A stretch of DNA of 64,000 nucleotides. Origin: Candidatus Angelobacter sp. (GTDB taxonomy: Bacteria; Acidobacteriota; Terriglobia; Acidiferrales; UBA7541). Both the position numbers and the translations under genes were made by a program. Below are positions 1 to 64,000 of this stretch, piece after piece. The stretch's first letter is position 1; each line of letters begins with the position of its first letter. The notes below the pieces were generated by a model. That model saw only the letters and a list, made by a program, of their open reading frames with translations. It was not told the origin of the DNA and ran no database searches. The DNA is taken from the NCBI GenBank assembly GCA_035606955.1, contig DATNDO010000043.1, positions 16,080 to 80,079 on the forward strand, given 5' to 3'.

Positions 1-324
1 TCCTGCATCGGGCACATATTTTGGGTGCACGGAACCAAATGCGAGCAACCGCTTCGGATCGGCGGAACAGTATTTCGCGATCCAGTCATTCACTTCAGGC
101 GGAAAACCAATCACGTCTGGACTCACGTAATTAATCAAGCCCGCGCGTTCGATTCCAGCTTCATCCAGAAATTGCAGGAACAGCTTTGGATCTGCGGAAT
201 ATTTTTGCACTTCGGGGTAATCTTTGCGGCCTTTTTGAATCAACGCTAGAGCATGCGGCTTGAACATGTGCAAAGGCTGAATGTGAATATGAATGTCGAT
301 TACAGCGCCCGAATCGGATGGCAA
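1..324 (-). CDS. amidohydrolase-family metal-dependent hydrolase/decarboxylase (partial, runs off left edge)
   Basis: Not in the ORF track because no stop lies inside the window. The minus-strand frame reads TTG(324)-PSDSGAVIDIHIHIQPLHMFKPHALALIQKGRKDYPEV...KRLLAFGSVHPKYVPDAG and stays open to base 1. IDIHIH is the HxH metal motif of amidohydrolases. AAGGAGG lies 6 nt upstream of the TTG. Confidence 0.6.
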   Translation of the reverse strand, partial: MPSDSGAVIDIHIHIQPLHMFKPHALALIQKGRKDYPEVQKYSADPKLFLQFLDEAGIERAGLINYVSPDVIGFPPEVNDWIAKYCSADPKRLLAFGSVHPKYVPDAG

Positions 325-363
325 GCCATTCCTCCTTAAAATTTGGACCAACGGCGGCGCGGC

Positions 364-1365
364 CTATGCTTTCCCGTGGCCATTTCTCCAAGTGTCTTCG
401 AGCGCGCGTCGCGTAAACACGCGCACCATGTCACGACGATATACCGGCGTCGAACCGGAAGTCGTCAGCGGCTTGCCCGTCTGAATTGCGGCGTGCGCGA
501 CGCGCTCCGCGAGCTCCAGCGACCATTTCCGGCCAATGAGCGATTCGCTTGCTTGCATCACCAACATCGGAGCCGGATTCACAGCTGAGAGAGCGACGCG
601 CGCATCTTTGCAAATACCGGCAGAGTCGACCTCCATCGCTACGGCTACGCCAGCGAGCGGGTAGTCGATCGAGTCCCGCACGCGCAACTTGTGATACACG
701 CCGCAGCGGCCGGCCATACGCGCAGGCACGTGAACGGCGGTGACCAATTCGTTGCGCGCCAGGGCGATGCGATCCATGCCGTCATTCTTATAGAAATCGC
801 GCAGGGCAACACGCCGCGTTCCCGAACGACCGGCGATTTCCAGTTCTGCGTCGAGTGTCAAAAATGCGGGCGCGGAGTCGCCTGACCACGCGGCCCAGCA
901 AAAGTTTCCGCCAGGCGCGACGTGGCAGATGTCGCCGTCTTTTTTCAAGCAGCCACCAAGCGACTGACGCCAGAAATGCGATTGGTTGTACCAGCGACAG
1001 CGCGTTTCCAGGCACAGGTTGCCGCCGATCGTCCCCATGTTGCGCTGCAGCGGGCCCGCAACTGTGCCAATTGCGCTCGCAAGCACCGGAAATTTCTCGC
1101 GGAGCCATGGTGTATCGAGAATATTGGTCAGCGTGGCTGTCGAGCCAATGCGCAAGCCGTCGCGCGGTGAAAAATCTATCGTCGCCAATTCTCGCAGGAG
1201 TTTCACGTCCACTAACACACGCGGCGTAAAAAGCCGCATCTGCAAGTTGGGAATCACGTCGGTGCCGCCCGCAATCACCATCGCATCGGAGCCGTGTTGA
1301 TCCAGCATGTTGACCGCGTCGGCGACCGTGCGCGGCTGCAGAACGTGAAATGCAGGAAGCGTCAT
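364..1365 (-). CDS. FAD-binding medium subunit of a molybdenum hydroxylase (CoxM/HcrB-like) with an extra Cys cluster
   Basis: 333 aa. It has an AGGTD FAD-binding N-terminus. Its start overlaps the stop of the large subunit (ATGA). Insert with C123-x15-C139-x7-C147-x8-C156. Confidence 0.85.
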   Translation of the reverse strand: MTLPAFHVLQPRTVADAVNMLDQHGSDAMVIAGGTDVIPNLQMRLFTPRVLVDVKLLRELATIDFSPRDGLRIGSTATLTNILDTPWLREKFPVLASAIGTVAGPLQRNMGTIGGNLCLETRCRWYNQSHFWRQSLGGCLKKDGDICHVAPGGNFCWAAWSGDSAPAFLTLDAELEIAGRSGTRRVALRDFYKNDGMDRIALARNELVTAVHVPARMAGRCGVYHKLRVRDSIDYPLAGVAVAMEVDSAGICKDARVALSAVNPAPMLVMQASESLIGRKWSLELAERVAHAAIQTGKPLTTSGSTPVYRRDMVRVFTRRALEDTWRNGHGKA

Positions 1366-3716
1366 CGAGGGCTCCCGGCAAGCGATGCCTTCTTCGGAGC
1401 ATTTGATCCATTGCCACCCGCCGACTTCTGTTTTTCGCGCAATGCGTCCAGGATCTTATCCGGCGTGATAGGAATCGAGTTGATGCGTACGCCGACGGCG
1501 TCGAAAATCGCATTCGCAATCGCTGGTATCGTTGCCGCGAGCGAGCCTTCGCCGGCCTCTTTCGCGCCAAATGGGCCTTCCGGATCGATACTCTCGACTA
1601 TAATCGACTCAATCTCCGGATTCTCTTTCGTTGCGGGAATGCGATATTCGAGCAACGATGGATTCATCAGGCGGCCATCTTTCCAGATCATGTCTTCCTG
1701 CAGCGCCTGTCCAAACCCCATATAAACCGATCCCTCGATCTGCCCTTCGACTGTAAGGGGATTCAGCGCTTTGCCGCAGTCGTGCGCCGCGACAATTTTA
1801 TCGACGTGAACGTGGCCCGTTTCTGGATCGACGGTGACTTCCGCAACTTGCGCGCTGTAGCTGTACGCCGGTGAAGGACCCACGCCAGCGCCCTTGAATT
1901 TTCCGCCGCGCGCCGTTTCGGGAGGCGCGTAAGTGCCGCGAGCCGACAGCGCTCCGTGAAATTCGAGTGCGACGGCAACTGCTTCGTCGAACGAAAAACT
2001 CTTGCTCGCATCGCTCGTGTGCGACATGCGTCCATTTTTCGCTTCGAAATCTTCCGCCGCGCAGCCGAACTTCTTTGCTACCGCCGCGACAATTTGGTCG
2101 CGCATATCTTTCGCCGCATTCAGGCACGCGTTGCCGGCCATGAACGTTACGCGGCTCGAATAACTGCCAAGGTCAATCGGCGTAAGTTCCGTATCGGCCG
2201 CGATCAGCTTGATGCGATCCGCGGTGACGCCAAGAACCTCCGCGGCAATTTGTACCTGCATCGTGTCCGAACCCTGGCCGATCTCGGAAGCGCCCGTGTA
2301 AACGGTGACCGCCGCGTCGCGATCAATTTTGATGTGCACGGTCGTGTGCGGCATGTTCGAGCGAATGATAGGATTCGCCGCGCCGCTGACGTAATGGCTG
2401 CACGCCATACCCACGCCCTTGCCATAGGGCAGCTTGCCTTTCTTCTCCGCCCAACCCGAACGCTCAAAAACTTTCTCGACGCATTCCGGCAAGCCGTAGC
2501 TTGTGACGCGAAGCGAATTCGCCGTAATGCATGGTGCCTTCAGCAAATTTCGCCTGCGAACTTCGAGAGGATCAAGTCCGGCCTGATACGCTAACTGGTC
2601 AAGGATCGACTCGAACGCGAAACGAACGTTAACTGTGCCGTGGCCGCGCATTGCGCCACACGCAGGCTTATTCGTGAGCACGCGAAAACCGTCGTATTGC
2701 ACATTCGCGATATCGTAAATCGCTCCGAGCAGCGCGCCCGAATAGAGCACCGTCACCGGGCCATAGCCGCAGTACGCGCCGCCGTCTTGAATCACACGCG
2801 CTTGCACCGCGGTAATCTTCCCCGCGCGAGTCATCCCCACTTTCAAATAAACGATAGTGATTGGCCGGCCGCGATGCGCCAGGAACACTTCCTCGCGCGT
2901 ATACGTGATCTTCACGGGCTTGCGCGATTTTTTCGCAAGCACGCACGCGGCAACTTCAAGAGGAATAATTTCGCTCTTGCCGCCGAAGCCGCCGCCGATC
3001 AGCGGCTTGATTACTCGAATCTGGCTCATCGGCATTTCGCAAACTGCTGCGATGGTGCGATGGAGGTAGAACGGCACTTGCGTGGAGGAATGAACCGTCA
3101 GGCGCTCATCCGGTTCCCAAACCGCGAGCGTTGCGTGCGGCTCCATGGCAGCCTGATTGACTTCGCCAGCGTAATAACGCTCTTCCGCAACGAAATCCGC
3201 CTCGCCAAAACCTTTCACCGGATCACCGAATACGTGGTGATATTCCTTTTCGATATTTTGCGGCCGCTCTTCATTGATCCAGTTCGAGGCCGCTTTCATG
3301 GATTGTTCGGGATCGAACCACGCAGGCAATTGCTCGTAGTCGACGCGAATCAAATCGAGCGCCTGCTCGGCGATTTCCGGAGTTGCCGCTGCCACAGCAG
3401 CGATGTTGTCGCCGATGTAGAGAGCCTTGCCAAGCGCGAAAGCCCGCTCGTCGTGACCAATCGGCAAAATGCCATAAGGATTGCGCGCGTCTTCGCCAGT
3501 CGCCGTTACTTTGACGCCCGCGAGCGCTTCGGCTTGCGAAGTATCGATCGAACGGATGCGCGCATGTGCATGGGGTGAATGCAGGATTTTCCCGATCAGC
3601 ATTCCAGGAACGGAAAGATCGTCCGCATACTTGCCAAGGCCCGTGACTTTGGCGCGAGCATCCGTCATCGCCATAGGCTTGCCGATGATGCTGAAGCCGT
3701 TGGTATTTTTCGCCAT
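1362..3716 (-). CDS. molybdopterin-binding large subunit of xanthine-oxidase-family hydroxylase (HcrA/CoxL-like)
   Basis: 784 aa. The N-terminus is typical of the aldehyde oxidase/xanthine dehydrogenase a/b-hammerhead (IGKPMAMTDARAKVTGLGKYADDL). GGGFGGK motif. It sits between the 2Fe-2S and FAD subunits. Confidence 0.9.
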   Translation of the reverse strand: MAKNTNGFSIIGKPMAMTDARAKVTGLGKYADDLSVPGMLIGKILHSPHAHARIRSIDTSQAEALAGVKVTATGEDARNPYGILPIGHDERAFALGKALYIGDNIAAVAAATPEIAEQALDLIRVDYEQLPAWFDPEQSMKAASNWINEERPQNIEKEYHHVFGDPVKGFGEADFVAEERYYAGEVNQAAMEPHATLAVWEPDERLTVHSSTQVPFYLHRTIAAVCEMPMSQIRVIKPLIGGGFGGKSEIIPLEVAACVLAKKSRKPVKITYTREEVFLAHRGRPITIVYLKVGMTRAGKITAVQARVIQDGGAYCGYGPVTVLYSGALLGAIYDIANVQYDGFRVLTNKPACGAMRGHGTVNVRFAFESILDQLAYQAGLDPLEVRRRNLLKAPCITANSLRVTSYGLPECVEKVFERSGWAEKKGKLPYGKGVGMACSHYVSGAANPIIRSNMPHTTVHIKIDRDAAVTVYTGASEIGQGSDTMQVQIAAEVLGVTADRIKLIAADTELTPIDLGSYSSRVTFMAGNACLNAAKDMRDQIVAAVAKKFGCAAEDFEAKNGRMSHTSDASKSFSFDEAVAVALEFHGALSARGTYAPPETARGGKFKGAGVGPSPAYSYSAQVAEVTVDPETGHVHVDKIVAAHDCGKALNPLTVEGQIEGSVYMGFGQALQEDMIWKDGRLMNPSLLEYRIPATKENPEIESIIVESIDPEGPFGAKEAGEGSLAATIPAIANAIFDAVGVRINSIPITPDKILDALREKQKSAGGNGSNAPKKASLAGSPR

Positions 3717-3718
3717 GG

Positions 3719-4225
3719 TCAGTGGGTCGCCGGAACATGCGCCGCGGACTTCGTTCGCAGCTTTTCAATCGCGTATTTCACGGACTCGTAGATTTGCATG
3801 TAGCCGGTGCAGCGGCAGAGATTGCCGGAGAGCGCTTCGCGAATCTCGTCCATGGAAGGCTCTGGATTGCGGTCGAGCAGGGCCTTTGTGGCAATCATGA
3901 ACCCTGGCGTGCAATAGCCGCATTGCGCGCCGCCCATTTCCGCATAGCCTTCCTGCACGGGATCAAGTTCACCTGGGCCGCCGAGTCCCTCGACCGTCGT
4001 GATTTCGCGCCCTTCGTAGCTGGCTGCGAGCGCGACGCAGGAAAGCATTGGCGTTCCGTCGATGAGCACCGCGCAGCAGCCGCAACTCGAATCGTCGCAG
4101 CCCCGCTTCGAACCAGTGAGGCCAAGATCTTCACGTAGCGCATCCAGTACGAGCCGATTCGGCGCGATGGCGATTTCGCGCTCTTCGCCATTGACGCGCA
4201 AGCGCATGAGTTCTTTGTTCACCAC
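3719..4225 (-). CDS. [2Fe-2S]-binding small subunit of molybdenum hydroxylase (HcrC/CoxS-like)
   Basis: 168 aa. It carries both 2Fe-2S cysteine motifs (GCDDSSCGCC and CGYCTPG...CRCTGY). GTG start next to AGGAG. Confidence 0.9.
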   Translation of the reverse strand: MVNKELMRLRVNGEEREIAIAPNRLVLDALREDLGLTGSKRGCDDSSCGCCAVLIDGTPMLSCVALAASYEGREITTVEGLGGPGELDPVQEGYAEMGGAQCGYCTPGFMIATKALLDRNPEPSMDEIREALSGNLCRCTGYMQIYESVKYAIEKLRTKSAAHVPATH

Positions 4226-4230
4226 GTCTC

Positions 4231-4581
4231 CTAGGCGAGCTTCTTCAGCGCTTCTTCGTCGTACCCCAGCACGATTTGTTTCCCGGAAATTACCACGGGC
4301 CTGCGAATCAGATTCGGCTCCGCAGCCATCATTTTCAAAGCGTCCGCGCGCGAGGGCGGATTTTCCTTCATATTCCGCTGACGATACAGCTCATTTCGCG
4401 TGTTCAAGAACAATCGGTAATCCCGTTCGCCGATTAGCTTGTCCAGTTCCGCGACCGTCAAACGATCTTGAGCCAGATCCCTTAGTTCCAGTTCAACCCC
4501 GCGTTCGAGCAAGAGACCTCTTGCTTTGCGGCAGGAGGTTCATGTCGGCTTGTGCCAGAATTTAATTTTTGTTTTCGCCAT
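4231..4581 (-). CDS. Spx/ArsC-family redox protein, candidate selenoprotein (TGA 4540-4542 read as Sec, UxxC motif)
   Basis: The ORF track shows only 4231..4512 (93 aa), which lacks the family N-terminus. The same frame upstream reads ATG(4581) MAKTKIKFWHKPT-TGA-TSCRKARGLLERGVELE. The total of 116 codons is typical for this family. The C-terminal LIRRPVVISGKQIVLGYDEE is the family signature. Confidence 0.7.
4499..4542 (-). promoter_or_regulatory. candidate bacterial SECIS hairpin following the in-frame UGA
   Basis: The mRNA reads UGA-ACCUCCUG-CCGC-AAA-GCAAGA-GGUC-UCUUGC-UCGAAC-GCGG. A perfect 6-bp upper stem with a GGUC loop starts 15 nt after the UGA. A possible 4-bp lower helix is CCGC/GCGG. 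Confidence 0.5.
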
Positions 4582-4594
4582 TCTTGTTCGCCTT

Positions 4595-4933
4595 TCAGTA
4601 ACGCGGCACGCGCGGATCGATTTCCTGCGACCATCGGTCAATCCCGCCCGCCATCGAGCGCGCTCCGGAAACTCCTTGGGAACGCAACCACGCCGCGGCA
4701 TCGAGACTACGCCGGCCGCTATGACAGAAAAGTATGACGGTATCCGCTGCTTCGAATTCGGCCAGGCTTGCGGGGATCTGCCCCAGCGGAATCAGTTTTG
4801 AACCTTCGATATGGCAGAGCTGGTATTCCCACGACTCACGCACGTCGACAAAAAACAATTTCTCGCCCCGGTCGAGCTGTTGTTTCACTTCGGTGGGCGC
4901 AATCTCCAGATTCGCGAACAAGTCTTCAGGCAT
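4595..4933 (-). CDS. single-domain rhodanese sulfurtransferase
   Basis: Active-site loop CHSGRRS. ATG at 4933 is preceded by GGTGGAG with a 5-nt spacer; the track's longer ORF starts at TTG 4948. The stop lies 13 nt before the ATG of the Spx/ArsC-like gene. Confidence 0.85.
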   Translation of the reverse strand: MPEDLFANLEIAPTEVKQQLDRGEKLFFVDVRESWEYQLCHIEGSKLIPLGQIPASLAEFEAADTVILFCHSGRRSLDAAAWLRSQGVSGARSMAGGIDRWSQEIDPRVPRY

Positions 4934-4987
4934 TTTTCTCCACCGCAATTCTCCATCGTGCGTCCTGCTCTGACAGCGCGATACCTA

Positions 4988-5791
4988 TCATCTTCCCTGC
5001 CAGACGGGAGTACGTTTTTCAAGGAACGCGCGAATGCCTTCCTGCGCATCCTCGGTATGGATCAGGTCCCGCAAGTAAACTTCCTCGACGGTTTCCAGGC
5101 TCCGCTCAAAATCGAATCCCGCCGTTTTCCACAATGTACGCCGCGCCATTCCCAAAACGGCAGGACTGAGCGCGCCGAGCTCTTCGAGCAAGGCTGCAAC
5201 AGTGTTCTCCAACTCTCCGTCCGCAACCACCCGTGAAATAAGTCCAAGGCGTTGCGCTTCGCGCGCGGAAATCGTTCGGCCGCTCAATATCAGATCCACG
5301 GCCGCGCGCATCCCGACCAGCTTCGGAAACGTGACCATCGCCATGGGCGGAAAGCAGCCGAGCTTGATTTCGGGCTGGCCGAATTTCGCCGATTCTGTTG
5401 CGACGACGAAATCGCAGAACGTCGCCAGTTCGCAGCCGCCTCCCAGGCAGCACCCGTGCACGGCGGCAATAGTGATAAACCGGCTGTTCCATATTTCGCG
5501 GAAGATTCCGTGAAAGGCGTGGAGCATATCCTCGACGCGCTCTGGCGCATGATCTGAGACTTCCGCGCCCGCCGAAAAACCCTTTTCTCCTGCTCCCTGA
5601 AAAACCAGAACATCCATTTCTGGGCCCAGTTCTTCAATCACTGCGTTGATCTCGCGCATCATCGCGATATTCATCACGTTCAAAGGCGGACGCTCGAGCA
5701 CGATCCGCGCAATGCGGCCTTCGGTGCGTACGCGAACGCTTTCCAGGGCTAGCATGTCAATCGTTTTAAAATGCGCGGGACTACTCCCCAC
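4988..5791 (-). CDS. enoyl-CoA hydratase/isomerase (crotonase) family protein
   Basis: 267 aa. Crotonase fold motifs are present (FSAGAEV, GCCLGGGCELA). GTG start with GGAG upstream, 1 nt after the BoxB-like stop. Confidence 0.85.
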   Translation of the reverse strand: MGSSPAHFKTIDMLALESVRVRTEGRIARIVLERPPLNVMNIAMMREINAVIEELGPEMDVLVFQGAGEKGFSAGAEVSDHAPERVEDMLHAFHGIFREIWNSRFITIAAVHGCCLGGGCELATFCDFVVATESAKFGQPEIKLGCFPPMAMVTFPKLVGMRAAVDLILSGRTISAREAQRLGLISRVVADGELENTVAALLEELGALSPAVLGMARRTLWKTAGFDFERSLETVEEVYLRDLIHTEDAQEGIRAFLEKRTPVWQGR

Positions 5792-5792
5792 A

Positions 5793-6911
5793 TTACTCCA
5801 TCGAGCCCTTCGGCGCGATCCACTTCGGCTCCGTGCTCTGAATGTCGCTGATGAGCTTCAAGTCTTCTTCCTGCGGAAATACTTCTTTCATGTGCTCCGC
5901 ATATTTCGCAGGTGACAGCAATTCACCCGAGACGCTGTACGGTTGATTCGCAAATTCGCCGATATGGCGATTGAACTTTGGATCAGGAACGTAAAGCGGA
6001 GTCTTACCTGCAGGGACGTGCTTGTTGATTTGCTCGATCAATTTCAAGCACTCCGCGTAATAAAGATTGCGATTATGCTCGTTCATGTGGCCTAGGTCGG
6101 CGGCTTGCTGATTCTGTGCTTCGTCGTAACGTCCCTTGAGGCCCCAAACATAAAACCAGTGCGCCGAACTCGACTGATCGACGCCGAAAAGATCGTTGCT
6201 CACGGGAATCCATTTGTTGACGTATTTCTGCACTACAGTTAGAGGAACCACGCCGGCCTTCACGATGCGCTTGATCCCATCGTGGCCCGTGCCCAGGTGA
6301 AAAGATTCCTCGCGCAACATGGGAATCATCGACTGCGCCAGCGGCGCGAAGCCTGAGTAGCTCAGCATCGTGAGCTGGAATTTTCCGTCGCGGTCCACGA
6401 AATCAGTGTATGTGAAGAAGTCGAGCCAGTTACGCACGTCCTGGTTAAACGCGCCCAGCAGGCGCTTCTGCTCGAACGCGCGCCGCTCCAGCATTTTTTG
6501 CGCTTCCACGCGCCCGCCATAGCCGAAATGCGAAATCAGCAGCGTGCACATTTGCCAGCCGTGGCGCATTTCTTCGGTCACCACGCGGCAGAGTGATTTG
6601 CGGTCGTGCTCGCTCGGGCATGCCTCAAAAAGATGGCGCTGTTGCTCAACCGATGCGAACTCCGTGTCTCCCTGATAAATGATCAGATTCATCAGGCCGT
6701 CGCGTATCCGCTGGTCTGGAATTTCGAGGACTTTCTGCCACTTTGAACGGCCCTTGAACGCGCCGAATTCGATTTCGTTCGAGCGGATCGGGCCGAATTT
6801 CGCTTCGAATTTATAATTCTCAATTTCGGCATAGTTCACGCCAATTTCTTTGCGCCAGGAGCCGAATAAATCCACCCAGTCGTCAAAAGTTGCGATTCGT
6901 GTTGCAGGCAT
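5793..6911 (-). CDS. BoxB-like diiron acyl-CoA oxygenase (benzoyl-CoA 2,3-epoxidase B-subunit family)
   Basis: 372 aa. The stretch QGDTEFASVEQQRHL...EEMRH...DRDGKFQL...REESFHLG resembles BoxB as I remember it. Two ExxH diiron motifs. Strong GGAGGAG upstream of the ATG. Confidence 0.7.
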   Translation of the reverse strand: MPATRIATFDDWVDLFGSWRKEIGVNYAEIENYKFEAKFGPIRSNEIEFGAFKGRSKWQKVLEIPDQRIRDGLMNLIIYQGDTEFASVEQQRHLFEACPSEHDRKSLCRVVTEEMRHGWQMCTLLISHFGYGGRVEAQKMLERRAFEQKRLLGAFNQDVRNWLDFFTYTDFVDRDGKFQLTMLSYSGFAPLAQSMIPMLREESFHLGTGHDGIKRIVKAGVVPLTVVQKYVNKWIPVSNDLFGVDQSSSAHWFYVWGLKGRYDEAQNQQAADLGHMNEHNRNLYYAECLKLIEQINKHVPAGKTPLYVPDPKFNRHIGEFANQPYSVSGELLSPAKYAEHMKEVFPQEEDLKLISDIQSTEPKWIAPKGSME

Positions 6912-6974
6912 TGCTCCATCTCCTCCCGGGATCGTCCGGTCACCAGAGCTTATTTAAGATAAAAACTTGTTCCT

Positions 6975-7790
6975 TCAGCTCCCGCGAAACTGCGGCTCGC
7001 GCTTCGCGAAGAACGCATCGAGTCCTTCTGCACAGTCAGCCGAAAGGAAGCATTCCACTTGCTGCTCGATTTCCGCGTCGAGCGCGCGCTCCAACTCCTC
7101 GCGTTCAGCACCAATTAAAACCTGCTTGATCGCGCGAATCGCCATCGGAGGGCCGGCAGCCAATTGCGCGGCAAACTTTTTTGCTTCCTCCGCGAACTTT
7201 TCCTCCGGCACAACCCGATTCACGATTCCCAGCCGCTCCGCCTCAGCCGCGGAAATCATTTCCGCCGTGTAAAACAACTCCGCAGCCTTGGCCACGCCGA
7301 CAATCCTCGGCAGAAAATACGTCCCGCCGAAATCCGGGAACAGGCCCACTCGCGTGAAAGTCTCGCCAAAGGTCGCTTGATCGGACGCGATGCGAAGATC
7401 GCACGCCAGAGCCAGATTCATCCCAGCGCCTGCCGCTGGGCCATTCACCGCGGCGATCACCGGTTTCGGCATGGTGCAAATGGCCATTGCGATCTCTTTC
7501 CCCGCGCGCAATAGGCCTTCGAGTTCATGGCCGGCATTGCGCGAACGCGCGTCGCGAAGCACGGCCAGATCTCCTCCGGCGCAGAAACCGCGACCCGCGC
7601 CTGTCAAAATAATCACTCGTGTCGACCTGTCGGCAGCCGCGCGATTAAGTCCATCAACAAGCGCGCGACCCAACTCGACATTCAGCGCATTCAAACGCTC
7701 GGGACGGTTCAGGCGCAGACTCAACACGGCACCGTCGCGCTCCTCGAGAACCAGCGCTTCCGCCACCGATTTGTGCGTTGCACTCGACAT
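6975..7790 (-). CDS. enoyl-CoA hydratase/isomerase family protein
   Basis: Crotonase motifs (FCAGGDL, NGPAAGAGMNLALACD). I place the start at internal ATG 7790 (MSSATHKS...) because the longer track ORF would overlap the upstream mug gene by about 150 nt. Confidence 0.85.
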   Translation of the reverse strand: MSSATHKSVAEALVLEERDGAVLSLRLNRPERLNALNVELGRALVDGLNRAAADRSTRVIILTGAGRGFCAGGDLAVLRDARSRNAGHELEGLLRAGKEIAMAICTMPKPVIAAVNGPAAGAGMNLALACDLRIASDQATFGETFTRVGLFPDFGGTYFLPRIVGVAKAAELFYTAEMISAAEAERLGIVNRVVPEEKFAEEAKKFAAQLAAGPPMAIRAIKQVLIGAEREELERALDAEIEQQVECFLSADCAEGLDAFFAKREPQFRGS

Positions 7791-7801
7791 TACAGGCTGC
7801 C

Positions 7802-8311
7802 TCAAGTGCCCATCCGTTTCAGAACCGCGGCCAGCTTCCTGAAATAGCGCATCTTCACGCCTCGGCCCTTCGCATTCAGCGCGCTGGTGGAAGGCAGCAC
7901 GAAAACATCCGCGCCGTAGAGCTTTTCTTTCTGCAATCCAAGCATGCAAGGGCGGCCGGCAAATTTCTCGTAAACCATCTTGCCGTTGAACGCGACCAGA
8001 CGCGGGCGGAACTCTTCGAGCTTTTGCGCGAGTAGCACGCGGCCTTCCGAAAATTCCTCGCGTTCGATGTCGTCGATTCCCTTCGACGGCCGCTTGACCA
8101 GATCGGTAAGTCCTATGCCAAATTCCAGCACGCGGCGATCATCGGCATAGGCAATCGGCTCGGGAATCACGCCCGATTCATAGAGCAACGGCCAAAATTC
8201 GTTGCCGCGCCCCGCGTAATAGTGGCCCACGCGCGCTGAGCGTTCGCCGGGATTACATCCCACGACAATGAGCTTCATTCCTCGCCGGAGATAATCAGGC
8301 AGCGTGCGCAT
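7802..8311 (-). CDS. mug: G/U mismatch-specific uracil-DNA glycosylase (family 2 UDG)
   Basis: 169 aa. The GCNPG motif corresponds to GINPG of E. coli Mug. NEFW and LPSTSALN motifs also match. Family length is correct. Confidence 0.8.
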   Translation of the reverse strand: MRTLPDYLRRGMKLIVVGCNPGERSARVGHYYAGRGNEFWPLLYESGVIPEPIAYADDRRVLEFGIGLTDLVKRPSKGIDDIEREEFSEGRVLLAQKLEEFRPRLVAFNGKMVYEKFAGRPCMLGLQKEKLYGADVFVLPSTSALNAKGRGVKMRYFRKLAAVLKRMGT

Positions 8312-8338
8312 CGCTTCGAGCCAACTCCATCGTCACAT

Positions 8339-9811
8339 TTAATCTTTCAGATTCACCCAAACGCTCTTCACTTGCGTGTAGCTCTCGAGCGCGTGCATGC
8401 TCAATTCGCGCCCGTAACCGCTCATCTTGTAGCCGCCAAAGGCCGCGGCGGGATCGTAATTGTTGTACGTGTTGATCCACACGGTTCCAGCTTGCAGCCG
8501 GTGCGCGACGCGGTGCGCCTTGGCAATATCGCGCGTCCAAACGGCAGCTGCAAGGCCGTACGGGTTCTTATTTGCTTCGCGGATAGCTTCTTCCACGTCG
8601 TCGAACGCGATCGTCGCAAGCACAGGACCGAAGATTTCCTCGCGCGCAATGGTCATATCGTTCTTCACGTCATCGAACACGGTCGGCTGAACGAAATAGC
8701 CTTTGCCGTTGCCGAATTGCGCACGCGCTCCCCCGGCGACGAGTTTCGCTCCTTCGGTTTTTCCCTTCTCAATATAGCCGAGCACTTTATTCATCTGCGA
8801 TTCACTAACCAGTGCGCCGAATTTCGTTTTAGGATCGAGCGGGTCACCGGGTTGGACTTTCTTTGTGCGGTCAACCAGTTTCTGCATAAAATCATCGTGA
8901 ATCTTGCGCTCCACGAAGAGCCGCGAGCCTGCCGCACATACTTCGCCTTTGCCGTAGAAGATGCCGATTGTCGCGCCGCGCACTGCGCCGTCCAAATCAG
9001 CGTCGGCCAGAACAATATTCGGAGATTTTCCTCCAAGCTCGAGAGTGACGTGCTTCAGGCTGTCCGCGGAAACACGAGCAATCTCCTGCCCGGTCATAGT
9101 CGAGCCGGTGAATGCAATTTTCGACACGCCCGGGTGGCGCACCAGCGCGCGGCCGAGTTCGTCCGAAGCGCCTGTGACGATGTTCAAAGCGCCGTCCGGC
9201 AAGCCGGCTTCCTGGCAAATCTCGCCGAGCCGCAGCGCTGTGAGCGACGTCCACGGCGCGGGCTTCAGCACGACAGTATTGCCGGCAGCCAGCGCGGGCG
9301 CCACTTTCCACGACGCAAGGAGCAGGGGAAAATTCCACGGGACGATTGCCGCAACCACACCGATAGGTTCACGCAGCGTGTAATGCAGAAACGGTCCGCG
9401 AACAGGAACCGTTTCACCGTGAATCTTTGTGGCCCAGCCAGCGTAGTAGCGGAAAACTTCCGCCACCATCGGCATGTCCACCTGGCACGATTCAAAGATG
9501 GGCTTGCCATTGTCGAGCGTTTCGAGGGTCCCGAGTTCTTCGTTGTATTTGTCGACAAGATCGCCGATTTTCCAGAGTATGCGGCCGCGGTCCGAAGCGC
9601 TCATCTCCGCCCACGAGCCTGACTCGAACGCGCCCCGCGCCGCCTCGACTGCGAGATCAGCATCGGGGGCGTCTGCGTCGGCAATCTGCGTCAGTGTTTC
9701 GCCCGTGGCAGGGTTAATCGTCGAATACGTCTTGCCCGACGCGGCATTTTGCCATTTGCCGCCAATGAATAACTTCCCGGGCTTCGCCTCAATTTTGGCC
9801 GCGGTCGCCAT
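8339..9811 (-). CDS. NAD(P)-dependent aldehyde dehydrogenase
   Basis: 490 aa. ELGGKSP and GEVCAAGSR catalytic motifs. Confidence 0.9.
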   Translation of the reverse strand: MATAAKIEAKPGKLFIGGKWQNAASGKTYSTINPATGETLTQIADADAPDADLAVEAARGAFESGSWAEMSASDRGRILWKIGDLVDKYNEELGTLETLDNGKPIFESCQVDMPMVAEVFRYYAGWATKIHGETVPVRGPFLHYTLREPIGVVAAIVPWNFPLLLASWKVAPALAAGNTVVLKPAPWTSLTALRLGEICQEAGLPDGALNIVTGASDELGRALVRHPGVSKIAFTGSTMTGQEIARVSADSLKHVTLELGGKSPNIVLADADLDGAVRGATIGIFYGKGEVCAAGSRLFVERKIHDDFMQKLVDRTKKVQPGDPLDPKTKFGALVSESQMNKVLGYIEKGKTEGAKLVAGGARAQFGNGKGYFVQPTVFDDVKNDMTIAREEIFGPVLATIAFDDVEEAIREANKNPYGLAAAVWTRDIAKAHRVAHRLQAGTVWINTYNNYDPAAAFGGYKMSGYGRELSMHALESYTQVKSVWVNLKD

Positions 9812-9817
9812 GCTCTG

Positions 9818-10627
9818 CTACCTTCCTTTGAATTCCGGTTGGCGCTTCTCCACGTACGCTTTCAGCCCTTCCTTCGCATCATCGCTTGTGAAGAGCAATT
9901 GCTGCAATTCGCGCTCGATACCAAGAGCCTCGCCAAAGCCAACTTCCAATCCGGTCACCACGGCGCGCTTGATACGGCCCACGGCACGCGATGCCTTGTT
10001 CGGAGGGCAGAATTGCCGCGCGTAGGCCATTACTTCTTCCCAGAACGATTCCCGCTCGTAAATATACTGAATCAGCCCCATCTCGGCGGCTTCTTCGAAG
10101 CTGAATGTGCGCCCCGTCGCCATTAATTCAATCGCTCGCGACTTGCCCACCGCGCGCGCAAGACGTTGCGTGCCTCCCGTGCCGGGAAGAACGCCCAGGT
10201 TCACTTCGGGCAGGCCAATTTTGCCGCCTTCCTTTTTCGCCAGTCGGATATCGCAAGCCAGCGCAATTTCAAGACCGCCTCCCACCGTGTGCCCGTTCAG
10301 CGCCGCAATCACGAGTTTGGGAGTCTGCTCCAAGCGGGAAAGCGTTTCGTTGGCATGCAGGCAGAAATAATATTTGAACTGCGGGTCGACTTTGGCGAGC
10401 ATGGGGATGCTCGCTCCCGCCGAAAAGAACTTTTCACCCGCGCCACGAAGCAAAAGGACATGGACGCTGTCGTCCATGCGCGCCTGCAAAATTGATTCAT
10501 CGAGCTGGCGCATCATCTCGTACGTGTACGTGTTCGCCGGCGCATCATCCATTTCGATTATGGCGATGCCGTCTTCCACGCGATAATTCACCAACTGTTT
10601 CTGATCCACTGCTTGCGTCGTAGCCAT
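9818..10627 (-). CDS. enoyl-CoA hydratase/isomerase family protein
   Basis: 269 aa. Crotonase motifs (FSAGASI, NGHTVGGGLEIALACD). Confidence 0.85.
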   Translation of the reverse strand: MATTQAVDQKQLVNYRVEDGIAIIEMDDAPANTYTYEMMRQLDESILQARMDDSVHVLLLRGAGEKFFSAGASIPMLAKVDPQFKYYFCLHANETLSRLEQTPKLVIAALNGHTVGGGLEIALACDIRLAKKEGGKIGLPEVNLGVLPGTGGTQRLARAVGKSRAIELMATGRTFSFEEAAEMGLIQYIYERESFWEEVMAYARQFCPPNKASRAVGRIKRAVVTGLEVGFGEALGIERELQQLLFTSDDAKEGLKAYVEKRQPEFKGR

Positions 10628-10663
10628 TGAAAAACTCCTCTCTCTTGTGAATATCGATTTCGT

Positions 10664-11338
10664 CTAACCCGCGGCGCGTGCCGCCACTTTCAAGGTGCTA
10701 CGTGCAGCGCGCGATGTTTTCTGTGAGTCAACCGGGTGGCCATTCATTACGCCGTGCAGGAACATTTGCGACATCACATCTGAAAGCGCTTCGGCTTGGG
10801 GATCCACCTGTGGACGATGCCATGTGTGAATCCAGTTCATCATACCGAACAACGACAAAACAGCGATGCGAGGATTTAGCTGCCGTGCCTGACCCGCGCG
10901 CCGCAATTCCTCGAAAATCTCGAGCGCCGTGCCGTAATAGCGGCGCTTGATCTCCGCAACTTCCCTGCGATACTCCCCCGCAAGCACATCATCCTCGCGC
11001 GCAAGCACCTTCATTTCCATGGGATGGCGCAGAAAGTATTCCAGATGATTGTGGACCAAAATGCGCAGGCGGGCAGCGGGATCGGACACAGATTCCAGGT
11101 TGCGGCGAAGCTGCGACAGAATCGTGTTAAATGTATGGATTTGAATCAGATAGAGGAGCTTCTGCTTGCTTTCGACATAGTAATACAAGCCCGACAAGGA
11201 AACGCCGCTCGCGCGACTGATGTCGCGAATGGAGGCGCCTTCGTAGCCCTTTTCGGCGAAAACGCGTGCGGAATGCCGGAGAATCATCTCCAACTTCCGG
11301 GAAGCGGTTTGCGAATCCGGTGTCGCAGTACGAGGCAT
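10664..11338 (-). CDS. TetR/AcrR-family transcriptional regulator
   Basis: The HTH region reads ILRHSARVFAEKGYEGASIRDISRASGVSLSGLYYYVESK. I place the start at internal ATG 11338. It is the first gene of the minus-strand catabolic cluster. Confidence 0.8.
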   Translation of the reverse strand: MPRTATPDSQTASRKLEMILRHSARVFAEKGYEGASIRDISRASGVSLSGLYYYVESKQKLLYLIQIHTFNTILSQLRRNLESVSDPAARLRILVHNHLEYFLRHPMEMKVLAREDDVLAGEYRREVAEIKRRYYGTALEIFEELRRAGQARQLNPRIAVLSLFGMMNWIHTWHRPQVDPQAEALSDVMSQMFLHGVMNGHPVDSQKTSRAARSTLKVAARAAG

Positions 11339-11572
11339 TCGTCGGCAATCCTGAGTCGAACGTTCGTTCGAATAACGAGCATAGTTCCCCGAACGACAGG
11401 AGTCAAGCCGCACTGCGGTGGCGAATTCGAGCGCATACAGACTTTGCCAGACACGAGAATCTTGCATCTTCAAATCGTCTGCTGCGTCAGATAAGAGTGC
11501 GTGCTGACGCGAGAACATGGCGACTATTTGTGTTACGCTTTGCCATCACCTGACGCGGGGCACCGACGGATC

Positions 11573-12205
11573 ATGGAACCAGCAAAAGCAAACACCAAAT
11601 TAGCAAATTCGGAAGCAACTCCTGTCGATAACGAATCTGCCCTGGTCGCGGCGGCTAAGGCGGGAGACGTCGATGCATTTGAGGCACTCGTCAACCGTTA
11701 CGAACGGAAAATCTTTCGCCTCACCCAGCACATTACTCAAAACACCGAAGACGCGCAGGACGCATCGCAAGAAGCGTTCTTGAAGGCATTTGAGCACCTC
11801 GGGGAATTCCAGGGCAATTCGCGGTTTTACACTTGGCTGGTGCGCATCGCCGTAAATCAGGCGCTGATGAAACTGCGCAAACGGCACACGAAAGATATTT
11901 CGCTCGACCAGGACATCGAAACCGAAGACAACTTTATGCCCCGAGAAATCGAGGACTGGGGTCCTTCGCCCGAGCAACGTTACGCGCAGGACGAGCTCGC
12001 TGGAATACTCTCCCACGTGATCGGTGAACTCGAGCCGTCTTTCCGCACCGTATTCCAACTCCGCGACATCGAAGAACTTTCCACGGAAGAGACCGCGGAA
12101 GCCCTTGGCCTGTCCGTGCCTGCTGTGAAATCTCGACTGCTGCGCGCGCGCCTGAAGCTGCGAGAAAAATTGAATCGGTATTTTCGAAGAGGTATACCCC
12201 AATGA
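11573..12205 (+). CDS. ECF (sigma-70 family group 4) RNA polymerase sigma factor
   Basis: Region 2 (FEALVNRYERKIFRLTQHITQNTEDAQDASQEAFLKAF) and region 4 (LSTEETAEALGLSVPAVKSRLLRAR) are both present. ATG at 11573 chosen. Confidence 0.85.
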   Translation: MEPAKANTKLANSEATPVDNESALVAAAKAGDVDAFEALVNRYERKIFRLTQHITQNTEDAQDASQEAFLKAFEHLGEFQGNSRFYTWLVRIAVNQALMKLRKRHTKDISLDQDIETEDNFMPREIEDWGPSPEQRYAQDELAGILSHVIGELEPSFRTVFQLRDIEELSTEETAEALGLSVPAVKSRLLRARLKLREKLNRYFRRGIPQ

Positions 12206-12441
12206 ACTGTAGAAGCGTGGTCAGAGAGCTTTCGAGTTACCTCGACGGAGAACTCGACCTAAGTCTGCAGCAGTCCATCGAAGTTCACATGGAGCACTGC
12301 GAAGACTGCCACTTGCTGGTGGACACAACGAAAAAAACAATTCAGATTTTCTGCAATTCCGAACCTTTGCCGCTTTCGGATGAGGTCCGCGGCCGTCTGC
12401 ATGACGCTCTGGTAAAGCGCCTGCACAAACCGCGAACCTAG
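12202..12441 (+). CDS. small zinc-finger (zf-HC2, ZAS-type) anti-sigma factor, no TM segment
   Basis: 79 aa. H-x3-C-x2-C motif (HMEHCEDCH). Its ATG overlaps the sigma-factor TGA (ATGA coupling). Confidence 0.6.
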   Translation: MNCRSVVRELSSYLDGELDLSLQQSIEVHMEHCEDCHLLVDTTKKTIQIFCNSEPLPLSDEVRGRLHDALVKRLHKPRT

Positions 12442-12454
12442 CTGCTGTGCACCG

Positions 12455-13432
12455 TTAACTCGCAGAGTCCGCCTTCCACAGTTCCACCTCATTCCCAATT
12501 CCCCGTTGCAGCGCCAGTTCGTAGACTCGTCCAGCGGTCACAATATCCTCAATCGCGATTCCGTTGGATTTGAAAAGAGTGATTTGTTCGGATGATGTGC
12601 GTCCTTCTACGCGCCCAGCGACTAGATCGGCGAGTTCCTTGACTTTATCCCAACGCGACTGGTCTCCCTGAAACGCCTGAATCAGATCGCCCGCTTCGAG
12701 CTTCGATTGCTCGCGCGAGTCGACGAATATGGCATCGCAACGACTCACGGCATCAGCATCGAGTTCCGCCTTCTGCGGAAAATTCGCTCCAATAGCGTTG
12801 ATGTGCACTCCTGCGCGCAGCCATTTGCCTTCGACGACCGGCTGCGAAGCTGTGGTTGAAGTAATCAGAATATCCGCGTCGCGAACGGCTTCTTCCGCGG
12901 AAGCGACCGCCTCCACGGAAACACGGAGCTTTTCTTCCATCTCACGGGCGAATCGGCGGCGACGCTCCGGATCGCGTCCAAACGCGCGTATGCGTTTGAT
13001 TTTGCGCACTGTTGTGACGGCCTCGAGTTGCGTCTCTGCCTGATGGCCGGTGCCCATAATTCCCAACTCGCTTGTGTCCGGCCGCGCCAGTAACTTCGTA
13101 GCAAACCCGCTCGCCGCACCCGTGCGCATCTGGCCCAGGCAGTCCGCTTGAATCAGCGCCAGCAGTTCGCCAGTCTTGGCTTTGAAGAGCGGAATCATGA
13201 ATCGCAAGCCCTCACGCGAACTTGTGTAAATCTTCATTCCCATATAGCCGCCGTCCCCGTCGACTGCAGCCATGTAATGCAGATAGGAATTGCCAGGCAG
13301 GTGCAGACGTTGACGAGAATGGGATAGCGCGTTGCCGGCGGCGAGTCGCGCGAATGCGTCTTCGACAGCCTTGATCGCCAAAGGCATCGTCAGCAATGAA
13401 CGAACATCGGATTCGGATAGAAGTAACGCCAT
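12455..13432 (-). CDS. ornithine cyclodeaminase/mu-crystallin family protein
   Basis: Family-typical N-terminus (LLSESDVRSLLTMPLAIKAVEDAF) and Rossmann motif (GIMGTGHQA). Start placed at ATG 13432. Confidence 0.8.
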   Translation of the reverse strand: MALLLSESDVRSLLTMPLAIKAVEDAFARLAAGNALSHSRQRLHLPGNSYLHYMAAVDGDGGYMGMKIYTSSREGLRFMIPLFKAKTGELLALIQADCLGQMRTGAASGFATKLLARPDTSELGIMGTGHQAETQLEAVTTVRKIKRIRAFGRDPERRRRFAREMEEKLRVSVEAVASAEEAVRDADILITSTTASQPVVEGKWLRAGVHINAIGANFPQKAELDADAVSRCDAIFVDSREQSKLEAGDLIQAFQGDQSRWDKVKELADLVAGRVEGRTSSEQITLFKSNGIAIEDIVTAGRVYELALQRGIGNEVELWKADSAS

Positions 13433-13483
13433 AAATGACTTCCTCGCACTCTCCGCCTCTCGAAATCGAACCACCGAATTATG

Positions 13484-14464
13484 TTAGTTCACATTAATTC
13501 GGAATCGCAGCACATGGGCATCAGCCCGATCAAGTACCAACAATTCACCTTTGGGTGTGAATGCGACGTCGGTCGGCGTTGCATTTTGTCCCCATTCCGG
13601 ATGCTCGGAAAAATTTACGGTTAACTTTGGCGTCCCATCCACCGACCAGATTTCCAGCAAGTGTTTTGCCTCGTCTGTGGCGACCACAAAATTCTTCGAC
13701 ACGGCCAGGCCGTAGGCCTTAGGAACATCGCGCTTCGGCGCCAGATTGCTGAAAGGAAAACCCCACGAGGAAACGTAGGCGCCATCGAACGAAAGCTTTT
13801 CGATAAGTTGATTGTCCGCATCGGCGACGAACAAATTCCCCTTGCCTCCAACCCGGATGCGACAGGGTGTCCAATGCTGTACAGGCATGCCCGCAGGTTT
13901 CTGCCAGACTTGCAAAATGCGGCCGCGCGCATTCATTCTCGCGAGGTGCGCCGTTTCAAAATCAGCAACATAAATATCGTCGTCGTCAGGATCTATGGCG
14001 ATGCTTGCGGGATGATTCAGTGAGCTTCTGTAACGGAACGAGAGCGTGCGGAATGTTTCGCCTTCCGGGGAAAAAATCTGAATCTGCGCCCTTCGAAAAT
14101 CCACAATAAAGATCGCCTGCCCGGAATCAATGGCAATATCCCAGTCGTTCTCATTTCCCGCCACATCAAAGGCCAGCAATGGATGTCCCAAGGAATCGAA
14201 CTTCTCGATTTGCGTTGGAGTGCCGTCGTTCGCGATGTAGACATTGCCGACCCGATCTGAGTTGAACGATTGTGGATTCTGCAATTGCCCCGGCTCCGTG
14301 CCTGCGCTGCCCCATTCGCCAAGATATTGAAGCAGAGGCGGAGGAACGCTCTGTGCCGCGTGCTGCGGAGCCGAGCACGACGCAATCGCGACCGCGCAGA
14401 AAATACTAAATCCCGCACAGATCAGTCTCCTCCCGCGGCGCCGGACCATTTTCTTTTTGTTCAT
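13484..14464 (-). CDS. NHL-repeat six-bladed beta-propeller lipoprotein
   Basis: Signal peptide with a Cys lipobox (AIASC). Six NHL-like repeats (for example GNVYIANDG, IYVADFET, GNLFVADADN). Confidence 0.7.
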   Translation of the reverse strand: MNKKKMVRRRGRRLICAGFSIFCAVAIASCSAPQHAAQSVPPPLLQYLGEWGSAGTEPGQLQNPQSFNSDRVGNVYIANDGTPTQIEKFDSLGHPLLAFDVAGNENDWDIAIDSGQAIFIVDFRRAQIQIFSPEGETFRTLSFRYRSSLNHPASIAIDPDDDDIYVADFETAHLARMNARGRILQVWQKPAGMPVQHWTPCRIRVGGKGNLFVADADNQLIEKLSFDGAYVSSWGFPFSNLAPKRDVPKAYGLAVSKNFVVATDEAKHLLEIWSVDGTPKLTVNFSEHPEWGQNATPTDVAFTPKGELLVLDRADAHVLRFRINVN

Positions 14465-15468
14465 TCTTTGGCCTTTCCCAAACGCTTTCTTCCTTTTCTC
14501 GTCTCCCCCGCGCCGGAATTAATTCGATGCACGGTGGTAAGCGTCATTTCATACTGGCGATTTTCTTTCCCTTTGATGCCCGCGTTGCTGAAGTTAAAGA
14601 GCGCCTTGCCGCCCGGCGTCGTTGCGGGAGCGACCTGCACCGGCAAACTACCGCACAGCCCAGGTTCGATGAAGCCTGTTTCGTACCGATGCCTCTTCGG
14701 GCTCCAGGTGAAAACGCGAACAAGCGTGAAATCACACGGCCTTCCTTCTCCATCGCGCGTGCCCATAACCAGATACTCCGGCTTAACGAAGCCTGTTGAG
14801 TCCGCCGCGCGATTAATTTCAAACCATGCGACGATGTTGATGTGTTCAGAGCTTTGATATTCGGGAAGCGGCTCGGGTAGATCCATACTAACAAGCCGGC
14901 CAAGCACCCAGCCGGAGATCTCAGTCGCATTATTAATATTTGCGCGCACCAACCACCAATCCTGCAGGTTCGACGAATCAGACGGCGAACCGGGACGGGA
15001 TTGTCGTCCCACATCCGCAGTTGCTTCCCGCGCGAACATTTCCAAGGTTGTGCCGCCGGGCGCGGACGATATCACTTCCCACTGCCGCCCGGGACGAATG
15101 TGAAGGTTGCTGCGAGCGCGCGTATCGCCCCGTGCCTGCACGGGCATGGCCTCCGTTTCCTTATTGAGCAGGGCGGCGGCATGCCACAGCGCTAAACTCA
15201 ACAGCGAGTCCGACAACACCCAACCGCGGACGCCTGCCTTCGTCTGGACCAGTGCGTGATCGCCATCCCGCTGAAAAATCTGAACCGGCTCGCCGTAGGA
15301 AACATTGGCCACCGCTGCCCGAACTTCCGCGGTGCTGTTCCAGATAGTCGCGCCCTGCAGGCCCACATAGGCCAATTCCATGGGAGGCTTGCGGTGCAGG
15401 CGTACCTCGCGCACTGCGACGGCCGCCATGATTCCGAGCACCAGAACGATTAAAAATGCGCGGCGCAT
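14461..15468 (-). CDS. membrane-anchored protein with bacterial SH3-like domains
   Basis: Start placed at ATG 15468 (MRRAFLIVLVLGIMAAVAV, a TM anchor). Two SH3b-like segments end in GWVL. The stop overlaps the NHL gene start by 4 nt. Confidence 0.5.
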   Translation of the reverse strand: MRRAFLIVLVLGIMAAVAVREVRLHRKPPMELAYVGLQGATIWNSTAEVRAAVANVSYGEPVQIFQRDGDHALVQTKAGVRGWVLSDSLLSLALWHAAALLNKETEAMPVQARGDTRARSNLHIRPGRQWEVISSAPGGTTLEMFAREATADVGRQSRPGSPSDSSNLQDWWLVRANINNATEISGWVLGRLVSMDLPEPLPEYQSSEHINIVAWFEINRAADSTGFVKPEYLVMGTRDGEGRPCDFTLVRVFTWSPKRHRYETGFIEPGLCGSLPVQVAPATTPGGKALFNFSNAGIKGKENRQYEMTLTTVHRINSGAGETRKGRKRLGKAKE

Positions 15469-15759
15469 CAGCGAGCATCTCCCCGGCAAACGCCTCTCAG
15501 ATCCCCGCTGCTCGCTGGGTAAATCTTCGATCTCATTTCGGTTGCATTGTCGACATGGTTTGAAGTTTGCAAGAATGCGGTTGGCCGAAAACAATTCAGT
15601 CAAACAACGAATCCCCCCATCACGCTTGCGTGACGATTCTACCTCATCCGTTATTGTGTCGAATCAATGCTGTGACGCCATGTGTTCAGTCGTGCCACGG
15701 TTCTGCTAGAATATCGGGCCTCTGCGCGGTCGCGGAAAACTTCTGCAAGGAGTGAGACG

Positions 15760-16167
15760 ATGCATCATTTCGAGAAACTCAAACCGTTGGCTTTGCTGCT
15801 CCTCCGGCTCGGCCTCGGGATCATTTTTATCTATCACGGATTCCCGAAGCTTTTCACGCATACACACCAAGCCTTGCAGGAGTTCCCTCACATGGGATTC
15901 CCGTCTTATTTCGTGTACATCGCTGGCATCGTGGAGTTTTTCGGCGGGTGCCTGTTGATTCTGGGGTTGTTCACGCGAATTGCGGCACTATTGATTGCGG
16001 GCGAGATGGCAATCGCCATCTTAAAGGTACACTTGCCGCAGGGCGGTCTAATGGCTGTCGGCAATTACCAGTTCCCGTTGGCGTTGGCGGTAGCCGCATT
16101 CGCGCTAGTCGCCGTGGGAGCCGGAGCGATATCGCTCGACCGCGCCATCTTCAAAAGCAATGCCTAG
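15760..16167 (+). CDS. DoxX-family membrane protein
   Basis: The ATG is preceded by AAGGAG. LLLRLGLGIIFIYHGFPKL is the DoxX signature. Four TM segments. Confidence 0.8.
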   Translation: MHHFEKLKPLALLLLRLGLGIIFIYHGFPKLFTHTHQALQEFPHMGFPSYFVYIAGIVEFFGGCLLILGLFTRIAALLIAGEMAIAILKVHLPQGGLMAVGNYQFPLALAVAAFALVAVGAGAISLDRAIFKSNA

Positions 16168-16184
16168 CCGACTGAAAATCGCAA

Positions 16185-16532
16185 TCAGGCCGAAGCGTGT
16201 GGAGCTTCTGGCGCTTGCGGAACCGGTTGCACAGGGATTGGCAGCGATCCCTCCGGCATAATCAGCCAAGCGACCAAATAAACAACCATGCCGGGAACCA
16301 ATCCCGTGAAGAACGTCACCAACACCCAGAGCAACCGCACGATCGTCGAATCCGTCGCGAAATATTCCGCCAAACCGCCGCAAACGCCCGCAAGCTTGCT
16401 ATCAGTCGCGGACCGCTGCAGACGGCGCGGCGGCGCAGTGGATACCGTTGCGTGAGCCTGACGCGCACCGCAGAAATAGCAATAGTTGGAATAGTTGGTG
16501 ATGTCCCTTTGACACTGTGGGCAATTCATCAT
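16185..16532 (-). CDS. PspC-domain protein with N-terminal zinc-ribbon
   Basis: CPQC...CYFCG zinc ribbon, followed by a PspC domain (KLAGVCGGLAEYFATDSTIVRLLWVL). Confidence 0.75.
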   Translation of the reverse strand: MMNCPQCQRDITNYSNYCYFCGARQAHATVSTAPPRRLQRSATDSKLAGVCGGLAEYFATDSTIVRLLWVLVTFFTGLVPGMVVYLVAWLIMPEGSLPIPVQPVPQAPEAPHASA

Positions 16533-16628
16533 GACCTCCCATTTCCGCCTTGTCGGCGGGCCTCTACCGCGCTCCTATTACAGTTACGATCAACCGACCT
16601 GAAAGGTTGCACGCCTCTCAACAAAGGC

Positions 16629-18785
16629 TCAGAACGCCACCAAATCCCGGACCGCGCGCACGATGTCCTCAGTCTGCGGCAAAATCTCATCTTCGAGCTT
16701 TGGCTGATAAGCGCAAAATGTATCCGTTGCGGCAACGCGCCGCACCGGCGCATCTAGCTCTTCGAAAAGCTCGTCGGCGATGCGCGCCGCGATTTCCGCG
16801 CCGTATCCCCAGGAGAGCGAATCTTCGTACGCGACAATCACGCGGTTGGTCTTTCGCACGGACGTGGCGATCGCTTCCCAGTCATACGGGCTCAACGTCC
16901 TCAGGTCCAGAATTTCCACTTCGGTTCCCTGCCGAGCCAATTCCGCTGCCGCCACCTCCGCACGGTGAACCACAGCGCCGTAGGTGATGATGCTCACGTC
17001 CGTACCTTGGCGAACCAAACGCGCGTTGCCAAAGGGAACCGTGTAATCAGAACCGGGATACGCGGATCGATTGTAAGGCTGTCGATAAAGGTGTTTGTGT
17101 TCGAGGAACAGCACGGGATCATCACAGCGAATCGAGGTGCGCAGCAATCCACACAAATCCAGCGCCGTCGAAGGCATCACCACGCGCAAACCTGGTATGT
17201 GCGTGAAAATTACTTCTCCGCATTGGCTGTGGTAAATCGCGCCGCCAGTCAAATAGCCGCCGATCGCCACACGGATCACCGCGGGACACTTGAACGTGTT
17301 CGCCGAGCGCCAGCGCATCGTCGCAAACTCATTGCGCAGTTGCATCATTGCGGGCCAGATATAATCGAAAAATTGAATTTCCGGGACTGGCTTCATGCCT
17401 CGCGTGCCCATCCCGATTGCGCGGCCGACAATGTTGGCTTCCGCGAGCGGCGAATTGAATGCACGGTCTCCGCCATAACGACGCTGCAAACCAGAAGTCG
17501 CTTTGAACACTCCGCCTTTGCCCTTAACTTTTCCGAGATTCTCTTCGCGGCTGCAATCGGCGACGTCTTCGCCAAACACGACAATGCGCTCGTCGCGGCC
17601 CATCTCGTCCAGCAGAGTCGCGGAAACCATTTCTACCATCGTGAGCTGAGGACCCGATAATTGCGGCTCTTTTGCAAAATCAGCGCCGGTGGGATCGACA
17701 TCAGGCGAATAAACAAATTCATAAACCGAATCCGCGGAGGGAATCGCCGCGACGAGAGCCTTGTCAACGGCTTCGAGTATCTCTTTCTCAACGCTCGCTT
17801 CTAAAGCTTCCAGTTCCCTCTCGTCGAGAATTCCTTCACGCACCAGAAATAATCCAAACTTCGGAATTGGATCGCGGTGCGCTTCGGTTTCGCGTTCGTC
17901 GGCGGATTTGTAAAGCTTTTCGTCGTCCGAAAGAGAATGCGAGTAGGGCCGCGTCACATGCGCATGCAGCAATGCCGGGCCGCGGTGCTCGCGGCAATGC
18001 GTGACGGCGCGTTGGCAGGCCGCATAACTTTCCAGCGGATCCGTCCCGTCGTAGTCCTCGATATGAAGGTTCGGATGATTCGCCACCAGGTGCGCCACGT
18101 CTCCGCCCGGCGTCTGCACCTCGCAAGGAACTGAAATTGCGTAGCCATTATTCTCCACGAAAAACACAACCGGCAATTTTCTGTTCGACGCCGTGTTCAG
18201 CGCCTCCCAGAATTCGCCTTCGCTCGTCGCGCCTTCTCCTCCCGAAACGCAAACCACTTCATCATGCTGGTGACGCACAGCCTTTCCAAGCGGCGCCGTT
18301 TTCGCTTGCACCAGCGCTCTCGGAAACCGGTCGTAATACAACGACGCCTCCGCCGCGCCGACCGCTTGCAGCCACTGCGTTCCTGTTGGCGACGATTTGG
18401 AAACAATATTGTAGTCTTGATGGCCCCAGTGCGAGGGCATCTGGCGTCCACCTGATGCAGGATCGTCCTTCGCGCCCACGCCTTCGAGAAGCATTTCGTA
18501 CGGAGTGACGCCGAGCATCAGGCACAGCGCGCGATCACGATAATAGAGATAAAACCAATCGTAGGCGGACCTAAACACCAGCCCGGCGGCGGCTGTCGCG
18601 GCTTCGTGGCCCGCGCTGCTGATTTGGAAATAGATTTTGTTCTGGCGCTTAAGTTGAATCTCGCGATCGTCTAATCGACGCGACAAAAACATCACGCGGT
18701 ACAGACGAATCAATGCTTCGCGGTCCAGTCCGTGGTATTTTGCCGCGTCAAACTTGGCGGTCTTGGTTTTGGTGTGCAGAGCCAT
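16629..18785 (-). CDS. fused 2-oxoacid dehydrogenase E1 component (alpha + beta subunits, TPP-dependent)
   Basis: The N-terminal half is E1 alpha and the C-terminal half is E1 beta (transketolase-like). The start is uncertain: ATG 18785, ATG 18827 or TTG 18854. Confidence 0.85.
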
Positions 18786-18904
18786 GGGCTGTCTTTCGCC
18801 TCGCGGGACCTCAATCGGCTTGGCCATTATAGCGGAAGGAATTGCGCCCACCAAATCCGGAGCCGGCGCAGTTCGGAACTCGCCATCAAGCCTCGATTCC
18901 CGTT

Positions 18905-19291
18905 TCAGCTGAGGGAATCGAAAAGCTCGGAAATCTTCTCGAAGACGGGGTCGTTGTGACGAATCACTTCACTCTTAACGGATTTGAACGCGTCGTCGCC
19001 GGGAATGCGTTCAATCCAGCTCTGTGCGAGATGCTTCTCATGGTTTGAGAAATCCAGCCGCACCAATAAACGCACTGGTTCGGACTCTTCGGACTCCTTC
19101 TTCTTGCCTTTGTGTTTCGCCTCGTCTTTCGCCTCGGAATCTTCATTCTTCTCCGGCGATTTTCTTTCGAACTTAAATTGAAGCTTGTTGCCGAGACGGA
19201 AGCCCTGCTTCCAACCCTCGATACGATGGCGCGCCTGCTGCGCGGCTTCTTCGTCCGTACCGAAATCGAAAATCAGAAATGTGTGTGCCAT
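18905..19291 (-). CDS. hypothetical protein with central K/E-rich low-complexity segment
   Basis: 128-aa ORF with an ATG start. No recognisable domain. Confidence 0.45.
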
Positions 19292-19620
19292 ATCCGTATT
19301 CTAGCTTGCCCTCAGGCCGCAAACCACCGCGAAACTGCCACGGCCGTCCCTGCGCGGCAGCATTTGGGCCTGTTTCTCCTGATGGAGAGAGGGCGCGTCC
19401 GCGTGCCCGTCCGTCGGACGAAAATGCGCCAGAAGTTCGCGCCGTGCAAATGAAACTCATTTGCGATCAAGAAAAAGGAAGTGGCACATTTTAAAGTAGT
19501 TGCTCCTGCGCGACTGTGCATGTCATTTGCGATCAAGGTTTGGCGTTTTCGGGGAGTTTTTGGCAGCTTGGCCGTGCCCTTTGACCTGTTGTACGGCGCT
19601 CGCATCGAATATTCGCTCTG

Positions 19621-19653
19621 AAAATGCTAGCACGATGTTGCGCGCGGTGCTAG
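19621..19653 (-). terminator. possible intrinsic terminator after the crcB-DUF190 unit
   Basis: The minus-strand RNA has a 7-bp stem CUAGCAC...GUGCUAG followed by CAUUUUC, about 30 nt after the DUF190 stop. The U-tract is short. Confidence 0.35.
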
Positions 19654-19684
19654 TTGGTGTGGCTGTGGTGTTGGGCGGTCGCGC

Positions 19685-20029
19685 CTATTTCCCGGTGCGA
19701 TATAGGATTACGCGAACCTTTTCGAGCGTAATCAATCCGCCGCCGACCATCTCATCCAGCCGCGGCAATATCTGCTCGATTCGTTCGTTATATTCCACCA
19801 CTTCGATCACGATGGGAAGGTCCTGTGACAGCCGCAGAATCTTGTCTGTGTGATAAATGCTCGAAGAACCGTAGCCGCCGACGCCGCGCAGAACGGTCAC
19901 CCCTGAGAATTTCTCCGTGCGCAGCATCTCGACAATCGCCTGATAGAGCGGCTTGCCGTGCCAGTGGTCCGATTCTCCAATGTGTATTCGCATCAACGTG
20001 CGCTCGCCTTCGAATCGCTCGTGCGTCAT
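19685..20029 (-). CDS. DUF190 domain protein (commonly fluoride-riboswitch associated)
   Basis: 114 aa. It lies 9 nt downstream of crcB. KPLYQAIVEMLRTEKFSGVTVLRGVGGYG is typical of the family. Confidence 0.8.
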   Translation of the reverse strand: MTHERFEGERTLMRIHIGESDHWHGKPLYQAIVEMLRTEKFSGVTVLRGVGGYGSSSIYHTDKILRLSQDLPIVIEVVEYNERIEQILPRLDEMVGGGLITLEKVRVILYRTGK

Positions 20030-20038
20030 GCGCCCCTC

Positions 20039-20410
20039 CTAAATCGCATCGCCCAGCCGAATCCCCGCCAGCATCACAACCAACCCGAGCAGTACGCTCG
20101 CCGCCACGTACGCCGTTCCCTTCATCCATTCTCCGTCCTCTAACATCCGAATTGTTTCCCAACTGAATGTCGAGAACGTCGTGAACGCCCCAAAAAGTCC
20201 CACCGTCAAACCGATGCGCCAATCCGGCGAAATCGAAACATGATTTAGCGCAAATTTCCCAACCAGCCCCAGCAGAAAACACCCCACCAGATTCACGCTG
20301 AGCGTTCCATACGGGAAGCTCGAGCCTGATCTGTGCTGTACCAAACCCTCGAGACCGTACCGCGCCAGCGTTCCCGCAACACCAAATACGGCGAGTAGCA
20401 ATATACGCAC
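20039..20410 (-). CDS. crcB: fluoride ion channel CrcB/Fluc
   Basis: 123 aa with four TM segments. GAFTTFSTF signature. GTG start. A fluoride riboswitch lies upstream. Confidence 0.9.
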   Translation of the reverse strand: MRILLLAVFGVAGTLARYGLEGLVQHRSGSSFPYGTLSVNLVGCFLLGLVGKFALNHVSISPDWRIGLTVGLFGAFTTFSTFSWETIRMLEDGEWMKGTAYVAASVLLGLVVMLAGIRLGDAI

Positions 20411-20446
20411 CTTCGCTCCCTTTTCTGCGCCACGAACCCCTAAAAC

Positions 20447-20480
20447 AAAAAAACTCCCGGAGCCTCGCGGCAGCCAGGAG
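20447..20480 (-). terminator. riboswitch expression platform: intrinsic terminator
   Basis: The RNA reads CUCCUGG-13 nt-CCGGGAG followed by U7. The 5' arm reuses the CUCC pseudoknot strand of the aptamer. Confidence 0.6.
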
Positions 20481-20525
20481 TCATCAGCTCTTTCGAGCGG
20501 TTCAGGCGAACTCCATCGCCTCTCG
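20474..20525 (-). promoter_or_regulatory. fluoride riboswitch (crcB motif) aptamer
   Basis: The minus-strand RNA is GAGAGGCGAUGGAGUUCGCCUGAACCGCUCGAAAGAGCUGAUGACUCCUGG. It has P1 GGCG/CGCC, P3 GCUC-GAAA-GAGC and a GGAG/CUCC pseudoknot, matching the crcB motif consensus as I know it. Confidence 0.85.
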
Positions 20526-20721
20526 TTAAATTATCGGAGCCATTGTACTCCATCTTCTACTTCACGCTAACCACAGAAGTGCTTGTTCCGAGACGCGAAG
20601 AGCCGCAGAACCTCAAACGGCGAGGCTCTGCGCTGCAGACTCAGCGTCGATGCTGACGCATGTCTCGCAGAACAGATACAATTGGAGGTTCTGCAAAATC
20701 TCTGTCTACCAATTGAGGAGC

Positions 20722-21267
20722 ATGATGGAACACAATTTGCAGCACACAATATCGCTTCTCACTCGCACACCTGCTGCTCTCGATGTGCTTCTGCGCGACC
20801 TGCCGGAAACGTGGACGTTCCAAAATGAAGGCGAAGACACTTGGAGCGCGTTCGATGTCCTCGGACATCTGATCCACGGCGAACACACGGATTGGATGCC
20901 GCGCGCGAGAATGATCCTGCAATTTGGCGAGACTCAGACGTTTGAGCCTTTCAATCGCCGAGGGCACGTGCGCGAGTGTGAAGGTAAGTCGTTGGGAGAA
21001 TTATTGGATGAATTTGCGCGTTCGCGGTCAGAAAATCTGCGGGAACTGCGTACATTGAATCTGCGGCCAAAGGACCTCGCGCAACTTGGACGACATCCTG
21101 CGCTCGGAGTAGTAACCCTGTCAGAGCTGCTGGCGACTTGGGCGGCTCATGATCTAACTCATCTGCACCAAATCTCAAGGGTCATGGCGCATCAATACCG
21201 GGAAGCTGTGGGCCCGTGGAGCAAGTACCTGGGAGTGCTGCAGTGCTCCGGCCACAGCTCTCCTTAA
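20722..21267 (+). CDS. DinB-family (DinB_2) metal-dependent protein
   Basis: GAGGAG precedes ATG 20722/20725. WSAFDVLGHLIHGEHTDW and AHDLTHLHQI supply the His triad pattern. Confidence 0.8.
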   Translation: MMEHNLQHTISLLTRTPAALDVLLRDLPETWTFQNEGEDTWSAFDVLGHLIHGEHTDWMPRARMILQFGETQTFEPFNRRGHVRECEGKSLGELLDEFARSRSENLRELRTLNLRPKDLAQLGRHPALGVVTLSELLATWAAHDLTHLHQISRVMAHQYREAVGPWSKYLGVLQCSGHSSP

Positions 21268-21290
21268 TGATGAGGGGTGGCGCTCAGACT

Positions 21291-22661
21291 TTATTTCGAG
21301 GTCACAGCCTGGCGTGTGAAGCGGTCCCATCCTCGGGAGTTCGTCAGCGTGCCGCTTGGCTCTGCCCGCCAGCCGAGTTGAGTGTCAATGCGATCAAATA
21401 CGCTGCGATCCGCGCCTTCCACGCTCAAGCATTCATCTTGAAAGCATCGCAGGTAGGCGTTCCCGAAACTCGCGAACTCCCATCCTTCCGTGACAGGTTG
21501 TTTAACGGCATATTTTTTTTCGAACGCTTCGCTATAAGCGTCGAAGAACTGTGCCGCATCTTTTTCGTTGTCGAGAGCGAGCAGAACTACAAGTATCGTC
21601 TGCTTTGTCTCCTTGTTCTCAAACAATGCGTAACGGTCGCCATGCCACATGGACGCAAAACGCTCCGCTCTGCTCGCATCGATGAATTGTTTCAACACTT
21701 CGCCGAGCGCAAATTCCCCGACTACGTTCTCGTCCAGCTTATTCCAGCCGCGCGGAATTGCCGATTTCAAATCCGGCAACGCAACGATTCGGGGCTTCAC
21801 ATCTTGAAGATACAGACTGGGGTGCAGAATCTGTTGTGTTGAAAGCGGAGGATTCTCAAAGACCTTCTTAAAATCCGGCCAGCCCGAAGTCGCTTTCAAA
21901 AGCTGTTGGGTAAAAACGGCACCATCAAGATAAGGAAACAGCAGTTCGTCACGTATGAACGGCGGCGCTTTCGCGAGCTTCGGGTCCTTGTCCATCTCGC
22001 TTGCGACACCCGATTCGATGAACGGAGCGATATCAGGCACATCGCGGACGCTGGTGTGCATGCCATCCAGGCTGTAATCCATCATGGCCGCCACCGCCGA
22101 ACCCTCGACCACCGCATCCCGCGCCAGCGACGAATCGTCGTTCTCACGCACGGCCTTCTGCCACTTATCGAGATTGAAATACTGGTCGTCAAGGGCATGC
22201 GTGAGCTCGTGCGCCATTACCGGCTTCTGTTCGACAGGATCGATCCAGTCCGCAATGAAAAATTCTTTTTTCTCGGGATCGTACAGCCCTGCGACTTGGT
22301 CGGTCAGCACGTCCAGCAGGAAGGAATCGAGCGGAAATCCCTTGGGAATCAAGCCGAAAGCCTCGAGTGTTCGCTGGTCCGCATACCGTTTCTGCGGTGT
22401 TTCATCCTTTTTCTGCTGCTCGATGAGGTACTGACGAATCTCCGCCTTCGTTCGGATGCTTTTCTTCAAGGAGGATTTCGCAGGCAGGTCCAAAATCTTG
22501 CTCATCACTTCGAGAACTTGGTCGGCCGCAACGAAGAATTCCTCATTGGTCTGGGAATTTGTTTCAGAACTGAAACGAGCCGCGAGCGCAGAGGTCGCGG
22601 CCGTCGTCCCAATGCCCACGGCAAGCACACAAATCAACGCAATCGAGCTCTTGGTTTGCAT
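21291..22661 (-). CDS. secreted putative zinc metalloprotease (HExxH)
   Basis: The signal peptide starts at ATG 22661 (MQTKSSIALICVLAVGIGTTAATSALA). HELTH motif within MAHELTHALDD. Confidence 0.55.
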   Translation of the reverse strand: MQTKSSIALICVLAVGIGTTAATSALAARFSSETNSQTNEEFFVAADQVLEVMSKILDLPAKSSLKKSIRTKAEIRQYLIEQQKKDETPQKRYADQRTLEAFGLIPKGFPLDSFLLDVLTDQVAGLYDPEKKEFFIADWIDPVEQKPVMAHELTHALDDQYFNLDKWQKAVRENDDSSLARDAVVEGSAVAAMMDYSLDGMHTSVRDVPDIAPFIESGVASEMDKDPKLAKAPPFIRDELLFPYLDGAVFTQQLLKATSGWPDFKKVFENPPLSTQQILHPSLYLQDVKPRIVALPDLKSAIPRGWNKLDENVVGEFALGEVLKQFIDASRAERFASMWHGDRYALFENKETKQTILVVLLALDNEKDAAQFFDAYSEAFEKKYAVKQPVTEGWEFASFGNAYLRCFQDECLSVEGADRSVFDRIDTQLGWRAEPSGTLTNSRGWDRFTRQAVTSK

Positions 22662-22880
22662 ATCGCCTCGCTCGGATAGGATGGCAAATGGACGGAAATA
22701 GTTTCCACGTTCTTTTCGCACTTATCAGGAATGCCGCAGACAAGTGGTACGTCGATTAGCAAGAGGCAAGCGATCTTCAGAACTGGCAGCCGCGGTGAGA
22801 CACTACTCTCGCACTTGTATGCGCGACTGAACTGTGCGATAAAGCACTGTTCTGATTTCATAACAAGCTGATAACTTTGC

Positions 22881-22886
22881 TATAAT
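22881..22886 (+). promoter_or_regulatory. possible extended -10 element (TGcTATAAT) for the XRE-like gene
   Basis: The sequence tttgcTATAATttta lies 40 nt upstream of ATG 22927 in an AT-rich spacer. No good -35 element. Confidence 0.3.
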
Positions 22887-22926
22887 TTTAGTTCAATCCA
22901 CTGCCCGATCTCGGAGTACCACCGCA

Positions 22927-23667
22927 ATGTTTCCCGGAATCAGCCTTCGCCAAGTTCGCGAGCGTCTCGGGCTAACATACCGGGATGTTGAGCAGGCAAG
23001 CTACGAACTCGCGCAGCGTCACGGCCGCCCGGAATTCATAGTCCACATCAGCCGCCTGGCAGACTTCGAGAATTCGGGCGCAGTCCCGAGTCTACACAAG
23101 CTATTTAGCCTCTGCAGTATTTATCACCTGGACTTGCAGGAAGCATGCAAATGGTATGACGTTCCGCTTGCTGACATTTTCGGTCCTGCCACTTCACAAG
23201 CTCCGCCTCGAACTCACATGGCTGCGCCACCGCGGGTTGTTCGTTTGCCGATTCATTTTGATCCGGCATTCGATCCCAGGCGGACGAGTTACCTTACGCG
23301 CATGGTGGAGAGTTGGGGACATTTCGAGGCGGCAATCCTAAAAAACGGTCACAACTACCATTACGGGTACGTCGGGCAAGACGACCACTGGATGGAACCC
23401 CTACTCCGCCCCGGTGCGCTAGTCCTTGTCGATCCGCAACGACAGAAGGTGGAAACTGGTGGATGGCGCAATGAAGCGGAAAGGCCTATCTACCTAGTTG
23501 ATATCCGAGGTGGTTACCGCTGTTGTTGGTGCCTGATGGAAAAGGGCCGGCTCGTCCTGCAGCCGCACCCTCTTTCCACGAGCGTCCCGGAAGCCTATCG
23601 TTTCCCCGACGAAGCGGAAGTTGTTGGACAAGTGGTCGGCGTGTCTATGCGCTTGGTCGCGGATTAG
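22927..23667 (+). CDS. XRE-family HTH regulator with C-terminal S24/CI-like beta domain
   Basis: The N-terminal HTH reads SLRQVRERLGLTYRDVEQAS. The C-terminus (LRPGALVLVDP...VVGQVVGV) resembles LexA/CI-type domains. I could not place a catalytic Ser/Lys pair by eye. Confidence 0.65.
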   Translation: MFPGISLRQVRERLGLTYRDVEQASYELAQRHGRPEFIVHISRLADFENSGAVPSLHKLFSLCSIYHLDLQEACKWYDVPLADIFGPATSQAPPRTHMAAPPRVVRLPIHFDPAFDPRRTSYLTRMVESWGHFEAAILKNGHNYHYGYVGQDDHWMEPLLRPGALVLVDPQRQKVETGGWRNEAERPIYLVDIRGGYRCCWCLMEKGRLVLQPHPLSTSVPEAYRFPDEAEVVGQVVGVSMRLVAD

Positions 23668-24094
23668 CGTTCTCTTCAGCAATTAGGTCTAGCAAAACGC
23701 CAATATTGGAGCAGAAGAGCTCGCGCAAATAAGATGGGACTCCCGAAGGAATAAGCACGCGGTAAAATTCGTGTTCCTGCCAACGTTCGGCAATCTCGCC
23801 GGTGCGACCGCCGAGGCCCTCCAAGCATTTCCGCAACTCCACTTCCTGCCGTTCGAGCGATGTTTCCAGGATTCTCTCAAAAAGTTCCTGATGGCACACC
23901 CAAAGTGCTTGATGAACCGCCGGTTCGGAATAGATTGTCTCTAAACCTGCGTGTCGGTACCGGCCTGTCCCCATGTCCCGTAACGTCGCGACATGAAGCA
24001 AGCGGCACAGGTCTCCCGGGATTCCCGCAAGTGTAGTCGAGGCGAAATCCTCGATTACGCGATGGTTCTGTTGGAATTCATCCAGCGCTTCCAT
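23645..24094 (-). CDS. hypothetical protein
   Basis: 149-aa ORF with an ATG start. It converges on and overlaps the XRE gene by 23 nt, and is divergent from the repeat-peptide gene. Confidence 0.45.
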   Translation of the reverse strand: MEALDEFQQNHRVIEDFASTTLAGIPGDLCRLLHVATLRDMGTGRYRHAGLETIYSEPAVHQALWVCHQELFERILETSLERQEVELRKCLEGLGGRTGEIAERWQEHEFYRVLIPSGVPSYLRELFCSNIGVLLDLIAEENANPRPSA

Positions 24095-24186
24095 TTTCTA
24101 ACCTGTTCTGCCGTCAGAACATTTCGAACCCGTTGACTCGTGCCGTGCTGCGCGCGTGACACAAACCCCGCAGGAGGTAGTCCACG

Positions 24187-24435
24187 ATGAAACGGGCAAT
24201 CGCTTTGCTTTTTGTTTTTGCGTTGCTGTTGGTGATAGTAGCTCCCTCGGGTTTTGGCGTCAACACACTGGCGGCAAACGCTTCTTCTCATTCGTCCGTC
24301 TGGGCCGATGGCGGCGCTCCCATCCCACCATTTCCCGATATTTCACGTTCGGACTCGACTGTGCGCTTCTGGGCTGACGGTGGAGCTCCCATTCCACCGT
24401 TCCCGGACATACCGCCTTCGTTTACCGGCGTCTAG
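24187..24435 (+). CDS. small secreted protein with two identical WADGGAPIPPFPDI repeats
   Basis: AGGAGG lies 9 nt upstream of the ATG. Signal peptide MKRAIALLFVFALLLVIVAPSGFG. The two 14-aa repeats are identical in protein but differ at 10 synonymous sites in DNA. Confidence 0.65.
   Translation: MKRAIALLFVFALLLVIVAPSGFGVNTLAANASSHSSVWADGGAPIPPFPDISRSDSTVRFWADGGAPIPPFPDIPPSFTGV
24301..24342 (+). repeat. peptide repeat copy 1 (WADGGAPIPPFPDI)
   Basis: tgg gcc gat ggc ggc gct ccc atc cca cca ttt ccc gat att. Confidence 0.9.
24370..24411 (+). repeat. peptide repeat copy 2 (WADGGAPIPPFPDI)
   Basis: tgg gct gac ggt gga gct ccc att cca ccg ttc ccg gac ata. Confidence 0.9.
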
Positions 24436-24510
24436 TTTTGAGGACCGCTACGCGCTCTGGGGTGCCTTGTAGTAAACGTCACCTAGATGGTAAAGTGCAC
24501 CCCGGAGCGT

Positions 24511-25290
24511 ATGAACCTTTCCTTATTCGACTCGGTATATTGGGCCGCCACTGCATTCCTCGAAGTCGGGGTCTTCTGTCTAGCCTTGCGCCGAAGGCTC
24601 TTCACGCGACTGCCGTTCTTTACACTTTATCTCGGTTTGGTGGTCGCCGACGAAGCTCTCCTGTGGTTAACCTACCGTTTCATCGGAATCAGGTCACGCA
24701 TTTCATACGATGTTTATTGGACTTCGCAGGCGCTCTTGGTTCTCTCTCGCGCAGTGGTGGTATACGAGATTTGCCGGGCGCTTCTGCTGCCCTTTGCAGG
24801 GATCTGGAAACTCTGTCGTCCCCTCCTCGTTGGACTGGGATTGATTCTAGTTGCGAGCGCCCTGGCAACGGCCCGCCGGACGGTACACCCAATTTCTGCC
24901 ACCACGATTATGGCCGATCGAGGCTTGGAGTTCACCGTCGCTAGTGTTTTGCTTTTCGGGCTTATTTTTTGCCGATATTACCGCGTTGAGATTCCGCGAC
25001 ACTTGGCGTGGATTGCGCTTGGACTGGGGTTCTATTCGGCGATACAGGTTGCCAACAACACATTCTTAGGCGACTGGCTTACGCAGCAGCATTTCATGGT
25101 TTGGGGAGCGTTGCGTCGCGCGTCCTTCAACATCGCCACGCTCTTGTGGCTCGTGGCGCTATGGAAGCCGCTTCCCGCTGCGGCGCCTGCACCTGTCTTG
25201 CTCGCGCGCGGTGAATATGAGATTTTGGCGCCACAGGTCAGTGGGCGCCTTCGTGAACTGAACGCCCGGCTCTTGGAGATATGGAAATGA
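24511..25290 (+). CDS. polytopic (about 7 TM) membrane protein, unknown function
   Basis: About seven hydrophobic segments by eye and an amphipathic C-terminal tail. The start is ATG 24511 or ATG 24487. Confidence 0.55.
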   Translation: MNLSLFDSVYWAATAFLEVGVFCLALRRRLFTRLPFFTLYLGLVVADEALLWLTYRFIGIRSRISYDVYWTSQALLVLSRAVVVYEICRALLLPFAGIWKLCRPLLVGLGLILVASALATARRTVHPISATTIMADRGLEFTVASVLLFGLIFCRYYRVEIPRHLAWIALGLGFYSAIQVANNTFLGDWLTQQHFMVWGALRRASFNIATLLWLVALWKPLPAAAPAPVLLARGEYEILAPQVSGRLRELNARLLEIWK

Positions 25291-25838
25291 TCGTGTTCGT
25301 GGCTGTCTTGGTTGCGCTGGCAATTCTCCTCGGTCTCGTGTGGCTGCTGTTCGGCTCGCAGCGCAGTGCGCCAACTCCAACTATCGGAGATCTCCAGATC
25401 GAAAGGGTCCTTCCAGTAAACTGCCGGCATTTTCCGCAGATCAGCCAGTTGCTCAGCCAGGAAGACATTCAATTCATGCGTGAGCGAACGCCGCGTCACA
25501 TTCAGACTAAATGGCGTGCTGAACGCCGCAGCATCCTCAAACAATATCTAAGCGGACTGCGGCAGGACTTCGGGCGTCTCGAGCGACTGGCACGCCTGAT
25601 CGCTGCACTCTCTCCCGAAATCCGCAAACGACAAGAATGGGAGTGGTTTTGGCTCGTTCTACAATTCCATTTTTCGTATCGGATAATCGCATTGAAACTT
25701 GCTCTTGGCAGTTTTTCTCCGGAAGGACTGGCCGGACTTACGGAGATGATTGCCGGGTTGACCACCGAGTTGGAGAATCGCATGGCCCTGATCGCGGAGC
25801 ATTCTCCCTCGCGCATGCGCACGAATGCTGCGGGATGA
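25287..25838 (+). CDS. single-pass membrane protein, unknown function
   Basis: ATG 25287 overlaps the upstream TGA (ATGA), with GGAG 8 nt upstream. N-terminal TM segment IVFVAVLVALAILLGLVWLLF. Confidence 0.5.
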   Translation: MIVFVAVLVALAILLGLVWLLFGSQRSAPTPTIGDLQIERVLPVNCRHFPQISQLLSQEDIQFMRERTPRHIQTKWRAERRSILKQYLSGLRQDFGRLERLARLIAALSPEIRKRQEWEWFWLVLQFHFSYRIIALKLALGSFSPEGLAGLTEMIAGLTTELENRMALIAEHSPSRMRTNAAG

Positions 25839-25963
25839 ACCGCCCTCTCACTCAGTAGATGCGCCGGCCGAACGTAAAACGTAACTCGTACGCCCCTCCC
25901 GGAGACAATACTCCCTGATCCCTCTCAAACGGGGCCTTATAATGGACAAGTTAGGAGAATTCA

Positions 25964-27043
25964 TTGCCTGGGGAAAAGATTCTCGTCTGTGACGATGAAG
26001 AAGCGATTCGAGAGGTCGTTTCCACCCTCCTCGAAGCCCAGGGGTACCGCTGCACGGTTGTGCCCGACGGTTTTCAGGCCATGCAGGAAATCAAGAATGA
26101 CTCGCACGATCTCGTCCTCAGCGACATCGTAATGCCAGAAATGGACGGTATGCGACTGTTGCGACAGGTCCGCTCACAAGATGAGGACATTCCAGTCATC
26201 ATGGTCACCGCGATGCACGACATCTCTATCGCGCTGGAAGCAATTCGCGCCGGAGCTTACGATTACATTCTGAAACCCTTCGAGAAGGATCAGCTTTATC
26301 ACAGCGTTTCGCGGGCTCTGGAGCATAGGCATCTTGTCCTCGAGAACCGTTCCTACCAGCAAAACCTCGAGCACCTCGTCGCCGAACGCACCCAGCAGCT
26401 TTCGCTAACCCTGCGGGACCTTGAGCAATCGTATGACTACACCCTCGAAGCGCTTGGCGGGGCGCTTGACGCGAAAGACGCCGAAACAGAAGGGCACTGC
26501 CAGCGCGTGACCGCGATCACGATCCTCATCGCGAAAATCATGAAAGTCGAACGCGACCAGTTGCGACACATCGCCCGCGGCGCTTTCCTCCACGACATCG
26601 GAAAAATGGGAATCCCCGACCAGGTTCTGCGAAAGCCTGGCCCGCTCACGGATGAAGAACGTCTGCTCATGCGGCGCCACTGCGATATCGGCTACACCGT
26701 CCTGAACAAGATTCCCTTTCTAAAAGACGCAGCCGAAATTGTCCTCGCGCACCAGGAATGCTACAACGGGAGCGGTTACCCGCGTGGTTTGAAAGGCGAA
26801 GAAATTCCCCTTGGAGCCAGAATATTTGCCGTGGCTGACACGCTCGATGCCATGTGTTCCGACCGGCCATACCGCAAGGCTTTGCCGATTTCGGCGGCTC
26901 GCGACGAAATCAAAAAGTTCTCCGGAACGCAATTCGATCCCCGCGTTGTGTCCGCGTTTCTTTCCAAACCGGACGAATTCTGGACCGAACTTCGCAAGAA
27001 CATCGGCGACCCATTCAGATATCTGACAATGGATGAAAGCTAG
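25964..27043 (+). CDS. response-regulator receiver domain fused to HD-GYP phosphodiesterase domain
   Basis: TTG start with TAGGAG upstream. Receiver motifs DDEE...D...MPEMDG...K. HD-GYP motifs HDIGK and GSGYPRGL. Confidence 0.9.
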   Translation: MPGEKILVCDDEEAIREVVSTLLEAQGYRCTVVPDGFQAMQEIKNDSHDLVLSDIVMPEMDGMRLLRQVRSQDEDIPVIMVTAMHDISIALEAIRAGAYDYILKPFEKDQLYHSVSRALEHRHLVLENRSYQQNLEHLVAERTQQLSLTLRDLEQSYDYTLEALGGALDAKDAETEGHCQRVTAITILIAKIMKVERDQLRHIARGAFLHDIGKMGIPDQVLRKPGPLTDEERLLMRRHCDIGYTVLNKIPFLKDAAEIVLAHQECYNGSGYPRGLKGEEIPLGARIFAVADTLDAMCSDRPYRKALPISAARDEIKKFSGTQFDPRVVSAFLSKPDEFWTELRKNIGDPFRYLTMDES

Positions 27044-27183
27044 GGACATGCAGTTGGTAGTGTGCGGAAACCCGAACTGGGGCTCAGCGTGGGATTCGCG
27101 CCACGGCAATCCGAATACGCTTCCCGTACGTACTTCTGTTATTATAGGGCCTCGTTCGAGGTAGTTTGTTCAAGGAGAGATGC

Positions 27184-27765
27184 ATGAAGCGAATCGTTAC
27201 GATGGCGGTCGCATTGCTACTGGCGCTTTCTGTTTTGTCGTTCGCAGCGCAAGCGCAGGACCAGCAGGCGGCAATCACCACGACGAACCTGAAGGTCGGC
27301 GACGTTGCTCCGAATTTCTCTCTGCCCAGCGATCAACATGGTTCGGTATCACTGGACAGTTTTCGGGGCAAAAAGAACGTCATCCTCGCCTTCTACGTTC
27401 TCGCTTTCACCGGTGGTTGAACGAAGGAACTCCAGGCCTATCAGTCTGATTTGGCCAAGATCGAAGCAAGCGATTCGGTAATTTTCGGCGTCAGTATCGA
27501 TAGCCCTCCAGCTAACGCCGCATTCGCAAAGCAAATCGGTGTCACCTTTCCTTTGCTGAGCGATATGAACCGCACCGTCCTGAAGCAATACGGAATCGTG
27601 CAACCTTTCCCCTTGGGAACAGATAAAGTGGAATTTGCGCGACGCACCACGTTCGTGATTGACAAAGACGGCGTGATTAAGCACATCGATTTCGACACAA
27701 CGGCCATCGACCCGACGTCCGCCGTGACAATTTGTACGGGCCTTCACGAAAAACACGGAACGTAG
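27184..27765 (+). CDS. exported peroxiredoxin (AhpC/TSA-Bcp type), candidate selenoprotein (TGA 27418-27420 read as Sec)
   Basis: Track ORFs 27166..27420 and 27451..27765 are in the same frame, with only this TGA between them. The joined sequence reads VILAFYVLAFTGG-U-TKELQAYQ, so the TGA sits on the peroxidatic Cys of the FTxxCTxE motif. RRTTFVIDKDGVI lies downstream. AAGGAGAG precedes ATG 27184. Signal peptide present. Confidence 0.75.
27418..27456 (+). promoter_or_regulatory. candidate SECIS hairpin after the peroxiredoxin UGA
   Basis: GGCC-U-AUC-AGUCU-GAU-UU-GGCC at 27435-27456 starts 14 nt after the UGA. The apical loop contains GU. The stem is imperfect. Confidence 0.4.
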
Positions 27766-27779
27766 TACCTAACAGGGCT

Positions 27780-27810
27780 CGCAGGGGCTGAGACAAACTC
27801 AGCCCTTGCG
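27780..27810. terminator. bidirectional hairpin between convergent genes
   Basis: CGCAGGGGCUGAG-acaaa-CUCAGCCCUUGCG forms a 13-bp stem with one G-U or mismatch position. It lies between the peroxiredoxin stop and the end of the oxidase operon. No strong U-tract. Confidence 0.45.
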
Positions 27811-27923
27811 AAGTCTCCTTCTGCCTGCCAAGCATCTTTTGATTTCCCTTGCCGCACACACGCACCAGTCATGCGCGCTTATCATCTGGAATCGTTTTCG
27901 CCTGCAATGATGCGTGCGGAATC

Positions 27924-28223
27924 CTAATTCAAATGAAGAACGCCTTCGGACACTGAGTGGAAGGGAGAGCTAAACGTGGCGGGAACAAGAACGACTGACT
28001 CGCGGTGCATGTTGCGTCGAATACAGAGGAGCGAGAAAAAGCCCACAACAATCGATGTGGCCGGAATCACAAGAATCAAAATGCCGTGCCGCAAGGCCGC
28101 CTGGGCGGTCGGTCCCGTAGCTGCCGCGTCGCTATAGCAAAGAGCGCAGCCCTGAGCGAAAGTCGCCGAAGCACAAAGCGCCGCAGAAACTCCCGCAACC
28201 AGCATCTTAAGAGCAGTTCGCAT
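27924..28223 (-). CDS. small membrane protein at the 3' end of the oxidase operon
   Basis: 99 aa. Signal-like N-terminus, a CALC motif and one central TM segment. Confidence 0.4.
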   Translation of the reverse strand: MRTALKMLVAGVSAALCASATFAQGCALCYSDAAATGPTAQAALRHGILILVIPATSIVVGFFSLLCIRRNMHRESVVLVPATFSSPFHSVSEGVLHLN

Positions 28224-28286
28224 CTATGACCCTCTTCGGTCGTTACAGCTTCTATTTTCCACTAATTCTGACTTAAAACCAATGCC

Positions 28287-28610
28287 TCACGGGTGCAAAC
28301 GTACAATCCGCAAGCTATCCGGAAACACAAAAATCAAAATCATGACCAGACAGAAAACCAGCGAAGGAACGATAATCAAGAAGAGGCCGAGCTTCTCAAA
28401 TCGCAGATGCATGAAATACGCCACAATCAAAGCAGATTTGATCAACGACAAACCCACCAGAAGAACCAGCATGGGGTGCGGGTCAAGTTTCAAATAGGCA
28501 AGAAGGACCTCGACGCCGGTGAGAACTAGGAGCCAAAACCACACCCACATAAATAGCTTTTTCGTCGGCGCGTGGTGTGCTTCGATTGCGGATGTTCCAT
28601 GCGTGCTCAT
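28287..28610 (-). CDS. cytochrome c oxidase subunit IV (prokaryotic small subunit)
   Basis: 107 aa with three TM segments. It follows the subunit III genes. Confidence 0.7.
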   Translation of the reverse strand: MSTHGTSAIEAHHAPTKKLFMWVWFWLLVLTGVEVLLAYLKLDPHPMLVLLVGLSLIKSALIVAYFMHLRFEKLGLFLIIVPSLVFCLVMILIFVFPDSLRIVRLHP

Positions 28611-28625
28611 CGCTCGATATGCTCC

Positions 28626-29261
28626 TCAGCCCTTCAAGTTAACCGACATCAGATAGACCATTGGAAAAATGAACATCCACACCAAGTCGACAAAGTGCCA
28701 GTAAAGGCCGCTGACCTCGACGTGATCGGCATTAAATTTTCTGCGGCCGAAGCCCAACGCGATAATACACAAATAAATCACGCCAATCGAGACGTGCAGC
28801 ATGTGCAAGCCCGTCAAACCGAAGAACGTGCCGCCGAAAAGCGGGTCACCCCACTTATTCGACCACGGAGTCACGCCTTCCGCGAAAAGCCGGAACCACT
28901 CCATCATGTGTAGACCGACGAAAGCGACTCCTCCGACAGCGGTCAAGAGAATGTAAATTACAGCTTTCTTGATCTCGTTGCGATGCGCGGCGGCCACAGC
29001 CATAACCATCGTCAAGCTGCTTGACAAAAGAATAAACGTCAAAAACGTTGCGTTCGCGATTGCAGGATAAATCTCAAAGGGGCGCGGCCAGTTTGCGCTC
29101 GACAGGCGCACGTACGCGTACGCAAGAATCGCAGTCGAAAATGTGAGCGAGTCGGAAAGAAGGAACAGCCACATTCCGAGTTTCTTTGTATTTGTCGCAA
29201 AGGGAGCGACACCGCCACCCCAAGCCTGTCCCGCAACAGCGTCGACGTCCATTTCAGCCAA
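28626..29261 (-). CDS. ctaE: cytochrome c oxidase subunit III
   Basis: 211 aa. LHMLHVSIGVIYL and YWHFVDLVWMFIFPMVYL signatures. Confidence 0.85.
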   Translation of the reverse strand: MAEMDVDAVAGQAWGGGVAPFATNTKKLGMWLFLLSDSLTFSTAILAYAYVRLSSANWPRPFEIYPAIANATFLTFILLSSSLTMVMAVAAAHRNEIKKAVIYILLTAVGGVAFVGLHMMEWFRLFAEGVTPWSNKWGDPLFGGTFFGLTGLHMLHVSIGVIYLCIIALGFGRRKFNADHVEVSGLYWHFVDLVWMFIFPMVYLMSVNLKG

Positions 29262-29264
29262 GTA

Positions 29265-29912
29265 TCACCGTCCTAGCAAGAGAAGTAGGAAGAGAAAAAC
29301 CCACAGTCCATCCATGAAGTGCCAATACACCGACGTGATTTCCGTCGCCGTCGCAAATGTCAACCGGCGCAATTTTCCGCGTCCCACGTACAGCAACGCG
29401 ACAATGCCTCCAAGCAAGTGGAGCCCGTGAGCCGCTGTGAGCACATAGAAAAAACTGCCGCTCGCGTTTGTCGCCAGATAAAAGCCGGATATAACCATTT
29501 GTCGCCAAGCGATCACCTGCCCCGCGAGAAACAGGAAACCGAGAATCGTGGTAACCATCCACCAGTGCCGGAAACCTTCGCGGTCGCCTCGCGTGAAGAA
29601 GTGCCGAGCGCGCACAATCGTTAGGCTGCTGGCCAGCAGAATCAGCGTGTTCAACCACAGAATCCGCGGCATCGGAAATGCCTGCCAATCACTCCCGACA
29701 CCCTTCCGCACAATAAACGCACTGGCGAACGCCATAAAAAACATCAGTATGGCGGCCATCCCAATTGCTATTCCCGTTACATAAACGCGCTGCGGTATTC
29801 CAGAACGCCCGCTGGGCGAGCCGTCGTCGCCTCCCCCTGCAAAGGAAGGCGGCTTGCCTCCTCCGCCTGCTTCGATAATCTCGAGTTCTTCCGTTGTTGA
29901 CGTATGCGGCAT
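29265..29912 (-). CDS. second cytochrome c oxidase subunit III-family protein
   Basis: 215 aa. AAHGLHLLGG and YWHFMDGLWVFLF signatures. It has an N-terminal Gly-rich extension. Confidence 0.75.
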   Translation of the reverse strand: MPHTSTTEELEIIEAGGGGKPPSFAGGGDDGSPSGRSGIPQRVYVTGIAIGMAAILMFFMAFASAFIVRKGVGSDWQAFPMPRILWLNTLILLASSLTIVRARHFFTRGDREGFRHWWMVTTILGFLFLAGQVIAWRQMVISGFYLATNASGSFFYVLTAAHGLHLLGGIVALLYVGRGKLRRLTFATATEITSVYWHFMDGLWVFLFLLLLLGR

Positions 29913-29927
29913 GGCGGATCCCTGACG

Positions 29928-31685
29928 CTAGGCTTTAGCCACTTGCTCGGGCGCAACATCCTGCGGTATGAAATCCTCGGCCGCACCCGGCACGCTGTAT
30001 TCGTAGGGTCCACGATAGACCGTCGGATAATGACCGCCAAAATTGTCGTGCGGCACCGGCGTGCTCACCTGCCATTCAAGTGTCGTCGCGCGCCATGGAT
30101 TTCGCTCCGCCAGCTTGCCGTGCTTAATGCTCCAGAAGAAATTGAAATAGAAGAACAATTGCGCCGCGGCGGTTACGAATGCCGCGACACTGATGAATAC
30201 ATATACGGGTTGGAGGCGCGCCAAATAATGAACCGCGTCGGTGCTGGCGTAGCGTCGAGGATCGCCCGCATACCCGAGGTAGTGCATCGGCATAAAAATG
30301 CAATAGACACCCACAAAGGTCATCCAGAAGTGAATCTTCCCGAGAGTCTCGTTCATCATGTGCCCGAACATTTTGGGAAACCAATAGTACGTCGCGGCAA
30401 ACATCGCAAAAATTGCCGCGACGCCCATGATCAGGTGGAAGTGGCCAATCACGTAGTAGGTGTCATGCAGGTAGAGATCCAACGCCGGCTGCGCCAGGAA
30501 AATGCCGGAAAGGCCACCGGTTACGAACAGCGAAACGAAGCCGATGGCAAAGAGCATGGCAGCGGTGAATTGAATTCGCGCCCCCCAGAGTGTCCCAAGC
30601 CAATTGAACGTCTTGATTGCCGATGGCACTCCGATCACCAGTGTTAGAATCGAAAACGTCAGCGCCGAGTATGGATTCATTCCGCTGATGAACATGTGAT
30701 GGCCCCACACCATGAAGCTCAGGAAGCCAATCGCACTCAGCGAGTAGACCATCGCCTTGTAGCCGAACACAGGCTTCCGAGAAAACGTCGAAAGCACGTG
30801 CGAAATGATTCCCATGGCCGGGAGAATCGCGATGTACACTTCTGGATGCCCGAAGAACCAGAAGAGATGTTGCCAAAGCAGTGGCGAGCCGCCCGCGTGT
30901 TTGAGCAGGACACCGCTGACCATTTCTCCGCCGGGAATAAAGAAGCTGGTCATCGCCAGCCGGTCCAGAAGCAGCAGAATGCACGCGGCAAGAAGCACTC
31001 CGAATGCCAGCAGCGCGAGGCAGGCCGTTATGAACCAACCCCACACGGTCAGCGGCATGCGCATCAGCGAGAGCCCCTTAGTGCGCAGGTCAATTGTGGT
31101 CCCCAAGAAATTTATTGCCGACATCAGCGAAGCGCCGCAGAACAGCGCGATGCTCACGACCCAGAGCGTCTGGCCAAGTCCTTGACCCGGCCCCGCGACT
31201 ACGCCGACTGCACTTAGAGGCGCATAAGCTGTCCAGCCGCTGATTGGCGATCCACCCGGAACAAAGGCCGAGGAAAGCAGGACAAGCATCGACACAAACG
31301 TCAGCCAGAACGACATCATGTTGAGTGTGGGAAACGCCATGTCCGGCGCACCGATTTGAATCGGAAGGAAATAATTGCCAAAGCCGCTTTGCGGCACAGT
31401 TGTCAAAACGAAGAAAACCATCAGCGTGCCATGCATGGTAATGACGCGAAGGTAGTCCTCCGGTGAAACAACGCCGTTGGCAAATCCCCAAATGTGCGCA
31501 TTCGGCCAAGCGAGGTGAATCCGCATAATCACCGAAAGAATTACGCCAATCGTAACTGCGGACAGGCCAAGCAAGATGTACTGCGTGCCGATGATCTTGT
31601 GGTCCAAACTGAAAATATAATGCCGGAGCCAGCCTTTGGGCGCTTCCGAGTGGTGGACCGGACTAGCGTGCGAACTCATTGACAC
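29928..31685 (-). CDS. ctaD: cytochrome c oxidase subunit I (heme-copper oxidase, A-type)
   Basis: 585 aa. WFFGHPEVYI and HHMF motifs. Twelve or more TM segments. Confidence 0.95.
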   Translation of the reverse strand: MSMSSHASPVHHSEAPKGWLRHYIFSLDHKIIGTQYILLGLSAVTIGVILSVIMRIHLAWPNAHIWGFANGVVSPEDYLRVITMHGTLMVFFVLTTVPQSGFGNYFLPIQIGAPDMAFPTLNMMSFWLTFVSMLVLLSSAFVPGGSPISGWTAYAPLSAVGVVAGPGQGLGQTLWVVSIALFCGASLMSAINFLGTTIDLRTKGLSLMRMPLTVWGWFITACLALLAFGVLLAACILLLLDRLAMTSFFIPGGEMVSGVLLKHAGGSPLLWQHLFWFFGHPEVYIAILPAMGIISHVLSTFSRKPVFGYKAMVYSLSAIGFLSFMVWGHHMFISGMNPYSALTFSILTLVIGVPSAIKTFNWLGTLWGARIQFTAAMLFAIGFVSLFVTGGLSGIFLAQPALDLYLHDTYYVIGHFHLIMGVAAIFAMFAATYYWFPKMFGHMMNETLGKIHFWMTFVGVYCIFMPMHYLGYAGDPRRYASTDAVHYLARLQPVYVFISVAAFVTAAAQLFFYFNFFWSIKHGKLAERNPWRATTLEWQVSTPVPHDNFGGHYPTVYRGPYEYSVPGAAEDFIPQDVAPEQVAKA

Positions 31686-31738
31686 TCTCCCATGTTGCGG
31701 GTCCGTTATGATGATTACTCAAAGCCATAACTCTCACT

Positions 31739-32581
31739 TCACTGTCCGGCTTGAGCGTTCTGCGCCTCTTGCTTCTGCTCCCACTGCTGAAAATCGGCGT
31801 CAGACAGCACATGCAGCGTGGCATGCATGTGGTAGTGCCCCAAGCCGCAGAGCTGGTTGCAAGTGATTTCATAGTCGCCGATCTTGGTCACCGTAAAGTG
31901 CACGGGAATCACCAAGCCCGGAACCGTATCTTGCTTCACGCGCAACTCGCGCACAAAAAAGCTGTGGATGACGTCCTGCGAACGCAGCATCAACTCGATT
32001 TCCCTGTTAACCGGCAGATAGAGGTCTCCCGTCACAATATCGTCCTTACTCGCGGGGTCATTGGAGTCCAACCCTAATGGATTGCCCGTAGATGCATCGA
32101 TGTCTTTCGGATTGATGCGTCCAAATTTGCCATCCGGCCCGGGATAGCGAAAATTCCATACGAACTGCACGCCCGTAACCTCGACTTGCAGGGCTCCCGG
32201 CTGAGGCCCACCAAAATGCACTTCGCCCCACGCGTGAGCGGCCATCACGCCGAGACCAACGAAGATGACAAGAGTCGCCGTGGTCCACACGACTTCCAGC
32301 GTGTGGTTGCCGCGAACAAAGCGCGCCTTCTGCCCGTGGTCGCGATACCGGAAGACCATCCAAGCCAGTGCTAGTTGCGCCAGCACGAAAACAATTCCTG
32401 TCAGTATGAACGTGACGAAGAATTGCTGATCAATTTGACCACCGACGGGAGTTATCGCAGCGGGAAACCACCATGTCTTTGCAACGTGGAAATAGACGGT
32501 CGAACCGACCAAAATGAGGATAACGATTGCCAACAGGACGGCCGGTACTGACGAGCCGGCACACGATTTTCGCGAAACCAT
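31739..32581 (-). CDS. ctaC: cytochrome c oxidase subunit II (CuA), no fused cytochrome c domain
   Basis: 280 aa. CuA motif HSF...CNQLCGLGHYHM. Confidence 0.9.
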   Translation of the reverse strand: MVSRKSCAGSSVPAVLLAIVILILVGSTVYFHVAKTWWFPAAITPVGGQIDQQFFVTFILTGIVFVLAQLALAWMVFRYRDHGQKARFVRGNHTLEVVWTTATLVIFVGLGVMAAHAWGEVHFGGPQPGALQVEVTGVQFVWNFRYPGPDGKFGRINPKDIDASTGNPLGLDSNDPASKDDIVTGDLYLPVNREIELMLRSQDVIHSFFVRELRVKQDTVPGLVIPVHFTVTKIGDYEITCNQLCGLGHYHMHATLHVLSDADFQQWEQKQEAQNAQAGQ

Positions 32582-32771
32582 TTCCTCCGCTCCGGAAAGA
32601 TTGCGGCCTACGGAACAAACATCTGGCCGCCGATCCTTGCACGCATCACTCAGCTGACTATGAAGGCTCTATCAAGCCCACAATCATATATAACACGCAC
32701 AAAAAAATACAAGGGTGAATCGAGAAAATTTTCACGTTATTTTGGATACCAAGTTCTTGCGAGTGAGTTTT

Positions 32772-32858
32772 TGGTGCGGTCGAGTGGATTCGAACCACCA
32801 CGGTATTGCTACCGTCAGCCCCTCAAGCTGATGCGTCTGCCAGTTCCGCCACGACCGC
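32772..32858 (-). tRNA. tRNA-Leu (anticodon GAG)
   Basis: GCGGTCG-TG-GCGGAACTGGCAGACGC-A-TCAGC-TTGAGGG-GCTGA-long variable arm-GGTGG-TTCGAAT-CCACT-CGACCGC-A-CCA. The cloverleaf was folded by hand. CCA is encoded. Confidence 0.9.
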
Positions 32859-32897
32859 ACATTGAAAAACACGAAGAACGATATTGAAACATCAGTT

Positions 32898-33305
32898 CTA
32901 CTTCTTGGGCACAGGAGCCTGCGGCACGGGTTTCTGCGCCGGGGTTGCAGGCTTGGATGGCGCCGTCGGCATCGTTTGTTCTAGGATCGAGCTGCCTTGT
33001 GCCGTTGTCGGAGCGCGCTTTAATGAAAGTGCCAGCGAACTCATCATAAAAACAATGGCGCACCATGTCGTCGCTTTCGTCAGAAACGTGGCCGCACCGC
33101 GCGGACCAAACGCAGTCTGACTGCCCGCGCCGCCGAATGCCCCGGCCAAATCCGCCGCGTTGCCGCTCTGAAGCATGATTACAAAAATCAGCAACAAGCA
33201 CACCAGAATGTGCAACGTGACCAACACAAAATTATAGTGCCACCCGAGCCATACCAGCCCCACTGCGGCGGCAATCGCAATCACCCACTTCGCTGCATCA
33301 GGCAT
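32898..33305 (-). CDS. secG: preprotein translocase subunit SecG
   Basis: LLIFVIMLQSGNAADLAGAFGGAGSQTAFG is the SecG signature. GGAG lies 5 nt upstream of ATG 33305. It follows tpiA. Confidence 0.8.
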   Translation of the reverse strand: MPDAAKWVIAIAAAVGLVWLGWHYNFVLVTLHILVCLLLIFVIMLQSGNAADLAGAFGGAGSQTAFGPRGAATFLTKATTWCAIVFMMSSLALSLKRAPTTAQGSSILEQTMPTAPSKPATPAQKPVPQAPVPKK

Positions 33306-33337
33306 TCCTGCTCCACTCTAACCCAAAGATTTTGCCG

Positions 33338-34087
33338 CTAAAAATTCACAATTGCTGAAAACGACTGCGCATCCAGGCTCGCCCCGCCCACGAGGGCGCC
33401 GTCTATTTCGCCTTGAGCCATCAAATCCCGAATGTTATCCGGCTTGACGCTCCCGCCATAAAGAATCCGCACACGCGACGCCAATTCCGGGGTAAAGCGC
33501 TTCGCGGCTAAGAGGCGAAGAAAAACATGCACCTGGGCCGCAATTTCCGGCGTCGCCGTGCGCCCCGTGCCAATAGCCCACACAGGCTCGTAAGCAATCA
33601 GAATACGCGAGAAATCCGGACCGGTCAACGTCGCCATTCCGTCATTGAATTGACGTTCGAGTATTTGTTCTGTGCGGTTTGCATCTCTTTCGCTCTGGTC
33701 TTCTCCGACGCAAACGATGGGTTGTAGGCCCGCTGCAAGCGCCGCCTTCAGTTTGCGATTCACCGTCTCGTCGGTCTCGCCGAAATATTTTCGGCATTCG
33801 GAATGGCCGATAATCACGTCTCGGCAACCTGCCTCGACGAGCATCGGCATCGAAACCTGACCCGTGAAGGCGCCTTCGCGCTCCCAGCACGCATCCTGAC
33901 CGGCTATTGCAATCGAGGTGCCTTTCGCGGCATCCACGGCCGCAGCTATCGCGGTAAACGGCGGCGCCACAATGATGTCGCAATGACGTGACGTCGAGAC
34001 AAGCGGCTTGAATGCCTCGAAGAACGCTCGCGTTTCCGCTTGCGTCTTGTGCATTTTCCAATTACCCGCAATGACTGGATGCCGCAC
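33338..34087 (-). CDS. tpiA: triose-phosphate isomerase
   Basis: 249 aa. AGNWKMH, GHSECR and YEPVWAIGTG motifs. Confidence 0.95.
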   Translation of the reverse strand: MRHPVIAGNWKMHKTQAETRAFFEAFKPLVSTSRHCDIIVAPPFTAIAAAVDAAKGTSIAIAGQDACWEREGAFTGQVSMPMLVEAGCRDVIIGHSECRKYFGETDETVNRKLKAALAAGLQPIVCVGEDQSERDANRTEQILERQFNDGMATLTGPDFSRILIAYEPVWAIGTGRTATPEIAAQVHVFLRLLAAKRFTPELASRVRILYGGSVKPDNIRDLMAQGEIDGALVGGASLDAQSFSAIVNF

Positions 34088-34095
34088 GGATACCT

Positions 34096-35292
34096 CTAAA
34101 TTGGAGTGAGAGCTTCGACGCCAGGGAGCTTCCGGCCAGCAAGAAACTCAAGCGAAGCTCCGCCGCCTGTCGAAATATGAGAAATTTTGTCAGCGAGTCC
34201 CGCCTGTTCGATCGCGGCCACACTATCGCCGCCGCCGACAATGGACGTAGCCCCTTTCGCGGTCGCGTCGGCAACGGCCCGCGCAATTTCCATCGTTCCG
34301 CGCGCGAATGCCGGTTTTTCGAACATACCAAGCGGTCCGTTCCACACAATGGTTCGCGCTTGGGAGATTTCTTTGCTGAAGAGCTCAATCGTCTTTGGAC
34401 CGATGTCGAGGCCCATCCAATCGGACGGAGTGCCTTCGACTCCTGTGAGCTGCGTTTGAGCGCCGGGTTCGGTCGACCGCGCCAGGATATGGTCGATAGG
34501 CAGCACAATGCGAGAGCCGCGCTCGATCGCTTCACCGAGAAGTGTCAGAGCCAGATCCGTTTTGTCCTCTTCCACCAGCGACTTCCCTGTCGTAAAGCCC
34601 TTTGCGCGGAAAAATGTATACGCCATTGCCCCGCCGATTAGAATTGTGTTAGCTATCTTGATCAGATTCTGAATCACTTCGATTTTATCCGAGACCTTTG
34701 CCCCGCCAAGAATCGCCAGAAACGGCCGTTCCGGATTTGTCAGCGCTTTGCCAAGATATTCAAGCTCTTGCTCCATTAGCAATCCGGCCGCGGCTTGCCG
34801 CACAAATCTTGTAATGCCGACGACGGATGCGTGGGCGCGATGAGCCGAGCCAAAAGCATCGTCAACGTAAATTCCATCACAGAGTGCAGCCAATTGACGA
34901 GAAAATCCCTCGTCGTTCTCTTCCTCCTCGGCATGGAAGCGCACATTCTCGAGAAGAAGCACCTGCCCATTTTTCAGGGCCTTGCTACGGGATTCGGGCT
35001 GTTCGCCCACGCAATCCGGGGCAAAAATTACCGGCTTACCGAGCAGTTCCTTCAGGCGTTCCGCTACCGGCGCCAGACTGTACTTGGACTCCGGTTTCCC
35101 TTTCGGCCGCCCAAGATGCGAGGCGAGTACCAGCCGCGCGCCTCGGTCAATGGCCAGCTTCAGTGTGGGAAGCGTAGCGCGAATGCGGGTGTCATCTTCG
35201 ACCTTTCCATTGGCCAGCGGCACATTGAAATCGGCGCGAATGAACACGCGCTTTCCCGACAACTCCAAATGTCGAATGGAGAGTTTGTTCAT
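34096..35292 (-). CDS. pgk: phosphoglycerate kinase
   Basis: RADFNVP and [10 protein letters not shown] motifs. Start placed at ATG 35292. Confidence 0.95.
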
Positions 35293-35327
35293 GTCAGTTG
35301 CGGACTCGCAGAAAAACACGCCGAAGC

Positions 35328-36332
35328 TTAGAGCCGCTGGGCCATGAATTTAATCAGATCCAGACAACGGCAGGAATAGCCCCATTCATTGTCGTACCAA
35401 GCCACTACTTTCACACAGTTTGATCCCACCACGCGTGTGTAACCGGCATCAATGATCGCCGAATGCGAATTGCCCAGGAAATCGACGGACACCAATTCTT
35501 CGTCGGTGATATCGAGAATGCCCTTTAACGGTCCGTCAGCCGCGCAACGAAACGCTTCGTTGACGCTATCAGGCGTCGCTGGTTTTTCGGTTATCACGGT
35601 CAGGTCCAACACGCTCACATCGGGCGTGGGAACGCGTAACGCATACCCATCCAGCTTGCCCTTGAGCTCCGGAATCACAAGATGGAGCGCTTTCGCCGCC
35701 CCCGTCGACGTCGGAATCATGGAAAGAGCCGCCGCGCGCGCGCGCCGCAAATCCTTGTGCGGCAAATCGAGTAAACGCTGATCATTCGTGTACGAGTGAA
35801 TCGTCGTCATTGCCCCAACGACGATGCCGAACGTATCGAGGAGCACTCTTGCCACGGGGGCAAGACAGTTTGTTGTGCATGAAGCATTCGATACCACGTG
35901 ATGCTGCGCCGGATCGTATGTCTTCTCATTCACTCCGAGCACCAAAGTACAATCCGGATCGGTCGCTGGAGCGGTGATCAATACTTTTTTTACCGGCCCG
36001 CGAATGTGTTTGCGGGCCTCCGGTCCCTTATTAAAAACGCCCGACGATTCCACCACAATCTGTGCGCCCGTGGAGGGCCAGTCTACCGCGGTCAATTCTT
36101 TCACTTTGAAAACACGGATCGCATGGTCATCCACCTGAATCGCGTCATCGCTTGCCTGGATTTTATTCGGAAGGTTCCCGAGAATGGAATCGTATTTCAG
36201 CAGGTGCGCCAACGTTTTTGCATCCGTGATGTCGTTGATCGCCACAATTTCGATTGACGGATCGCCGAGCGTCACTCGAAACACATTGCGCCCGATGCGG
36301 CCGAAGCCGTTGATGGCGACTTTAACTGGCAT
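35328..36332 (-). CDS. gap: type I glyceraldehyde-3-phosphate dehydrogenase
   Basis: 334 aa. INGFGRIGR and [12 protein letters not shown] motifs. Confidence 0.95.
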
Positions 36333-36433
36333 GCTTCCTCCGTGCGTTTTGTTGAGCTGACTTCGACCTATCCGATCGTGGGCGTCACAGGAAGCAGATG
36401 CTAGGGTGCGCGGAGATAAAAGTCAACGCGGCG

Positions 36434-37306
36434 CTAACTGTATGTTTTGACGTGAATGACTTTCTCCCCGCTGAAAGTCACCAGAACTGTTTTGGATGGC
36501 GGATAACCGTAAATCCAATCCTCCGTTTGCTTGCCATCTTCGTCGGATTCTCTGACCTTCTTGTCGGGACGGCCCATCGCAGCCAACACCATGTCGTGAT
36601 TCATCCCCACGATCGCTCTGTGGTCCTTGATCGCCTGCTGGAACTGCGGCGGGAGCGTATCGACCCAGTTGACCGCCGAGGAATGTTCACCGGCGAAGTC
36701 GAGGAAAGGCGAGAGATCGTGTTTCAATTCGTCGGGACTTAAATTGGGGACCGTGTGCCCATAGTCCAGGACGAGAATAGCTCCCCCCGCTTGAGCCGGA
36801 CCCTCCGAAGTGGGCCCGGAAGCCACCGGACTCATGGGCCCAACTCCAATCTGCACATGCTGTCGCCAATTCCAATGCTTCTTCGTCCCGCCGTTGATGC
36901 CGATGATGATTTCGTTGGAACGAAACTCGAGGCTGCTGATCTGCACTTGGTCGCCGGGATTGGCCGCAGCGCCGCGCATCAGCGCCTGGCGTAAATCTTT
37001 GGCATCAATGGCCTGGCCTACCCTGTAGCGGAACCCCTGTTTCAGCGAGGGTATTGACTGAACAACGCGGGCGAATTCGCCATCGACGTACCGGATCAGT
37101 GAGATCTTCGATTCCTGGTCCAGGGACTGCTGCTTCTTACCCGTCGTAGCCTGGACAATGGCCAGAAACAGATCCGGCGGAGACGCCATCATCGGCAGAG
37201 TGCCCTGCAGTGGTTGCACAGGCTCGGGACGAAGCGGATACACGTGGGGCAAGTCGAAGCACATCAGAAGCAACATCACGCTCGCGAGGCTGGTCAATCG
37301 GAACAT
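36434..37306 (-). CDS. secreted hypothetical protein with BamE/SmpA-like C-terminal segment
   Basis: 290 aa with a signal peptide. The C-terminal GMNHDMVLAAMGRPDKKV...WIYGY resembles the SmpA_OmlA fold signature. This call is weak. Confidence 0.45.
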   Translation of the reverse strand: MFRLTSLASVMLLLMCFDLPHVYPLRPEPVQPLQGTLPMMASPPDLFLAIVQATTGKKQQSLDQESKISLIRYVDGEFARVVQSIPSLKQGFRYRVGQAIDAKDLRQALMRGAAANPGDQVQISSLEFRSNEIIIGINGGTKKHWNWRQHVQIGVGPMSPVASGPTSEGPAQAGGAILVLDYGHTVPNLSPDELKHDLSPFLDFAGEHSSAVNWVDTLPPQFQQAIKDHRAIVGMNHDMVLAAMGRPDKKVRESDEDGKQTEDWIYGYPPSKTVLVTFSGEKVIHVKTYS

Positions 37307-37468
37307 GGCTTTATCGTCTCTAATTAAGCCAGCGGGCCTGACAGAATTTCCGTTTTATCGCTGGTTGAGCAAATAATACCATTTTTCGGCGGGATTTCCT
37401 GCATTTGGGTGATGGCGGGCCACTTCGGGACAGCTACTCTCAATGAAGTCTAACTCCGGAGAAACGAT

Positions 37469-38086
37469 TTAGCTTGCGGCAGCCTTGGACTTTACGGTCG
37501 CGGCCTGCTCCTCGATTTTTTCCAATGCGAGCTGCGGTTCGAAGCAACGCCGGCATCGCGCCTCATACATTCCGCCTGCGCCGACGACAATCAACTCCTC
37601 GGAGGCGACCAACCGTTGCGTATTGACCGCGGGATTACCGCAACGCACGCAGATCGCCAGCAGCTTGGTGATTTCCTCGGCAACCACCAACAGGCGCGGC
37701 ATAGGCTCGAAAGGGCGCCCCATGAAATCGGTATCGAGTCCTGCCACGATCACTCGTTTGCCCGAATCCGCCAGCCTGGTGCAGCTTTCAAGCAAGCTTT
37801 CACCGAGAAATTGCGCCTCATCTATGCCGATGACTTCCGTCCGTGGCTCGACCTTTTCCAGAATATCTGCGCCAGTACTCACCAAAGCCGAAGCAATCTC
37901 CAAGCCCGAATGCGAAACAATGCCGTTCGACGAATAGCGCTGGTCGATAAACGGCTTGAAAATTTGCACGCGTTGCCGCGCAATTTCCGCTCGCCGCAAC
38001 CTCCGGATCAGTTCTTCACTCTTGCCGGAAAACATCGGGCCAACAATCACTTCGATCCAGCCCATATTACCCTTGACGATATCCAC
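37469..38086 (-). CDS. tdk: thymidine kinase
   Basis: 205 aa. P-loop [20 protein letters not shown] motif and a C-terminal CxxC...CxxC zinc site. Confidence 0.9.
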
Positions 38087-38170
38087 GAATTCTCTCCTGG
38101 CCGATTTGCGTAGGCTAACACAATTCCGTGTGGAAATTCCCGCGCATGGTCCAGACCGATCGAAATGCCC

Positions 38171-38776
38171 TTATTGCTTTGACGCGGCGCCTCGCAGCGG
38201 CTGGTACAGCGCTACATTGAAAAACGGTGCGAACGCATTGATGACGGCGGTGCGGAAAGCATCCTGTCTCGTGATCATGTTGCGCGTCAACACTCCCCAC
38301 GCGCCTTGAGCATCGCGAATCCCGTGTCCACCGGCAAACGCATCTATCGCAACGCCCAGTTCAATGCCTTCATCCACCACCTGCCGCGCCAGAATTTCGG
38401 GCAGAAGGATGCTTCCCGACTGTCCGTAAGCACCACGTCCATTCCTGTCCGCCACAAAGGCCCAGTTTTGCAGGAAAACGCTGCGCGAGTCGCCGTCGCT
38501 CAAGACATCCAGCCCGCCTTCCAACCCCACAAAGTAGTCCCAGGACAGCTTTTCTTCTTTTGCGCGTTTCACAAGCTCCTCGGCTCGATGGCGCGCGCCG
38601 CTCATCAACTCAGAGCGCGACAGCGGTGTGTGGCGAACTCCGCTCTCCACCTCCGCGCCCACTACTTCGAATGGGGCGTTGGGATCCAGGCTCGGCCCGA
38701 AAACTGTCAATGCTTCCCAAACCGCATTTAGTTTTGGGCGGCGAGTGCTTCCGACGGCGACAATGATCTTGGCCAT
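38171..38776 (-). CDS. inosine/xanthosine triphosphatase (YjjX/DUF84 family)
   Basis: Start at ATG 38776 (MAKIIVAVGSTRRPK). The GLEGG motif is typical of the family. Confidence 0.65.
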   Translation of the reverse strand: MAKIIVAVGSTRRPKLNAVWEALTVFGPSLDPNAPFEVVGAEVESGVRHTPLSRSELMSGARHRAEELVKRAKEEKLSWDYFVGLEGGLDVLSDGDSRSVFLQNWAFVADRNGRGAYGQSGSILLPEILARQVVDEGIELGVAIDAFAGGHGIRDAQGAWGVLTRNMITRQDAFRTAVINAFAPFFNVALYQPLRGAASKQ

Positions 38777-38806
38777 GGCTAAAGTCGGGAACAATCCCGG
38801 AGAACT

Positions 38807-39298
38807 CTATTCTTTCCAGAGCTGCGATTGTTTCTCGCGCGCAAATCGGCTATTTAGAAACGTCTTTAAATCCTCGATCGATGTGAAAACCTGATCCGAA
38901 CACGCCAACATCCACCCGCTGATTTGCTCCAACGGCAGCGATGTCACCATGTAAACGGGGATTCCCTTTCGATAAGCAACGGTTAGTTCCGCGGAAGTAC
39001 CGCCGCTCTGCGCCTTGGCATCCCCCCAAAAGCAGATGACATAGTCAGCCCTGTTCTCGATCAGGTCGAGATCAAAATGGATGATTTTGCGGACCACGCG
39101 CCGAAACCGCTCGAAGTCAGTCAGTTTCCACTCGCGGAAGTGCGCCGCCTCTTCATCTGTAAGGTTCTTCTTTTCGTCCTGCGCGGGATCGTAGACGTGA
39201 TGACCCAAGTGATCACGGAGGAAAGGGGCAAGCTTCTGCCGCCAGAGTTTGCCGCCGCCGTCGGCGAATTCAATTGGTCCGCATAGATATGCGAGCAT
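38807..39298 (-). CDS. nucleoside 2-deoxyribosyltransferase-like protein
   Basis: 163 aa. AYLCGPIEF at the N-terminus and the later GTSAELTVAY resemble the NDT-like Rossmannoid family. This call is tentative. Confidence 0.45.
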   Translation of the reverse strand: MLAYLCGPIEFADGGGKLWRQKLAPFLRDHLGHHVYDPAQDEKKNLTDEEAAHFREWKLTDFERFRRVVRKIIHFDLDLIENRADYVICFWGDAKAQSGGTSAELTVAYRKGIPVYMVTSLPLEQISGWMLACSDQVFTSIEDLKTFLNSRFAREKQSQLWKE

Positions 39299-39378
39299 GA
39301 GGTCCGGGTAAGTCAGGACTCTAGCACGAGGTCATGTGCACCGCAAAGAGGTGCCAGAGGAGCATAGCGAGGAAAAAA

Positions 39379-39452
39379 TGGAGCGGCCGAGGGGACTCGA
39401 ACCCCCGCCTACAGCTTGGCAAGCTGTCGTACTACCCCTATACTACGGCCGC
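39379..39452 (-). tRNA. tRNA-Gly (anticodon GCC)
   Basis: GCGGCCG-TA-GTAT-AGGGGTA-GTAC-G-ACAGC-TTGCCAA-GCTGT-AGGC-GGGGG-TTCGAGT-CCCCT-CGGCCGC-T-CCA. The cloverleaf was folded by hand. Confidence 0.9.
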
Positions 39453-39578
39453 TCGGACGGGCAAGACTTGGAACAAATCTTTTATAGCACGCTCGTACCG
39501 AACCCGACAAGGCCCGCGCGAACCGCGGCTGCGCGAGAATACAACGTCGCGGAATCAGTGTGCGATCGGAAGAATTAG

Positions 39579-39794
39579 CTAGTTGACTTCAAGGATGCGA
39601 GTGGATTTGACGACCGGTGATTTTTTCTGGCGGTCTGCAAAGCGAGTCGCACGCTCTCTGTCAATATAGACCCGGGCGAATTTCTCCCCATCGTGATAAT
39701 AGACCGTCACTTGCCAGTGGCGGTGTTTTCGCCGCCGGTCACGGCGGAATCGAGCTGTGCCCTTCTTCGCTTTTGTTGTGGTTTTCTTCTTCAC
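39579..39794 (-). CDS. small highly basic hypothetical protein
   Basis: A GTG start at 39794 gives VKKKTTTKAKKG...; the longer track ORF reaches 39875. No domain recognised. Confidence 0.3.
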   Translation of the reverse strand: MKKKTTTKAKKGTARFRRDRRRKHRHWQVTVYYHDGEKFARVYIDRERATRFADRQKKSPVVKSTRILEVN

Positions 39795-40028
39795 AGGGTG
39801 TCCTAGCGTCGCGGGAGTATCGCAACTTCGGAGGCGCGGCGCAAGTCTCAAGTTGATTATCACCCAGGCCGCCACGCTCGTTTCGCCAGCGTTCCCCTAT
39901 GGAACATCGACCCAAGTTTCTTGAGACGTTTGCCTGCCACTAACGTCTAAGATGGAAAGAGAAAAAGAGCTGGAACTTTTGAGGGTATTCGAGCGTATTT
40001 AAAGTTGAAGGGGAAAGGGAGTTGGGCC

Positions 40029-40292
40029 ATGGTGATGAGACTAGAGCACGAAGTAAACATTGAGAATCCGCGGCATCACTCGCTGGAGCGGGTAGAGACC
40101 CTCCGGCGGTTGCTGGCAGGCGGGGCGCGCGTGGAATGCGACCCCAAGCGCCCGGATTTCTATGAAGTTGAGAGCGGTTCTGACGTCTACTACATTCATA
40201 TCTCGCCGGTTACCGGGAACATCCTTCTGCTGGCTGCATGGCCGAAGGGTGGCGTCCCAGGCGACGAAGTGCGGGCCACCCAGGCCGCATAA
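40029..40292 (+). CDS. hypothetical protein
   Basis: ATG 40029 is preceded by GGGAAAGGGAG. 87 aa. No domain recognised. Confidence 0.35.
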   Translation: MVMRLEHEVNIENPRHHSLERVETLRRLLAGGARVECDPKRPDFYEVESGSDVYYIHISPVTGNILLLAAWPKGGVPGDEVRATQAA

Positions 40293-40319
40293 CGCGCGCA
40301 AACAAACACTCACAACGGT

Positions 40320-41639
40320 TCACATCAATAAATCGGCGGCCTTGAAGTCCAGGTCCTTGAGGATTTGCGTGTTCAACTCATAGACCTCCGGCCCGGCGGT
40401 AGTGCGCACGTACACGCTATCGCCGACGGCCGCGGAAATGTCTACTGTGATTTTCTTCCCGGATTTATCGGTGAGAATCACTTCAATGGCGGGCTTGGCC
40501 AGATGCGCCAGGATGGCCCGCGACGGCGTATCGTAAATTTGCTTCGCGCGTGCGTTCTGGATCGGATCCAGTATCTTCCAGCTTTGAATGGCCTTCCCCT
40601 TGTCGGCCGCGGGCTGAAGGATCGTCCACTGGTCATCTTTGCCTTGCGCGCACTGAATAGCTCCGTTCGCGTTGTGGACTTCCACGGTGGCCACGTTGGC
40701 GGGGTCAAAGTGCAGGATTGACTTGTCGCGCAGGTCGAAGAACTTTTTATTGAGCGCGTCGTAGACGGTTGAACCTATATCGAAGATCATCGGGCGCGCA
40801 GCATCGCGCGCGTAATAGTTGTCCCCGTTTTTTTTGCCAACAAGCAGATGAAACTCCTGCCCCTTGATCGTCGCCGTGACGCTCATCGACGGGTGAGTCA
40901 GCCCGTATTTTGCAAGGTCGTCGGGAGATTCGCTTACAACATCAGTGAATTTATCCGTCGATAGCGCGTTTGCAAGCGAATCGACGGCGCCGGAATCCCC
41001 CAGCACTTCCTTGGGCTTCGCGATTTCCCACGTGGAGTTTTTCTTAGTGACAGCAAGTGTCCCACTCGGACTATCAATCGTGATTCTCGTGACTTCACCG
41101 TTGTTTAGCTCTAAAAGCGACCGGTCGCGCAACTGAGCGAGTGGCTTATCGGTTTCGTCCAATAGGGAAACTGGCAACAGGTCAACATTCTTTGACGCGT
41201 CGATGAGAGCATAAACAACGTTGCCGGAAAAATCCTTGTCGCCCAGTCGAATCGTATGTTCAGCGCCGCTCTTTTGCTGAAAATCAATCGTGACAGCGGG
41301 CTGAGCCAGTCCGTATTTCGACAGGCTGTCCGTGGGCGCGAATGACCGGCGGATTTTGGCGTTGCTCAGATCGCTCACGATTCCGTCGATGCTCGTCTGG
41401 TCGGCGCGCGTAGAAACGGGCTGCGTTATCCGCCAGTCTTTACTTTGCTTGGCGAGAACTGTCTTGCCGGTCCCGCTCACAAGCGTCAGACCCACGATCT
41501 GGTCTGCACTCACCGCAAAGGCTGGTCTCCAGGAGGCTTCCTCCGTCGGTGGAGCGACGCTATGTTTGCTGTCGTAGAAATAAACGAACGCTCCCAGGGC
41601 AACCGCAAGTACGACTGCAATCAGTGTGCTCTTCTTCAT
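40320..41639 (-). CDS. DUF4340-like protein associated with GldG-type ABC systems
   Basis: 439 aa with an N-terminal TM anchor. It sits immediately downstream of the GldG-like gene, the usual partner arrangement. Confidence 0.65.
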   Translation of the reverse strand: MKKSTLIAVVLAVALGAFVYFYDSKHSVAPPTEEASWRPAFAVSADQIVGLTLVSGTGKTVLAKQSKDWRITQPVSTRADQTSIDGIVSDLSNAKIRRSFAPTDSLSKYGLAQPAVTIDFQQKSGAEHTIRLGDKDFSGNVVYALIDASKNVDLLPVSLLDETDKPLAQLRDRSLLELNNGEVTRITIDSPSGTLAVTKKNSTWEIAKPKEVLGDSGAVDSLANALSTDKFTDVVSESPDDLAKYGLTHPSMSVTATIKGQEFHLLVGKKNGDNYYARDAARPMIFDIGSTVYDALNKKFFDLRDKSILHFDPANVATVEVHNANGAIQCAQGKDDQWTILQPAADKGKAIQSWKILDPIQNARAKQIYDTPSRAILAHLAKPAIEVILTDKSGKKITVDISAAVGDSVYVRTTAGPEVYELNTQILKDLDFKAADLLM

Positions 41640-41645
41640 GGCCGG

Positions 41646-43172
41646 CTAACGACGTTTCACCCAAATATAAATCCCGCCAATAATCACAATCAGAGGCAGA
41701 AATACCATGCTGAACCACGACAATTCCCGCTGCTGCGCTTCGGTTAGCGTCACGCGGCGATTCGCAACCTCCTTCGGGCGGATGGAAATCAGATTTTCTT
41801 CTTCGGTCAGCCAGTTGATGGCATTGAAAAACAGATCTCCATTGCGCTGCTGCCCCACCCACTGATTCGTCGCAAATTCGGAATTGCCGATCACGACCAG
41901 CCGTGCATCCGTCGAGCCCGATTTCTTTTCCGCCGCGACGCCAAGGGGCAGCGGCCCCCGCTGATCCGTCTTCGCATCGTATCTCACGGTCCCGTTTCCT
42001 AAATTCGGCACGGTGAAACTGCGCGCCGAAGTTTTTAGCAGTTCGACCGATTGAGGCTCCGCTTTCGCAGCGTCCGCAATCGAAACCGTCCGCGCCAGCG
42101 GAAAAAACGTCATCGAACCTTTGAAATTCTTCACCACCGGGCTATCGCCGTAGTCCACGACCAGCGGAATGCCCGGCCCCGCTCCGAAGATGCGCCCAAC
42201 GCCGCTCACATCGATCACGTAGTTGTCGCCCAGCTTGATGTTCCAGGGCTGCAGGATATCGTTCAGTTTTGGATCGGTGCCCGGATCCAACAGCAGCATT
42301 GCTTTTCCGCCGCCATCAAGATATTTCTCGATCATCTGCGCTTCTTGCGGAAAGAGAGACTTCTGCGGGCCCACATCGACGAGCACGCTGCAATCGGAAG
42401 GCACGTCGTTCGACGTCACCAGATTTACAGACTTAACCTGGTAATTCTCTTTCGCGAGTTCCCCGGCCACGCCGCTGTAACCCTTGCTGTCGGATGCGCT
42501 CGGGGATTTTTCACCGTGTCCCTCCACGAAGCACACAGTTTTCACGGTGGTAGAAGTGGCTTTCAGAATCGCGGAAGCAAAATCCTGTTCCGTCGTTTCT
42601 TCCAGCCGCTGGATGTTCTTCCCGCTAACGACAATCACCTGTCCTTCTCGCGCTACTCCATATTGTTTCGTCAGATCCGGATTCTCCTGCGGATCCACCG
42701 CGCGAAAGTGAATGTGAGGATTCAGGTTCTCATACTCCGACATCTGGTCGCGAAGCTGCAGGACTTCGGGATCCGTCGATTTTGCAAACAGGAAAATATC
42801 GACGTCGGATTTTATCGGCTTGACGATTTTCTTCGTCTGATCGGAAAGCGTGTAAAGTTTTTCACTGGTCAGATCGAATGTCTTGTGATGCCGGAATCCC
42901 AGGTAATTGATGAAAATCAAAATGGCGAGCACCGCGATAACCAGCACGGAAGTATTCGTGCCCAGCTTCGAGGAACGCTTTGAGAAAAATCCAATCAGCG
43001 TGCGGAAATCTAGAACAATCCACCCCAGCACCAGCACGCCGCCCGCGATCAGCAAAACCTTATTGGTGAGCTGGAACTGCTCCAGTACGGTGTAACGAAC
43101 GTAGCCGGCAATCAGCAGCGCCAGTCCGAGCGCTCCAGCAAGCCGCGCCAATTCCCTGCGATCCCATTTCAT
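41646..43172 (-). CDS. GldG-family ABC-transporter accessory protein
   Basis: 508 aa. TM segments at both ends flank a large extracytoplasmic domain. It follows the ABC-2 permease. Confidence 0.75.
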   Translation of the reverse strand: MKWDRRELARLAGALGLALLIAGYVRYTVLEQFQLTNKVLLIAGGVLVLGWIVLDFRTLIGFFSKRSSKLGTNTSVLVIAVLAILIFINYLGFRHHKTFDLTSEKLYTLSDQTKKIVKPIKSDVDIFLFAKSTDPEVLQLRDQMSEYENLNPHIHFRAVDPQENPDLTKQYGVAREGQVIVVSGKNIQRLEETTEQDFASAILKATSTTVKTVCFVEGHGEKSPSASDSKGYSGVAGELAKENYQVKSVNLVTSNDVPSDCSVLVDVGPQKSLFPQEAQMIEKYLDGGGKAMLLLDPGTDPKLNDILQPWNIKLGDNYVIDVSGVGRIFGAGPGIPLVVDYGDSPVVKNFKGSMTFFPLARTVSIADAAKAEPQSVELLKTSARSFTVPNLGNGTVRYDAKTDQRGPLPLGVAAEKKSGSTDARLVVIGNSEFATNQWVGQQRNGDLFFNAINWLTEEENLISIRPKEVANRRVTLTEAQQRELSWFSMVFLPLIVIIGGIYIWVKRR

Positions 43173-43200
43173 CTTGCCTTACCCTCTTTCCTCCTGAAAA

Positions 43201-43989
43201 TTAAGCCCGCCGCCAGCGCATGGAATCCACCGCCCGCATCGTCAAAAATATGGCGAAGAAAATCCAACTCCCGAAGAAAATCAGCCCCGTGGTATCGATC
43301 ACGCCGCGCACAAACGGGTTATAGTGCTGCAAAATGGCGACGTATTGCAGTGTTTGCGCGATTAACCCGTTCCCAGTCCCCGCGAAGAATCCAACAACCC
43401 ACAGAAGCAGTGATATTCCCAGCACCAGCACTCCCGCGACGATCTGGTTCTCCGTCAACGCGGAAAGAAACGAGCCAATAGCAAGAAGCGTCGCGCCAAG
43501 AAGCAGCACTCCCAAATAGCCTCCCGCGATCAGCTTCCACGGCGGCACAGGCTCGCTGTGCGCGAACATGTAAACGACGTAAAGCACCGTGGGCAGGATC
43601 ATGATGATGAAAAGACTCACCGAAGCGAAAAATTTCCCGAGAACAATTTGCCAGTCCGTGATCGGGGACGTCAGCAACAGTTCCATCGTTCCGCGCTTCC
43701 GCTCTTCCGAATACACGCCCATGGTCAACAGAGGAGTTAGAAAGAGCAGGATCGTGCCCACAAGACTCAGGAATGCTCCCGTTACAGCGCTCGGCACATC
43801 AAACGGGATCGGAGCGCCGCCTTGCATCGCTTCCATACTCGCCTCGAAGGATGCCTTGATTCCATCCGCCAAATACATGTTGAAAAACACCGCGCTCAAA
43901 ATCAGAAAGATGGGAACAACGGCGTAGGCAACGGGCGACACGAAATAGTGGCTCATCTCTTTGCGATAAATAGCGTATAGGCCGCGCAT
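43201..43989 (-). CDS. ABC-2 type transporter permease (GldF-like)
   Basis: 262 aa with six TM segments. It lies 1 nt after the ATPase stop. Confidence 0.8.
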   Translation of the reverse strand: MRGLYAIYRKEMSHYFVSPVAYAVVPIFLILSAVFFNMYLADGIKASFEASMEAMQGGAPIPFDVPSAVTGAFLSLVGTILLFLTPLLTMGVYSEERKRGTMELLLTSPITDWQIVLGKFFASVSLFIIMILPTVLYVVYMFAHSEPVPPWKLIAGGYLGVLLLGATLLAIGSFLSALTENQIVAGVLVLGISLLLWVVGFFAGTGNGLIAQTLQYVAILQHYNPFVRGVIDTTGLIFFGSWIFFAIFLTMRAVDSMRWRRA

Positions 43990-43990
43990 G

Positions 43991-44962
43991 TCAGTTTCGC
44001 TCCGCTTTTTCGGCTGGATTTTGTGTCGTGTCTTCGGTGGTAAGTTGCAGGAAAATTTCTTCCAGGCTCAGGTTCATGCCGCGGAGCTCGTAAAGCGCCC
44101 AACCCTGCCCGACAACTTTGGCGGCGATTTGGCTGCGCAGGTCCTTTCCCTGATTCGCTTCGACCGTTGCAACCAAGCGTCCCGCCGACCCGAGCGACGT
44201 GATTTCCACTTTTCGGACGCCGGGAATTTGCGCCAGCGCGTCGCGTAAAGGCCTTTCCGGCGCTTGCACCTCCACGCGGATCCGCTCTCCGCCCTTGAGT
44301 TGCAGCGTCAGATTCTCTGGAGTATCCACGGCGACGATTTTCCCGCGGTTGATGATGACCACGCGGTCGCACGTCATGCTCACCTCAGGCAAAATGTGGG
44401 TCGAAAGAATGATCGTGTGGCTTCCGGCCAATCCCTTAATCAGGTTGCGGACTTCGATAATTTGCTTCGGATCCAGACCCACGGTCGGCTCGTCGAGAAT
44501 AATCACATCCGGATCATGAACGATCGCCTGCGCCAACCCTACGCGCTGCTTGTAGCCGCGGGACAGACGCTTTATCAATTCATTGCGCTTGTCCACAATC
44601 TTCGCCATTTCGAGAGCCGCATCCACCCTCGCAGCACGCATTTCCGGCGGCACATTCTTGATTCGTGCCACAAAGTCCAAGTACGAACTCACGGTCATAT
44701 CGAAATAGAGTGGCGGGTTCTCCGGCAAATATCCGATGCGGCGCCGCACTTCCATTGAATCGTCAAAAACATCGAAACCGGCAATCTTGGCCGTGCCTCC
44801 CGTCGCGGGCAGGTAGCCAGTGAGCACGCGCATGGTGGTCGTCTTGCCCGCGCCATTGGGCCCGAGGAAGCCGAGGATTTCACCTTTTTTTACGGAAAAA
44901 GAAATGTGGTCGACTGCGGTTTTGTCTCCGAAGGATTTCGTCAAGTCCTGAACTTCTATCAA
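43991..44962 (-). CDS. ABC transporter ATP-binding protein (GldA-like)
   Basis: Walker A GPNGAGKTT, signature LSRGYKQR and Walker B IILDEP. The TTG start at 44962 is preceded by GGGAGG with a 7-nt spacer; the track ORF extends to 45022. Confidence 0.9.
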   Translation of the reverse strand: MIEVQDLTKSFGDKTAVDHISFSVKKGEILGFLGPNGAGKTTTMRVLTGYLPATGGTAKIAGFDVFDDSMEVRRRIGYLPENPPLYFDMTVSSYLDFVARIKNVPPEMRAARVDAALEMAKIVDKRNELIKRLSRGYKQRVGLAQAIVHDPDVIILDEPTVGLDPKQIIEVRNLIKGLAGSHTIILSTHILPEVSMTCDRVVIINRGKIVAVDTPENLTLQLKGGERIRVEVQAPERPLRDALAQIPGVRKVEITSLGSAGRLVATVEANQGKDLRSQIAAKVVGQGWALYELRGMNLSLEEIFLQLTTEDTTQNPAEKAERN

Positions 44963-45197
44963 TCCGCTACCTCCCAGGTACAAAATGAATCCCGCATTAA
45001 CCGGCACAGACCACGCAGACAAATCAACAACGCCGCATTCGAGCCGACCTTTATACTAAAATTCAGTCCCGCTCGCCAAGACATCATGGCAAAAAAATGA
45101 TTCATCGATAAGTCCGATAGTCGTGACGGCAAGCAGGGTTGCCCGCCAATTTGCAGAACGCAATGGCGGCTCAAAAAAACCGGAAGGAAAAGCGAAG

Positions 45198-45563
45198 CTA
45201 ATCTCCGATATTGTAACTCACCACGGTCCTGAAGACTCCGCAGCCCGGACGCGGTTTGAACTTCATTGATTTCGCAAACGATTCTAATTGCTTGGCAGCG
45301 TCCTCTGAGGAAGGATGCAATGCAACGGCCGCCACGACTCCGCCTTCTTCGCTAATCTCGATCGCAACCTCACCACGAATTTTCGTCTTGGGTTGCTTCT
45401 TACCTTTCGGTTGCTTCGGCGGAGGAATGGACTCCGGTGGTTTGCTACAGCTTGTCTTTTTCTGTTGGCCCGCTTCCGACGAAGGCCGAACCGGCATTGC
45501 CTGGATAAAGGCGAACGCTATCGTCAAGACAAGAACAGCTCGAAATGTTCGTCGCAATGGCAT
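45198..45563 (-). CDS. secreted protein with TonB-C-like terminal domain
   Basis: Start at ATG 45563 (MPLRRTFRAVLVLTIAFAFIQA). It has a Pro/Lys-rich linker. The C-terminal GEVAIEISEEGGV...FKPRP resembles an energy-transducer C-domain. This call is weak. Confidence 0.4.
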   Translation of the reverse strand: MPLRRTFRAVLVLTIAFAFIQAMPVRPSSEAGQQKKTSCSKPPESIPPPKQPKGKKQPKTKIRGEVAIEISEEGGVVAAVALHPSSEDAAKQLESFAKSMKFKPRPGCGVFRTVVSYNIGD

Positions 45564-45723
45564 TTCAAGGCTGAAACTACCGCAATTCTCGAAATGATTC
45601 AATGTCAGACCGGCGCCGTTCTCTGCGTTCACCAAGAATGAAATACCCGCTGTGTTCTCCCATTGACTTGCGCGCGCGACAGGCATAACGTTCGCCGCCA
45701 ATGATTCGCGGATGCAATAGCGG

Positions 45724-47100
45724 ATGCACGAGAAGATGACGAATCGCCTTTTGATCGCGTTCTTGGCGCTGTGCGCAATCCTCGCGGCGCTGGCTTTAAT
45801 CAGTCACGGCGGAGCGCGGTATATCGCGCCCGTGGTGCTCATTACGCTCCGGTGGCTGGCGATTGTATTGCTCGCCGCATACGCCACGGCGCGTCGCTCA
45901 TTGACGCTGTGGATCCTGGTCGGCTTGCTTGCGGGCGCGGAGGTGGGTCACGACGCTCCAGCGACCGCAATGAAACTTCAAATCCTCGGCGCGATTTTTC
46001 TGCGCCTCATCAAGGTCATCATCGCTCCGCTGCTGTTTGGAACGCTTGTCGTCGGCATCGCCGGCCACGCGGAATTGAAAAAAGTCGGACGCATGGCGGT
46101 CAAGGCGCTGGTGTTTTTCGAGATTGTCTCGACCATCGCTCTCATCATCGGCTTGATTGCCATAAATCTCAGCAAAGCTGGCGTGGGCGTGCATCTTCCC
46201 ACCGAGGCCGCGCAGCAATCCATTCCGGCGACCACGCAGACGGCCAGTCAGCTCATCCTCAACGTCTTCCCTGAAAATATCGCCAAGTCGGTCGCCGAAG
46301 GACAAATCCTGCAAGTTGTCGTTTTCAGCATTTTGTTCGGCATCGGCCTGGCCCTCGTCAAGGAACCCAAGCGCCGGCCAATGGTGTTGTTCGCGGAGAG
46401 CCTTTCCGAGGCGATGTTCAAGTTCACAAATCTCGTGATGTATCTCGCCCCGCTGGGAGTATTCGGCGCGATCGCTTACACCACGGGACATCTCGGCTTG
46501 GGCGTTATGCTGCCTCTGCTCAAACTGCTGGCAACGTTGTATGTCGCGCTCGCCGTATTTGTATTTCTTGTGTTATTGCCGATTGCGCTGATGGCTCGCG
46601 TGCCTCTGCGCGAGTTTTTGCACGCGATCGCGGAACCGTCGACGATTGCCTTTGGCACAAGCAGCTCGGAAGCAGCGCTGCCGAGCGCCATGGAAAACAT
46701 GGAAGGAATTGGCGTGCCGCGCGGGATTGTCGCATTCGTGATGCCCACGGGCTACAGTTTCAATCTCACCGGCTCCAGCCTCTACCAGTCGCTAGGACTG
46801 ATTTTCATGGCGCAAGCCGCGGGAATCCATCTCACGCTCGGCCAGCAATCCCTGATGATGCTGACCCTGCTCCTGACCAGCAAAGGCACCGCCGGCGTCG
46901 CACGCGCGAGTTTGGTGATTGTGCTCGCCGCAGCCACGTCATTTCACTTCCCGATTGAATCGTTCTATTTGTTGTTCGCTGTGGACCCGCTGATGGACAT
47001 GGTCCGCACGACCGTGAACGTAGTCGGAAACTGTCTCGCCACAGTGGTCGTCGCGCGGTGGGAAGGCGATTTGCCACCGACGAGTCCGGCGCAGCCCTAG
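45724..47100 (+). CDS. dicarboxylate/amino acid:cation symporter (DAACS family)
   Basis: 458 aa. The FGTSSSEAALP and VDPLMDMVRTTVNVVGN signatures are typical of GltP/DctA-type carriers. Confidence 0.9.
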   Translation: MHEKMTNRLLIAFLALCAILAALALISHGGARYIAPVVLITLRWLAIVLLAAYATARRSLTLWILVGLLAGAEVGHDAPATAMKLQILGAIFLRLIKVIIAPLLFGTLVVGIAGHAELKKVGRMAVKALVFFEIVSTIALIIGLIAINLSKAGVGVHLPTEAAQQSIPATTQTASQLILNVFPENIAKSVAEGQILQVVVFSILFGIGLALVKEPKRRPMVLFAESLSEAMFKFTNLVMYLAPLGVFGAIAYTTGHLGLGVMLPLLKLLATLYVALAVFVFLVLLPIALMARVPLREFLHAIAEPSTIAFGTSSSEAALPSAMENMEGIGVPRGIVAFVMPTGYSFNLTGSSLYQSLGLIFMAQAAGIHLTLGQQSLMMLTLLLTSKGTAGVARASLVIVLAAATSFHFPIESFYLLFAVDPLMDMVRTTVNVVGNCLATVVVARWEGDLPPTSPAQP

Positions 47101-47110
47101 AAATTAGTCC

Positions 47111-48331
47111 TTATTCCACTCGCAATTCGGGCCGCGCACCGAAAAACTTAAAATAAAGCACCAGACTCACCCCAATTACCGCCGCGTAGGCATAGAAAGG
47201 CAGCGCAATATCGGAGACATCAAACATGTATCCGGTAAACGCGACGGCTCCACTTGAAGCCGTAAGCCGCGCCACTTGATTCATCGCCAGCGCGCGCCCC
47301 ATTTCATTCTCACGCACCATTGCCGTCAGCGCCGTCTGCTGTGCCGGGACCGCAATCACTCTCAGCGCGGGTGTGATTAAGTAAATCGCCAGTGCCAAAG
47401 CAAGAATCCGGGTCAGCGGCAGCAATAGCAGCAACAATGCTCCGAGTCCGCGCGTAACTGCTACGCCCTTGACGAAACCGAATTGCCGCTCAACCCGCGG
47501 CGCAATTAGAATGGCTCCAGCAGCCACTAATTCGCTTACGAATCCGTACACCGACATACGCTCTTTCGACACGTGGTACACAATGACGAAGAACGGAATC
47601 AGGAACGGCATTATCAATCCCTGCGAAATTCCGTTCACTGCTCCAGTCAAGGAGAATTTGCCAATCACCTTTCCGCTCTTCAGCCGCTTCCATTCGCCGC
47701 GCTGTTCCCGCAACTTCATCGGCAACAAGAACAAAACTCCCGCGGCGCTGGCTGCTGCCGCGACGAGAAATGCATTTCGCGCAGTGAACAGTCCTGCAAC
47801 CAGCAAGCCCGCAGCCCCCATCAGTCCGCTCAAGAACGTGAAAAGCGAAAAATAGAATGTGCGATTCCCGACCGCCGTCAAATCGGCGATTACCGCGTTC
47901 TGGATCGGCTGAGCCGCTCCGCCCACGCTCCCAGCCGCGCGCGAGCCCGTCGCGGAAAAACCGCCGAGTATCGCCGCGAGAAACAGGACCGGAAGCCTAC
48001 CGGAAGCGAAGGCCAGCAATGCCCCCGCCGGAAGAAGAATCCCGGCAAGCACCAGGGTTCCTTTGCGTCCCCAGAGATCAGTCAAGAATCCAAACAGCAA
48101 TGCGAATCCCGCCGTCCCCAATGTTGCGGCTGTGTAGAGCAAACCCAGCTCGAGTGCGCCGTAATGAAGAGACTGCAAGATGTAATACGGAAAAACGAGG
48201 ACGATGATTCCGGCCGAGAAACTCCTTGTGACGCGGAACAAGATCAACAGGAGCAATTGTTCGTAATTTTGGCTCACCCTCCAGTCTACCGGAAACGCGC
48301 TCCCGTACCGAACAGAGGAGTTTCCGAGCAA
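47111..48331 (-). CDS. MFS transporter
   Basis: 406 aa with about 12 TM segments. The DLWGRK motif lies between TM2 and TM3. Confidence 0.85.
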   Translation of the reverse strand: MLGNSSVRYGSAFPVDWRVSQNYEQLLLLILFRVTRSFSAGIIVLVFPYYILQSLHYGALELGLLYTAATLGTAGFALLFGFLTDLWGRKGTLVLAGILLPAGALLAFASGRLPVLFLAAILGGFSATGSRAAGSVGGAAQPIQNAVIADLTAVGNRTFYFSLFTFLSGLMGAAGLLVAGLFTARNAFLVAAAASAAGVLFLLPMKLREQRGEWKRLKSGKVIGKFSLTGAVNGISQGLIMPFLIPFFVIVYHVSKERMSVYGFVSELVAAGAILIAPRVERQFGFVKGVAVTRGLGALLLLLLPLTRILALALAIYLITPALRVIAVPAQQTALTAMVRENEMGRALAMNQVARLTASSGAVAFTGYMFDVSDIALPFYAYAAVIGVSLVLYFKFFGARPELRVE

Positions 48332-48659
48332 CAGGCTGGGGCAACGAGAGCGCGTAAAAACGCATCCAGTTGGCCTGGAGTCGTGGTCTACTAGGCCGGT
48401 ATGGATCGCGCATGCTCATTTACCGGGCATGCTTGAAATGCGCGACATAAGATGCGCGTTGACACGATGGAGCCATTTTGCTATTCAACCTGTTTGCTTT
48501 GTGCTCGGGCACCTCTTGAGCCTGCCGCACGCCGCGATTGACCTCACCTGGTCAATCTGGCCTCCCGCGAACGAGTATGCTGCTGAATCAACGGAGGATT
48601 GCTGTCTTGGTCTCGGATAAGATTAGGAAGCCGTTGCGTAAATTGAGTCAAAGGACAGA

Positions 48660-51272
48660 ATGAAGACCAGTCGCCAGCTCATGACCAAATTGATTTTTGC
48701 ATTGGTGGCTGCCGTCTGTTTGGCTGGCTGCGGCGGCGGACCCAGCGGACTCATCGTTGTCATCACTCCCGGCACAAACCAATCGGTCGACCAAAATCAA
48801 TCTGTAGCTTTCACCGCCTTCGTGGCCAACGACACGTCGAATGCCGGCGTCGCTTGGAGCCTCATGGGGGCGCACTGCGCTGCCGCAGCTTGCGGCACGC
48901 TGACGAACAGTACAACGAGTGGGGTCACCTACCTCGCGCCGAAATCAGTCGGCACGCTCTTGAATGTAACTCTCACAGCTACCGCCATAGCAAATACCAA
49001 GACCACTGCCACCTTGAATATTTCGGTTAGCCCCGTCCCAACCATCTCTACAACTTCCCTGCCCGGCGCTATTAATGGCCAAAACTACAGCCAGCAGATT
49101 ATCGCGAATGGCGGCGTGGCGCCTCTCTTCTTCAGTGTCACTTCAGGCAGCCTGCCGCCGGGATTCCACCTCGACACGAATGGGCTGGTCACGGGTCGAT
49201 CCACATCCAGCGGAGGCACTTTCAATTTCACTGTGCTCGCAACGGATCAGGGGAATCCGCCGCTGACCGCATCTCAGGCGTACACAATCATAATCGCGCC
49301 CGCGCCTCCTCTGTCAATCCTTACAACTTCTCTACCCAACGCTGCCCAAGGAAGCTCCTACAATCATCCTCTTACCGCTTCCGGCGGTGTGCCCGCGCTT
49401 ACTTGGGTGATTACCGGAGGGGGTTTGCCACCCGGACTCTCGTTGAACACAACTACCGGGCAAATTTCCGGCATACCTACAGTACAAGGCACATTTTCCT
49501 TTACTGTCAAAGTGACCGACTCGGCGCTTCTTCCGCCGAACCAACAACCGCAGACTGCCACACAGACTTTAAGCCTAACGGTCGGCGCGCCGGGATCTCT
49601 CTCAATTGCTACGACTTCGCTCCCGCAAGCAAACACGGCAACTCTTTATAGCCAGCAACTCCGCGTGAGTGGAGGCGTTGGTCCCTTCAATTGGAAACTA
49701 ACGGGCGGAATATTGCCATCAGGACTCGCTCTGAGCACATCAGGTGTAATCTCCGGAATACCCACTGCCGTTTCGGCAAACACCTTTTCGGTGCAGGTCA
49801 CCGATTCAGAACCCACGCCGCAGACCGCTTCGACCAGCTTGACCATTTCCATCATCAGTTCCGTCAACAACAACGCGCTGCTGAACGGCAACTACGTATT
49901 CATCTTCAGTGGGTTTAATTCTTCCGGCCCTGTCGTACTCGGCGGAACATTGTTCGCAAACGGAACGGGCAATATTTTCGGCTCGGAGGACAGCAACAAC
50001 AACAATCCTACTGGCTCAACTCAGAATAACGGCCCCGGACCCGTTCAGAACACTACTGTCGCGGGCAGCTATTCCATGGGCTCGGACGGCCGCGGCAGCT
50101 TTACGCTTAACTCGGCTTCCATTGTTTCCACCTACCAGTTCGTGCTCGACGCGAACGGCGACGCGCAATTAATCGAAGCAGACAGTACAGGGACTCACGG
50201 CACGGGCGTATTGCGAAAGCAGACCAATTCCAATTTCACGCCGCAAAACTTCAGCGGAAACTATGCCTTCGAATTGTCAGGAACCGACGCTTCCGGCAAA
50301 CGTGACGCCCTGGCCGGCGTTTTTAACGCCGACGGCGTCAGCCTTTTCAAGAATGGAAATATCGACACGAATTTCGCGGGCACACTGGGGACAAATCTGA
50401 ATGGTGTGACGGGCACGTTTCTTCTGGCTCAAAACGGCCGCGGTGCCGCATCCCTCGCGTTGCCGACTCCGACGACCCTAAGTTTCGTGTTCTACATGGT
50501 TACACCCTCCGACGCGTTGTTTATCGGCATGGACCCAATCAGCCCAACAAATCCCATGACCGTTGGAGAAGCCCTGCTGCAATCCCAACCGTCGTTCGAT
50601 AAGACTTCGCTCAACGGCTCGAGCATCGCCACGGCTTCCGGGCTCGCGAGCTCGGGTAACGCTACCGTTCTGGCTGGCCTTCTGACTGCGGACGGAAATA
50701 CGGGCATCAGTTCCACACTCGACACGAACGCTGGCGGCATTATCACTTCTAATGCAAGTGCCAGCGGTTCTTACTCTGTGGCTTCCAACGGACGCGTCAC
50801 GACCAGCGGTCTCAGCAACCAACTTGCGGTCTTGTACCTCATCGGAGCCAATCAAGCTTTCGTGATCGGCCAGGATTCGGCCGCCTCAGCCGGGATCGTC
50901 GAGCCACAAATAGGAGCGCCTTTCGATGCGACCTCCTTCACTAGCTACTTCACCTTTGGGCCGCCCTTGCCTCCCCCTTCGTTAACGTCTGACAAGTCAT
51001 CGAATAATTTCGTCGGTTCTCTTTTGGCCGATGGTGCTGGAACTCTCTCGGGAAAGTTGGACGAAGCTGGTCCGACTGGAATTCCCAGTTCAAATTTGGC
51101 TCTCAAGGCGACATACACCATCGGCGCGAATGGACGTGGCACCATCTCTGCAAGCTCTCCTCCGCTTCTGCCGCAGCTGTTCGTTCTCTACATAGTGTCG
51201 CCAACGGAAGTTCGAGTAATTTCTACGTCCGCCGCCGATACACATCCTCAAGTTTTCTTCTTCAACCACTGA
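48660..51272 (+). CDS. large repeat lipoprotein (three 'putative Ig' He_PIG-like repeats plus four copies of an unassigned module)
   Basis: 870 aa. Lipobox LAGC (Cys24). Repeats of the form TTSLPxAxxGxxYSQQLxxSGGVxPxxW...GxLPxGLxLxxxGxISGxPT. Confidence 0.75.
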   Translation: MKTSRQLMTKLIFALVAAVCLAGCGGGPSGLIVVITPGTNQSVDQNQSVAFTAFVANDTSNAGVAWSLMGAHCAAAACGTLTNSTTSGVTYLAPKSVGTLLNVTLTATAIANTKTTATLNISVSPVPTISTTSLPGAINGQNYSQQIIANGGVAPLFFSVTSGSLPPGFHLDTNGLVTGRSTSSGGTFNFTVLATDQGNPPLTASQAYTIIIAPAPPLSILTTSLPNAAQGSSYNHPLTASGGVPALTWVITGGGLPPGLSLNTTTGQISGIPTVQGTFSFTVKVTDSALLPPNQQPQTATQTLSLTVGAPGSLSIATTSLPQANTATLYSQQLRVSGGVGPFNWKLTGGILPSGLALSTSGVISGIPTAVSANTFSVQVTDSEPTPQTASTSLTISIISSVNNNALLNGNYVFIFSGFNSSGPVVLGGTLFANGTGNIFGSEDSNNNNPTGSTQNNGPGPVQNTTVAGSYSMGSDGRGSFTLNSASIVSTYQFVLDANGDAQLIEADSTGTHGTGVLRKQTNSNFTPQNFSGNYAFELSGTDASGKRDALAGVFNADGVSLFKNGNIDTNFAGTLGTNLNGVTGTFLLAQNGRGAASLALPTPTTLSFVFYMVTPSDALFIGMDPISPTNPMTVGEALLQSQPSFDKTSLNGSSIATASGLASSGNATVLAGLLTADGNTGISSTLDTNAGGIITSNASASGSYSVASNGRVTTSGLSNQLAVLYLIGANQAFVIGQDSAASAGIVEPQIGAPFDATSFTSYFTFGPPLPPPSLTSDKSSNNFVGSLLADGAGTLSGKLDEAGPTGIPSSNLALKATYTIGANGRGTISASSPPLLPQLFVLYIVSPTEVRVISTSAADTHPQVFFFNH
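49044..49859 (+). repeat. three tandem ~90-aa Ig-like coding repeats inside the lipoprotein gene
   Basis: Repeats span aa 129-219, 220-315 and 316-400. Each starts I(S/L/A)TTSLP and ends with a beta-rich TV/TI segment. Confidence 0.7.
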
Positions 51273-51378
51273 GTTGTCACCCGTTCGCTCACACAACAAT
51301 GCTGTTCTTGCGCTGCGCGCCGGAGGAATACCCATGCAAACTTGCATTCATATCAGACCCTCAAACCTTTGCAGCGCC

Positions 51379-52776
51379 ATGGCTCGTACGTCGATCTTAT
51401 GGCTTGCGGCTTTCATCCTTTTTGGAACGCTCACGCCTTGCGCAATTGCTCAAGCGTTGCCTTCAGCTCCTGTCTCGCGCTTGATTGATCTGACTCCTCA
51501 TCCTGGATTCTTCAACGAGCCCTCAATTGCCGTGAATCCAAATAATCCGCGTCAGATTGTCGCGGCCTATCAGGTCGGCGCGACCGCGGCCTTTTCCACC
51601 GATTCTGGAGAGCATTGGGCATTGGCTTCCGCAACGGCGCCGAAAAATCACGCGGTTTCGGGCGACGTCTCAGTCACCTTCGACAACAAAGGCCACGCAT
51701 TTCTCTGCTACATCGCCTTTGACAAACTGGGCACGGAGAATTACTGGGCGCACAACGCAACGCGCAACGGCATCTTCGTGCGGCGCTCGAATGACGGCGG
51801 CAAGACTTGGAACTCGGAAGCCTCCACCGTCATCTCGCATCCCACCGAACCGGGCATTCCTTTTGAAGACAAGCCCTACATCGTCGCGGACACCAACCCA
51901 AAAAGTCCACATGCCGGGAACCTCTACGTTGGCTGGACACAATTTACGCTAACGAAATCGACGATTTTATTTTCGCGCTCCACCGACGATGGCAACACGT
52001 GGTCGGCTCCTATTGAAATCAGCTCTCACGAAGGTCTCCCGCGTGACGACAATGGCGCGGTCGAGGGATTCAACGGCGCCATCGCGCCAGACGGAACCCT
52101 CTACGTCGTCTGGGCCGACGGTGACAATATCGCGTTTACCTATTCGAGAGACGGCGGCGAAACATTCGCCCCTTCGAAGGAAGTCCTCGACGTTGCCCCT
52201 CTATATTTCAAAGTTTCCAGCGTGGATCGTGCCAACGGCTTTCCGCAGATTTCCCTCGACCCAAAAACGGGACGCCTCTTCGTTTCCTGGAGCGATTATC
52301 GTAATGGCGACGTGGATATTTTTGTCTCGACTTCGGAAAACAGCGGAGCATCTTGGTCTCCCGCGGTTCGCGTGAATTCGGATCCGATTCACAACGGCTC
52401 TGACCAATTTTTCCAGTGGCTATCAGTGGACCCGAAAACGGGCGCGGCCTACGTCGTCTTTTACGACCGGCGCGCCGACCCTAAAAATAAGAACACGACT
52501 GTCGTGCTTGCCCGCTCGACTGACGGTGGCCTCACCTTCCAAAACTACGCATGGACACGCGAACCCTTTGAATCACGCGACGATTTCATCGGCGATTACA
52601 CGGGCCTCGCCGCATTCAACGGGCATGTCTACGGAATCTGGGCGGAAGAAACGGGGTCAGCATCAAGTGCAAATGTAAGAACTCGCAGTCGGAAGTCGCA
52701 AGCTCCGCCGGAAGCAATCGACAATCATCGAACGATTGTCCGCGTTGGCATCGCCGACTTTGGCAAATCAAACTGA
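51379..52776 (+). CDS. secreted BNR/Asp-box repeat beta-propeller (sialidase-like fold)
   Basis: Six Asp-box motifs: STDSGEHW, SNDGGKTW, STDDGNTW, SRDGGETF, SENSGASW and STDGGLTF. The signal peptide starts at ATG 51379; ATG 51334 is also possible. Confidence 0.75.
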   Translation: MARTSILWLAAFILFGTLTPCAIAQALPSAPVSRLIDLTPHPGFFNEPSIAVNPNNPRQIVAAYQVGATAAFSTDSGEHWALASATAPKNHAVSGDVSVTFDNKGHAFLCYIAFDKLGTENYWAHNATRNGIFVRRSNDGGKTWNSEASTVISHPTEPGIPFEDKPYIVADTNPKSPHAGNLYVGWTQFTLTKSTILFSRSTDDGNTWSAPIEISSHEGLPRDDNGAVEGFNGAIAPDGTLYVVWADGDNIAFTYSRDGGETFAPSKEVLDVAPLYFKVSSVDRANGFPQISLDPKTGRLFVSWSDYRNGDVDIFVSTSENSGASWSPAVRVNSDPIHNGSDQFFQWLSVDPKTGAAYVVFYDRRADPKNKNTTVVLARSTDGGLTFQNYAWTREPFESRDDFIGDYTGLAAFNGHVYGIWAEETGSASSANVRTRSRKSQAPPEAIDNHRTIVRVGIADFGKSN

Positions 52777-52782
52777 CGCGCC

Positions 52783-54717
52783 CTAGGTGACGCCCGGCGC
52801 ATCCGCAAAGCTGCGGCTCAGTTCACGGTAGATCAGCCACGCCGCCACAATCGCCAGCAGAGTCAGGAACGTTCCAGAGCCCCAGTGGCGCAAAAGCAAT
52901 TTCCCAACGCCAAATAGCGCCCCATACGTCATCGCGCAGCCAAGAATCCAGCACCATAAATTGCGCGCCAGGCCGTGCGTCTGTGGAATTTCGGGAGCTC
53001 GCGCGGCGATTGGCCGCCATCCCGTTATTTGCGGCCGCACCTTGCGATAGAACGCCAGCAACTTCGCATCGGGTTCAGGCTTGGTCAGCAACGTCACGAT
53101 GATCCATACAAACGAAGTCGCCAGCGTCGCCGTCAACGCCGTCTTTGCAAAAACCACGGAGCTCGAGCCCACGAAAAGCTCCGGCCTGTGCACCAACCAC
53201 TGCGACAATCGCTCTGAGCGCACTCCCAGCACTACAACCAGCGAAGTCGCCATCGCTGAAATTTCGCTCCACGCATTGATTCGCCACCAATACCACCGCA
53301 GCAAATAAACGCTGCCAGTCCCCGCGCCAAGCTCCAGCACGTCCTGCCAGCCGGAGAGAATCGAAGCCAAATGCGCCGAGACGTATCCCGTCACAACAAC
53401 CAGAAGCAGCGTCACAACGCGCGAAACATACACATAGTGACGCTCGCTTCCGTTACGTTTGATGAATCGCCGGTAACCATCTTCCACCAGATACGACGTG
53501 CCCCAGTTCAACTGCGTCGCAATCGTCGACATGAACGCAGCCAGAAACCCCGCCAGAATAATTCCGCGCAGCGCGTGCGGCACATGGTTTGTGACGATCA
53601 GCATGTAACTCGTCTCGGGATGCGTCAGCCCCGGATACAGCACAATCGCGGCAAGCGCCGTGAAAATCCATGGCCATGGGCGCACCGCGTACTGCGCGAT
53701 GTTGAACCACAAAACGGAATACAGTCCCTCGCGCTCGTTGCGCGCGCTGAAAATCCGCTGCGCGATGTATCCGCCCCCGCCGGGCTCCGCGCCCGGATAC
53801 CAGAACGCCCACCACTGAATTCCCAGATAAACCACGAAAGTAATCACAGGCAATGTCCACAGCGCTTCGCTGGAAAAACCGCGCGAGAAATCCGGGAAAA
53901 ACGCCAGAGGGTCCGAGCCGCCGTTCACTGCGCGCATCGCTTCGATTTTTGCGGTCATGGGACCCACGCCGCCCGCCGCAATCACGCCGTAATACGCCAC
54001 CACGATCACGATTCCCATTTTCAGCACGAACTGGAACAAATCCGTCCACAGCACGCCCCACAATCCTCCCAACGAAACGTAAATCCCCGTGAACGGAATC
54101 AGAAAGAAAATGCAGATTGCCAGCGCTTGCCCGTTCGTGCCTGCAAACGCTGGACCAAAAATTTGACTCAGCCAGTTCACGAATCCTGTGAACACCGGCC
54201 ACCCCTGCATCGTTGGCCCCATCGTCGTGCCAATGATCAGGATCATTGCTTTCGTCACCCAGCCGAGGATCAGGCAATTCATCAACAGGCCAAGATAGAT
54301 CGCGCGGAATCCCCGCAGAAACGCCGCCGGCTTTCCCGCGTATCGCATCTCCGCAAATTGCACGTCGGTCATCAGTCCTGAGCGTCGCCACAGTTTTGCG
54401 AACAGAAACACGGTCATCATTCCGGAAAGCAAAAATGCCCACCAGATCCAGTTCCCCGCAATTCCCTGCGTGTAGACGATTCCAGCGACGAGCAATGGCG
54501 TGTCCGCGGAAAATGTTGTCGCCACCATCGACGTTCCCGCCAGCCACCACGACACTCTGCGCCCTGATACGAAGTAATCTTCGGTGCTTTTCCCCGAGCG
54601 CCGCCGAAAATAGAGTCCCAAGAGAAGGGTTATCGCCAGGTAACCGAGAATTGCGGTCCAGTCGAGCGGTGTGAATGTCACGCGCGCATCATTCTCCGGC
54701 CAAATAACAGCCATCAC
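52783..54717 (-). CDS. sodium:solute symporter family (SSF) transporter
   Basis: 644 aa with 13 or more TM segments. It is the last gene of the hydroxyproline cluster. Confidence 0.85.
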   Translation of the reverse strand: MMAVIWPENDARVTFTPLDWTAILGYLAITLLLGLYFRRRSGKSTEDYFVSGRRVSWWLAGTSMVATTFSADTPLLVAGIVYTQGIAGNWIWWAFLLSGMMTVFLFAKLWRRSGLMTDVQFAEMRYAGKPAAFLRGFRAIYLGLLMNCLILGWVTKAMILIIGTTMGPTMQGWPVFTGFVNWLSQIFGPAFAGTNGQALAICIFFLIPFTGIYVSLGGLWGVLWTDLFQFVLKMGIVIVVAYYGVIAAGGVGPMTAKIEAMRAVNGGSDPLAFFPDFSRGFSSEALWTLPVITFVVYLGIQWWAFWYPGAEPGGGGYIAQRIFSARNEREGLYSVLWFNIAQYAVRPWPWIFTALAAIVLYPGLTHPETSYMLIVTNHVPHALRGIILAGFLAAFMSTIATQLNWGTSYLVEDGYRRFIKRNGSERHYVYVSRVVTLLLVVVTGYVSAHLASILSGWQDVLELGAGTGSVYLLRWYWWRINAWSEISAMATSLVVVLGVRSERLSQWLVHRPELFVGSSSVVFAKTALTATLATSFVWIIVTLLTKPEPDAKLLAFYRKVRPQITGWRPIAARAPEIPQTHGLARNLWCWILGCAMTYGALFGVGKLLLRHWGSGTFLTLLAIVAAWLIYRELSRSFADAPGVT

Positions 54718-54826
54718 GATAAATCAGTGCCGGAAATGTATCAGGTTTCTTAATGCGTCGCTAAGGATTTGACTGTAGCGTGAAAAAACGTGGCATCTAA
54801 GCGAGCAGATTTGCTCAAGCGCACCG

Positions 54827-56446
54827 TTAAGCCGATCTTACTTCCGCCGTCGCGGCCAACTTGTCACGAGTCATCTGTCCATCGACGAGTCGCCAAATTC
54901 CCATCGGGTTTTCGTTCTTCAGCTCATCGGGAAGCGCTATATTGGGGAAATCCTGATAACAAACAGGCCGCGCGAAGCGATAAATCGCTTGCGTCCCCAC
55001 CGAAGTCGAACGCCCATCGGACGTCGCCGGGTAGGGTCCTCCATGCACCATCGCATGGCAAACTTCCACGCCGGTTGGATAGCCGTTGAAAATCAATCTT
55101 CCAACCTTGGTCTGAAGTATCGCGACCAGGTCCGCAAACTCGCGTAGGTCATCCTCGGTGCCGTGCAGCGTAGCCGTCAAATGTCCTTCCAGTCCTCGCG
55201 CAATTGCCAGGAGTTCATCACGGGAATTCTGGCGGACGATCAATGTCGAAGGTCCGAAAATCTCGGACTGCAGGTTTTCATTCTCGATAAACGCAGGCGC
55301 ATCCGTTTCGAAAAGCGCTGTACCCACCCGAAAACCACTTGCTGCCGCCTCCTCGCCAGCGCGCGGCCCCTGACGGACTTTCTCTTCGCGGCTCCTGGCC
55401 TCGACCCCGGTGCGATAGGCTTCATGGATTCTCGACGTCAGCAGAGTGAACTCGCCGCTCGCCTTCATCAACTCGCGCAGACTCGTCGCAAATTCTCGTG
55501 CGGATGCGTCATCCCCAACCACCACAACTCCAGGCTTCGTGCAGAACTGTCCAGCCCCCAGTGTCACCGAGGCGTGCACTCCCTTCGCGATTTCGGCGCC
55601 TCTTTCCTTCATCGCTCCGGGGAGAATGAAAACGGGATTTGTGCTGCTCATTTCGGCAAACACCGGAATCGGCTCCGGGCGCGCGGTCGCCGCGTCCATC
55701 AGCGCGCGTCCTCCGTTTCTTGATCCTGTGAATCCCACTGCCTTGATCGCGGCGTGATTGACGAGTGCCAAACCCACTTCTGTTCCCGCATCGAACAGCA
55801 GTGAAAAAATCCCTTCAGGCAAGCCCGATTCTTTCACCGCGCGTTGAATCGCCTGCCCGACCATCTCCGCCGTGCCCGGATGCGCTGCGTGCGCCCGCAC
55901 TACCACGGGACTCCCAGCGGCGAGCGCCGACGCTGTATCGCCTCCGGCCACCGAAAACGCAATCGGAAAATTGCTCGCGCAAAAAACCGCTACCGGTCCG
56001 AGCGCTCTCCACAACGAACGTATATCCGGCTTGGGCGCAGGCTTGCGCCCAGGATCTCCGCGGTCAATTCGCGCGCCTACCCACGATCCTTCTTCCACCA
56101 CTTCCGCGAAAAGCCGAAGCTGAAAACAGGTTCGCGCCGTTTCATTCTTGATTCTTGCTGGCGGCAGCGCTGTTTCCTGCACGGCTCGCGTGACCAAATC
56201 ATCGCCCAGGCCCTCGATTTGCTCCGCAATCTTTCTCAGCAGCGCGCCTTTCGTCTTTCCGGATGCGCCGCTGTACACAGGGAACGCGCTCGCCGCCATT
56301 CGCGCAGCGGAGTCCGTCTCTTTCGCACCAGCGGAATAATAATTCGGCTCAAGCTCCTGTCCCGTGGCGGGATTTATCGCGTGGAATATCTTGCCGCCCG
56401 TCTTGCCTAATTCACTCCCGAGGATCGATCTGCCAGTTAATCCCAT
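54827..56446 (-). CDS. NADP-dependent aldehyde dehydrogenase, alpha-ketoglutarate semialdehyde dehydrogenase-like
   Basis: 539 aa. ALDH fold with catalytic GQFCTKPG. Its length and context match KGSADH of hydroxyproline and sugar-acid pathways. Confidence 0.75.
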   Translation of the reverse strand: MGLTGRSILGSELGKTGGKIFHAINPATGQELEPNYYSAGAKETDSAARMAASAFPVYSGASGKTKGALLRKIAEQIEGLGDDLVTRAVQETALPPARIKNETARTCFQLRLFAEVVEEGSWVGARIDRGDPGRKPAPKPDIRSLWRALGPVAVFCASNFPIAFSVAGGDTASALAAGSPVVVRAHAAHPGTAEMVGQAIQRAVKESGLPEGIFSLLFDAGTEVGLALVNHAAIKAVGFTGSRNGGRALMDAATARPEPIPVFAEMSSTNPVFILPGAMKERGAEIAKGVHASVTLGAGQFCTKPGVVVVGDDASAREFATSLRELMKASGEFTLLTSRIHEAYRTGVEARSREEKVRQGPRAGEEAAASGFRVGTALFETDAPAFIENENLQSEIFGPSTLIVRQNSRDELLAIARGLEGHLTATLHGTEDDLREFADLVAILQTKVGRLIFNGYPTGVEVCHAMVHGGPYPATSDGRSTSVGTQAIYRFARPVCYQDFPNIALPDELKNENPMGIWRLVDGQMTRDKLAATAEVRSA

Positions 56447-56475
56447 TGCAAAGCTCCTCTTTCCGGAAAGTCAAT

Positions 56476-57396
56476 CTACGCTCGAGTCGTTTCCCGCTCG
56501 GCATTCCGTCCGGGCCGTGTCTTCAGGGCCGCTCGGATAATCATCCTCGCCTCGTCCAATTCCTTGCCCTCCAACTCCATCCTCGGCGGACGCACTCGCG
56601 CATTACCCATTCCAGCTTCCTGCTGCACCAGTTTGATCAGTTGCACGAACTTCGGAACCGTGTCCATCCGCAAAAGCGGTAGAAACCATTTGTAAATTGC
56701 AGAAGCCTCGTCGATTTTCCCTTCGGCCGCAAAGCGAAACAAGTCCACGGACTCTTCTGGTAGCGCATTGACGAGTCCCGCAATCCACCCCACCGCTCCC
56801 GCTTGCACGCCTTCGACAATCGCATCATCGACGCCCATAAAAATCGCCAGCCGGTCTCCCAGCAGCGCGCGAATCGCCGTTACGCGCCGCACGTCGGTGC
56901 TTGATTCCTTTACGGACTCCAGATTCTTGTGTTCATTCGCCAGTTCGGCGATTTGCTCCGGCAAAAAATCCGTCCCGTACGACACGGGATTGTTGTAAAG
57001 CATGCATGGCAGTTTTGTCGCGCGCATCACCGCTACTACGTGCGATTTCATTTCCCGCCAGTCCCCGCGATAAACGTACGGCGGCAAAATCATCACGCCA
57101 GCGCATCCCTTGTCCGCTGCCGCCTTCGCCAATTCCACCGCTTCCGTGGTCCGCAGGGAAGATATCGCCGCTACGACAGGCACTTTCTTGCCTACGGACT
57201 GCACGCAAGTTTCGATCACTGCGACCTTCTCTACATATTCGAGCGTCGCGCCCTCTCCCAGCGACCCCAATGGCACGATTCCCGTGCATCCGTGTTCCAC
57301 CAGCCAGCGGCAATGGTTCGCAACAAAATCGTGATCTATCTTGTAGTCGCGGTCAAAGCACGTCGTAATTGCCGGCATCACCCCTGTCCAGTTCAT
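56476..57396 (-). CDS. DapA/dihydrodipicolinate-synthase-family lyase, likely pyrroline-4-hydroxy-2-carboxylate deaminase
   Basis: 306 aa class I aldolase fold (GIVPLGSLGEG, YNNP). The functional call comes from gene context. Confidence 0.75.
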   Translation of the reverse strand: MNWTGVMPAITTCFDRDYKIDHDFVANHCRWLVEHGCTGIVPLGSLGEGATLEYVEKVAVIETCVQSVGKKVPVVAAISSLRTTEAVELAKAAADKGCAGVMILPPYVYRGDWREMKSHVVAVMRATKLPCMLYNNPVSYGTDFLPEQIAELANEHKNLESVKESSTDVRRVTAIRALLGDRLAIFMGVDDAIVEGVQAGAVGWIAGLVNALPEESVDLFRFAAEGKIDEASAIYKWFLPLLRMDTVPKFVQLIKLVQQEAGMGNARVRPPRMELEGKELDEARMIIRAALKTRPGRNAERETTRA

Positions 57397-57421
57397 TGGT
57401 GCTCCTTATGTATTAGCAAAT

Positions 57422-58690
57422 TCATTCAACGCATCCGGTCGCGGCAAGACTTTCTACTGCCACCGGAAAAATCGGTGGACGCGCGGACTCCGCCTTCCAT
57501 CCAAACAAAAATTCTACTGCAGGTCCACAAATCCGGCCCTGGCACGGTCCCATCCCGCAGCGCGTTTGTAATTTCGCCGCGCGCCAGGACGATTGCTCTT
57601 TCAGCCGCCCGAACTTTACGTCTTCGCAGCGGCAAACGATGGTCTCTGCGCTCGGCAGCGGCCTCAATTCATCTCGCAGCATGAACGCGCGCTCCAGCGC
57701 CATCGAAAAGCGGCGTTGGCTTTTTCGCTCGCCGAAATATTCCTGCGCTCTTTCGCGCTGGCCCGCCGCCGCGAACCCGGCGATTTGCCCCTCCGCAATC
57801 GACAGCTCAAGCCCGCCAATTCCCGTCGGTTCGCCTGCGCAATAAATTCCTGAGACCGAACTTTCCTGAAAATTATCAGTTCGCACAAATCCCGCTCGCA
57901 GCTCGCAACCAAGGAGCGATGCCAACTCCGTATTCGGAACCAGATGAAACCCACACGCGAGATAATTGCATGCTTCCTTCCATGTTTTACTCTCGGTTCG
58001 CAGGGTGACACTTTCAACCTTGCCATTTCCTTCTGCTGCAGTTACCCAACACCCCGCGCGAAACGCAATCCGCGAAAGCTGTTTCTTGAGCTGAAGCGCC
58101 TGAGAAATCTTCCGTCCGTGAGATGCCACCGCCATGCCAAATCGAATCAGACGCGACCACGGCGCCTGCTCCGCAATTGTACGTACGTCGGCTCCGTGCG
58201 CCCTCAGATGTGCAGCCACCGCCAAAAGGAGTGGCCCGCTTCCGGCGATCACTACTTTCTTGCCGGTAATGTCCATCCCCGATTTCACCACCGCTTGTAA
58301 TCCCCCCGCTCCCATCACATTCGGCAACGTCCATCCCGGAAACGGCAGGAAACGTTCCCGCGCTCCCGTGCACAAAATCAATTTCTTGTAACTCAACTCG
58401 CACAGGCCGTCTGAAGACGTCGCGGTGAGTCTGCCTGTTTCCGGCTGCGCAAAGACTTCCATCGGAGTCAAAATTTCCGCGGGCGAACTGGCAAGCCTCC
58501 GAAGCCAGCTCGCGGCTTCCGCCAAATGCGAATCCCGTGTTTCGCCTCGCCAAATCTGTCCTCCGGCGCGCAGATTATTGTCGACGACCCCGACGCGCAC
58601 GCCGGCTTCTGCCGCGCAACACGCCCCCGCGATTCCCGCGGGCCCAGCTCCCACGACCAGCACATCGAAACTGCGCCGTGAGTTATTCAT
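57422..58690 (-). CDS. FAD/NAD(P)-binding oxidoreductase, HcnB/opine-oxidase A-like subunit (D-hydroxyproline dehydrogenase alpha-like)
   Basis: Start at ATG 58690 gives MNNSRRSFDVLVVGAGPAGIAGA. C-terminal Cys cluster CRCEDV...CGMGPCQGRIC. Confidence 0.8.
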   Translation of the reverse strand: MNNSRRSFDVLVVGAGPAGIAGACCAAEAGVRVGVVDNNLRAGGQIWRGETRDSHLAEAASWLRRLASSPAEILTPMEVFAQPETGRLTATSSDGLCELSYKKLILCTGARERFLPFPGWTLPNVMGAGGLQAVVKSGMDITGKKVVIAGSGPLLLAVAAHLRAHGADVRTIAEQAPWSRLIRFGMAVASHGRKISQALQLKKQLSRIAFRAGCWVTAAEGNGKVESVTLRTESKTWKEACNYLACGFHLVPNTELASLLGCELRAGFVRTDNFQESSVSGIYCAGEPTGIGGLELSIAEGQIAGFAAAGQRERAQEYFGERKSQRRFSMALERAFMLRDELRPLPSAETIVCRCEDVKFGRLKEQSSWRAAKLQTRCGMGPCQGRICGPAVEFLFGWKAESARPPIFPVAVESLAATGCVE

Positions 58691-58931
58691 CCGTTCGAAT
58701 GTCCATTGCCTGCCCGCATCGTATCTGACATGACCGGCAATGGCGTTCCCCATTAATCGTCACTCGGCATTCGAAGCACACGCCCATTCCGCACAGCGCA
58801 CCGCGCGCCGCGCCGCTAACGGAACGCCGCAAAGTTGTCGTGCCGCTCAGAAGAATTGCCGCCAGCGCGGTCATGTCTTCCGTCACGCCAACTTGCGCGC
58901 CATTCACCGTCACTGAAAAAGCCTTAGGCAT
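58683..58931 (-). CDS. small [2Fe-2S]-binding subunit (HcnA-like, gamma)
   Basis: 82 aa with Cys motif CGMGVCFEC...C..C. It overlaps both neighbours by 8 nt. Confidence 0.7.
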   Translation of the reverse strand: MPKAFSVTVNGAQVGVTEDMTALAAILLSGTTTLRRSVSGAARGALCGMGVCFECRVTINGERHCRSCQIRCGQAMDIRTDE

Positions 58932-60051
58932 GTACGCCCTCGGGAACGCGCGAAGGCAAATACGGCCCGATCGGAATTTCCGACGCGCGTCGCAAGAGTT
59001 GATCTACAAGCAGCTTTGCCGTTCCCAGCGATGTCGTAATACCCAAACCTTCGTGTCCCGTGGCAAGAAATAGATTCTCGCGTCCGACCCACGGGCCAAT
59101 CAGCGGCAATTTATCGGGTGTCGCTGCGCGAAAACCCGTCCAACTACGAATCGCCGACAATCGATTCACTCCCGGCAAAAAGTCCGCTGCTCGCTCCAGC
59201 ATGCGCTTCAAAATACTCGCATCGACTTCTTTGCCCTCCACATCGAACTGCCGGGAAGACCCAATCAACATTTGGCCCGTGCGCCGCGGCTGCACGTTGA
59301 ACGCTACCGATTCCGTCGCCATCGAATGCGCACTCTTCAAATATCCCAGCTCCACCAATTGGTGCTTCACAAATCCCGCATATCGTTCAGTAATCACCAG
59401 GTGCCCTTTGCGTTTTTTCACTTCAATCCCCGGAGTGAGCATCGGCGACCACGTTCCCGCGGCGTTCACCACCCAGTGGGCGGCAATGACGGTGCCATCA
59501 TTTAGCCGCACGCCTTCGGCGTTAATCTCCGTCACCACGCGCGAAAGATACAATTCAGCGCCCCGTGACTGCGCTCGTTCGACGAAAAATCGCGCCGCGC
59601 ACGGCGCATAAATCACCGCGTCGCCGGGAACTAGCAACCCGCCGACCAACCCTTCGCGCAGGCTCGGCTCCGCCATTCGCAGCGCCTTCGCATCGAGCAC
59701 TTCCACCGATACGCCGCGCGCCTCGTAAAATTCTTTTTTTTGCCGGACGGCCTCCATCTCCTCTTCATCAGCGGCCACCCAAATCGTTCCGCACGACTCG
59801 TACTCCACATCGCCCGGCAATTCCCTCGCAAGCTGCTGCCATAACGAACGCGAGTATCGAGTCAGAGCGAACTGTGCCTCGGAGTCATCCATGACAACCA
59901 GGTGGCCCATTCCCGCCCCGGTCGCACCTCCTCCGATGATGTCAGCCTCAACCACTGCGACGCGCAAACCCTCGTTCGCGCAAGCCCAAGCACACGCAGC
60001 GCCAACAATCCCTGCGCCGATAATCACTACGTCATAGGCTCTCGCCCTCAT
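58924..60051 (-). CDS. FAD-dependent oxidoreductase (DadA/HcnC-like, D-hydroxyproline dehydrogenase beta-like)
   Basis: 375 aa. N-terminal YDVVIIGAGIVGAACA dinucleotide fold. It overlaps the epimerase stop (ATGA). Confidence 0.85.
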   Translation of the reverse strand: MRARAYDVVIIGAGIVGAACAWACANEGLRVAVVEADIIGGGATGAGMGHLVVMDDSEAQFALTRYSRSLWQQLARELPGDVEYESCGTIWVAADEEEMEAVRQKKEFYEARGVSVEVLDAKALRMAEPSLREGLVGGLLVPGDAVIYAPCAARFFVERAQSRGAELYLSRVVTEINAEGVRLNDGTVIAAHWVVNAAGTWSPMLTPGIEVKKRKGHLVITERYAGFVKHQLVELGYLKSAHSMATESVAFNVQPRRTGQMLIGSSRQFDVEGKEVDASILKRMLERAADFLPGVNRLSAIRSWTGFRAATPDKLPLIGPWVGRENLFLATGHEGLGITTSLGTAKLLVDQLLRRASEIPIGPYLPSRVPEGVHA

Positions 60052-61010
60052 TTCGTAATTCCGAAACGAAACGGATCGCGCTCGTCGAGTATCAGGTCGC
60101 CTTCAGCATCGATGTACGCCGCCCCTTTTATGCTTGGGTACACATGGCCATCTGGCTCCCCTTCCCGAACCTTAATGCTGCCTTCGAACACGCTCCCCAC
60201 AATGCTTTCCTGCCGCCAGATCGCGCCTTCCTTCAACTTGCCGTCCGCGTAGAGACACGCCATCTTTGCGCACGTGCCTGTTCCGCACGGTGAACGGTCG
60301 TAGCTCTTCCCCGGACACAGCACAAAATTTTTGCTGTTCACGCCGGGAATCTTTGAAGGACCAAACAACTCGATGTGATCGATTTCCCCACCGTTCTTGC
60401 CTCTGATGCCTGCGCGTGTAATTGCCTGGCGAATCTGCCACGTGAATTCAGTCAATCTTTCGACGTTGGCAAAGGAGATTTCCATCCCATGCTCTTTCAC
60501 CAGGAAAAACCAGTTCCCGCCCCACGCCACGTCTCCAGTGACCAAACCATGCCCGGGCACATCCACGCCAATCCCAACGCCCGTGCGATAACTCACAACA
60601 TTGTCGACGGACACTTCGCCCGTTTCGTGCAGCTGCGCCGTCACCTTTCCTACGGGCGTCTCGATCTGATGCTCGCCCGGCTTGAGCCGCCCCAGGTGTT
60701 TCAAAGTTACGAGCAAGCCAATCGTTCCGTGACCGCACATTCCCAGGTAGCCAACGTTGTTGAAAAAAATCACGCCCGCTGTGCACGACGGATCCTCCGG
60801 TTCGCATAGCAGGGCGCCCACGACCGCATCCGATCCGCGAGGTTCGTTCACCACCGCAGATCGGAACCAGTCGAATTCCTCGCGAAATCGTGCCAGCCGG
60901 CCAGACAATGGGCCGCCGCCCAGCGACGGACCACCTGCAACAACGACTCGCGTCGGCTCGCCGCCTGTGTGAGAATCGATTACCTTAACGCGACTAACTT
61001 GTTCTCGCAT
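60048..61010 (-). CDS. 4-hydroxyproline 2-epimerase (proline racemase family, Cys/Cys type)
   Basis: DSHTGGEPTRVV is present. Both catalytic positions are Cys (MCGHGT and SPCGTGT). The start is placed at the internal Met (MREQVSRVKVID). Confidence 0.85.
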   Translation of the reverse strand: MREQVSRVKVIDSHTGGEPTRVVVAGGPSLGGGPLSGRLARFREEFDWFRSAVVNEPRGSDAVVGALLCEPEDPSCTAGVIFFNNVGYLGMCGHGTIGLLVTLKHLGRLKPGEHQIETPVGKVTAQLHETGEVSVDNVVSYRTGVGIGVDVPGHGLVTGDVAWGGNWFFLVKEHGMEISFANVERLTEFTWQIRQAITRAGIRGKNGGEIDHIELFGPSKIPGVNSKNFVLCPGKSYDRSPCGTGTCAKMACLYADGKLKEGAIWRQESIVGSVFEGSIKVREGEPDGHVYPSIKGAAYIDAEGDLILDERDPFRFGITK

Positions 61011-61149
61011 AAACTCTTTGTTCGCCAGAAGCAGAATAAGCGGAAACACACCTCACCGCAGTCTGTGAAACATTGAAATATAACCCGTTGAATATACTAT
61101 ATACAAGACGTTTGCTATCTTTCACTTCTTCGCACCTCTGGAGGCACCC

Positions 61150-62214
61150 ATGCAGTTCGCGCGCATGATTTCCGCAATCGACGCTCACGCTTGTGGCGAG
61201 CCGGGGCGCGTCATTATCGGCGGAGTTCTAGATGTGCCGGGCAAAACGATGTTCGAGAAAAAACTTTACTTCGAGACGCACGCCGACAGCCTTCGCAAGC
61301 TGATGCTCCGCGAACCGCGCGGCTACCCTGCCTCCAATTGCAATTTAATTCTCCCGCCCACCCATCCCGATGCGGACGCCGGCTTCATCATCATGGAGCA
61401 GGTCGAATACCCGCCGATGTCCGGCACGAACACGATTTGCGTCGCTACCGTTCTGCTCGAGACAGGCATGATTCCGATTCGCGGCCGAACTATGCGCCTG
61501 AAATTAGACACGCCAGCGGGTCTCATCGAAGTCGAGGCGGAAATCGAGAATTCGAAAGTCACACGCATCACATTTCAAAATGTCCCGGCCTTCGCCGTTT
61601 ATCTCGACGCGTCAATTGAAGTGCAAGGACTGGGCGCCGTCAAGGTTGACGTCGCTTACGGAGGAATGTTTTACGTTATCGCCGACGCAGAACCTCTGGG
61701 AATTCGCCTTATCCCCGAGGAAGCTCGAGGGATCGTTCGCGTCGGAGAAATGATCAAGGCGGCGGCGCAGGAGCAGCTTCCCGTCGCGCATCCTGAAAAT
61801 CCCGCGATCTCAGGAATCACCATCGCGCAACTTTCCGCGCCTTCATCCAATCCAGAAATTCATCGCAAGAATGCTGTAATCGTGTCCACCGGCGAGCTCG
61901 ACTGGAATCGTCCTTCGTCGTGGACCGGCGCACTAGACCGCTCGCCCTGCGGCACAGGAACTTGCGCGAAAATGGCCGCATTGCACGCAAAGGGCGTGCT
62001 CTCGCTCCACCAGGACTTTGTTCACGAAGGAATTCTTGGCACCACGTTCACAGGCCGTCTCATCGGCGAATCGCGCGTCGGCCGTTATCCGGCCGTAGTT
62101 CCCACCATCAGCGGACGCGCGTGGATCACCGGTTTCTCGCAATACGTGCTGGAAAGCGACGACCCGTTCCCCGAAGGTTTCACCGTAGGCGATATCTGGG
62201 GCAACACAAAATAA
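61150..62214 (+). CDS. proline racemase-family protein, Ser/Cys active-site variant
   Basis: 354 aa. DAHACGEPGRVI is present. The first catalytic position is Ser (PMSGTNT) and the second is Cys (SPCGTGTCAKMA). It is divergent from the epimerase operon. Confidence 0.85.
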   Translation: MQFARMISAIDAHACGEPGRVIIGGVLDVPGKTMFEKKLYFETHADSLRKLMLREPRGYPASNCNLILPPTHPDADAGFIIMEQVEYPPMSGTNTICVATVLLETGMIPIRGRTMRLKLDTPAGLIEVEAEIENSKVTRITFQNVPAFAVYLDASIEVQGLGAVKVDVAYGGMFYVIADAEPLGIRLIPEEARGIVRVGEMIKAAAQEQLPVAHPENPAISGITIAQLSAPSSNPEIHRKNAVIVSTGELDWNRPSSWTGALDRSPCGTGTCAKMAALHAKGVLSLHQDFVHEGILGTTFTGRLIGESRVGRYPAVVPTISGRAWITGFSQYVLESDDPFPEGFTVGDIWGNTK

Positions 62215-62282
62215 GAGACCGCATCGAATGCGCGCCGCCACAAACGCAGCAGTCAATCGCCTCGCTTCATACTGCTGAGGCT

Positions 62283-64000
62283 CTATCGATTTCCGCCTGC
62301 GCCCGCATCCGGTGCCGGACTGACTGCCGTAACCGGAATCACTCCATGCTCCGCAAGCGAGCGATTAAACGCCGGAATATCCTTGCTAATCAAAGCCTGG
62401 TAATCGGCCTTCGCTGACGCCAAGTCCTTCTCAATCATTTGCAACAAACTTAAAGCCGTATCCGTGGGCGCAAACGCCGCACCGCCCGCCACGTCTCCCG
62501 CGCCCGAGCCTACCTCGCCGTTCAGCCACAACAAATTCAGATACACTTTATAAGCTGAAACGAAATATTTGTCATCGCTGTTGGCCTCGACGCGCGAGAT
62601 CAACTTGAACTCAACCCCCTGCAACTTCTCGTCCATCTCTTTCACGGACTTCAGCAAATCGCCCTTGGTCTTTTCATCCGCCAGCATCGACTGCACGTCG
62701 TCAAGCTGTTTCCGCATCCATTCGATTTGATTCACCATATCCGAAGTGGTCGTGATGTCGTCGCGTATGCGCAGCAGCGTTTTCACGGAAGATTCGATTT
62801 CTGCATCGCTGCTTGGAACATTTGGATCTCGCAAAATTGTCAGCGGCTGCGTGTAGCTCTTTCCATTGACTGTCAGCCTGACCGTGTACTTCCCCTGCGT
62901 GACGATCGGCCCCGCTGCCGCGACTTCCAATCCCCAGTGTGTAATCGGACGCGAGTTCTTATCGCGGAACCGCAGTTCGTCCCAAATGTGCGGATTGTCA
63001 GGAGCCGCCGTGCGCAACGCCACCAGCTGCGGCGGTTCGTACCGCAAGTCCCACTCCACTCGATTCATTCCCGCTTTGCCGGACGCTTTCAGTTTCCTGA
63101 CCACCTTGCCGTTCGAATCGAGAATTTCAATTTGCACCGGGCCTTTATCTTTGTCCGCGCTGGTCGCCGCAGCTTGTTCCGTATCTTCAGCGGCGTCTTT
63201 CTTGCTTGCCTGTTTACTCTCCGCGTTCGCGTTCACTTCCGTCTTCAAGGCGTATGTGATCCCGACTCCCCCGCCGCGCACGAACCGGTAGGTCGCGCGC
63301 GGTTCGAACAGCCGCACCGCTGCCTCCGAATTATCCTTCGCCATCTGCTCGAGCGGCGTGATGTCATCCAGAATGTAGAGTCCGCGTCCGTACGTCGATA
63401 CCACCAGATCGTGGAATTGTTTCTGCACTACAGCCCACGAAACCGTCGTATGCGGTAAACCTTTGTCGAACGCCGTCCAGTGCCCGCCATCGTCCAGCGA
63501 GTAGTGCAACGCATTCCCGGTCCCAGCGAACAGCAGCCCCTTGCAATTGGGATCTTCGGCAATCACGCGAACGTACCCCAATTCTCCCTTAGGCAATCCG
63601 TCGCTGATCTTCGTCCAACTCTGTCCAAAGTCCGTCGTCTTGTAAATAAAGGGATCCCGATTATCCATCAAGTGAAAATCCACCGAGACGTACGCCGTTC
63701 CCGCATCGAAATGCGAAGGCTGAATGCTCGTAACGGTTCCCCACGCGGGAAGCCCCGAGATATTTTTCGTCACATTGTTCCACTGGCCGCCGCCGTCTTT
63801 CGTGTACCACACCTGTCCGTCATTCGTTCCTGCCCAAATCAGTCCCTTCTGAATCTGCGAAGGCGCAATCGCAAACACCACTTCGCCGTAGAATTGCCCC
63901 AGGTTGTCGCCTTCCAACCCGCCCGATGGAACGATCCGGCTGGGGTCATGCGTAGAAAGATCAGGGCTCGCGACCGTCCAGCTCCGGCCTCCATTCGTCG
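62283..64000 (-). CDS. BNR/Asp-box repeat beta-propeller protein (partial, 5' end beyond right edge)
   Basis: Asp-box motifs TKDGGGQW, TTDFGQSW and SLDDGGHW. The frame upstream of the track's TTG 63917 stays open to base 64000 (…NGGRSWTVASPDLSTHDPSRIVPSGG-LEGDN). Confidence 0.7.
   Translation of the reverse strand, partial: TNGGRSWTVASPDLSTHDPSRIVPSGGLEGDNLGQFYGEVVFAIAPSQIQKGLIWAGTNDGQVWYTKDGGGQWNNVTKNISGLPAWGTVTSIQPSHFDAGTAYVSVDFHLMDNRDPFIYKTTDFGQSWTKISDGLPKGELGYVRVIAEDPNCKGLLFAGTGNALHYSLDDGGHWTAFDKGLPHTTVSWAVVQKQFHDLVVSTYGRGLYILDDITPLEQMAKDNSEAAVRLFEPRATYRFVRGGGVGITYALKTEVNANAESKQASKKDAAEDTEQAAATSADKDKGPVQIEILDSNGKVVRKLKASGKAGMNRVEWDLRYEPPQLVALRTAAPDNPHIWDELRFRDKNSRPITHWGLEVAAAGPIVTQGKYTVRLTVNGKSYTQPLTILRDPNVPSSDAEIESSVKTLLRIRDDITTTSDMVNQIEWMRKQLDDVQSMLADEKTKGDLLKSVKEMDEKLQGVEFKLISRVEANSDDKYFVSAYKVYLNLLWLNGEVGSGAGDVAGGAAFAPTDTALSLLQMIEKDLASAKADYQALISKDIPAFNRSLAEHGVIPVTAVSPAPDAGAGGNR

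Follow-up and report, generated by a model that had tools for sequence, protein, structure and literature searches.

Selenoproteins that resemble arsenate reductase have been described several times. The GOS selenoproteome contained two groups of this kind, 'ArsC 1' with a UxxS motif and 'Arsenate reductase 2', assigned to cd03032, with a UxxC motif, and 42 Sec sequences were reported (Zhang and Gladyshev 2008, PMC2398784). ArsC-like selenoproteins have been reported in Deltaproteobacteria as well. The model cd03032 is that of ArsC_Spx. Both motifs appear in the reviews of 2022 and 2026, UxxS under TIGR00014 and UxxC under NF041106 (ArsC_rel_Se_1), the latter listed as 'arsenate reductase-like protein, UxxC' (PMC9312934, PMC13188914). 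An earlier note on the DNA discussed here, made from the sequence without database searches, had mentioned that ArsC-like Sec proteins were known from metagenome surveys; the literature agrees, and the UxxC class has been on record since 2008.

The locus described here lies in a window of 64,000 nucleotides, the whole stretch of DNA that was analysed, and we put the probability that it encodes a genuine UxxC selenoprotein with a functional SECIS at about 0.9. The full-length coding sequence occupies positions 4231..4581 of the minus strand and translates into 116 sense codons followed by TAG (4233-4231). The frame opens with ATG 4581-4579, 13 nt past the stop codon of a rhodanese gene (TGA 4597-4595), and its first 13 codons (4543..4581, minus strand), MAKTKIKFWHKPT, which correspond to strand beta-1 and the loop that precedes the redox motif, are omitted by gene callers. 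They lead into an in-frame UGA at 4540..4542 (minus strand), which is read here, on the strength of Sec/Cys pairing and conservation, as the selenocysteine codon of residue 14. Beyond this codon the frame runs on as TSCRKARGLLLERG... to the TAG, the peptide directly 3' of the UGA also being given as TSCRKARGLLLERGVELE..., and the motif of the 116-codon product is U14-T-S-C17.

The mechanical list of open reading frames holds at this place a product of 93 aa that starts at TTG 4512. This TTG sits within the 3' arm of a hairpin (4525-4508), and 4 nt upstream of the TTG the hairpin stem contains a GAGG resembling a Shine-Dalgarno site; gene callers pick TTG 4512 because both the codon and the GAGG in front of it fall inside the hairpin. 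The 93-aa ORF is a gene-caller artefact. In these respects the earlier note had read the locus well: the distance of 13 nt between the rhodanese stop and ATG 4581, the in-frame TGA at 4540-4542, the length of 116 codons for the joined gene and the presence of nothing but the 93-aa product from TTG 4512 in the ORF track all agree with the coordinates and the translation. The frame of the peptide that it had written out was right too, although one Leu had been dropped from it (ARGLLLERG, not ARGLLERG).

One argument for selenocysteine comes from the residues that homologs carry at the position of the UGA. Of the best 120 database relatives, 78 span the full length (115-133 aa) at about 70-77% identity and have a Cys at the UGA column, within the motif CT[ST]CR; homologs of 115-117 aa align over the entire length of the 116-codon product. 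The Cys-form homologs are without a TTG at the codon that matches TTG 4512. A further 39 of the best 120, which are 91-99% identical, have been deposited as proteins of 93-98 aa that start from the same TTG, just as the earlier note had expected standard gene callers to truncate the locus. B. subtilis Spx has its Cys10 exactly in the UGA column of the alignment, and Cys12 of E. coli ArsC falls into it as well. The earlier proposal that the TGA takes the place of the first Cys of the Spx CxxC motif is thus borne out twice, by Cys10 of the C10-T-S-C13 motif in Spx itself and by the leading Cys of the CT[ST]C motif in the 78 full-length relatives.

A scan with one genome per species recovered 15 loci, almost all of them from Acidobacteriota (Candidatus Acidiferrales, Terriglobia, Bryobacterales), and the TGA stands in frame at the same codon in 13 of these 15 species-representative genomes, down to 59% protein identity; L017 and L019 are Cys forms, with TGC/TGT instead of TGA. 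The 13 codons upstream are kept as protein in 13 genomes (KIKFWHKPT, KIQFLHKPT, KLRYLEKPT and similar peptides) and vary synonymously, with Thr written as ACA, ACG or ACT, Pro as CCG, CCA or CCC and Phe as TTC or TTT, and no frameshift or additional stop was found in these codons across the 13 genomes. Judging from this pattern of substitution, the upstream 13 codons evolve as coding sequence. The earlier note had named stops or frameshifts scattered through 4513-4581 of the relatives as the mark of a decaying gene, and the relatives display the opposite, a conserved peptide with synonymous change. The nucleotide-level comparison took in 14 Sec-form sequences, and in 14 of 14 the TGA is invariant while the third positions of neighbouring codons vary. 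A rough NJ tree, built from such short sequences, shows the Sec and Cys forms intermixed.

Downstream of the UGA the mRNA of the minus strand is predicted to fold into a bacterial SECIS hairpin (4508..4525). The segment GCAAGA-GGUC-UCUUGC (4524-4509) starts 15 nt after the UGA, and an extra A-U pair lengthens its stem to 7 bp (A-GCAAGA / UCUUGC-U, 4525-4508; MFE -8.1 kcal/mol), with the apical loop GGUC (4518-4515) placed 21 nt after the UGA. The published description of bSECIS elements gives an apical loop 3-9 nt long with G at its two leading positions, 4-16 bp for the upper stem, a UGA-to-loop spacing of 16-37 nt and an MFE of <= -7.5 kcal/mol (PMC13188914), and the hairpin with its GGUC loop, 7 bp, 21 nt and -8.1 kcal/mol lies within all of these bounds. 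Hairpins as good as this one, placed at the distance expected of a SECIS, come after just 12 of the 1836 UGA triplets in the window (0.65%). In all Sec forms the MFE of the hairpin is between -8.1 and -9.4 kcal/mol; the Cys forms L017 and L019 have no comparable hairpin, and other structures of -4.9 and -2.3 kcal/mol are found in its place.

The constraint on this element acts on nucleotides as well as on amino acids. Codons +4 to +10 (CGC AAA GCA AGA GGT CTC TTG) are nearly frozen synonymously in the 14 Sec forms, where Arg is AGA and Leu is TTG in 14/14 and the codons GGT and CTC recur in 12/14, whereas equally conserved Gly, Leu and Arg residues outside the hairpin use 3-5 different codons. 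The 7-bp stem is paired in 100% of cells in the comparison of 14 sequences, with a compensatory change from A-U to U-A in L011 and L014 and a G.U pair in L018; covariation is limited because the element is almost invariant. L011 and L014, which share one compensatory pair, may have common ancestry. The loops AGUU and AAUU of L015 and L020, both Sec forms, fail the G rule. Compared with shuffled sequences, the fold of the 81-nt region has no extra stability (z = -0.17), and the case therefore rests on conservation. A search of Rfam returned no SECIS family, either in the whole window at the gathering threshold or in 4440-4600 at E <= 10, where the sole match was a chance sRNA (E = 2.4). The confinement of the nucleotide-level constraint to Sec forms suggests that the hairpin acts as a SECIS.

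The perfect 6-bp stem with a GGUC loop 15 nt after the UGA had been pointed out in the earlier note, and the description proves correct; the stem extends to 7 bp. Its claim of a SECIS-like geometry stands as far as the published bSECIS description goes, and finds no counterpart among the SECIS families of Rfam. The possible lower helix that it had drawn from CCGC/GCGG is present in the window, but it is unconserved in the 14 sequences, with 71% of cells paired and two of the four pairs mostly broken, and this helix was rejected.

From the sequence, the predicted structure and the conservation taken together we infer SelB/SECIS-dependent recoding at UGA 4542-4540. Initiation would take place at ATG 4581, the hairpin 4525-4508 would recruit SelB bearing Sec-tRNA(Sec) at the UGA, and selenocysteine would be inserted in place of termination.

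Searches for the Sec machinery, by tblastn with E. coli SelA, SelB and SelD and by ARAGORN for tRNA-Sec, found none of selA, selB, selD or tRNA-Sec in the window, in positions 10,310-85,372 (~75 kb) of the 85-kb ENA contig ERZ27256653 k141_1046297, on which the window occupies 16080-80079, or in the related loci. That the organism decodes Sec is supported indirectly, by the way in which TGA is used in the window, by a second TGA/Cys gene on the contig and by a report of the trait in the phylum. TGA is the ordinary stop of 15 of the 40 long ORFs in the window, and therefore the code is not reassigned. The Sec-decoding trait, with three selenoprotein families, is listed for Acidobacteria (Zhang et al. 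2006, PMC1794560); no literature was found on selenium use in Acidiferrales/Acidoferrum.

The second TGA gene, detected by scanning for TGA triplets flanked on either side by coding sequence, encodes a secreted peroxiredoxin of the BCP/PrxQ type (27184-27765, plus strand) with a signal peptide and the sequence AFTGG-TGA-TKELQ, and is read here as a second selenoprotein gene. Its TGA occupies the column of the peroxidatic Cys, where Cys is found in the more distant homologs (EGCTKQ); in JGI homologs that are closer a 'W' or 'G' stands there, and the DNA has TGA in both W entries that were checked. A hairpin with a GUC loop lies 14 nt after the UGA. The TGA and the hairpin are kept in homologs at 66% and 51% identity, and in the 51%-identical homolog the stem has changed in sequence yet retained its structure. 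Annotation has either split the peroxiredoxin gene into two fragments or, on short JGI contigs, mistranslated it with Trp or Gly. Other in-frame TGA candidates, at 25961-26374, 28287-29912 and 48623-48928, are without a redox motif and were discarded.

Two other accounts of the UGA in the ArsC/Spx-like gene have to be weighed against this evidence. The codon could be read as Cys or another standard residue by a suppressor, either a selC*-type tRNA-Cys working through SelB or an acidobacterial allo-tRNA for opal codons, which would yield a selenium-free protein of full length. There is precedent for such decoding, in that tRNA-Sec-like tRNA-Cys may decode UGA and the allo-tRNAs of Acidobacteria may be nonsense suppressors (Mukai et al., PMC5389517), but the groups with reported selC* are anaerobic Firmicutes, Thermodesulfobacteria, Nitrospirae and Proteobacteria and do not include Acidobacteria (PMC5389517). 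Moreover, a general suppressor could do without a strictly conserved hairpin at the SECIS distance, it has to be reconciled with the normal use of TGA as a stop by 15/40 genes, and both TGA sites in the window fall on catalytic redox Cys positions, which is the classic selenoprotein signature; we consider suppression very improbable. The other account holds that the real product is the 93-residue chain from TTG 4512, or that the gene is a decaying pseudogene, the segment from the ATG to the TGA being untranslated in either case. The public calls of 93-98 aa in 39 of the best 120 homolog clusters and the GAGG 4 nt before TTG 4512 are what it would predict, but it is at odds with 13 upstream codons that are conserved as amino acids and change synonymously in 13 genomes free of frameshifts and extra stops, with a TGA that does not vary while the flanking third positions do, and with full-length Cys forms that do not have that TTG. 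A 93-residue product would also, on the model of a Cys homolog, have neither beta-1 nor the active site and hardly anything of helix alpha-1, and we find this account scarcely credible.

Selenocysteine insertion at residue 14 thus remains the preferred reading, and the question turns to what kind of protein results. With U replaced by C, the product scores 65 bits against Pfam ArsC PF03960 (cutoff 24). Its best NCBIfam match is TIGR01617 (Spx/MgsR) at 69 bits, under the cutoff of 75.05, and the scores are 62.8 bits against the cutoff of 123 for the Spx model NF002459 and 53 bits against that of 106 for the ArsC model TIGR00014. The nearest solved relatives by sequence are those of B. subtilis Spx (E about 3e-13). 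An AlphaFold model was made for the Cys homolog P0021, which is 73% identical to the window protein (pLDDT 94.3); in this model beta-1 comprises residues 4-8, the CxxC motif sits at the N-terminus of a helix spanning residues 13-24, and the structures that match it best in fold are those of Spx, YffB and ArsC, with TM values of 0.77-0.85. The fold of P0021 implies that the 93-aa product would be devoid of beta-1, active site and almost all of alpha-1, in keeping with the earlier statement that this product lacks the redox N-terminus of the family. The PF03960 score and the fold of the Cys homolog establish membership of the ArsC/Spx superfamily.

By analogy with this superfamily, the protein is most likely a selenol/thiol-disulfide oxidoreductase, because Sec takes the N-terminal position of the CxxC motif at the start of helix alpha-1. 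Sec14 would attack as the nucleophile, Cys17 would act as resolving residue, and the two would form a selenylsulfide.

The better-characterised relatives offer two further functions, an RNA-polymerase-binding regulator of the Spx kind with a selenylsulfide switch, or an arsenate reductase, and the two together are unlikely, though by no means negligible. A regulator is suggested by TIGR01617, Spx/MgsR, as the top NCBIfam model, by Spx structures as the nearest in both sequence and fold, by an identical CTSCRKAR motif and by the name 'Spx/MgsR family RNA polymerase-binding regulatory protein', under which NCBI lists the Cys homologs. In Spx, Gly52 is required for binding of the alpha-CTD and the C-terminal tail is used in control by ClpXP/YjbH. 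Here, however, the loop corresponding to that of Gly52 is shortened by 2 residues and contains no Gly, and the product ends at residue 116, so that the Spx tail of ~15 residues is missing; with the NCBIfam cutoffs missed as well, the protein is probably not a canonical Spx. Sec is also normally recruited to catalytic positions rather than to regulatory switches. For arsenate reduction, the glutaredoxin-coupled ArsC enzymes rely on Cys12 as catalytic residue and on Arg60/Arg94/Arg107. In favour of such an activity are the match to Pfam ArsC and the residues equivalent to Cys12 and Arg94, but Arg107 aligns to a Tyr, the motif is UTSC and not CGTS, and no ars genes occur in the neighbourhood; together with the score under the TIGR00014 cutoff this makes a canonical arsenate reductase improbable as well. 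Scores under the curated cutoffs of TIGR01617, NF002459 and TIGR00014 count against both functions.

The gene neighbourhood does not point clearly to a function. The gene upstream (4595..4933, minus strand) encodes a single-domain rhodanese with the active-site loop CHSGRRS (Pfam Rhodanese, 64 bits), publicly annotated as a protein of 112 aa; it is probably co-transcribed with the selenoprotein gene and is not part of the recoding element. A rhodanese is found upstream in 10 of 13 Sec-form loci, the copy on the contig itself (L001) included, and is missing in L011, L014 and L018. In most Sec-form genomes the gene lies between the rhodanese and an HcrCAB-like molybdenum enzyme of the xanthine-dehydrogenase family, made up of three subunits (2Fe-2S, Mo and FAD) and located within a CoA-thioester catabolic cluster; three Sec-form loci are without the molybdenum enzyme. 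The same arrangement of rhodanese and molybdenum enzyme also surrounds a Cys form, and in a more distant Cys-form genome conservation of the neighbours is limited to one gene of the UDG family and one with a Macro domain. An assignment of the selenoprotein to a pathway from its neighbours was rejected, given that the rhodanese and the molybdenum enzyme are frequent and not universal.

A more specific role may be entertained, with the odds heavily against it, in which the protein would be a redox-sensing regulator of the Spx type, or would form with the adjacent rhodanese a selenol relay that supplies the neighbouring molybdenum hydroxylase by handling sulfane sulfur or selenium. The redox motif identical to that of Spx and the proximity to Spx structures lean towards such a role, but neither the RNAP-interface loop nor the C-terminal tail is conserved, and the synteny is partial. 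An Spx regulator with a selenylsulfide switch would, to our knowledge, be the first Sec-containing transcription regulator.

With 'Arsenate reductase 2' of the GOS selenoproteome the window protein shares an ArsC/Spx-type thioredoxin fold, Sec as the first residue of UxxC and the existence of Cys homologs; that group, with which the comparison is by description, was found by Sec/Cys pairing in metagenomes and is marine (PMC2398784), whereas the clade described here belongs to soil Acidobacteriota. The superfamily, the UxxC motif and the type of recoding are likewise common to the window protein and NF041106, 'ArsC family (seleno)protein', but the window protein falls outside this model by score (33.9 vs 85 bits), and therefore the NCBI annotation pipeline would not rescue the gene. 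In public assemblies of the clade, NCBI-deposited genomes included, it is called as 93-aa fragments. The present analysis thus corrects a systematic annotation error, in which at least 39 clusters and 13 of 15 species-representative Acidobacteriota genomes carry a 93-aa fragment without active site.

B. subtilis Spx (PDB 1Z3E, 3GFK, 6GHO, 7F75) is similar to the Cys-homolog model with a TM of about 0.8; it has an identical xCTSCRKAR sequence and the RRP and GY[DN]E motifs in common with the window protein, but overall identity is ~26% and the window protein comes from a Gram-negative phylum. A function in RNAP binding, as in Spx, is not supported. On the side of the RNA, the SECIS of E. coli fdhF has the apical loop GGUC 18 nt after the UGA. 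The 4-nt GGUC loop and the location of the hairpin within the coding sequence, just 3' of the UGA, are features of both elements; in the window, by contrast, the loop comes at 21 nt and not at 18, a bulged U is not apparent and the sequence of the stem is unrelated.

Thus the UxxC class of ArsC/Spx-like selenoproteins is one already published in 2008 and the recoding mechanism is conventional, and our understanding of Sec decoding and of the ArsC/Spx family is unchanged. What is new is a clade of Acidobacteriota outside the curated NF041106, in which soil bacteria (Acidiferrales and other Terriglobia) would employ selenocysteine in redox proteins of the thioredoxin fold. Since the curated model of ArsC-like selenoproteins misses this clade, it would be worth broadening it or building a new one.

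The window is predicted from its sequence to hold a second selenoprotein gene besides the ArsC-like one, a BCP/PrxQ-type peroxiredoxin with a signal peptide (27184-27765, + strand). Its in-frame TGA (27418-27420, +), the putative Sec codon in the context AFTGG-U-TKELQ, falls at the column of the peroxidatic cysteine, and a hairpin with a GUC loop (27435-27456, +) begins 14 nt 3' of the UGA. The TGA is kept in homologues of 66% and 51% identity, and more distant ones carry cysteine at this column. In the public annotation the gene is split into two fragments of 78 and 66 aa.

Protein databases can disguise such codons in another way. Peroxiredoxin homologues on JGI metagenome contigs (related loci L023, 1-630, and L024, 357-962; proteins P0121 and P0136, also P0131) belong to a group of JGI entries that show tryptophan at the Sec column, and one entry from another source shows glycine; in both tryptophan entries that were checked (P0121 and P0136) the underlying DNA reads TGA. 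Genetic code 4, and perhaps also code 25, seems to have been applied in translating short contigs that bear a selenoprotein gene, a practice that masks Sec codons as W or G. Within the window, a codon-usage scan flagged further in-frame TGA candidates with coding-like sequence continuing past the TGA (25961-26374, 28287-29912 and 48623-48928, all on the - strand), none of which contains a redox motif. The pair at 28287-29912 overlaps cytochrome oxidase subunit genes and probably represents neighbouring genes in the same frame.

The window's gene cluster, including the Sec-TGA gene, recurs on DATLTU010000076.1 (L010), a contig labelled Candidatus Limnocylindrales and assigned to a Chloroflexota MAG. 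Its proteins share 82-95% amino-acid identity with those of the window, most of them 91-95%, and the contig is probably mis-binned from an Acidobacteriota genome rather than a product of horizontal transfer. The neighbourhood comparison took in window positions 1-10627 and the related loci L031 (562-12348) and L032 (5300-9498). In L032, from a Cys-form genome, the neighbours of the ArsC-like gene are a UDG-family gene and, with one gene in between, a Macro-domain gene; an ECF sigma/anti-sigma pair and a peptidase M1 gene lie farther away. In the window lineage, an L032-type backbone seems to have gained the rhodanese gene and the aromatic/CoA catabolic genes by insertion.

Elsewhere, a gene for a CrcB fluoride channel (~20039-20410) and a DUF190 gene are immediately preceded by a fluoride riboswitch (20468-20529, -; Rfam RF01734, 55 bits, E = 1.4e-12), an ordinary layout. 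A three-subunit molybdenum enzyme of the xanthine dehydrogenase family (364-4225, -), comprising 2Fe-2S (3719-4225, -), Mo (1362-3716, -) and FAD (364-1365, -) subunits, is clustered with three enoyl-CoA hydratases, an aldehyde dehydrogenase and a PaaA/BoxB-like di-iron protein. The FAD subunit contains an inserted Cys-rich stretch (..CLETRCRWYNQSHFWRQSLGGCLKKDGDICHVAPGGNFCW..) that resembles the additional Fe-S loop in 4-hydroxybenzoyl-CoA reductase.

What the first reader, a model, noticed from the sequence alone, without database searches (positions are those of the whole stretch)
4988..11338. BoxB-like oxygenase cluster without recognisable BoxA or BoxC
The 372-aa protein at 5793-6911 shares long motif strings with benzoyl-CoA 2,3-epoxidase BoxB as I remember it. 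These are QGDTExASVEQQRHL, two ExxH diiron motifs (EEMRH, EESFH) and DRDGKFQL. It is about 100 aa shorter than the ~470-aa Azoarcus enzyme.

Three ordinary-size crotonases (267, 271 and 269 aa), one aldehyde dehydrogenase and a TetR regulator surround it.

The window contains no BoxA-type Fe-S flavoprotein reductase, no ~550-aa BoxC ring-opening dihydrolase and no aryl-CoA ligase. The cluster runs on into the Hcr-like Mo enzyme and an amidohydrolase-type (possible decarboxylase) gene at the left edge.

This could be a variant aerobic acyl-CoA dearomatisation route with a different electron donor and different ring-opening hydrolase. It could also act on a non-benzoate substrate.
Basis: partly seen in the sequence, partly recalled or inferred. 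Interest (0 to 1): 0.65.

Follow-up and report, generated by a model that had tools for sequence, protein, structure and literature searches.

The report
Compact BoxB-like oxygenase operon, Acidobacteria
A soil acidobacterium carries a shortened relative of the benzoate-ring-opening enzyme BoxB in a repressor-controlled operon that lacks BoxB's usual partner genes; the same arrangement is found in hundreds of acidobacterial species, has never been studied, and is routinely mislabelled as ordinary BoxB.

Summary
Window 5793-6911 (minus strand) encodes a 372-aa diiron protein whose closest solved relative is BoxB (E 2e-55; model TM 0.90). It keeps all six BoxB iron ligands and five of seven pocket residues.

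It is not a BoxB orthologue. It scores 237 bits against a cut-off of 499, lacks four BoxB segments and forms its own clade.

BoxA, a full-length BoxC, an aryl-CoA ligase and PaaB-E are absent from the window, from the parent contig to the left, and from ±10 kb in about 90 related loci.

The gene sits in one long minus-strand operon: TetR, hydratase-type crotonase, aldehyde dehydrogenase, Mug-type glycosylase, PaaG-like isomerase, diiron protein, crotonase, rhodanese, ArsC-like protein, then a true 4-hydroxybenzoyl-CoA-reductase-type Mo enzyme. The parent contig adds an amidohydrolase and a 3-hydroxyacyl-CoA dehydrogenase.

The family occurs in at least 590 species representatives; the 80 closest are nearly all labelled Acidobacteriota. 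TetR, the first crotonase and the diiron gene are nearly always linked; the Mo enzyme follows in two thirds of loci. A conserved operator matches the Thermus PaaR consensus.

Most likely this is an aryl-CoA epoxidase of a Box/Paa-like hybrid pathway with an electron donor encoded elsewhere. Substrate and donor are unproven. I rate it a new variant of a known kind.

The parts
5793..6911 (-). 372-aa diiron carboxylate oxygenase, a compact sister clade of BoxB
   Evidence: PF05138. TIGR03225 BoxB 236.8 bits, below the 499.1 cut-off; PaaA model 34.6 bits. PDB BoxB 3PER E 2.3e-55. AF2 model pLDDT 90.9. Foldseek to BoxB TMq 0.90, to PaaA about 0.55. Ligands E84, E114, H117, D173, E202 and H205 are invariant in 85 family members.
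6975..7790 (-). 271-aa crotonase ECH_b, a PaaG-like epoxide/enoyl-CoA isomerase type
   Evidence: TIGR02280 PaaG 231 bits (cut-off 345); oxepin-CoA hydrolase alternative type 222 bits (cut-off 300). Among the best six PDB hits are T. thermophilus entries 3HRX/6SLA and E. coli PaaG 4FZW_C; I identify the Thermus entries as PaaG from memory. 41% identical to E. coli PaaG. It shares the Asp of PDxGGT and lacks both hydratase Glu residues.
9818..10627 (-). 269-aa crotonase ECH_a, hydratase/hydrolase type, the near-universal partner of the diiron gene
   Evidence: PF00378. Both catalytic Glu residues present. Upstream of the diiron gene in 65 of 70 species loci at 64-89% identity. It is the only locus protein hit by BoxC (33-40% over BoxC residues 53-152). 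Best PDB hit 2PPY, E 4e-72.
4988..5791 (-). Crotonase ECH_c (255 aa from the ATG at 5755, or 267 aa from the GTG at 5791), hydratase type
   Evidence: PF00378. Second-best NCBIfam hit is cyclohexa-1,5-dienecarbonyl-CoA hydratase, 165 bits (cut-off 292). Both Glu residues present. Downstream of the diiron gene in 44 of 62 loci.
8339..9811 (-). 490-aa NAD(P)-dependent aldehyde dehydrogenase
   Evidence: PF00171, 610 bits. Nearest models are betaine-aldehyde and phenylacetaldehyde (StyD) dehydrogenases; no BoxD- or PaaZ-type model is among the 25 listed. Present in 25 of 70 loci.
7802..8311 (-). 169-aa Mug/UDG-family DNA glycosylase gene embedded in the operon (probably a passenger)
   Evidence: PF03167. 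Mug models below cut-off. Found here only in the Acidiferrales-type loci, 16 of 70.
10664..11338 (-). 224-aa TetR repressor (TetR_N + TetR_C_24), first gene of the operon, PaaR-like by its operator
   Evidence: Pfam. Gene call in L001. Present in 61 of 70 loci. Best PDB relatives are TetR entries 5K7F and 3VPR; I recall these as the acyl-CoA-responsive AibR and PfmR.
11356..11371 (.). Palindromic operator TCGAACGttCGTTCGA
   Evidence: Found. It fits the T. thermophilus PaaR consensus CNAACGNNCGTTNG (PMC6651687). 36 of 64 species loci have an exact match within 300 bp upstream of TetR. Only 37 matches exist in 1.46 Mb of loci. It is also present before TetR in the distant locus L089.
11378..11406 (-). 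Sigma-70-like promoter candidate TTGACT-17-TATGCT upstream of TetR
   Evidence: The only promoter-like match in window 1-12500. The operator starts 7 nt downstream of the -10 hexamer. This is a consensus match only.
4595..4933 (-). 112-aa single-domain rhodanese
   Evidence: PF00581. Best NCBIfam match is the C-terminal rhodanese domain of MoeZ/MoeB. Present in 36 of 62 loci.
4231..4512 (-). 93-aa ArsC/Spx-family thioredoxin-fold protein
   Evidence: PF03960; arsC_related model below cut-off. Present in 10 of 62 loci.
3719..4225 (-). 2x[2Fe-2S] subunit of the Mo enzyme (HcrC-like)
   Evidence: PF01799 and PF00111. TIGR03193 191 bits (cut-off 258).
1362..3716 (-). 784-aa molybdopterin subunit, 4-hydroxybenzoyl-CoA reductase alpha type (HcrA-like)
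   Evidence: TIGR03194 1013 bits, above the 994.55 cut-off. PDB 1RM6_A 781.6 bits, against 291 bits or less for any other Mo enzyme. Linked in 41 of 62 loci.
364..1365 (-). 333-aa FAD subunit with the HcrB-specific Cys-rich loop (HcrB-like)
   Evidence: 1RM6_B E 9e-67, full-length alignment. All five Cys of the loop CxxxxC...C...C...C align with HcrB. TIGR03195 312 bits (cut-off 404.55).
1..324 (-). 5' part of a 288-aa Amidohydro_2 gene cut by the window edge; a 3-hydroxyacyl-CoA dehydrogenase follows on the parent contig
   Evidence: L001 gene calls. Best PDB hit is the uncharacterised BB4693, 3IRS. The dehydrogenase scores 418 bits on PRK09260 (cut-off 429).

Best explanation
The 372-aa protein is a catalytically competent diiron monooxygenase that acts on an aromatic acyl-CoA thioester. 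It belongs to a compact sister clade of benzoyl-CoA 2,3-epoxidase BoxB.

It is the oxygen-dependent step of a TetR-repressed operon for a Box/Paa-like 'hybrid' ring-cleavage pathway. The proposed steps are:
1. An aryl-CoA is epoxidised. The favoured candidate is benzoyl-CoA, which the co-encoded 4-hydroxybenzoyl-CoA-reductase-type Mo enzyme would make from 4-hydroxybenzoyl-CoA. A close analogue such as phenylacetyl-CoA is the alternative.
2. The epoxide is handled by the PaaG-like isomerase ECH_b.
3. A hydratase-type crotonase opens the ring hydrolytically. ECH_a is the conserved partner; ECH_c is the other candidate.
4. The resulting aldehyde is oxidised by the aldehyde dehydrogenase.
5. The chain is shortened by crotonase and 3-hydroxyacyl-CoA dehydrogenase steps.

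The two electrons per turnover come from a donor that is not encoded next to the gene. The TetR is a PaaR-type repressor, presumably released by the aryl-CoA substrate.

Shown: homology, fold, conserved metal site and pocket, gene linkage, the operator, and the absence of BoxA, BoxC and a ligase.

Inferred: the reaction, the substrate, the order of steps and the donor.
For: Diiron protein:
- BoxB is the nearest relative by HMM, PDB sequence search and fold.
- All six BoxB ligands and second-shell residues Q116, T119, S123, F193 and F203 are invariant in 85 family members. The residue list comes from PMC5489048.

Neighbours:
- ECH_b is PaaG-like in sequence and in its catalytic residues.
- ECH_a and ECH_c keep both hydratase Glu residues.
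- ECH_a is the only BoxC-similar protein in the loci.
- The Mo enzyme passes the 4-HBCR alpha cut-off, scores 781 bits against Thauera HcrA, and keeps the HcrB Cys loop.

Linkage across species:
- ECH_a 93%, TetR 87%, ECH_c 71%, Hcr trio 67%, always on the same strand.
- About a quarter of loci add a two-subunit CoA-transferase (24 and 21 of 83 loci for its two subunits). This offers a ligase-free activation route.

Regulation: the operator matches the consensus of the phenylacetyl-CoA-responsive PaaR and lies just after the promoter-like site.

Other context:
- The window encodes an aa3-type cytochrome c oxidase, so O2 use is plausible.
- A 41%-identical homologue in a Burkholderiales contig sits among lignin-type aromatic catabolic genes: a LigXa-like Rieske oxygenase, a cupin and tautomerases.
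- Soil metatranscriptome contigs 88-95% alike cover the operon.
Against: - No reductase or ferredoxin gene lies within ±10 kb in about 90 loci. The oxygenase cycle therefore lacks a demonstrated donor.
- No ligase or thiolase is in the window.
- Three pocket positions are fixed differently from BoxB: P121F, F206Y and T210V. Substrate or chemistry may therefore differ.
- Homologues at 45-56% identity in other phyla stand alone, or with only the TetR gene, without crotonases. Some acidobacterial loci lack the aldehyde dehydrogenase and the Mo enzyme.
- Thauera 4-HBCR is an oxygen-sensitive, ferredoxin-dependent anaerobic enzyme (established knowledge). Pairing it with an O2-dependent step is unusual.
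- The aldehyde dehydrogenase resembles free-aldehyde dehydrogenases, not BoxD or PaaZ.
- The RNA evidence comes from assembled contigs of related strains, and DNA carry-over cannot be excluded.
Confidence: 0.55

Rival explanations
1. Same enzyme class, but the physiological substrate is phenylacetyl-CoA or a substituted aryl-acetyl- or aryl-propionyl-CoA. The operon would then be a slimmed-down Paa-type pathway in which one BoxB-like subunit replaces PaaABCDE.
For: The operator equals the PaaR consensus, and TetR comes first in the operon as in the Thermus paaR-paaA operon. ECH_b is PaaG-like. The aldehyde dehydrogenase scores 589 bits on a phenylacetaldehyde dehydrogenase model, and the 3-hydroxyacyl-CoA dehydrogenase is PaaH-related.
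Against: The protein scores 237 bits on BoxB but only 35 bits on PaaA. The BoxB benzoyl-pocket residues are conserved. The linked Mo enzyme is of the type that makes benzoyl-CoA. ECH_b occurs in only 15 of 70 loci.
Confidence: 0.15
2. The diiron protein is not a ring epoxidase. It would be a hydroxylase, desaturase or detoxifying/deoxygenating enzyme acting on some other acyl-CoA, with a conserved role of its own. The aromatic-looking neighbours in Acidobacteria would be secondary additions.
For: It occurs alone with only the TetR gene and the same operator in another phylum (L089). It is solo in L093 and L094 and sits next to MutY in a Thermoanaerobaculia locus. In Terriglobia the locus lies in a housekeeping syntenic region (carAB, dapA, lpxB). 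The Thr-to-Val change at BoxB position 210 and the Phe-to-Tyr change at 206 are fixed. The closest solved TetR relatives include regulators I recall as responding to aliphatic acyl-CoAs.
Against: Residues that hold the benzoyl ring and thioester in BoxB are invariant. There is strong linkage to crotonases and a 4-HBCR-type enzyme, and an aromatic-catabolic context in Burkholderiales.
Confidence: 0.2
3. This is an ordinary box cluster whose boxA, boxC and ligase genes lie just outside the window, or the gene is a truncated or decaying boxB.
For: Automated pipelines name these proteins benzoyl-CoA 2,3-epoxidase subunit B.
Against: The parent contig shows no box genes to the left. There are no BoxA or ligase hits in the window or in about 90 loci. 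The 372-391 aa length and the indel pattern are conserved across thousands of sequences at 60-96% identity, so this is not decay.
Confidence: 0.03
4. It is a non-catalytic structural subunit, like PaaC.
For: It belongs to the same Pfam family as PaaC.
Against: All six metal ligands are invariant. No catalytic partner of the family is nearby.
Confidence: 0.02

Closest known systems
Benzoyl-CoA 2,3-epoxidase BoxB (Aromatoleum/Azoarcus evansii; PDB 3PER, 3PM5; TIGR03225)
   Same: Same fold (TM 0.90 over the query). About 35-40% identity in the core. Identical six-residue diiron site. Conserved Q116, T119, S123, F193 and F203, which position benzoyl-CoA in BoxB.
   Different: About 100 residues shorter through four conserved deletions (two N-terminal, two internal) plus a shortened C-terminal end. 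It scores less than half the family cut-off and forms a separate clade. Fixed substitutions P121F, F206Y and T210V. No BoxA reductase, no 556-aa BoxC, no BoxD-type dehydrogenase and no ligase nearby. Regulated by a TetR; box clusters use an XRE-type BoxR (PMC10803450).
Phenylacetyl-CoA 1,2-epoxidase PaaABCDE with PaaG, and the TetR repressor PaaR (E. coli, Thermus thermophilus)
   Same: Same superfamily (PF05138). A PaaG-like isomerase is adjacent. TetR-first operon organisation. The operator fits the PaaR consensus CNAACGNNCGTTNG. Aldehyde dehydrogenase and 3-hydroxyacyl-CoA dehydrogenase steps are present.
   Different: PaaA model only 35 bits; fold TM about 0.55. PaaB, PaaC, PaaD, PaaE, PaaK, PaaJ and PaaZ are all absent from the locus.
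4-hydroxybenzoyl-CoA reductase HcrABC/HbaBCD (Thauera aromatica; PDB 1RM6)
   Same: The alpha subunit is above the equivalog cut-off and scores 781 bits against HcrA. The beta subunit keeps the extra Cys loop that binds the [4Fe-4S] cluster. The gamma subunit is of the two-[2Fe-2S] type.
   Different: It is encoded in an operon with an O2-dependent diiron enzyme, in a genome segment that also carries a cytochrome c oxidase, rather than with benzoyl-CoA reductase genes of anaerobes. The beta and gamma subunits fall below their model cut-offs.
SSO1313-type small PaaA/BoxB-like proteins (PDB 4MUD)
   Same: A distant member of the same diiron family (E 1.4e-13).
   Different: Only 235 aa; uncharacterised; fold TM 0.52 over the query.

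Membership tests
BoxB, benzoyl-CoA 2,3-epoxidase subunit B (TIGR03225 equivalog) | Whole-protein score at or above the curated cut-off (499.1 bits) | tested here: not met
   236.8 bits. True BoxB representatives score 672 and 908 bits; other short-form relatives score 237 bits or less.
BoxB, benzoyl-CoA 2,3-epoxidase subunit B (TIGR03225 equivalog) | Diiron ligands Glu120, Glu150, His153, Asp211, Glu240 and His243 | tested here: met
   They align to E84, E114, H117, D173, E202 and H205 and are invariant in 85 family members. Ligand list from PMC5489048.
BoxB, benzoyl-CoA 2,3-epoxidase subunit B (TIGR03225 equivalog) | Benzoyl-CoA pocket residues Gln116, Thr119, Ser123, Phe193, Phe203, Phe206 and Thr210 | tested here: inconclusive
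   Five of seven are invariant. F206 is Tyr in 85 of 85 sequences and T210 is Val or Ile in 85 of 85.
BoxB, benzoyl-CoA 2,3-epoxidase subunit B (TIGR03225 equivalog) | Full-length architecture of about 470 aa | tested here: not met
   372 aa. Four BoxB segments and the C-terminal tail are absent in all short-form sequences. Target-normalised TM is only 0.72.
BoxB, benzoyl-CoA 2,3-epoxidase subunit B (TIGR03225 equivalog) | Works with the BoxA reductase and the BoxC dihydrolase, which are encoded alongside it | tested here: not met
   No BoxA hits in the window or in about 90 loci. BoxC hits cover only 100 residues of a 269-aa crotonase. A reference cluster (L091) shows ligase, boxC, boxB and boxA together.
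BoxB, benzoyl-CoA 2,3-epoxidase subunit B (TIGR03225 equivalog) | Catalyses 2,3-epoxidation of benzoyl-CoA | not testable with these tools
   Needs an enzyme assay.
PaaA, phenylacetyl-CoA epoxidase catalytic subunit (TIGR02156) | Score at or above the 280-bit cut-off, and PaaB/C/D/E partners present | tested here: not met
   34.6 bits. PaaB, PaaC, PaaD and PaaE have no tblastn hits.
4-hydroxybenzoyl-CoA reductase (HcrABC) | Alpha subunit at or above the TIGR03194 cut-off (994.55 bits) | tested here: met
   1013 bits; 781.6 bits against 1RM6_A.
4-hydroxybenzoyl-CoA reductase (HcrABC) | Beta subunit carries the extra Cys-rich insertion that binds a [4Fe-4S] cluster | tested here: met
   The loop aligns with HcrB without gaps and every Cys is conserved. 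The role of the loop is from established knowledge of the 1RM6 structure.
4-hydroxybenzoyl-CoA reductase (HcrABC) | Beta and gamma subunits at or above their model cut-offs | tested here: not met
   Beta 312 bits against 404.55; gamma 191 bits against 257.8.
PaaR-type TetR repressor | Binds the pseudopalindrome CNAACGNNCGTTNG at its own promoter | tested here: met
   The sequence is present at 11356-11371, just after the -10 hexamer. It is conserved upstream of TetR in 36 of 64 loci, with only 37 matches in 1.46 Mb. Binding itself was not tested.
PaaR-type TetR repressor | Protein orthology to PaaR and an aryl-CoA effector | not tested
   No PaaR sequence or model was available. The nearest solved structures are other TetRs.
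PaaG, 1,2-epoxyphenylacetyl-CoA isomerase (TIGR02280) | Score at or above the 345-bit cut-off | tested here: not met
   ECH_b scores 231 bits.
PaaG, 1,2-epoxyphenylacetyl-CoA isomerase (TIGR02280) | Isomerase-type active site: Asp in PDxGGT, both hydratase Glu residues absent | tested here: met
   Alignment with E. coli PaaG, 41% identity.

The most novel reading that the evidence does not exclude
The compact BoxB-like enzyme works without a dedicated reductase because it is wired to the Hcr-type Mo/Fe-S/FAD enzyme encoded in the same operon, or to a general ferredoxin. Electron flow at the Mo enzyme would then be coupled directly to O2 activation at the diiron site. This would be a new, self-contained dearomatisation module. 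It would be the main aerobic route for hydroxybenzoate-type lignin monomers in Terriglobia, one of the most abundant soil lineages.
Probability: 0.1. Interest if true: 0.8.

Novelty: new variant of a known kind. Interest (0 to 1): 0.55.

Why it matters
**Annotation.** Acidobacteriota are among the most abundant soil bacteria, yet their aromatic catabolism is known almost only from annotation. This protein family has thousands of sequences and occurs in at least 590 species representatives. It is automatically named BoxB, and metagenomic surveys therefore count it as evidence for the box pathway, although BoxA and BoxC are missing.

**Enzymology.** If the family proves to be an aryl-CoA epoxidase with a different donor and crotonase-type ring opening, it would define a third version of the hybrid CoA-dependent aerobic pathway, next to Box and Paa. 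It would also link a 4-hydroxybenzoyl-CoA reductase, regarded as an anaerobic enzyme, to an oxygenase.

**If the function is different.** A large block of metagenome annotation would then need correcting.

**Testability.** The conserved operator and the TetR give an easy experimental handle for finding the true substrate.

Tried and rejected
- **Box genes beyond the left edge.** I fetched the parent contig; none are there.
- **BoxA, BoxC, ligase and PaaB-E in the window and all loci.** tblastn found none, except a partial BoxC-crotonase similarity.
- **A conserved reductase or ferredoxin near the gene.** I clustered all ORFs of 100 aa or more from 83 loci. Only the Hcr subunits carry redox cofactors. 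ORFs under 100 aa were not clustered, but the window has no room for one.
- **Rest of the window.** Cytochrome oxidase, glycolysis genes, an ABC transporter and a hydroxyproline cluster. Nothing is related.
- **Literature.** Five searches for BoxB or 4-HBCR in Acidobacteria and for box-pathway surveys found no study of this family.
- **A cultured carrier.** The top 120 hits of two protein searches are all metagenomic.
- **Expression.** Only low-depth metatranscriptome contigs of related strains were found. This is suggestive, not decisive.
- **Terminator scan.** 31 weak matches against about 18 expected; none is convincing inside the operon.
- **One look-up failed.** The ORF start I gave was not the called one.

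Full report
**1. What is in the sequence**

All genes from the left edge to 11338 lie on the minus strand, with gaps of 0-64 bp or small overlaps. In the direction of transcription they are:

| Coordinates | Product |
|---|---|
| 11338-10664 | TetR regulator |
| 10627-9818 | Crotonase ECH_a |
| 9811-8339 | Aldehyde dehydrogenase |
| 8311-7802 | Mug/UDG-family glycosylase |
| 7790-6975 | Crotonase ECH_b |
| 6911-5793 | 372-aa diiron protein |
| 5791 or 5755-4988 | Crotonase ECH_c |
| 4933-4595 | Rhodanese |
| 4512-4231 | ArsC/Spx-like protein |
| 4225-364 | Three subunits of a molybdenum hydroxylase-family enzyme |
| about 324-1 | Start of an Amidohydro_2 gene |

It overlooked the glycosylase, rhodanese and ArsC-like genes.

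A divergent ECF sigma factor gene starts at 11501.

**2. The diiron protein**

- Pfam places it in PaaA_PaaC.
- NCBIfam gives BoxB (TIGR03225) at E 4.5e-70, but 236.8 bits against a cut-off of 499.1. PaaA scores only 34.6 bits.
- The best solved structure is BoxB (3PER, E 2.3e-55). Next is the uncharacterised SSO1313 protein, then PaaA.
- An AlphaFold2 model (pLDDT 90.9) superposes on BoxB with TM 0.90 normalised to the query and 0.72 normalised to BoxB. For PaaA the value is about 0.55.

Alignment with genuine BoxB proteins, which score 672 and 908 bits on the same model, explains the missing 100 residues. They correspond to four discrete BoxB segments plus the C-terminal tail, absent in every short-form sequence.

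The BoxB ligands Glu120, Glu150, His153, Asp211, Glu240 and His243 are listed in PMC5489048, as are the residues that orient benzoyl-CoA. I checked them in 85 family members:
- All six ligands are invariant.
- Gln116, Thr119, Ser123, Phe193 and Phe203 are invariant.
- Three positions are fixed differently: Pro121 to Phe, Phe206 to Tyr, Thr210 to Val.

In a neighbour-joining tree the short forms make a clade separate from BoxB, and both are far from PaaA and PaaC (no bootstrap support was computed).

Conclusion: this is a catalytically intact sister family of BoxB, not a BoxB orthologue and not a decayed copy.

**3. How widespread it is**

- A search of 5.8 billion proteins returned 4990 hits. 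The best 120 are 74-96% identical and 356-390 aa long, nearly all 371-375 aa. Pipelines label them 'benzoyl-CoA 2,3-epoxidase subunit B' or 'Phenylacetic acid catabolic protein'.
The 80 best are nearly all labelled Acidobacteriota. The window itself is 99% identical to a 'Candidatus Acidiferrales' MAG.
- Terriglobales carry a 391-aa version.
- Full-length short forms at 32-56% identity occur in other, mostly unnamed lineages.

**4. What is absent**

I took a reference box cluster from a Mycetohabitans plasmid, with ligase, boxC, boxB and boxA.
- BoxA and the benzoate-CoA ligase gave no tblastn hit (E <= 1e-3) in the window or in any of about 90 fetched loci.
- BoxC matched only residues 53-152 against ECH_a.
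- E. coli PaaB, PaaC, PaaD and PaaE gave no hits.
- The parent contig continues to the left with Amidohydro_2, a 3-hydroxyacyl-CoA dehydrogenase, a Macro-domain protein, an M1 peptidase and LpxB.
- The rest of the window encodes cytochrome c oxidase, gap-pgk-tpi-secG, an ABC transporter and a hydroxyproline cluster.

The 'standard box cluster just out of view' explanation is therefore refuted.

**5. Conserved neighbourhood**

I ran tblastn with the window proteins against the species loci.

| Position | Gene | Loci with the gene |
|---|---|---|
| Upstream | ECH_a | 65 of 70 (64-89% identity) |
| Upstream | TetR | 61 of 70 |
| Upstream | Aldehyde dehydrogenase | 25 of 70 |
| Upstream | Glycosylase | 16 of 70 |
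| Upstream | ECH_b | 15 of 70 |
| Downstream | ECH_c | 44 of 62 |
| Downstream | Mo-enzyme trio | 41-42 of 62 |
| Downstream | Rhodanese | 36 of 62 |
| Downstream | Amidohydro_2 | 33 of 62 |

All are on the same strand as the diiron gene. The glycosylase and ECH_b occur only in the Acidiferrales-type loci.

About a quarter of loci insert a two-subunit family-I CoA-transferase around ECH_c (24 and 21 of 83 loci for its two subunits). It is a distant relative of PcaIJ/ScoAB and offers activation without a ligase.

Clustering of all ORFs of 100 aa or more found no conserved reductase or ferredoxin gene.

Outside Acidobacteriota the picture differs:
- A 56%-identical homologue has only the TetR gene beside it.
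- Homologues at 45% and 51% identity stand alone.
- A Thermoanaerobaculia locus (60% identity, within Acidobacteriota) has MutY next to it.
- A 41%-identical Burkholderiales homologue lies among aromatic-catabolic genes: a LigXa-like Rieske oxygenase, a cupin and tautomerases.

**6. The partners**

*ECH_b.* Its best PDB hits include T. thermophilus entries 3HRX/6SLA, which I identify as PaaG from memory, and E. coli PaaG. It is 41% identical to E. coli PaaG. It shares the Asp in PDxGGT and lacks both hydratase glutamates.

*ECH_a and ECH_c.* Both keep the two glutamates. The second-best model for ECH_c is cyclohexa-1,5-dienecarbonyl-CoA hydratase, below its cut-off.

*Mo enzyme.*
- The large subunit passes the 4-hydroxybenzoyl-CoA reductase alpha cut-off (1013 against 994.55 bits).
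- It scores 781.6 bits against Thauera HcrA, compared with 291 bits or less for any other Mo enzyme.
- The FAD subunit aligns end to end with HcrB and keeps every cysteine of the loop. In the 1RM6 structure that loop binds the extra [4Fe-4S] cluster.

This is a genuine Hcr-type enzyme acting on an aryl-CoA.

*Rhodanese.* It resembles the MoeZ/MoeB sulfur-transfer domain. That would fit molybdenum-cofactor maturation.

**7. Regulation**

The only sigma-70-like match in 12.5 kb is TTGACT-17-TATGCT at 11406-11378, upstream of TetR (a consensus match only).

Seven bases further on lies the palindrome TCGAACGttCGTTCGA, at 11356-11371. Its core CGAACGnnCGTTCG fits every specified position of CNAACGNNCGTTNG. 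That is the consensus reported for the phenylacetyl-CoA-responsive TetR repressor PaaR of Thermus thermophilus, whose operon also begins with the repressor gene followed by the diiron oxygenase gene (PMC6651687).

The motif is highly specific:
- It occurs within 300 bp upstream of TetR in 36 of 64 species loci.
- Only 37 matches exist in the whole 1.46 Mb of loci.
- It also precedes the TetR gene of the distant solo locus L089.

The TetR-operator-diiron unit is therefore old and conserved. The regulator is of a type known to sense an aryl-CoA. I did not test protein-level orthology to PaaR.

**8. Expression**

Assembled contigs from soil metatranscriptomes, 88-95% alike, cover the diiron gene, the crotonases, the aldehyde dehydrogenase and the Mo enzyme. 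Two contigs bridge the junction between the diiron gene and ECH_b. This fits co-transcription in relatives. It is weak evidence because depth is low, the sequences come from related strains, and DNA carry-over is possible.

**9. Interpretation**

The best-supported reading (confidence about 0.55) is an aryl-CoA epoxidase at the centre of a PaaR-type-regulated, Box/Paa-like hybrid pathway:
1. Epoxidation by the diiron protein.
2. Isomerisation by ECH_b, where present.
3. Hydrolytic ring opening by a hydratase-type crotonase. ECH_a is the conserved partner and the only BoxC-like protein in the locus.
4. Aldehyde oxidation.
5. Beta-oxidation-like steps.

The Hcr-type enzyme, linked in two thirds of species, points to benzoyl-CoA made from 4-hydroxybenzoyl-CoA as the substrate. 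The PaaR-type operator, the PaaG-like isomerase and the StyD-like dehydrogenase keep phenylacetyl-CoA-type substrates in play.

Unexplained points:
- The electron donor.
- The fixed Tyr and Val substitutions in the pocket.
- The pairing of an enzyme known as oxygen-sensitive with an oxygenase.
- The solo occurrences in other phyla.

These sustain a rival in which the enzyme does different chemistry or acts on a different acyl-CoA (about 0.2).

**10. Novelty**

I found no publication on this family. It is a new variant of a known kind. It is not categorically new, but it is widespread, systematically mis-annotated, and directly testable through the enzyme and its repressor.

Noticed in passing
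window 7802-8311 (minus strand); L049 11129-12226: A Mug/UDG-family DNA glycosylase gene sits inside the catabolic operon in Acidiferrales-type loci. In a Thermoanaerobaculia locus the diiron gene is followed directly by a MutY-type glycosylase. Two unrelated base-excision enzymes next to the same oxygenase may be coincidence, or may hint at a link to oxidative or epoxide DNA damage.
   Followed up: partly
window 11356-11371; L089 9224-9239: The TetR operator palindrome TCGAACGnnCGTTCGA is conserved from Acidobacteriota to an unrelated lineage in which the diiron gene has only the TetR gene as neighbour. It matches the Thermus PaaR consensus.
   Followed up: yes
L011 3523-4344; L073 12797-13741; L038 11387-12040 and 12877-13785: About a quarter of related loci carry a divergent two-subunit family-I CoA-transferase split around crotonase ECH_c. 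It is far below the PcaIJ/ScoAB cut-offs and its substrate is unknown.
   Followed up: partly
window 4595-4933 and 4231-4512 (minus strand): A MoeZ-like single-domain rhodanese and an ArsC/Spx-like thioredoxin-fold protein lie between the crotonase and the Mo enzyme. The rhodanese stays linked to the diiron gene even in loci that lack the Mo enzyme (L003).
   Followed up: partly
window about 54800-63900: A hydroxyproline-type catabolic cluster: two proline racemase/epimerase-family genes, a DAO-family oxidase with a small Fer2_4 protein and a Pyr_redox_2 subunit, a DHDPS-family gene, an aldehyde dehydrogenase and an SSF transporter.
   Followed up: no
window about 27600-37300: An aa3-type cytochrome c oxidase operon (COX2, COX1, two COX3, COX4) lies next to secG-tpi-pgk-gap. 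This indicates an aerobic lifestyle.
   Followed up: no
window 11501-12205 (plus strand) and downstream: An ECF sigma factor gene with a zf-HC2 anti-sigma gene is divergently oriented from the TetR promoter. The pair keeps this position in many Acidiferrales loci.
   Followed up: no
window 48660-52776 (plus strand): A large 870-aa He_PIG-repeat protein is followed by a gene for a BNR-repeat protein of about 480-500 aa. Function unknown.
   Followed up: no
L089 8268-9071 and 6917-8305; L093 1832-2449 and 2703-3986: In two distant lineages the solo diiron gene keeps the same neighbours: a class-I methyltransferase and an MgtE magnesium transporter.
   Followed up: no

Follow-up and report, generated by a model that had tools for sequence, protein, structure and literature searches.

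The locus analyzed here raises a double question: why does a small, apparently secreted protein carry two copies of the same 14-residue sequence whose DNA differs at most codons, and what might such a peptide do? The window, by which we mean the whole 64,000-nt stretch of Candidatus Angelobacter sp. DNA that was analyzed, contains an open reading frame on the forward strand (24187..24435) that translates into the 82-aa product MKRAIALLFVFALLLVIVAPSGFGVNTLAANASSHSSVWADGGAPIPPFPDISRSDSTVRFWADGGAPIPPFPDIPPSFTGV. An identical protein (P0002) is present in public databases, where it is annotated as hypothetical and assigned to a Candidatus Angelobacter MAG. The reading frame is preceded by a Shine-Dalgarno sequence, AGGAGG (24172..24177, +), 9 nt 5' of the ATG, in agreement with the strong ribosome-binding site noted in the first-pass annotation, and the GGAGG of this sequence is invariant among 25 aligned loci. 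The product begins with a positively charged stretch and a hydrophobic core, followed by Pro at -5 and small residues at positions -3 and -1. Read by eye from the -3/-1 rule rather than with a predictor, these features place a putative signal peptidase I site after GFG and suggest a Sec-type signal peptide of 24 residues, MKRAIALLFVFALLLVIVAPSGFG (24187..24258, +). They are kept across the family, in which this segment ends in GFG, SFS, GFS, SIG, AIS or TSG and is followed by a conserved VN. Cleavage would leave a Pro-rich, net acidic mature peptide of 58 aa (24259..24435 with the stop codon, +), which, as read from its sequence, contains 5 Asp and 2 Arg, is rich in Pro and Gly, and is not amphipathic. 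Because the family, with 29 protein homologs and about 60 loci besides, has a Shine-Dalgarno sequence and a signal peptide throughout, we conclude that the 82-aa reading frame is a real gene, encoding a pre-peptide that is predicted to be exported by Sec.

The two copies of WADGGAPIPPFPDI are encoded at 24301..24342 and 24370..24411 (both +). They start 23 codons apart, and the sequences flanking them are not similar in register. As the first-pass annotation had seen, 10 of their 14 codons differ, and every difference is a third-base, synonymous change. Chance is excluded as the cause of this pattern: with a per-codon synonymous probability of at most 0.33, ten synonymous changes out of ten have p <= 1.5e-5, and none of 200,000 simulated change sets was entirely synonymous. 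The copies are moreover at full synonymous saturation, as independent codon draws from the codon usage of the window give an expectation of 8.0 differing codons, and the 10 observed are not a significant excess (P(>=10) = 0.19). Selection for DNA dissimilarity between the copies was rejected on the same figures. Across the family, 133 pairs of adjacent copies from 53 distinct genes differed in the 10-aa core by 572 synonymous codon changes and only 2 non-synonymous ones, which argues for strong purifying selection on the exact peptide sequence, as had been proposed from the window copies. A pattern of this kind could in principle be imposed from the other strand, since an antisense reading frame (24288-24410, MSGNGGMGAPPSAQ...ISGNGGMGAPPSAQ) also translates into two identical repeats, of 13 aa, and third-position changes are silent in both frames. 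These antisense repeats are identical because the third codon positions coincide in that frame. In the window the longest open antisense stretch is 47-53 aa; many orthologs have 1-9 stops in the antisense frames, none of which is open in all of them, whereas in each of the roughly 60 loci the sense frame starts with ATG behind the conserved GGAGG, encodes a signal peptide and ends in an in-frame stop. We therefore rejected antisense coding, to which we assign a negligible probability.

The repeats of the family follow the motif ADGGxPxPPΦP, of which VWADGGAPIPPFPDI is a single-unit example. Copies are identical within a gene and differ between genes at the x positions, with A/S/T/G at x6, I/V/A/P/M at x8 and F/L/W/V at Φ11. 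The number of copies ranges from 1 to 6 in 53 related genes. The bivalent mode of action suggested for the two-copy peptide is thus not essential, given that L012, L033, L062, L063 and L066 have single-copy genes. Likewise, the statement that recent duplication and gene conversion are ruled out holds for the window gene and fails for the family: copy number varies, two near-identical loci (L021 and L031) have three and four copies without DNA differences among them, and the near-identical genome of L001 has an intragenic conversion tract. The linkers between copies are 3 to 13 aa long and share only a hydrophobic residue before the W/L/V that opens the unit, and a comparison of linkers across the family revealed no conserved cleavage motif flanking the units. 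One apparent member, FWADGGMPVPPTPD from Thiohalocapsa (L013), was discarded as a chance pattern match, having neither a reading frame with a signal peptide nor a 7-TM gene. Public annotation overlooks these peptide genes; in L065, for instance, the gene is left unannotated and an opposite-strand reading frame is called instead.

The first-pass annotation had proposed searching for homologs with a conserved neighbourhood, and the homologs and loci described above indeed place the peptide gene in a five-gene module that recurs in distant Acidobacteriota, comprising an XRE regulator, a 149-aa protein (up149), the peptide, a 7-TM protein (TM7) and a coupled single-pass protein (sp185). The pairing of peptide and TM7 persists at 24-33% TM7 identity (metagenome loci L032-L061), and a peptide gene is present in all four distant TM7-homolog loci with upstream DNA (L062, L063, L065 and L066). 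The regulator (at 30-58% identity), up149 and the single-pass gene are also found near the distant pairs, in changed order. Together, these patterns support a functional tie of the peptide gene to the 7-TM gene and its coupled single-pass gene. Other neighbours do not share this distribution. A 476-aa secreted HExxH protein (21291-22721), the only protease-like neighbour of the peptide gene, was rejected as a dedicated peptide protease because its synteny is confined to the close clade and distant loci lack it. The REC-HD-GYP gene (25964-27043), which has no adjacent kinase, was rejected as the output of the system for the same reason: it was found in no distant locus, not even in L057, L063 and L065, whose sequence continues beyond the single-pass gene. 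The link to c-di-GMP that had been suggested is accordingly weak. Scans of the peptide and the other four module proteins against Pfam, NCBIfam, PADLOC and PHROGs returned only the helix-turn-helix domain of the regulator and one weak PHROG repressor match, PDB sequence searches with the regulator, up149 and sp185 gave no match, and the literature yielded no match for the motif, for the combination of features or for a comparable system in Acidobacteriota.

TM7 is encoded at 24511..25290 (+), probably from the ATG at 24511, which gives a protein of 259 aa as in its homologs. According to its AF2 model (pLDDT 80) and its homologs, it is a stand-alone protein with seven transmembrane helices and a conserved cytoplasmic C-terminal helix (residues 233-258); its K+R count (10 inside, 3 outside) points to an N-out, C-in topology. 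Relatives are numerous (162 close homologs; 1,426 clusters at 50% identity), and neither TM7 nor sp185 matched any Pfam or NCBIfam family at E<=0.1. In a Foldseek search of the PDB, the top match of the model was Ste2, which was not significant (E=0.22, TM-score 0.40); all TM-scores were 0.46 or less, to generic 7-TM or helical bundles, and no significant Pfam or Foldseek match connected TM7 to GPCRs, microbial rhodopsins or 7TMR-DISM proteins. G proteins are not known from bacteria, and the resemblance to Ste2 would at most be that of a generic seven-helix bundle reached by convergence. The periplasmic loops of TM7 are very short and it has no recognisable output domain; within its helices, E18, Q73, R80, E140, Y156 and Y157 are invariant, and C88 and C154 nearly so. 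One protein (P0289, on a single 1.7 kb contig) joins a TM7-like domain at its N-terminus to HAMP-HisKA-HATPase_c, which hints weakly at a possible sensor function of the bundle. The sequence of TM7 varies mostly on the side that is predicted to face the periplasm (rho -0.34, p 2e-8) and least in the cytoplasmic tail; a more variable extracytoplasmic face is a frequent feature of membrane proteins, which weakens the meaning of this pattern. The stop codon of TM7 overlaps the start of sp185 at 25287 in an ATGA (sp185, 25287..25838, +), so that translational coupling of the two genes is predicted, as it was in the first-pass annotation. The product of this second gene is a single-pass membrane protein with a cytoplasmic three-helix bundle, whose AF2 model (pLDDT 74) gave nothing significant against the PDB with Foldseek; a counterpart of 183-215 aa lies 3' of TM7 in distant loci L057, L063, L065 and L066.

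On the other side of the peptide gene lies the gene for the regulator, HTH_246 (22927..23667, +), which has an XRE-type helix-turn-helix domain and an uncharacterised C-terminal domain of ~170 aa. Its Pfam matches were of the XRE type only (HTH_31 and HTH_3), with HTH_31 at E=4.8e-5, under the curated cut-off, and residues 156-241 weakly matched the PHROG repressor family phrog_4 (E=0.005). A LexA/CI-type S24 repressor was considered and found no support: there was no Pfam Peptidase_S24 match, and a BLASTP comparison with E. coli LexA gave E=1.9. The up149 gene (23645..24094, -), which has no match in the sequence databases listed above, is convergent with the regulator gene and overlaps it by 23 nt, and the two are paired in all close loci and in distant loci L057, L060, L063 and L065. 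Two candidate operators were found. The operator-like palindrome TGTTCTGATTTCATAACA (22848..22865), which has one mismatch to TGTTC-N8-GAACA, overlaps a -35/-10-like site (22857-22886) of the regulator gene, and palindromes of this type lie ~80 nt 5' of that gene in every close-clade locus that holds it. Between up149 and the peptide gene, pattern search revealed TGTTCTGCCGTCAGAACA (24104..24121), the sole perfect TGTTC-N8-GAACA within the 64 kb window; in an alignment of this intergenic region from 25 loci, conservation is strong only in TGTTC and GAAC, besides the Shine-Dalgarno sequence and the start codon. A further conserved element, an RNA hairpin, lies between the peptide stop and TM7 (24452..24510, +; dG -35.9 kcal/mol, z -3.7), its 3' arm ending at the 7-TM start codon. 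It is also present in 13 other loci. In its 14 pairs, 88.7% of cells are paired, compared with 34-46% in slid controls, and compensatory changes occur in 8 of the pairs, a number reached by 5 of 500 shuffles. Rfam has no family for the hairpin or its surroundings. A promoter in the hairpin loop (TAGACG-18-TATAGT in most loci) was rejected, as its spacer is 6 nt shorter in the window and in L001.

The strongest indication of what the peptide and TM7 are to each other came from their joint variation. Comparing the window with loci that have close flanks, we identified a divergence island (approximate limits 24217..25420, from sliding identity against L007 and L019) that covers the mature peptide, the hairpin and TM7 and extends ~130 nt into sp185. 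Mature-peptide DNA is 60-73% identical between loci, against 76-89% for the signal-peptide part and 85-93% for the flanks. One such pair is L018 and L019, which are 97-100% identical up to the intergenic region 5' of the peptide gene, 45-80% identical through the peptide and the TM7 bundle, and again 98-100% identical from ~55 codons before the TM7 stop. Their island thus ends earlier than that of the window, and the cytoplasmic tail stays in the conserved flank. The regulator, up149, sp185 and the RR protein of these two loci are 98-99% identical and their TM7 proteins 64%, and the peptides carry different units, S-V three times in L018 and A-V-Q five times in L019. Four further locus pairs show the same island. 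In addition, 7-TM type follows peptide type rather than the flanks: the TM7 of L022 groups with that of L027 (83%, both with WADDG cores) and its flanks with L021, and the TM7 and peptide of L023 group with L002, L004 and L018 and its flanks with L008 and L030. The island alleles are old, as pS in TM7 is 0.68-0.75 compared with 0.26-0.48 in the flanking genes. Peptide and 7-TM bundle are therefore co-inherited, anciently diverged, swappable alleles that have passed as a cassette between loci of otherwise 97-100% identity, which goes beyond what the first-pass annotation had observed. Positive selection on TM7 was rejected: pN/pS is 0.17-0.30 (0.23-0.42 on the outer side) and exceeds 1 in no part of the protein, so that the data demonstrate old alleles plus recombination rather than diversifying selection.

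These observations bear directly on the reading of the peptide as an envelope structural or spacer protein whose repeats form an extended polyproline-II segment in the periplasm without a specific partner, its adjacency to TM7 being clade-level synteny. Variable numbers of PxPPxP repeats are typical of spacer and ruler proteins, and synteny within the close clade could by itself come from shared ancestry. A spacer, however, would need neither identical x positions among its copies nor a ratio of 572:2, and single-copy members exist; it would also leave unexplained why peptide type and TM7 type segregate together and not with the flanks, the shared recombination island, and a pairing that persists in rearranged loci of highly divergent TM7. 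This reading is strongly disfavoured by the co-segregation, the codon differences and the sharp island, and we consider it very improbable.

Instead, we tentatively favour, with slightly less than even confidence, the reading that the ADGGxPxPPΦP unit is an allele-specific secreted ligand of its cognate 7-TM partner in a loop of self-recognition or autoinduction. We infer from patterns of sequence that the two would bind each other, and likewise the direction of signalling and the role of the system. Removal of the 24-aa signal peptide would yield a disordered, Pro-rich, net acidic peptide that displays two copies (1-6 in relatives) of Φ-[W/L/V]-A-D-G-G-x-P-x-P-P-Φ-P as its recognition unit; the unit would be presented by the whole peptide or be released singly by cleavage. 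The x and Φ positions would be recognised by the variable, periplasm-facing part of the TM7 bundle, whose conserved cytoplasmic tail would, with sp185, pass a signal to up149 and the XRE regulator, which would then act on the palindromes 5' of its own gene and of the peptide gene. The hairpin ending at the 7-TM start codon may keep levels of the peptide high and those of the membrane protein low. This reading would also account for the repeats: if every copy in a gene must fit the same receptor, the protein copies would stay identical while the DNA drifts to saturation, and alleles would carry different but internally uniform copies, forming 'pherotype'-like specificity groups. Acidobacteria are diderm, so a Sec-exported peptide would end in the periplasm with no evident outer-membrane route, and a role that is cell-autonomous or dependent on contact suits this better than classical quorum sensing. 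The very short loops of TM7 and its lack of a recognisable output domain weigh against the ligand reading, and the same co-inheritance pattern is expected of toxin-immunity and substrate-enzyme pairs.

The main rival is a toxin-immunity pair with signalling, in which the peptide would be a weapon against non-kin and TM7 would neutralise the cognate peptide; the TM7 tail may also sequester the repressor, so that immunity is induced. We regard this as distinctly unlikely, albeit to be taken seriously. A conserved export signal followed by a variable C-terminal part that is swapped as a cassette with a membrane protein is the classic layout of polymorphic toxins and bacteriocins, and the tandem TM7 paralogs found behind one peptide gene in L062, L063 and L064 resemble extra or orphan immunity genes, for which such an arrangement (L062, L063) is more typical than for receptors. 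The module also contains a putatively autoregulated repressor with operator-like sites 5' of its own gene and of the peptide gene. SdpI of B. subtilis, a polytopic protein of immunity and signal transduction, provides a precedent: it binds SdpC, which is exported by Sec, and sequesters the autorepressor SdpR (PMC2910880). The layout of the module can be likened to it in combining a Sec-exported peptide, a polytopic membrane protein that would recognise it and signal, and an autorepressor in one locus. TM7, however, has no SdpI match in Pfam, the regulator is of the XRE type rather than ArsR/SdpR-like, and the peptide is repetitive. While the layout fits a Sec-dependent (class II-like) bacteriocin with its immunity gene, taking the signal peptide as read by eye, the acidic, Pro/Gly-rich, non-amphipathic peptide is unlike known membrane-active bacteriocins. 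Nor does it resemble cationic proline-rich antimicrobial peptides (apidaecin, oncocin, Bac7), given its excess of Asp over Arg and the absence of a PRP motif. Furthermore, the alleles differ by conservative changes in one motif only and not by toxin domains, no export route over the outer membrane is evident, and simple immunity needs neither a coupled single-pass protein nor a conserved cytoplasmic tail.

A second rival follows from the comparison with agr, where AgrB and AgrD co-vary within a hypervariable region. By analogy, TM7 would be an intramembrane enzyme that processes or modifies the peptide, and the true receptor would be encoded elsewhere. The invariant intrahelical residues together with C88 and C154 could form an active site, and the release of single units would require cutting of the linkers. 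Against this, neither Pfam nor NCBIfam connects TM7 with AgrB, CPBP/Abi, rhomboid, PrsW or another peptidase family, the peptide carries a signal peptide itself and would not need a dedicated exporter, its units lack a conserved flanking cleavage motif, and the module has no other conserved candidate receptor. We consider a substrate-enzyme pair improbable. What the module does share with agr (AgrD, AgrB and the sensor half of AgrC), comCD and comQXP is the architecture of the ligand reading: the peptide gene makes up a sharp-edged hypervariable island with the membrane part of its partner, the two co-vary as specificity groups, and one border lies inside the partner gene, so that the cytoplasmic part is conserved; old alleles pass from one lineage to another. 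There is no homology to agr, and the host is a diderm Acidobacterium rather than a Firmicute. The Pfam and NCBIfam scans of TM7 and sp185 (E<=0.1) found no AgrB-family membrane peptidase next to the propeptide gene, TM7 matches no histidine kinase family, and the module contains no kinase (HisKA/HATPase_c) that could act as receptor with a cognate response regulator. The peptide, unlike AgrD, has a Sec signal peptide and a tandem repeat, and lacks a Cys for a thiolactone.

Two further types of precursor resemble the peptide itself. Multi-core RiPP precursors such as the cyanobactin precursor PatE also combine a conserved N-terminal part with several short, variable core copies, but the N-terminus of the window peptide is a putative Sec signal peptide and not a recognition leader. 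In line with the first-pass annotation, which recognised no RiPP maturase nearby, scans of seven neighbouring proteins against Pfam and NCBIfam found no RiPP maturase, protease, transporter or RRE protein in the conserved module. The other is the fungal alpha-factor precursor, which has, behind its signal peptide and a short pro-region, identical mature copies of 11-14 aa arranged in tandem with spacers, in a number that varies among relatives, and whose product has a 7-TM receptor (PMC10182648). The peptide family shares with this precursor and Ste2 the tandem identical copies, the variable copy number and the 7-TM partner; it differs in that its spacers have no dibasic Kex2-type sites and in that ligand and partner genes lie side by side in the same cell. 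A released signalling or effector peptide, or a multi-core precursor, both proposed in the first-pass annotation, remain the leading readings.

Cassettes that match a peptide to its receptor and fall into specificity groups have been described mainly in Firmicutes (agr, com) and in fungi, and Acidobacteriota are among the most abundant and least tractable soil phyla. In its widest form, which we think possible though rather doubtful, our proposal is that the locus represents a self/non-self recognition or autoinduction system native to Acidobacteriota, built of parts without known relatives and divided into many old, recombining 'pherotypes'. Its parts would be a Sec-exported precursor with tandem identical pheromone units, like the alpha-factor precursor, a kinase-free, stand-alone 7-TM receptor of GPCR-like topology, a coupled single-pass transducer and an XRE regulator. 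The components would be new even under a toxin-immunity role. If the ligand reading is true, the family would provide a clean case of identical protein repeats held by selection and not by DNA homogenisation, a new and widespread bacterial 7-TM family with a defined peptide partner, and a natural library of orthogonal peptide/7-TM pairs.

The peptide gene (24187-24435, +) is an open frame for an 82-aa product in which the 14-aa unit WADGGAPIPPFPDI occurs twice (24301-24342 and 24370-24411, both +); an identical protein from a Candidatus Angelobacter MAG is already on deposit, annotated as hypothetical. Translation reproduced what the first-pass annotation had read from the DNA: the two units are identical in protein and differ at 10 of 14 codons, always at the third base and always synonymously, between surroundings that are unrelated in register. 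For every unit codon, a random base change has a chance of at most one in three of being silent, so that 10 silent changes out of 10 give p <= 1.5e-5. Independent draws of codons for the two copies, following the codon usage of the window itself, would leave 8.0 codons different. With 10 observed (P(>=10) = 0.19), silent sites have reached full saturation, and the excess over it is not significant. The strong ribosome-binding site described for the gene is indeed present as AGGAGG 9 nt 5' of the ATG, and the genes described downstream, for a 7-TM protein (TM7) and a translationally coupled single-pass membrane protein (sp185), are in place, the start codon of sp185 overlapping the TM7 stop (ATGA).

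The motif search that had been proposed as a check was run on protein and metagenome databases, and yielded 29 relatives in the protein search, and 13 and 47 peptide loci in the scans of genomes and metagenome contigs, respectively; every one of these loci is from an Acidobacteriota MAG or a soil metagenome. A match in Thiohalocapsa sp. ML1 (L013, 6082-6160; FWADGGMPVPPTPD) from the 596-Gb scan was rejected as a chance pattern match with no signal-peptide ORF and no TM7 neighbor; the match lies in the frame that precedes an ABC-type substrate-binding protein. In all family members, a positive N-terminus leads into a hydrophobic core and a Pro, small residues occupy -3 and -1, and VN comes next; by the -3/-1 rule the window peptide would carry a Sec signal peptide with its cleavage site behind GFG (aa 24). 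Mature peptides hold 1 to 6 units of the consensus Φ-[W/L/V]-A-D-G-G-x-P-x-P-P-Φ-P, separated by linkers of 3 to 13 residues whose sole shared feature is a hydrophobic residue preceding the unit; a processing site could not be assigned. Genes of this family are likely under-annotated in general. In the distant locus L065, a 118-aa three-copy peptide gene (2084-2440, +) is missing from the public record, which annotates a 76-aa ORF of the other strand (2173-2403) in its place.

Within one gene the copies are the same in protein, while between genes they vary at x6 (A/S/T/G), x8 (I/V/A/P/M) and Φ11 (F/L/W/V). Across 133 adjacent copy pairs from 53 distinct, phylogenetically non-independent genes, codon differences in the 10-aa core numbered 572 synonymous versus 2 non-synonymous, a count that excludes the few copies altered at fixed D/G/P positions, which the pattern missed. 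At the DNA level, copies differ at 0 to 9 of 10 codons, so recent events and very old copies occur side by side in the family. The TM7 genes of L021 and L031 are identical and their peptide genes have 3 versus 4 copies, with zero DNA differences between copies; a one-copy difference is likewise found within the pairs L019/L020 and L008/L030. Very old copies are found in the window gene and in a distant group of genes with 4-6 copies. Aligned with its counterpart in the near-identical genome L001, the window gene matches over its first 88 nt, after which ~24 differences fall within 100 nt, and copy 1 of L001 carries the 3' half of copy 2, an intragenic conversion tract. The earlier conclusion that recent duplication or gene conversion is ruled out thus stands insofar as the window copies are saturated, but does not extend to the relatives, which show both copy-number change and conversion.

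In all 13 genome loci, the gene order is a secreted HExxH protein (-), the XRE-type regulator HTH_246 (+), the 149-aa protein up149 (-), peptide (+), TM7 (+), sp185 (+), a REC-HD-GYP response regulator (+) and a peroxiredoxin-like gene (+). TM7 probably starts at ATG 24511, giving 259 aa, the length of its homologs; its AF2 model has seven TM helices and a C-terminal helix (pLDDT 80), and charge bias favors an N-out, C-in orientation. The sp185 model has one TM helix and a cytoplasmic three-helix bundle. Peptide, TM7, sp185 and up149 gave zero matches in Pfam, NCBIfam, PADLOC, PHROGs or PDB, and fold searches with the models gave no significant match. Between the peptide stop and the TM7 start codon, at which it ends, lies a strong RNA hairpin (24452-24510, +; -35.9 kcal/mol) that is kept in 13 other loci with compensatory changes at 8 of 14 pairs; its loop, GTAGACGTAACCGACATCGAAATGGTATAGTG in most loci and 6 nt shorter in the window and L001, is better conserved than its stem. 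The gap between up149 and the peptide gene contains a perfect palindrome, TGTTCTGCCGTCAGAACA (TGTTC-N8-GAACA; 24104-24121), and another with one mismatch (22848-22865) overlaps a promoter-like site of the HTH_246 gene. Both are conserved in all loci of the close clade and absent from distant loci, where the regulator is only 30-39% identical, and both are candidate operators of HTH_246. The HTH_246 and up149 genes are convergent with a 23-nt overlap (23645-23667), a layout also found in the distant loci L057, L060, L063 and L065.

The peptide and TM7 form a diverged island that is swappable as a cassette. In comparisons with loci that share 85-93% DNA identity in the flanks, identity falls to 60-73% in the mature peptide, 64-69% in TM7 and 78-83% in sp185. 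Since TM7 pS is saturated (0.68-0.75) and that of flanking genes is lower (0.26-0.48), the island is older than its surroundings, not just faster evolving. In identity matrices, TM7 type tracks peptide type rather than the flanks. In L018 versus L019, HTH_246, up149, sp185 and the response regulator are 98-99% identical, TM7 64%, and the peptides differ (WADGGSPVPPFPDL x3 versus WADGGAPVPQFPPG x5); L022 has flanks like L021, with a TM7 (83%) and WADDG core like L027, and L023 has flanks like L008 and L030, with a TM7 (81%) and S-V core like L002, L004 and L018. The borders are sharp: between L018 and L019, identity is 97-100% as far as the intergenic stretch in front of the peptide gene, drops to 45-80% across the peptide and the helix bundle of TM7, and is 98-100% again from ~55 codons before the TM7 stop, which places the cytoplasmic tail within the conserved flank. 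The same island was found in four more pairs, and in the window allele it reaches ~130 nt into sp185. Loci with close flanks hold at least seven peptide types. An alignment of 49 TM7 sequences shows variability declining from the inferred periplasmic face toward the cytoplasm (Spearman -0.34, p 2e-8), with the C-terminal tail the most conserved part. Because pN/pS is below 1 everywhere in TM7 (outer side 0.23-0.42, inner side 0.12-0.29, tail 0.05-0.24), positive selection on it is not supported. The data show a two-gene specificity cassette within a conserved five-gene module (HTH_246, up149, peptide, TM7 and sp185).

The pairing extends far beyond the close clade. A profile search returned 1,426 TM7 clusters at 50% identity, nearly all of stand-alone proteins of 255-273 aa. 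Immediately upstream of TM7, a similarly designed peptide gene is present in metagenome loci with a 24-33% identical TM7 and in 4 of 4 distant homolog loci that include upstream DNA (L062, VADGPGPQPPLPP; L063, VADNNNPVPPWP; L065, IADGPGPTPPPPPPGN x3; L066, SADGGPTPPPPWP). HTH_246, up149 and a single-pass gene also occur, in changed order, in L057, L060, L063 and L065. L062 (600-1412, 1474-2121), L063 (2147-2926, 3001-3798) and L064 have two tandem TM7 paralogs behind a single-copy peptide gene, with near-identical cytoplasmic tails and diverged bundles. In the 464-aa protein P0289 (L067, 75-1469), residues 1-174 match the TM7 profile and precede HAMP, HisKA and HATPase_c domains; the protein is known from one 1.7 kb metagenome contig only, and the fusion is possibly a chimeric assembly.

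The HExxH protein and the response regulator are missing from distant loci and were therefore not counted in the system. The former (21291-22721, -) is a 476-aa protein with a signal-peptide-like N-terminus and a HELTH motif, and its synteny with the module is limited to the close clade; its match to the NCBIfam Hvo_1808 family surface protein is below cut-off (101 versus 200 bits). The latter (25964-27043, +; TTG start), a probable c-di-GMP phosphodiesterase, has no adjacent kinase gene, is 92-100% conserved among close-clade loci and does not belong to the module elsewhere. The window also contains a fluoride riboswitch (RF01734; 20468-20529, -; 55 bits, E=1.4e-12) with ORFs of 123 aa (20039-20410, -), whose translation reads as a CrcB-like membrane protein, and 114 aa (19685-20029, -) downstream, and an Rfam scan found two tRNA genes (39382-39452, - and 32775-32858, -).

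We tentatively read the peptide and TM7 as a ligand-receptor pair for signaling or self-recognition. In the simplest mechanism, the repeat unit would be recognized directly, allele by allele, by the periplasm-facing part of TM7; all copies in one gene would therefore have to match, copies would differ between alleles, and peptide and TM7 bundle would travel together. The conserved TM7 tail, together with sp185, may relay the output to the XRE regulator and up149, and the hairpin may set a high peptide-to-receptor ratio. Classical quorum sensing is opposed by the diderm envelope and the absence of any obvious way of export. The nearest likeness in circuit logic is Sdp (PMC2910880), and a toxin-immunity pair of the SdpC/SdpI/SdpR kind is conceivable, but we consider it unlikely, as the peptide is acidic and non-amphipathic and the allelic differences are conservative. 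In the population-genetic behavior of the locus, agr and other pherotype loci come closest; that the two genes are substrate and enzyme, as AgrD and AgrB are, seems improbable, and other readings take up the remaining probability. In precursor form, the locus most resembles that of fungal alpha-factor, whose receptor is a 7-TM protein (PMC10182648). All sequence-defined features tested for membership failed, and the locus belongs to none of these systems. We rate it as a matched peptide-membrane partner cassette, a known kind of system, made of unrelated parts.
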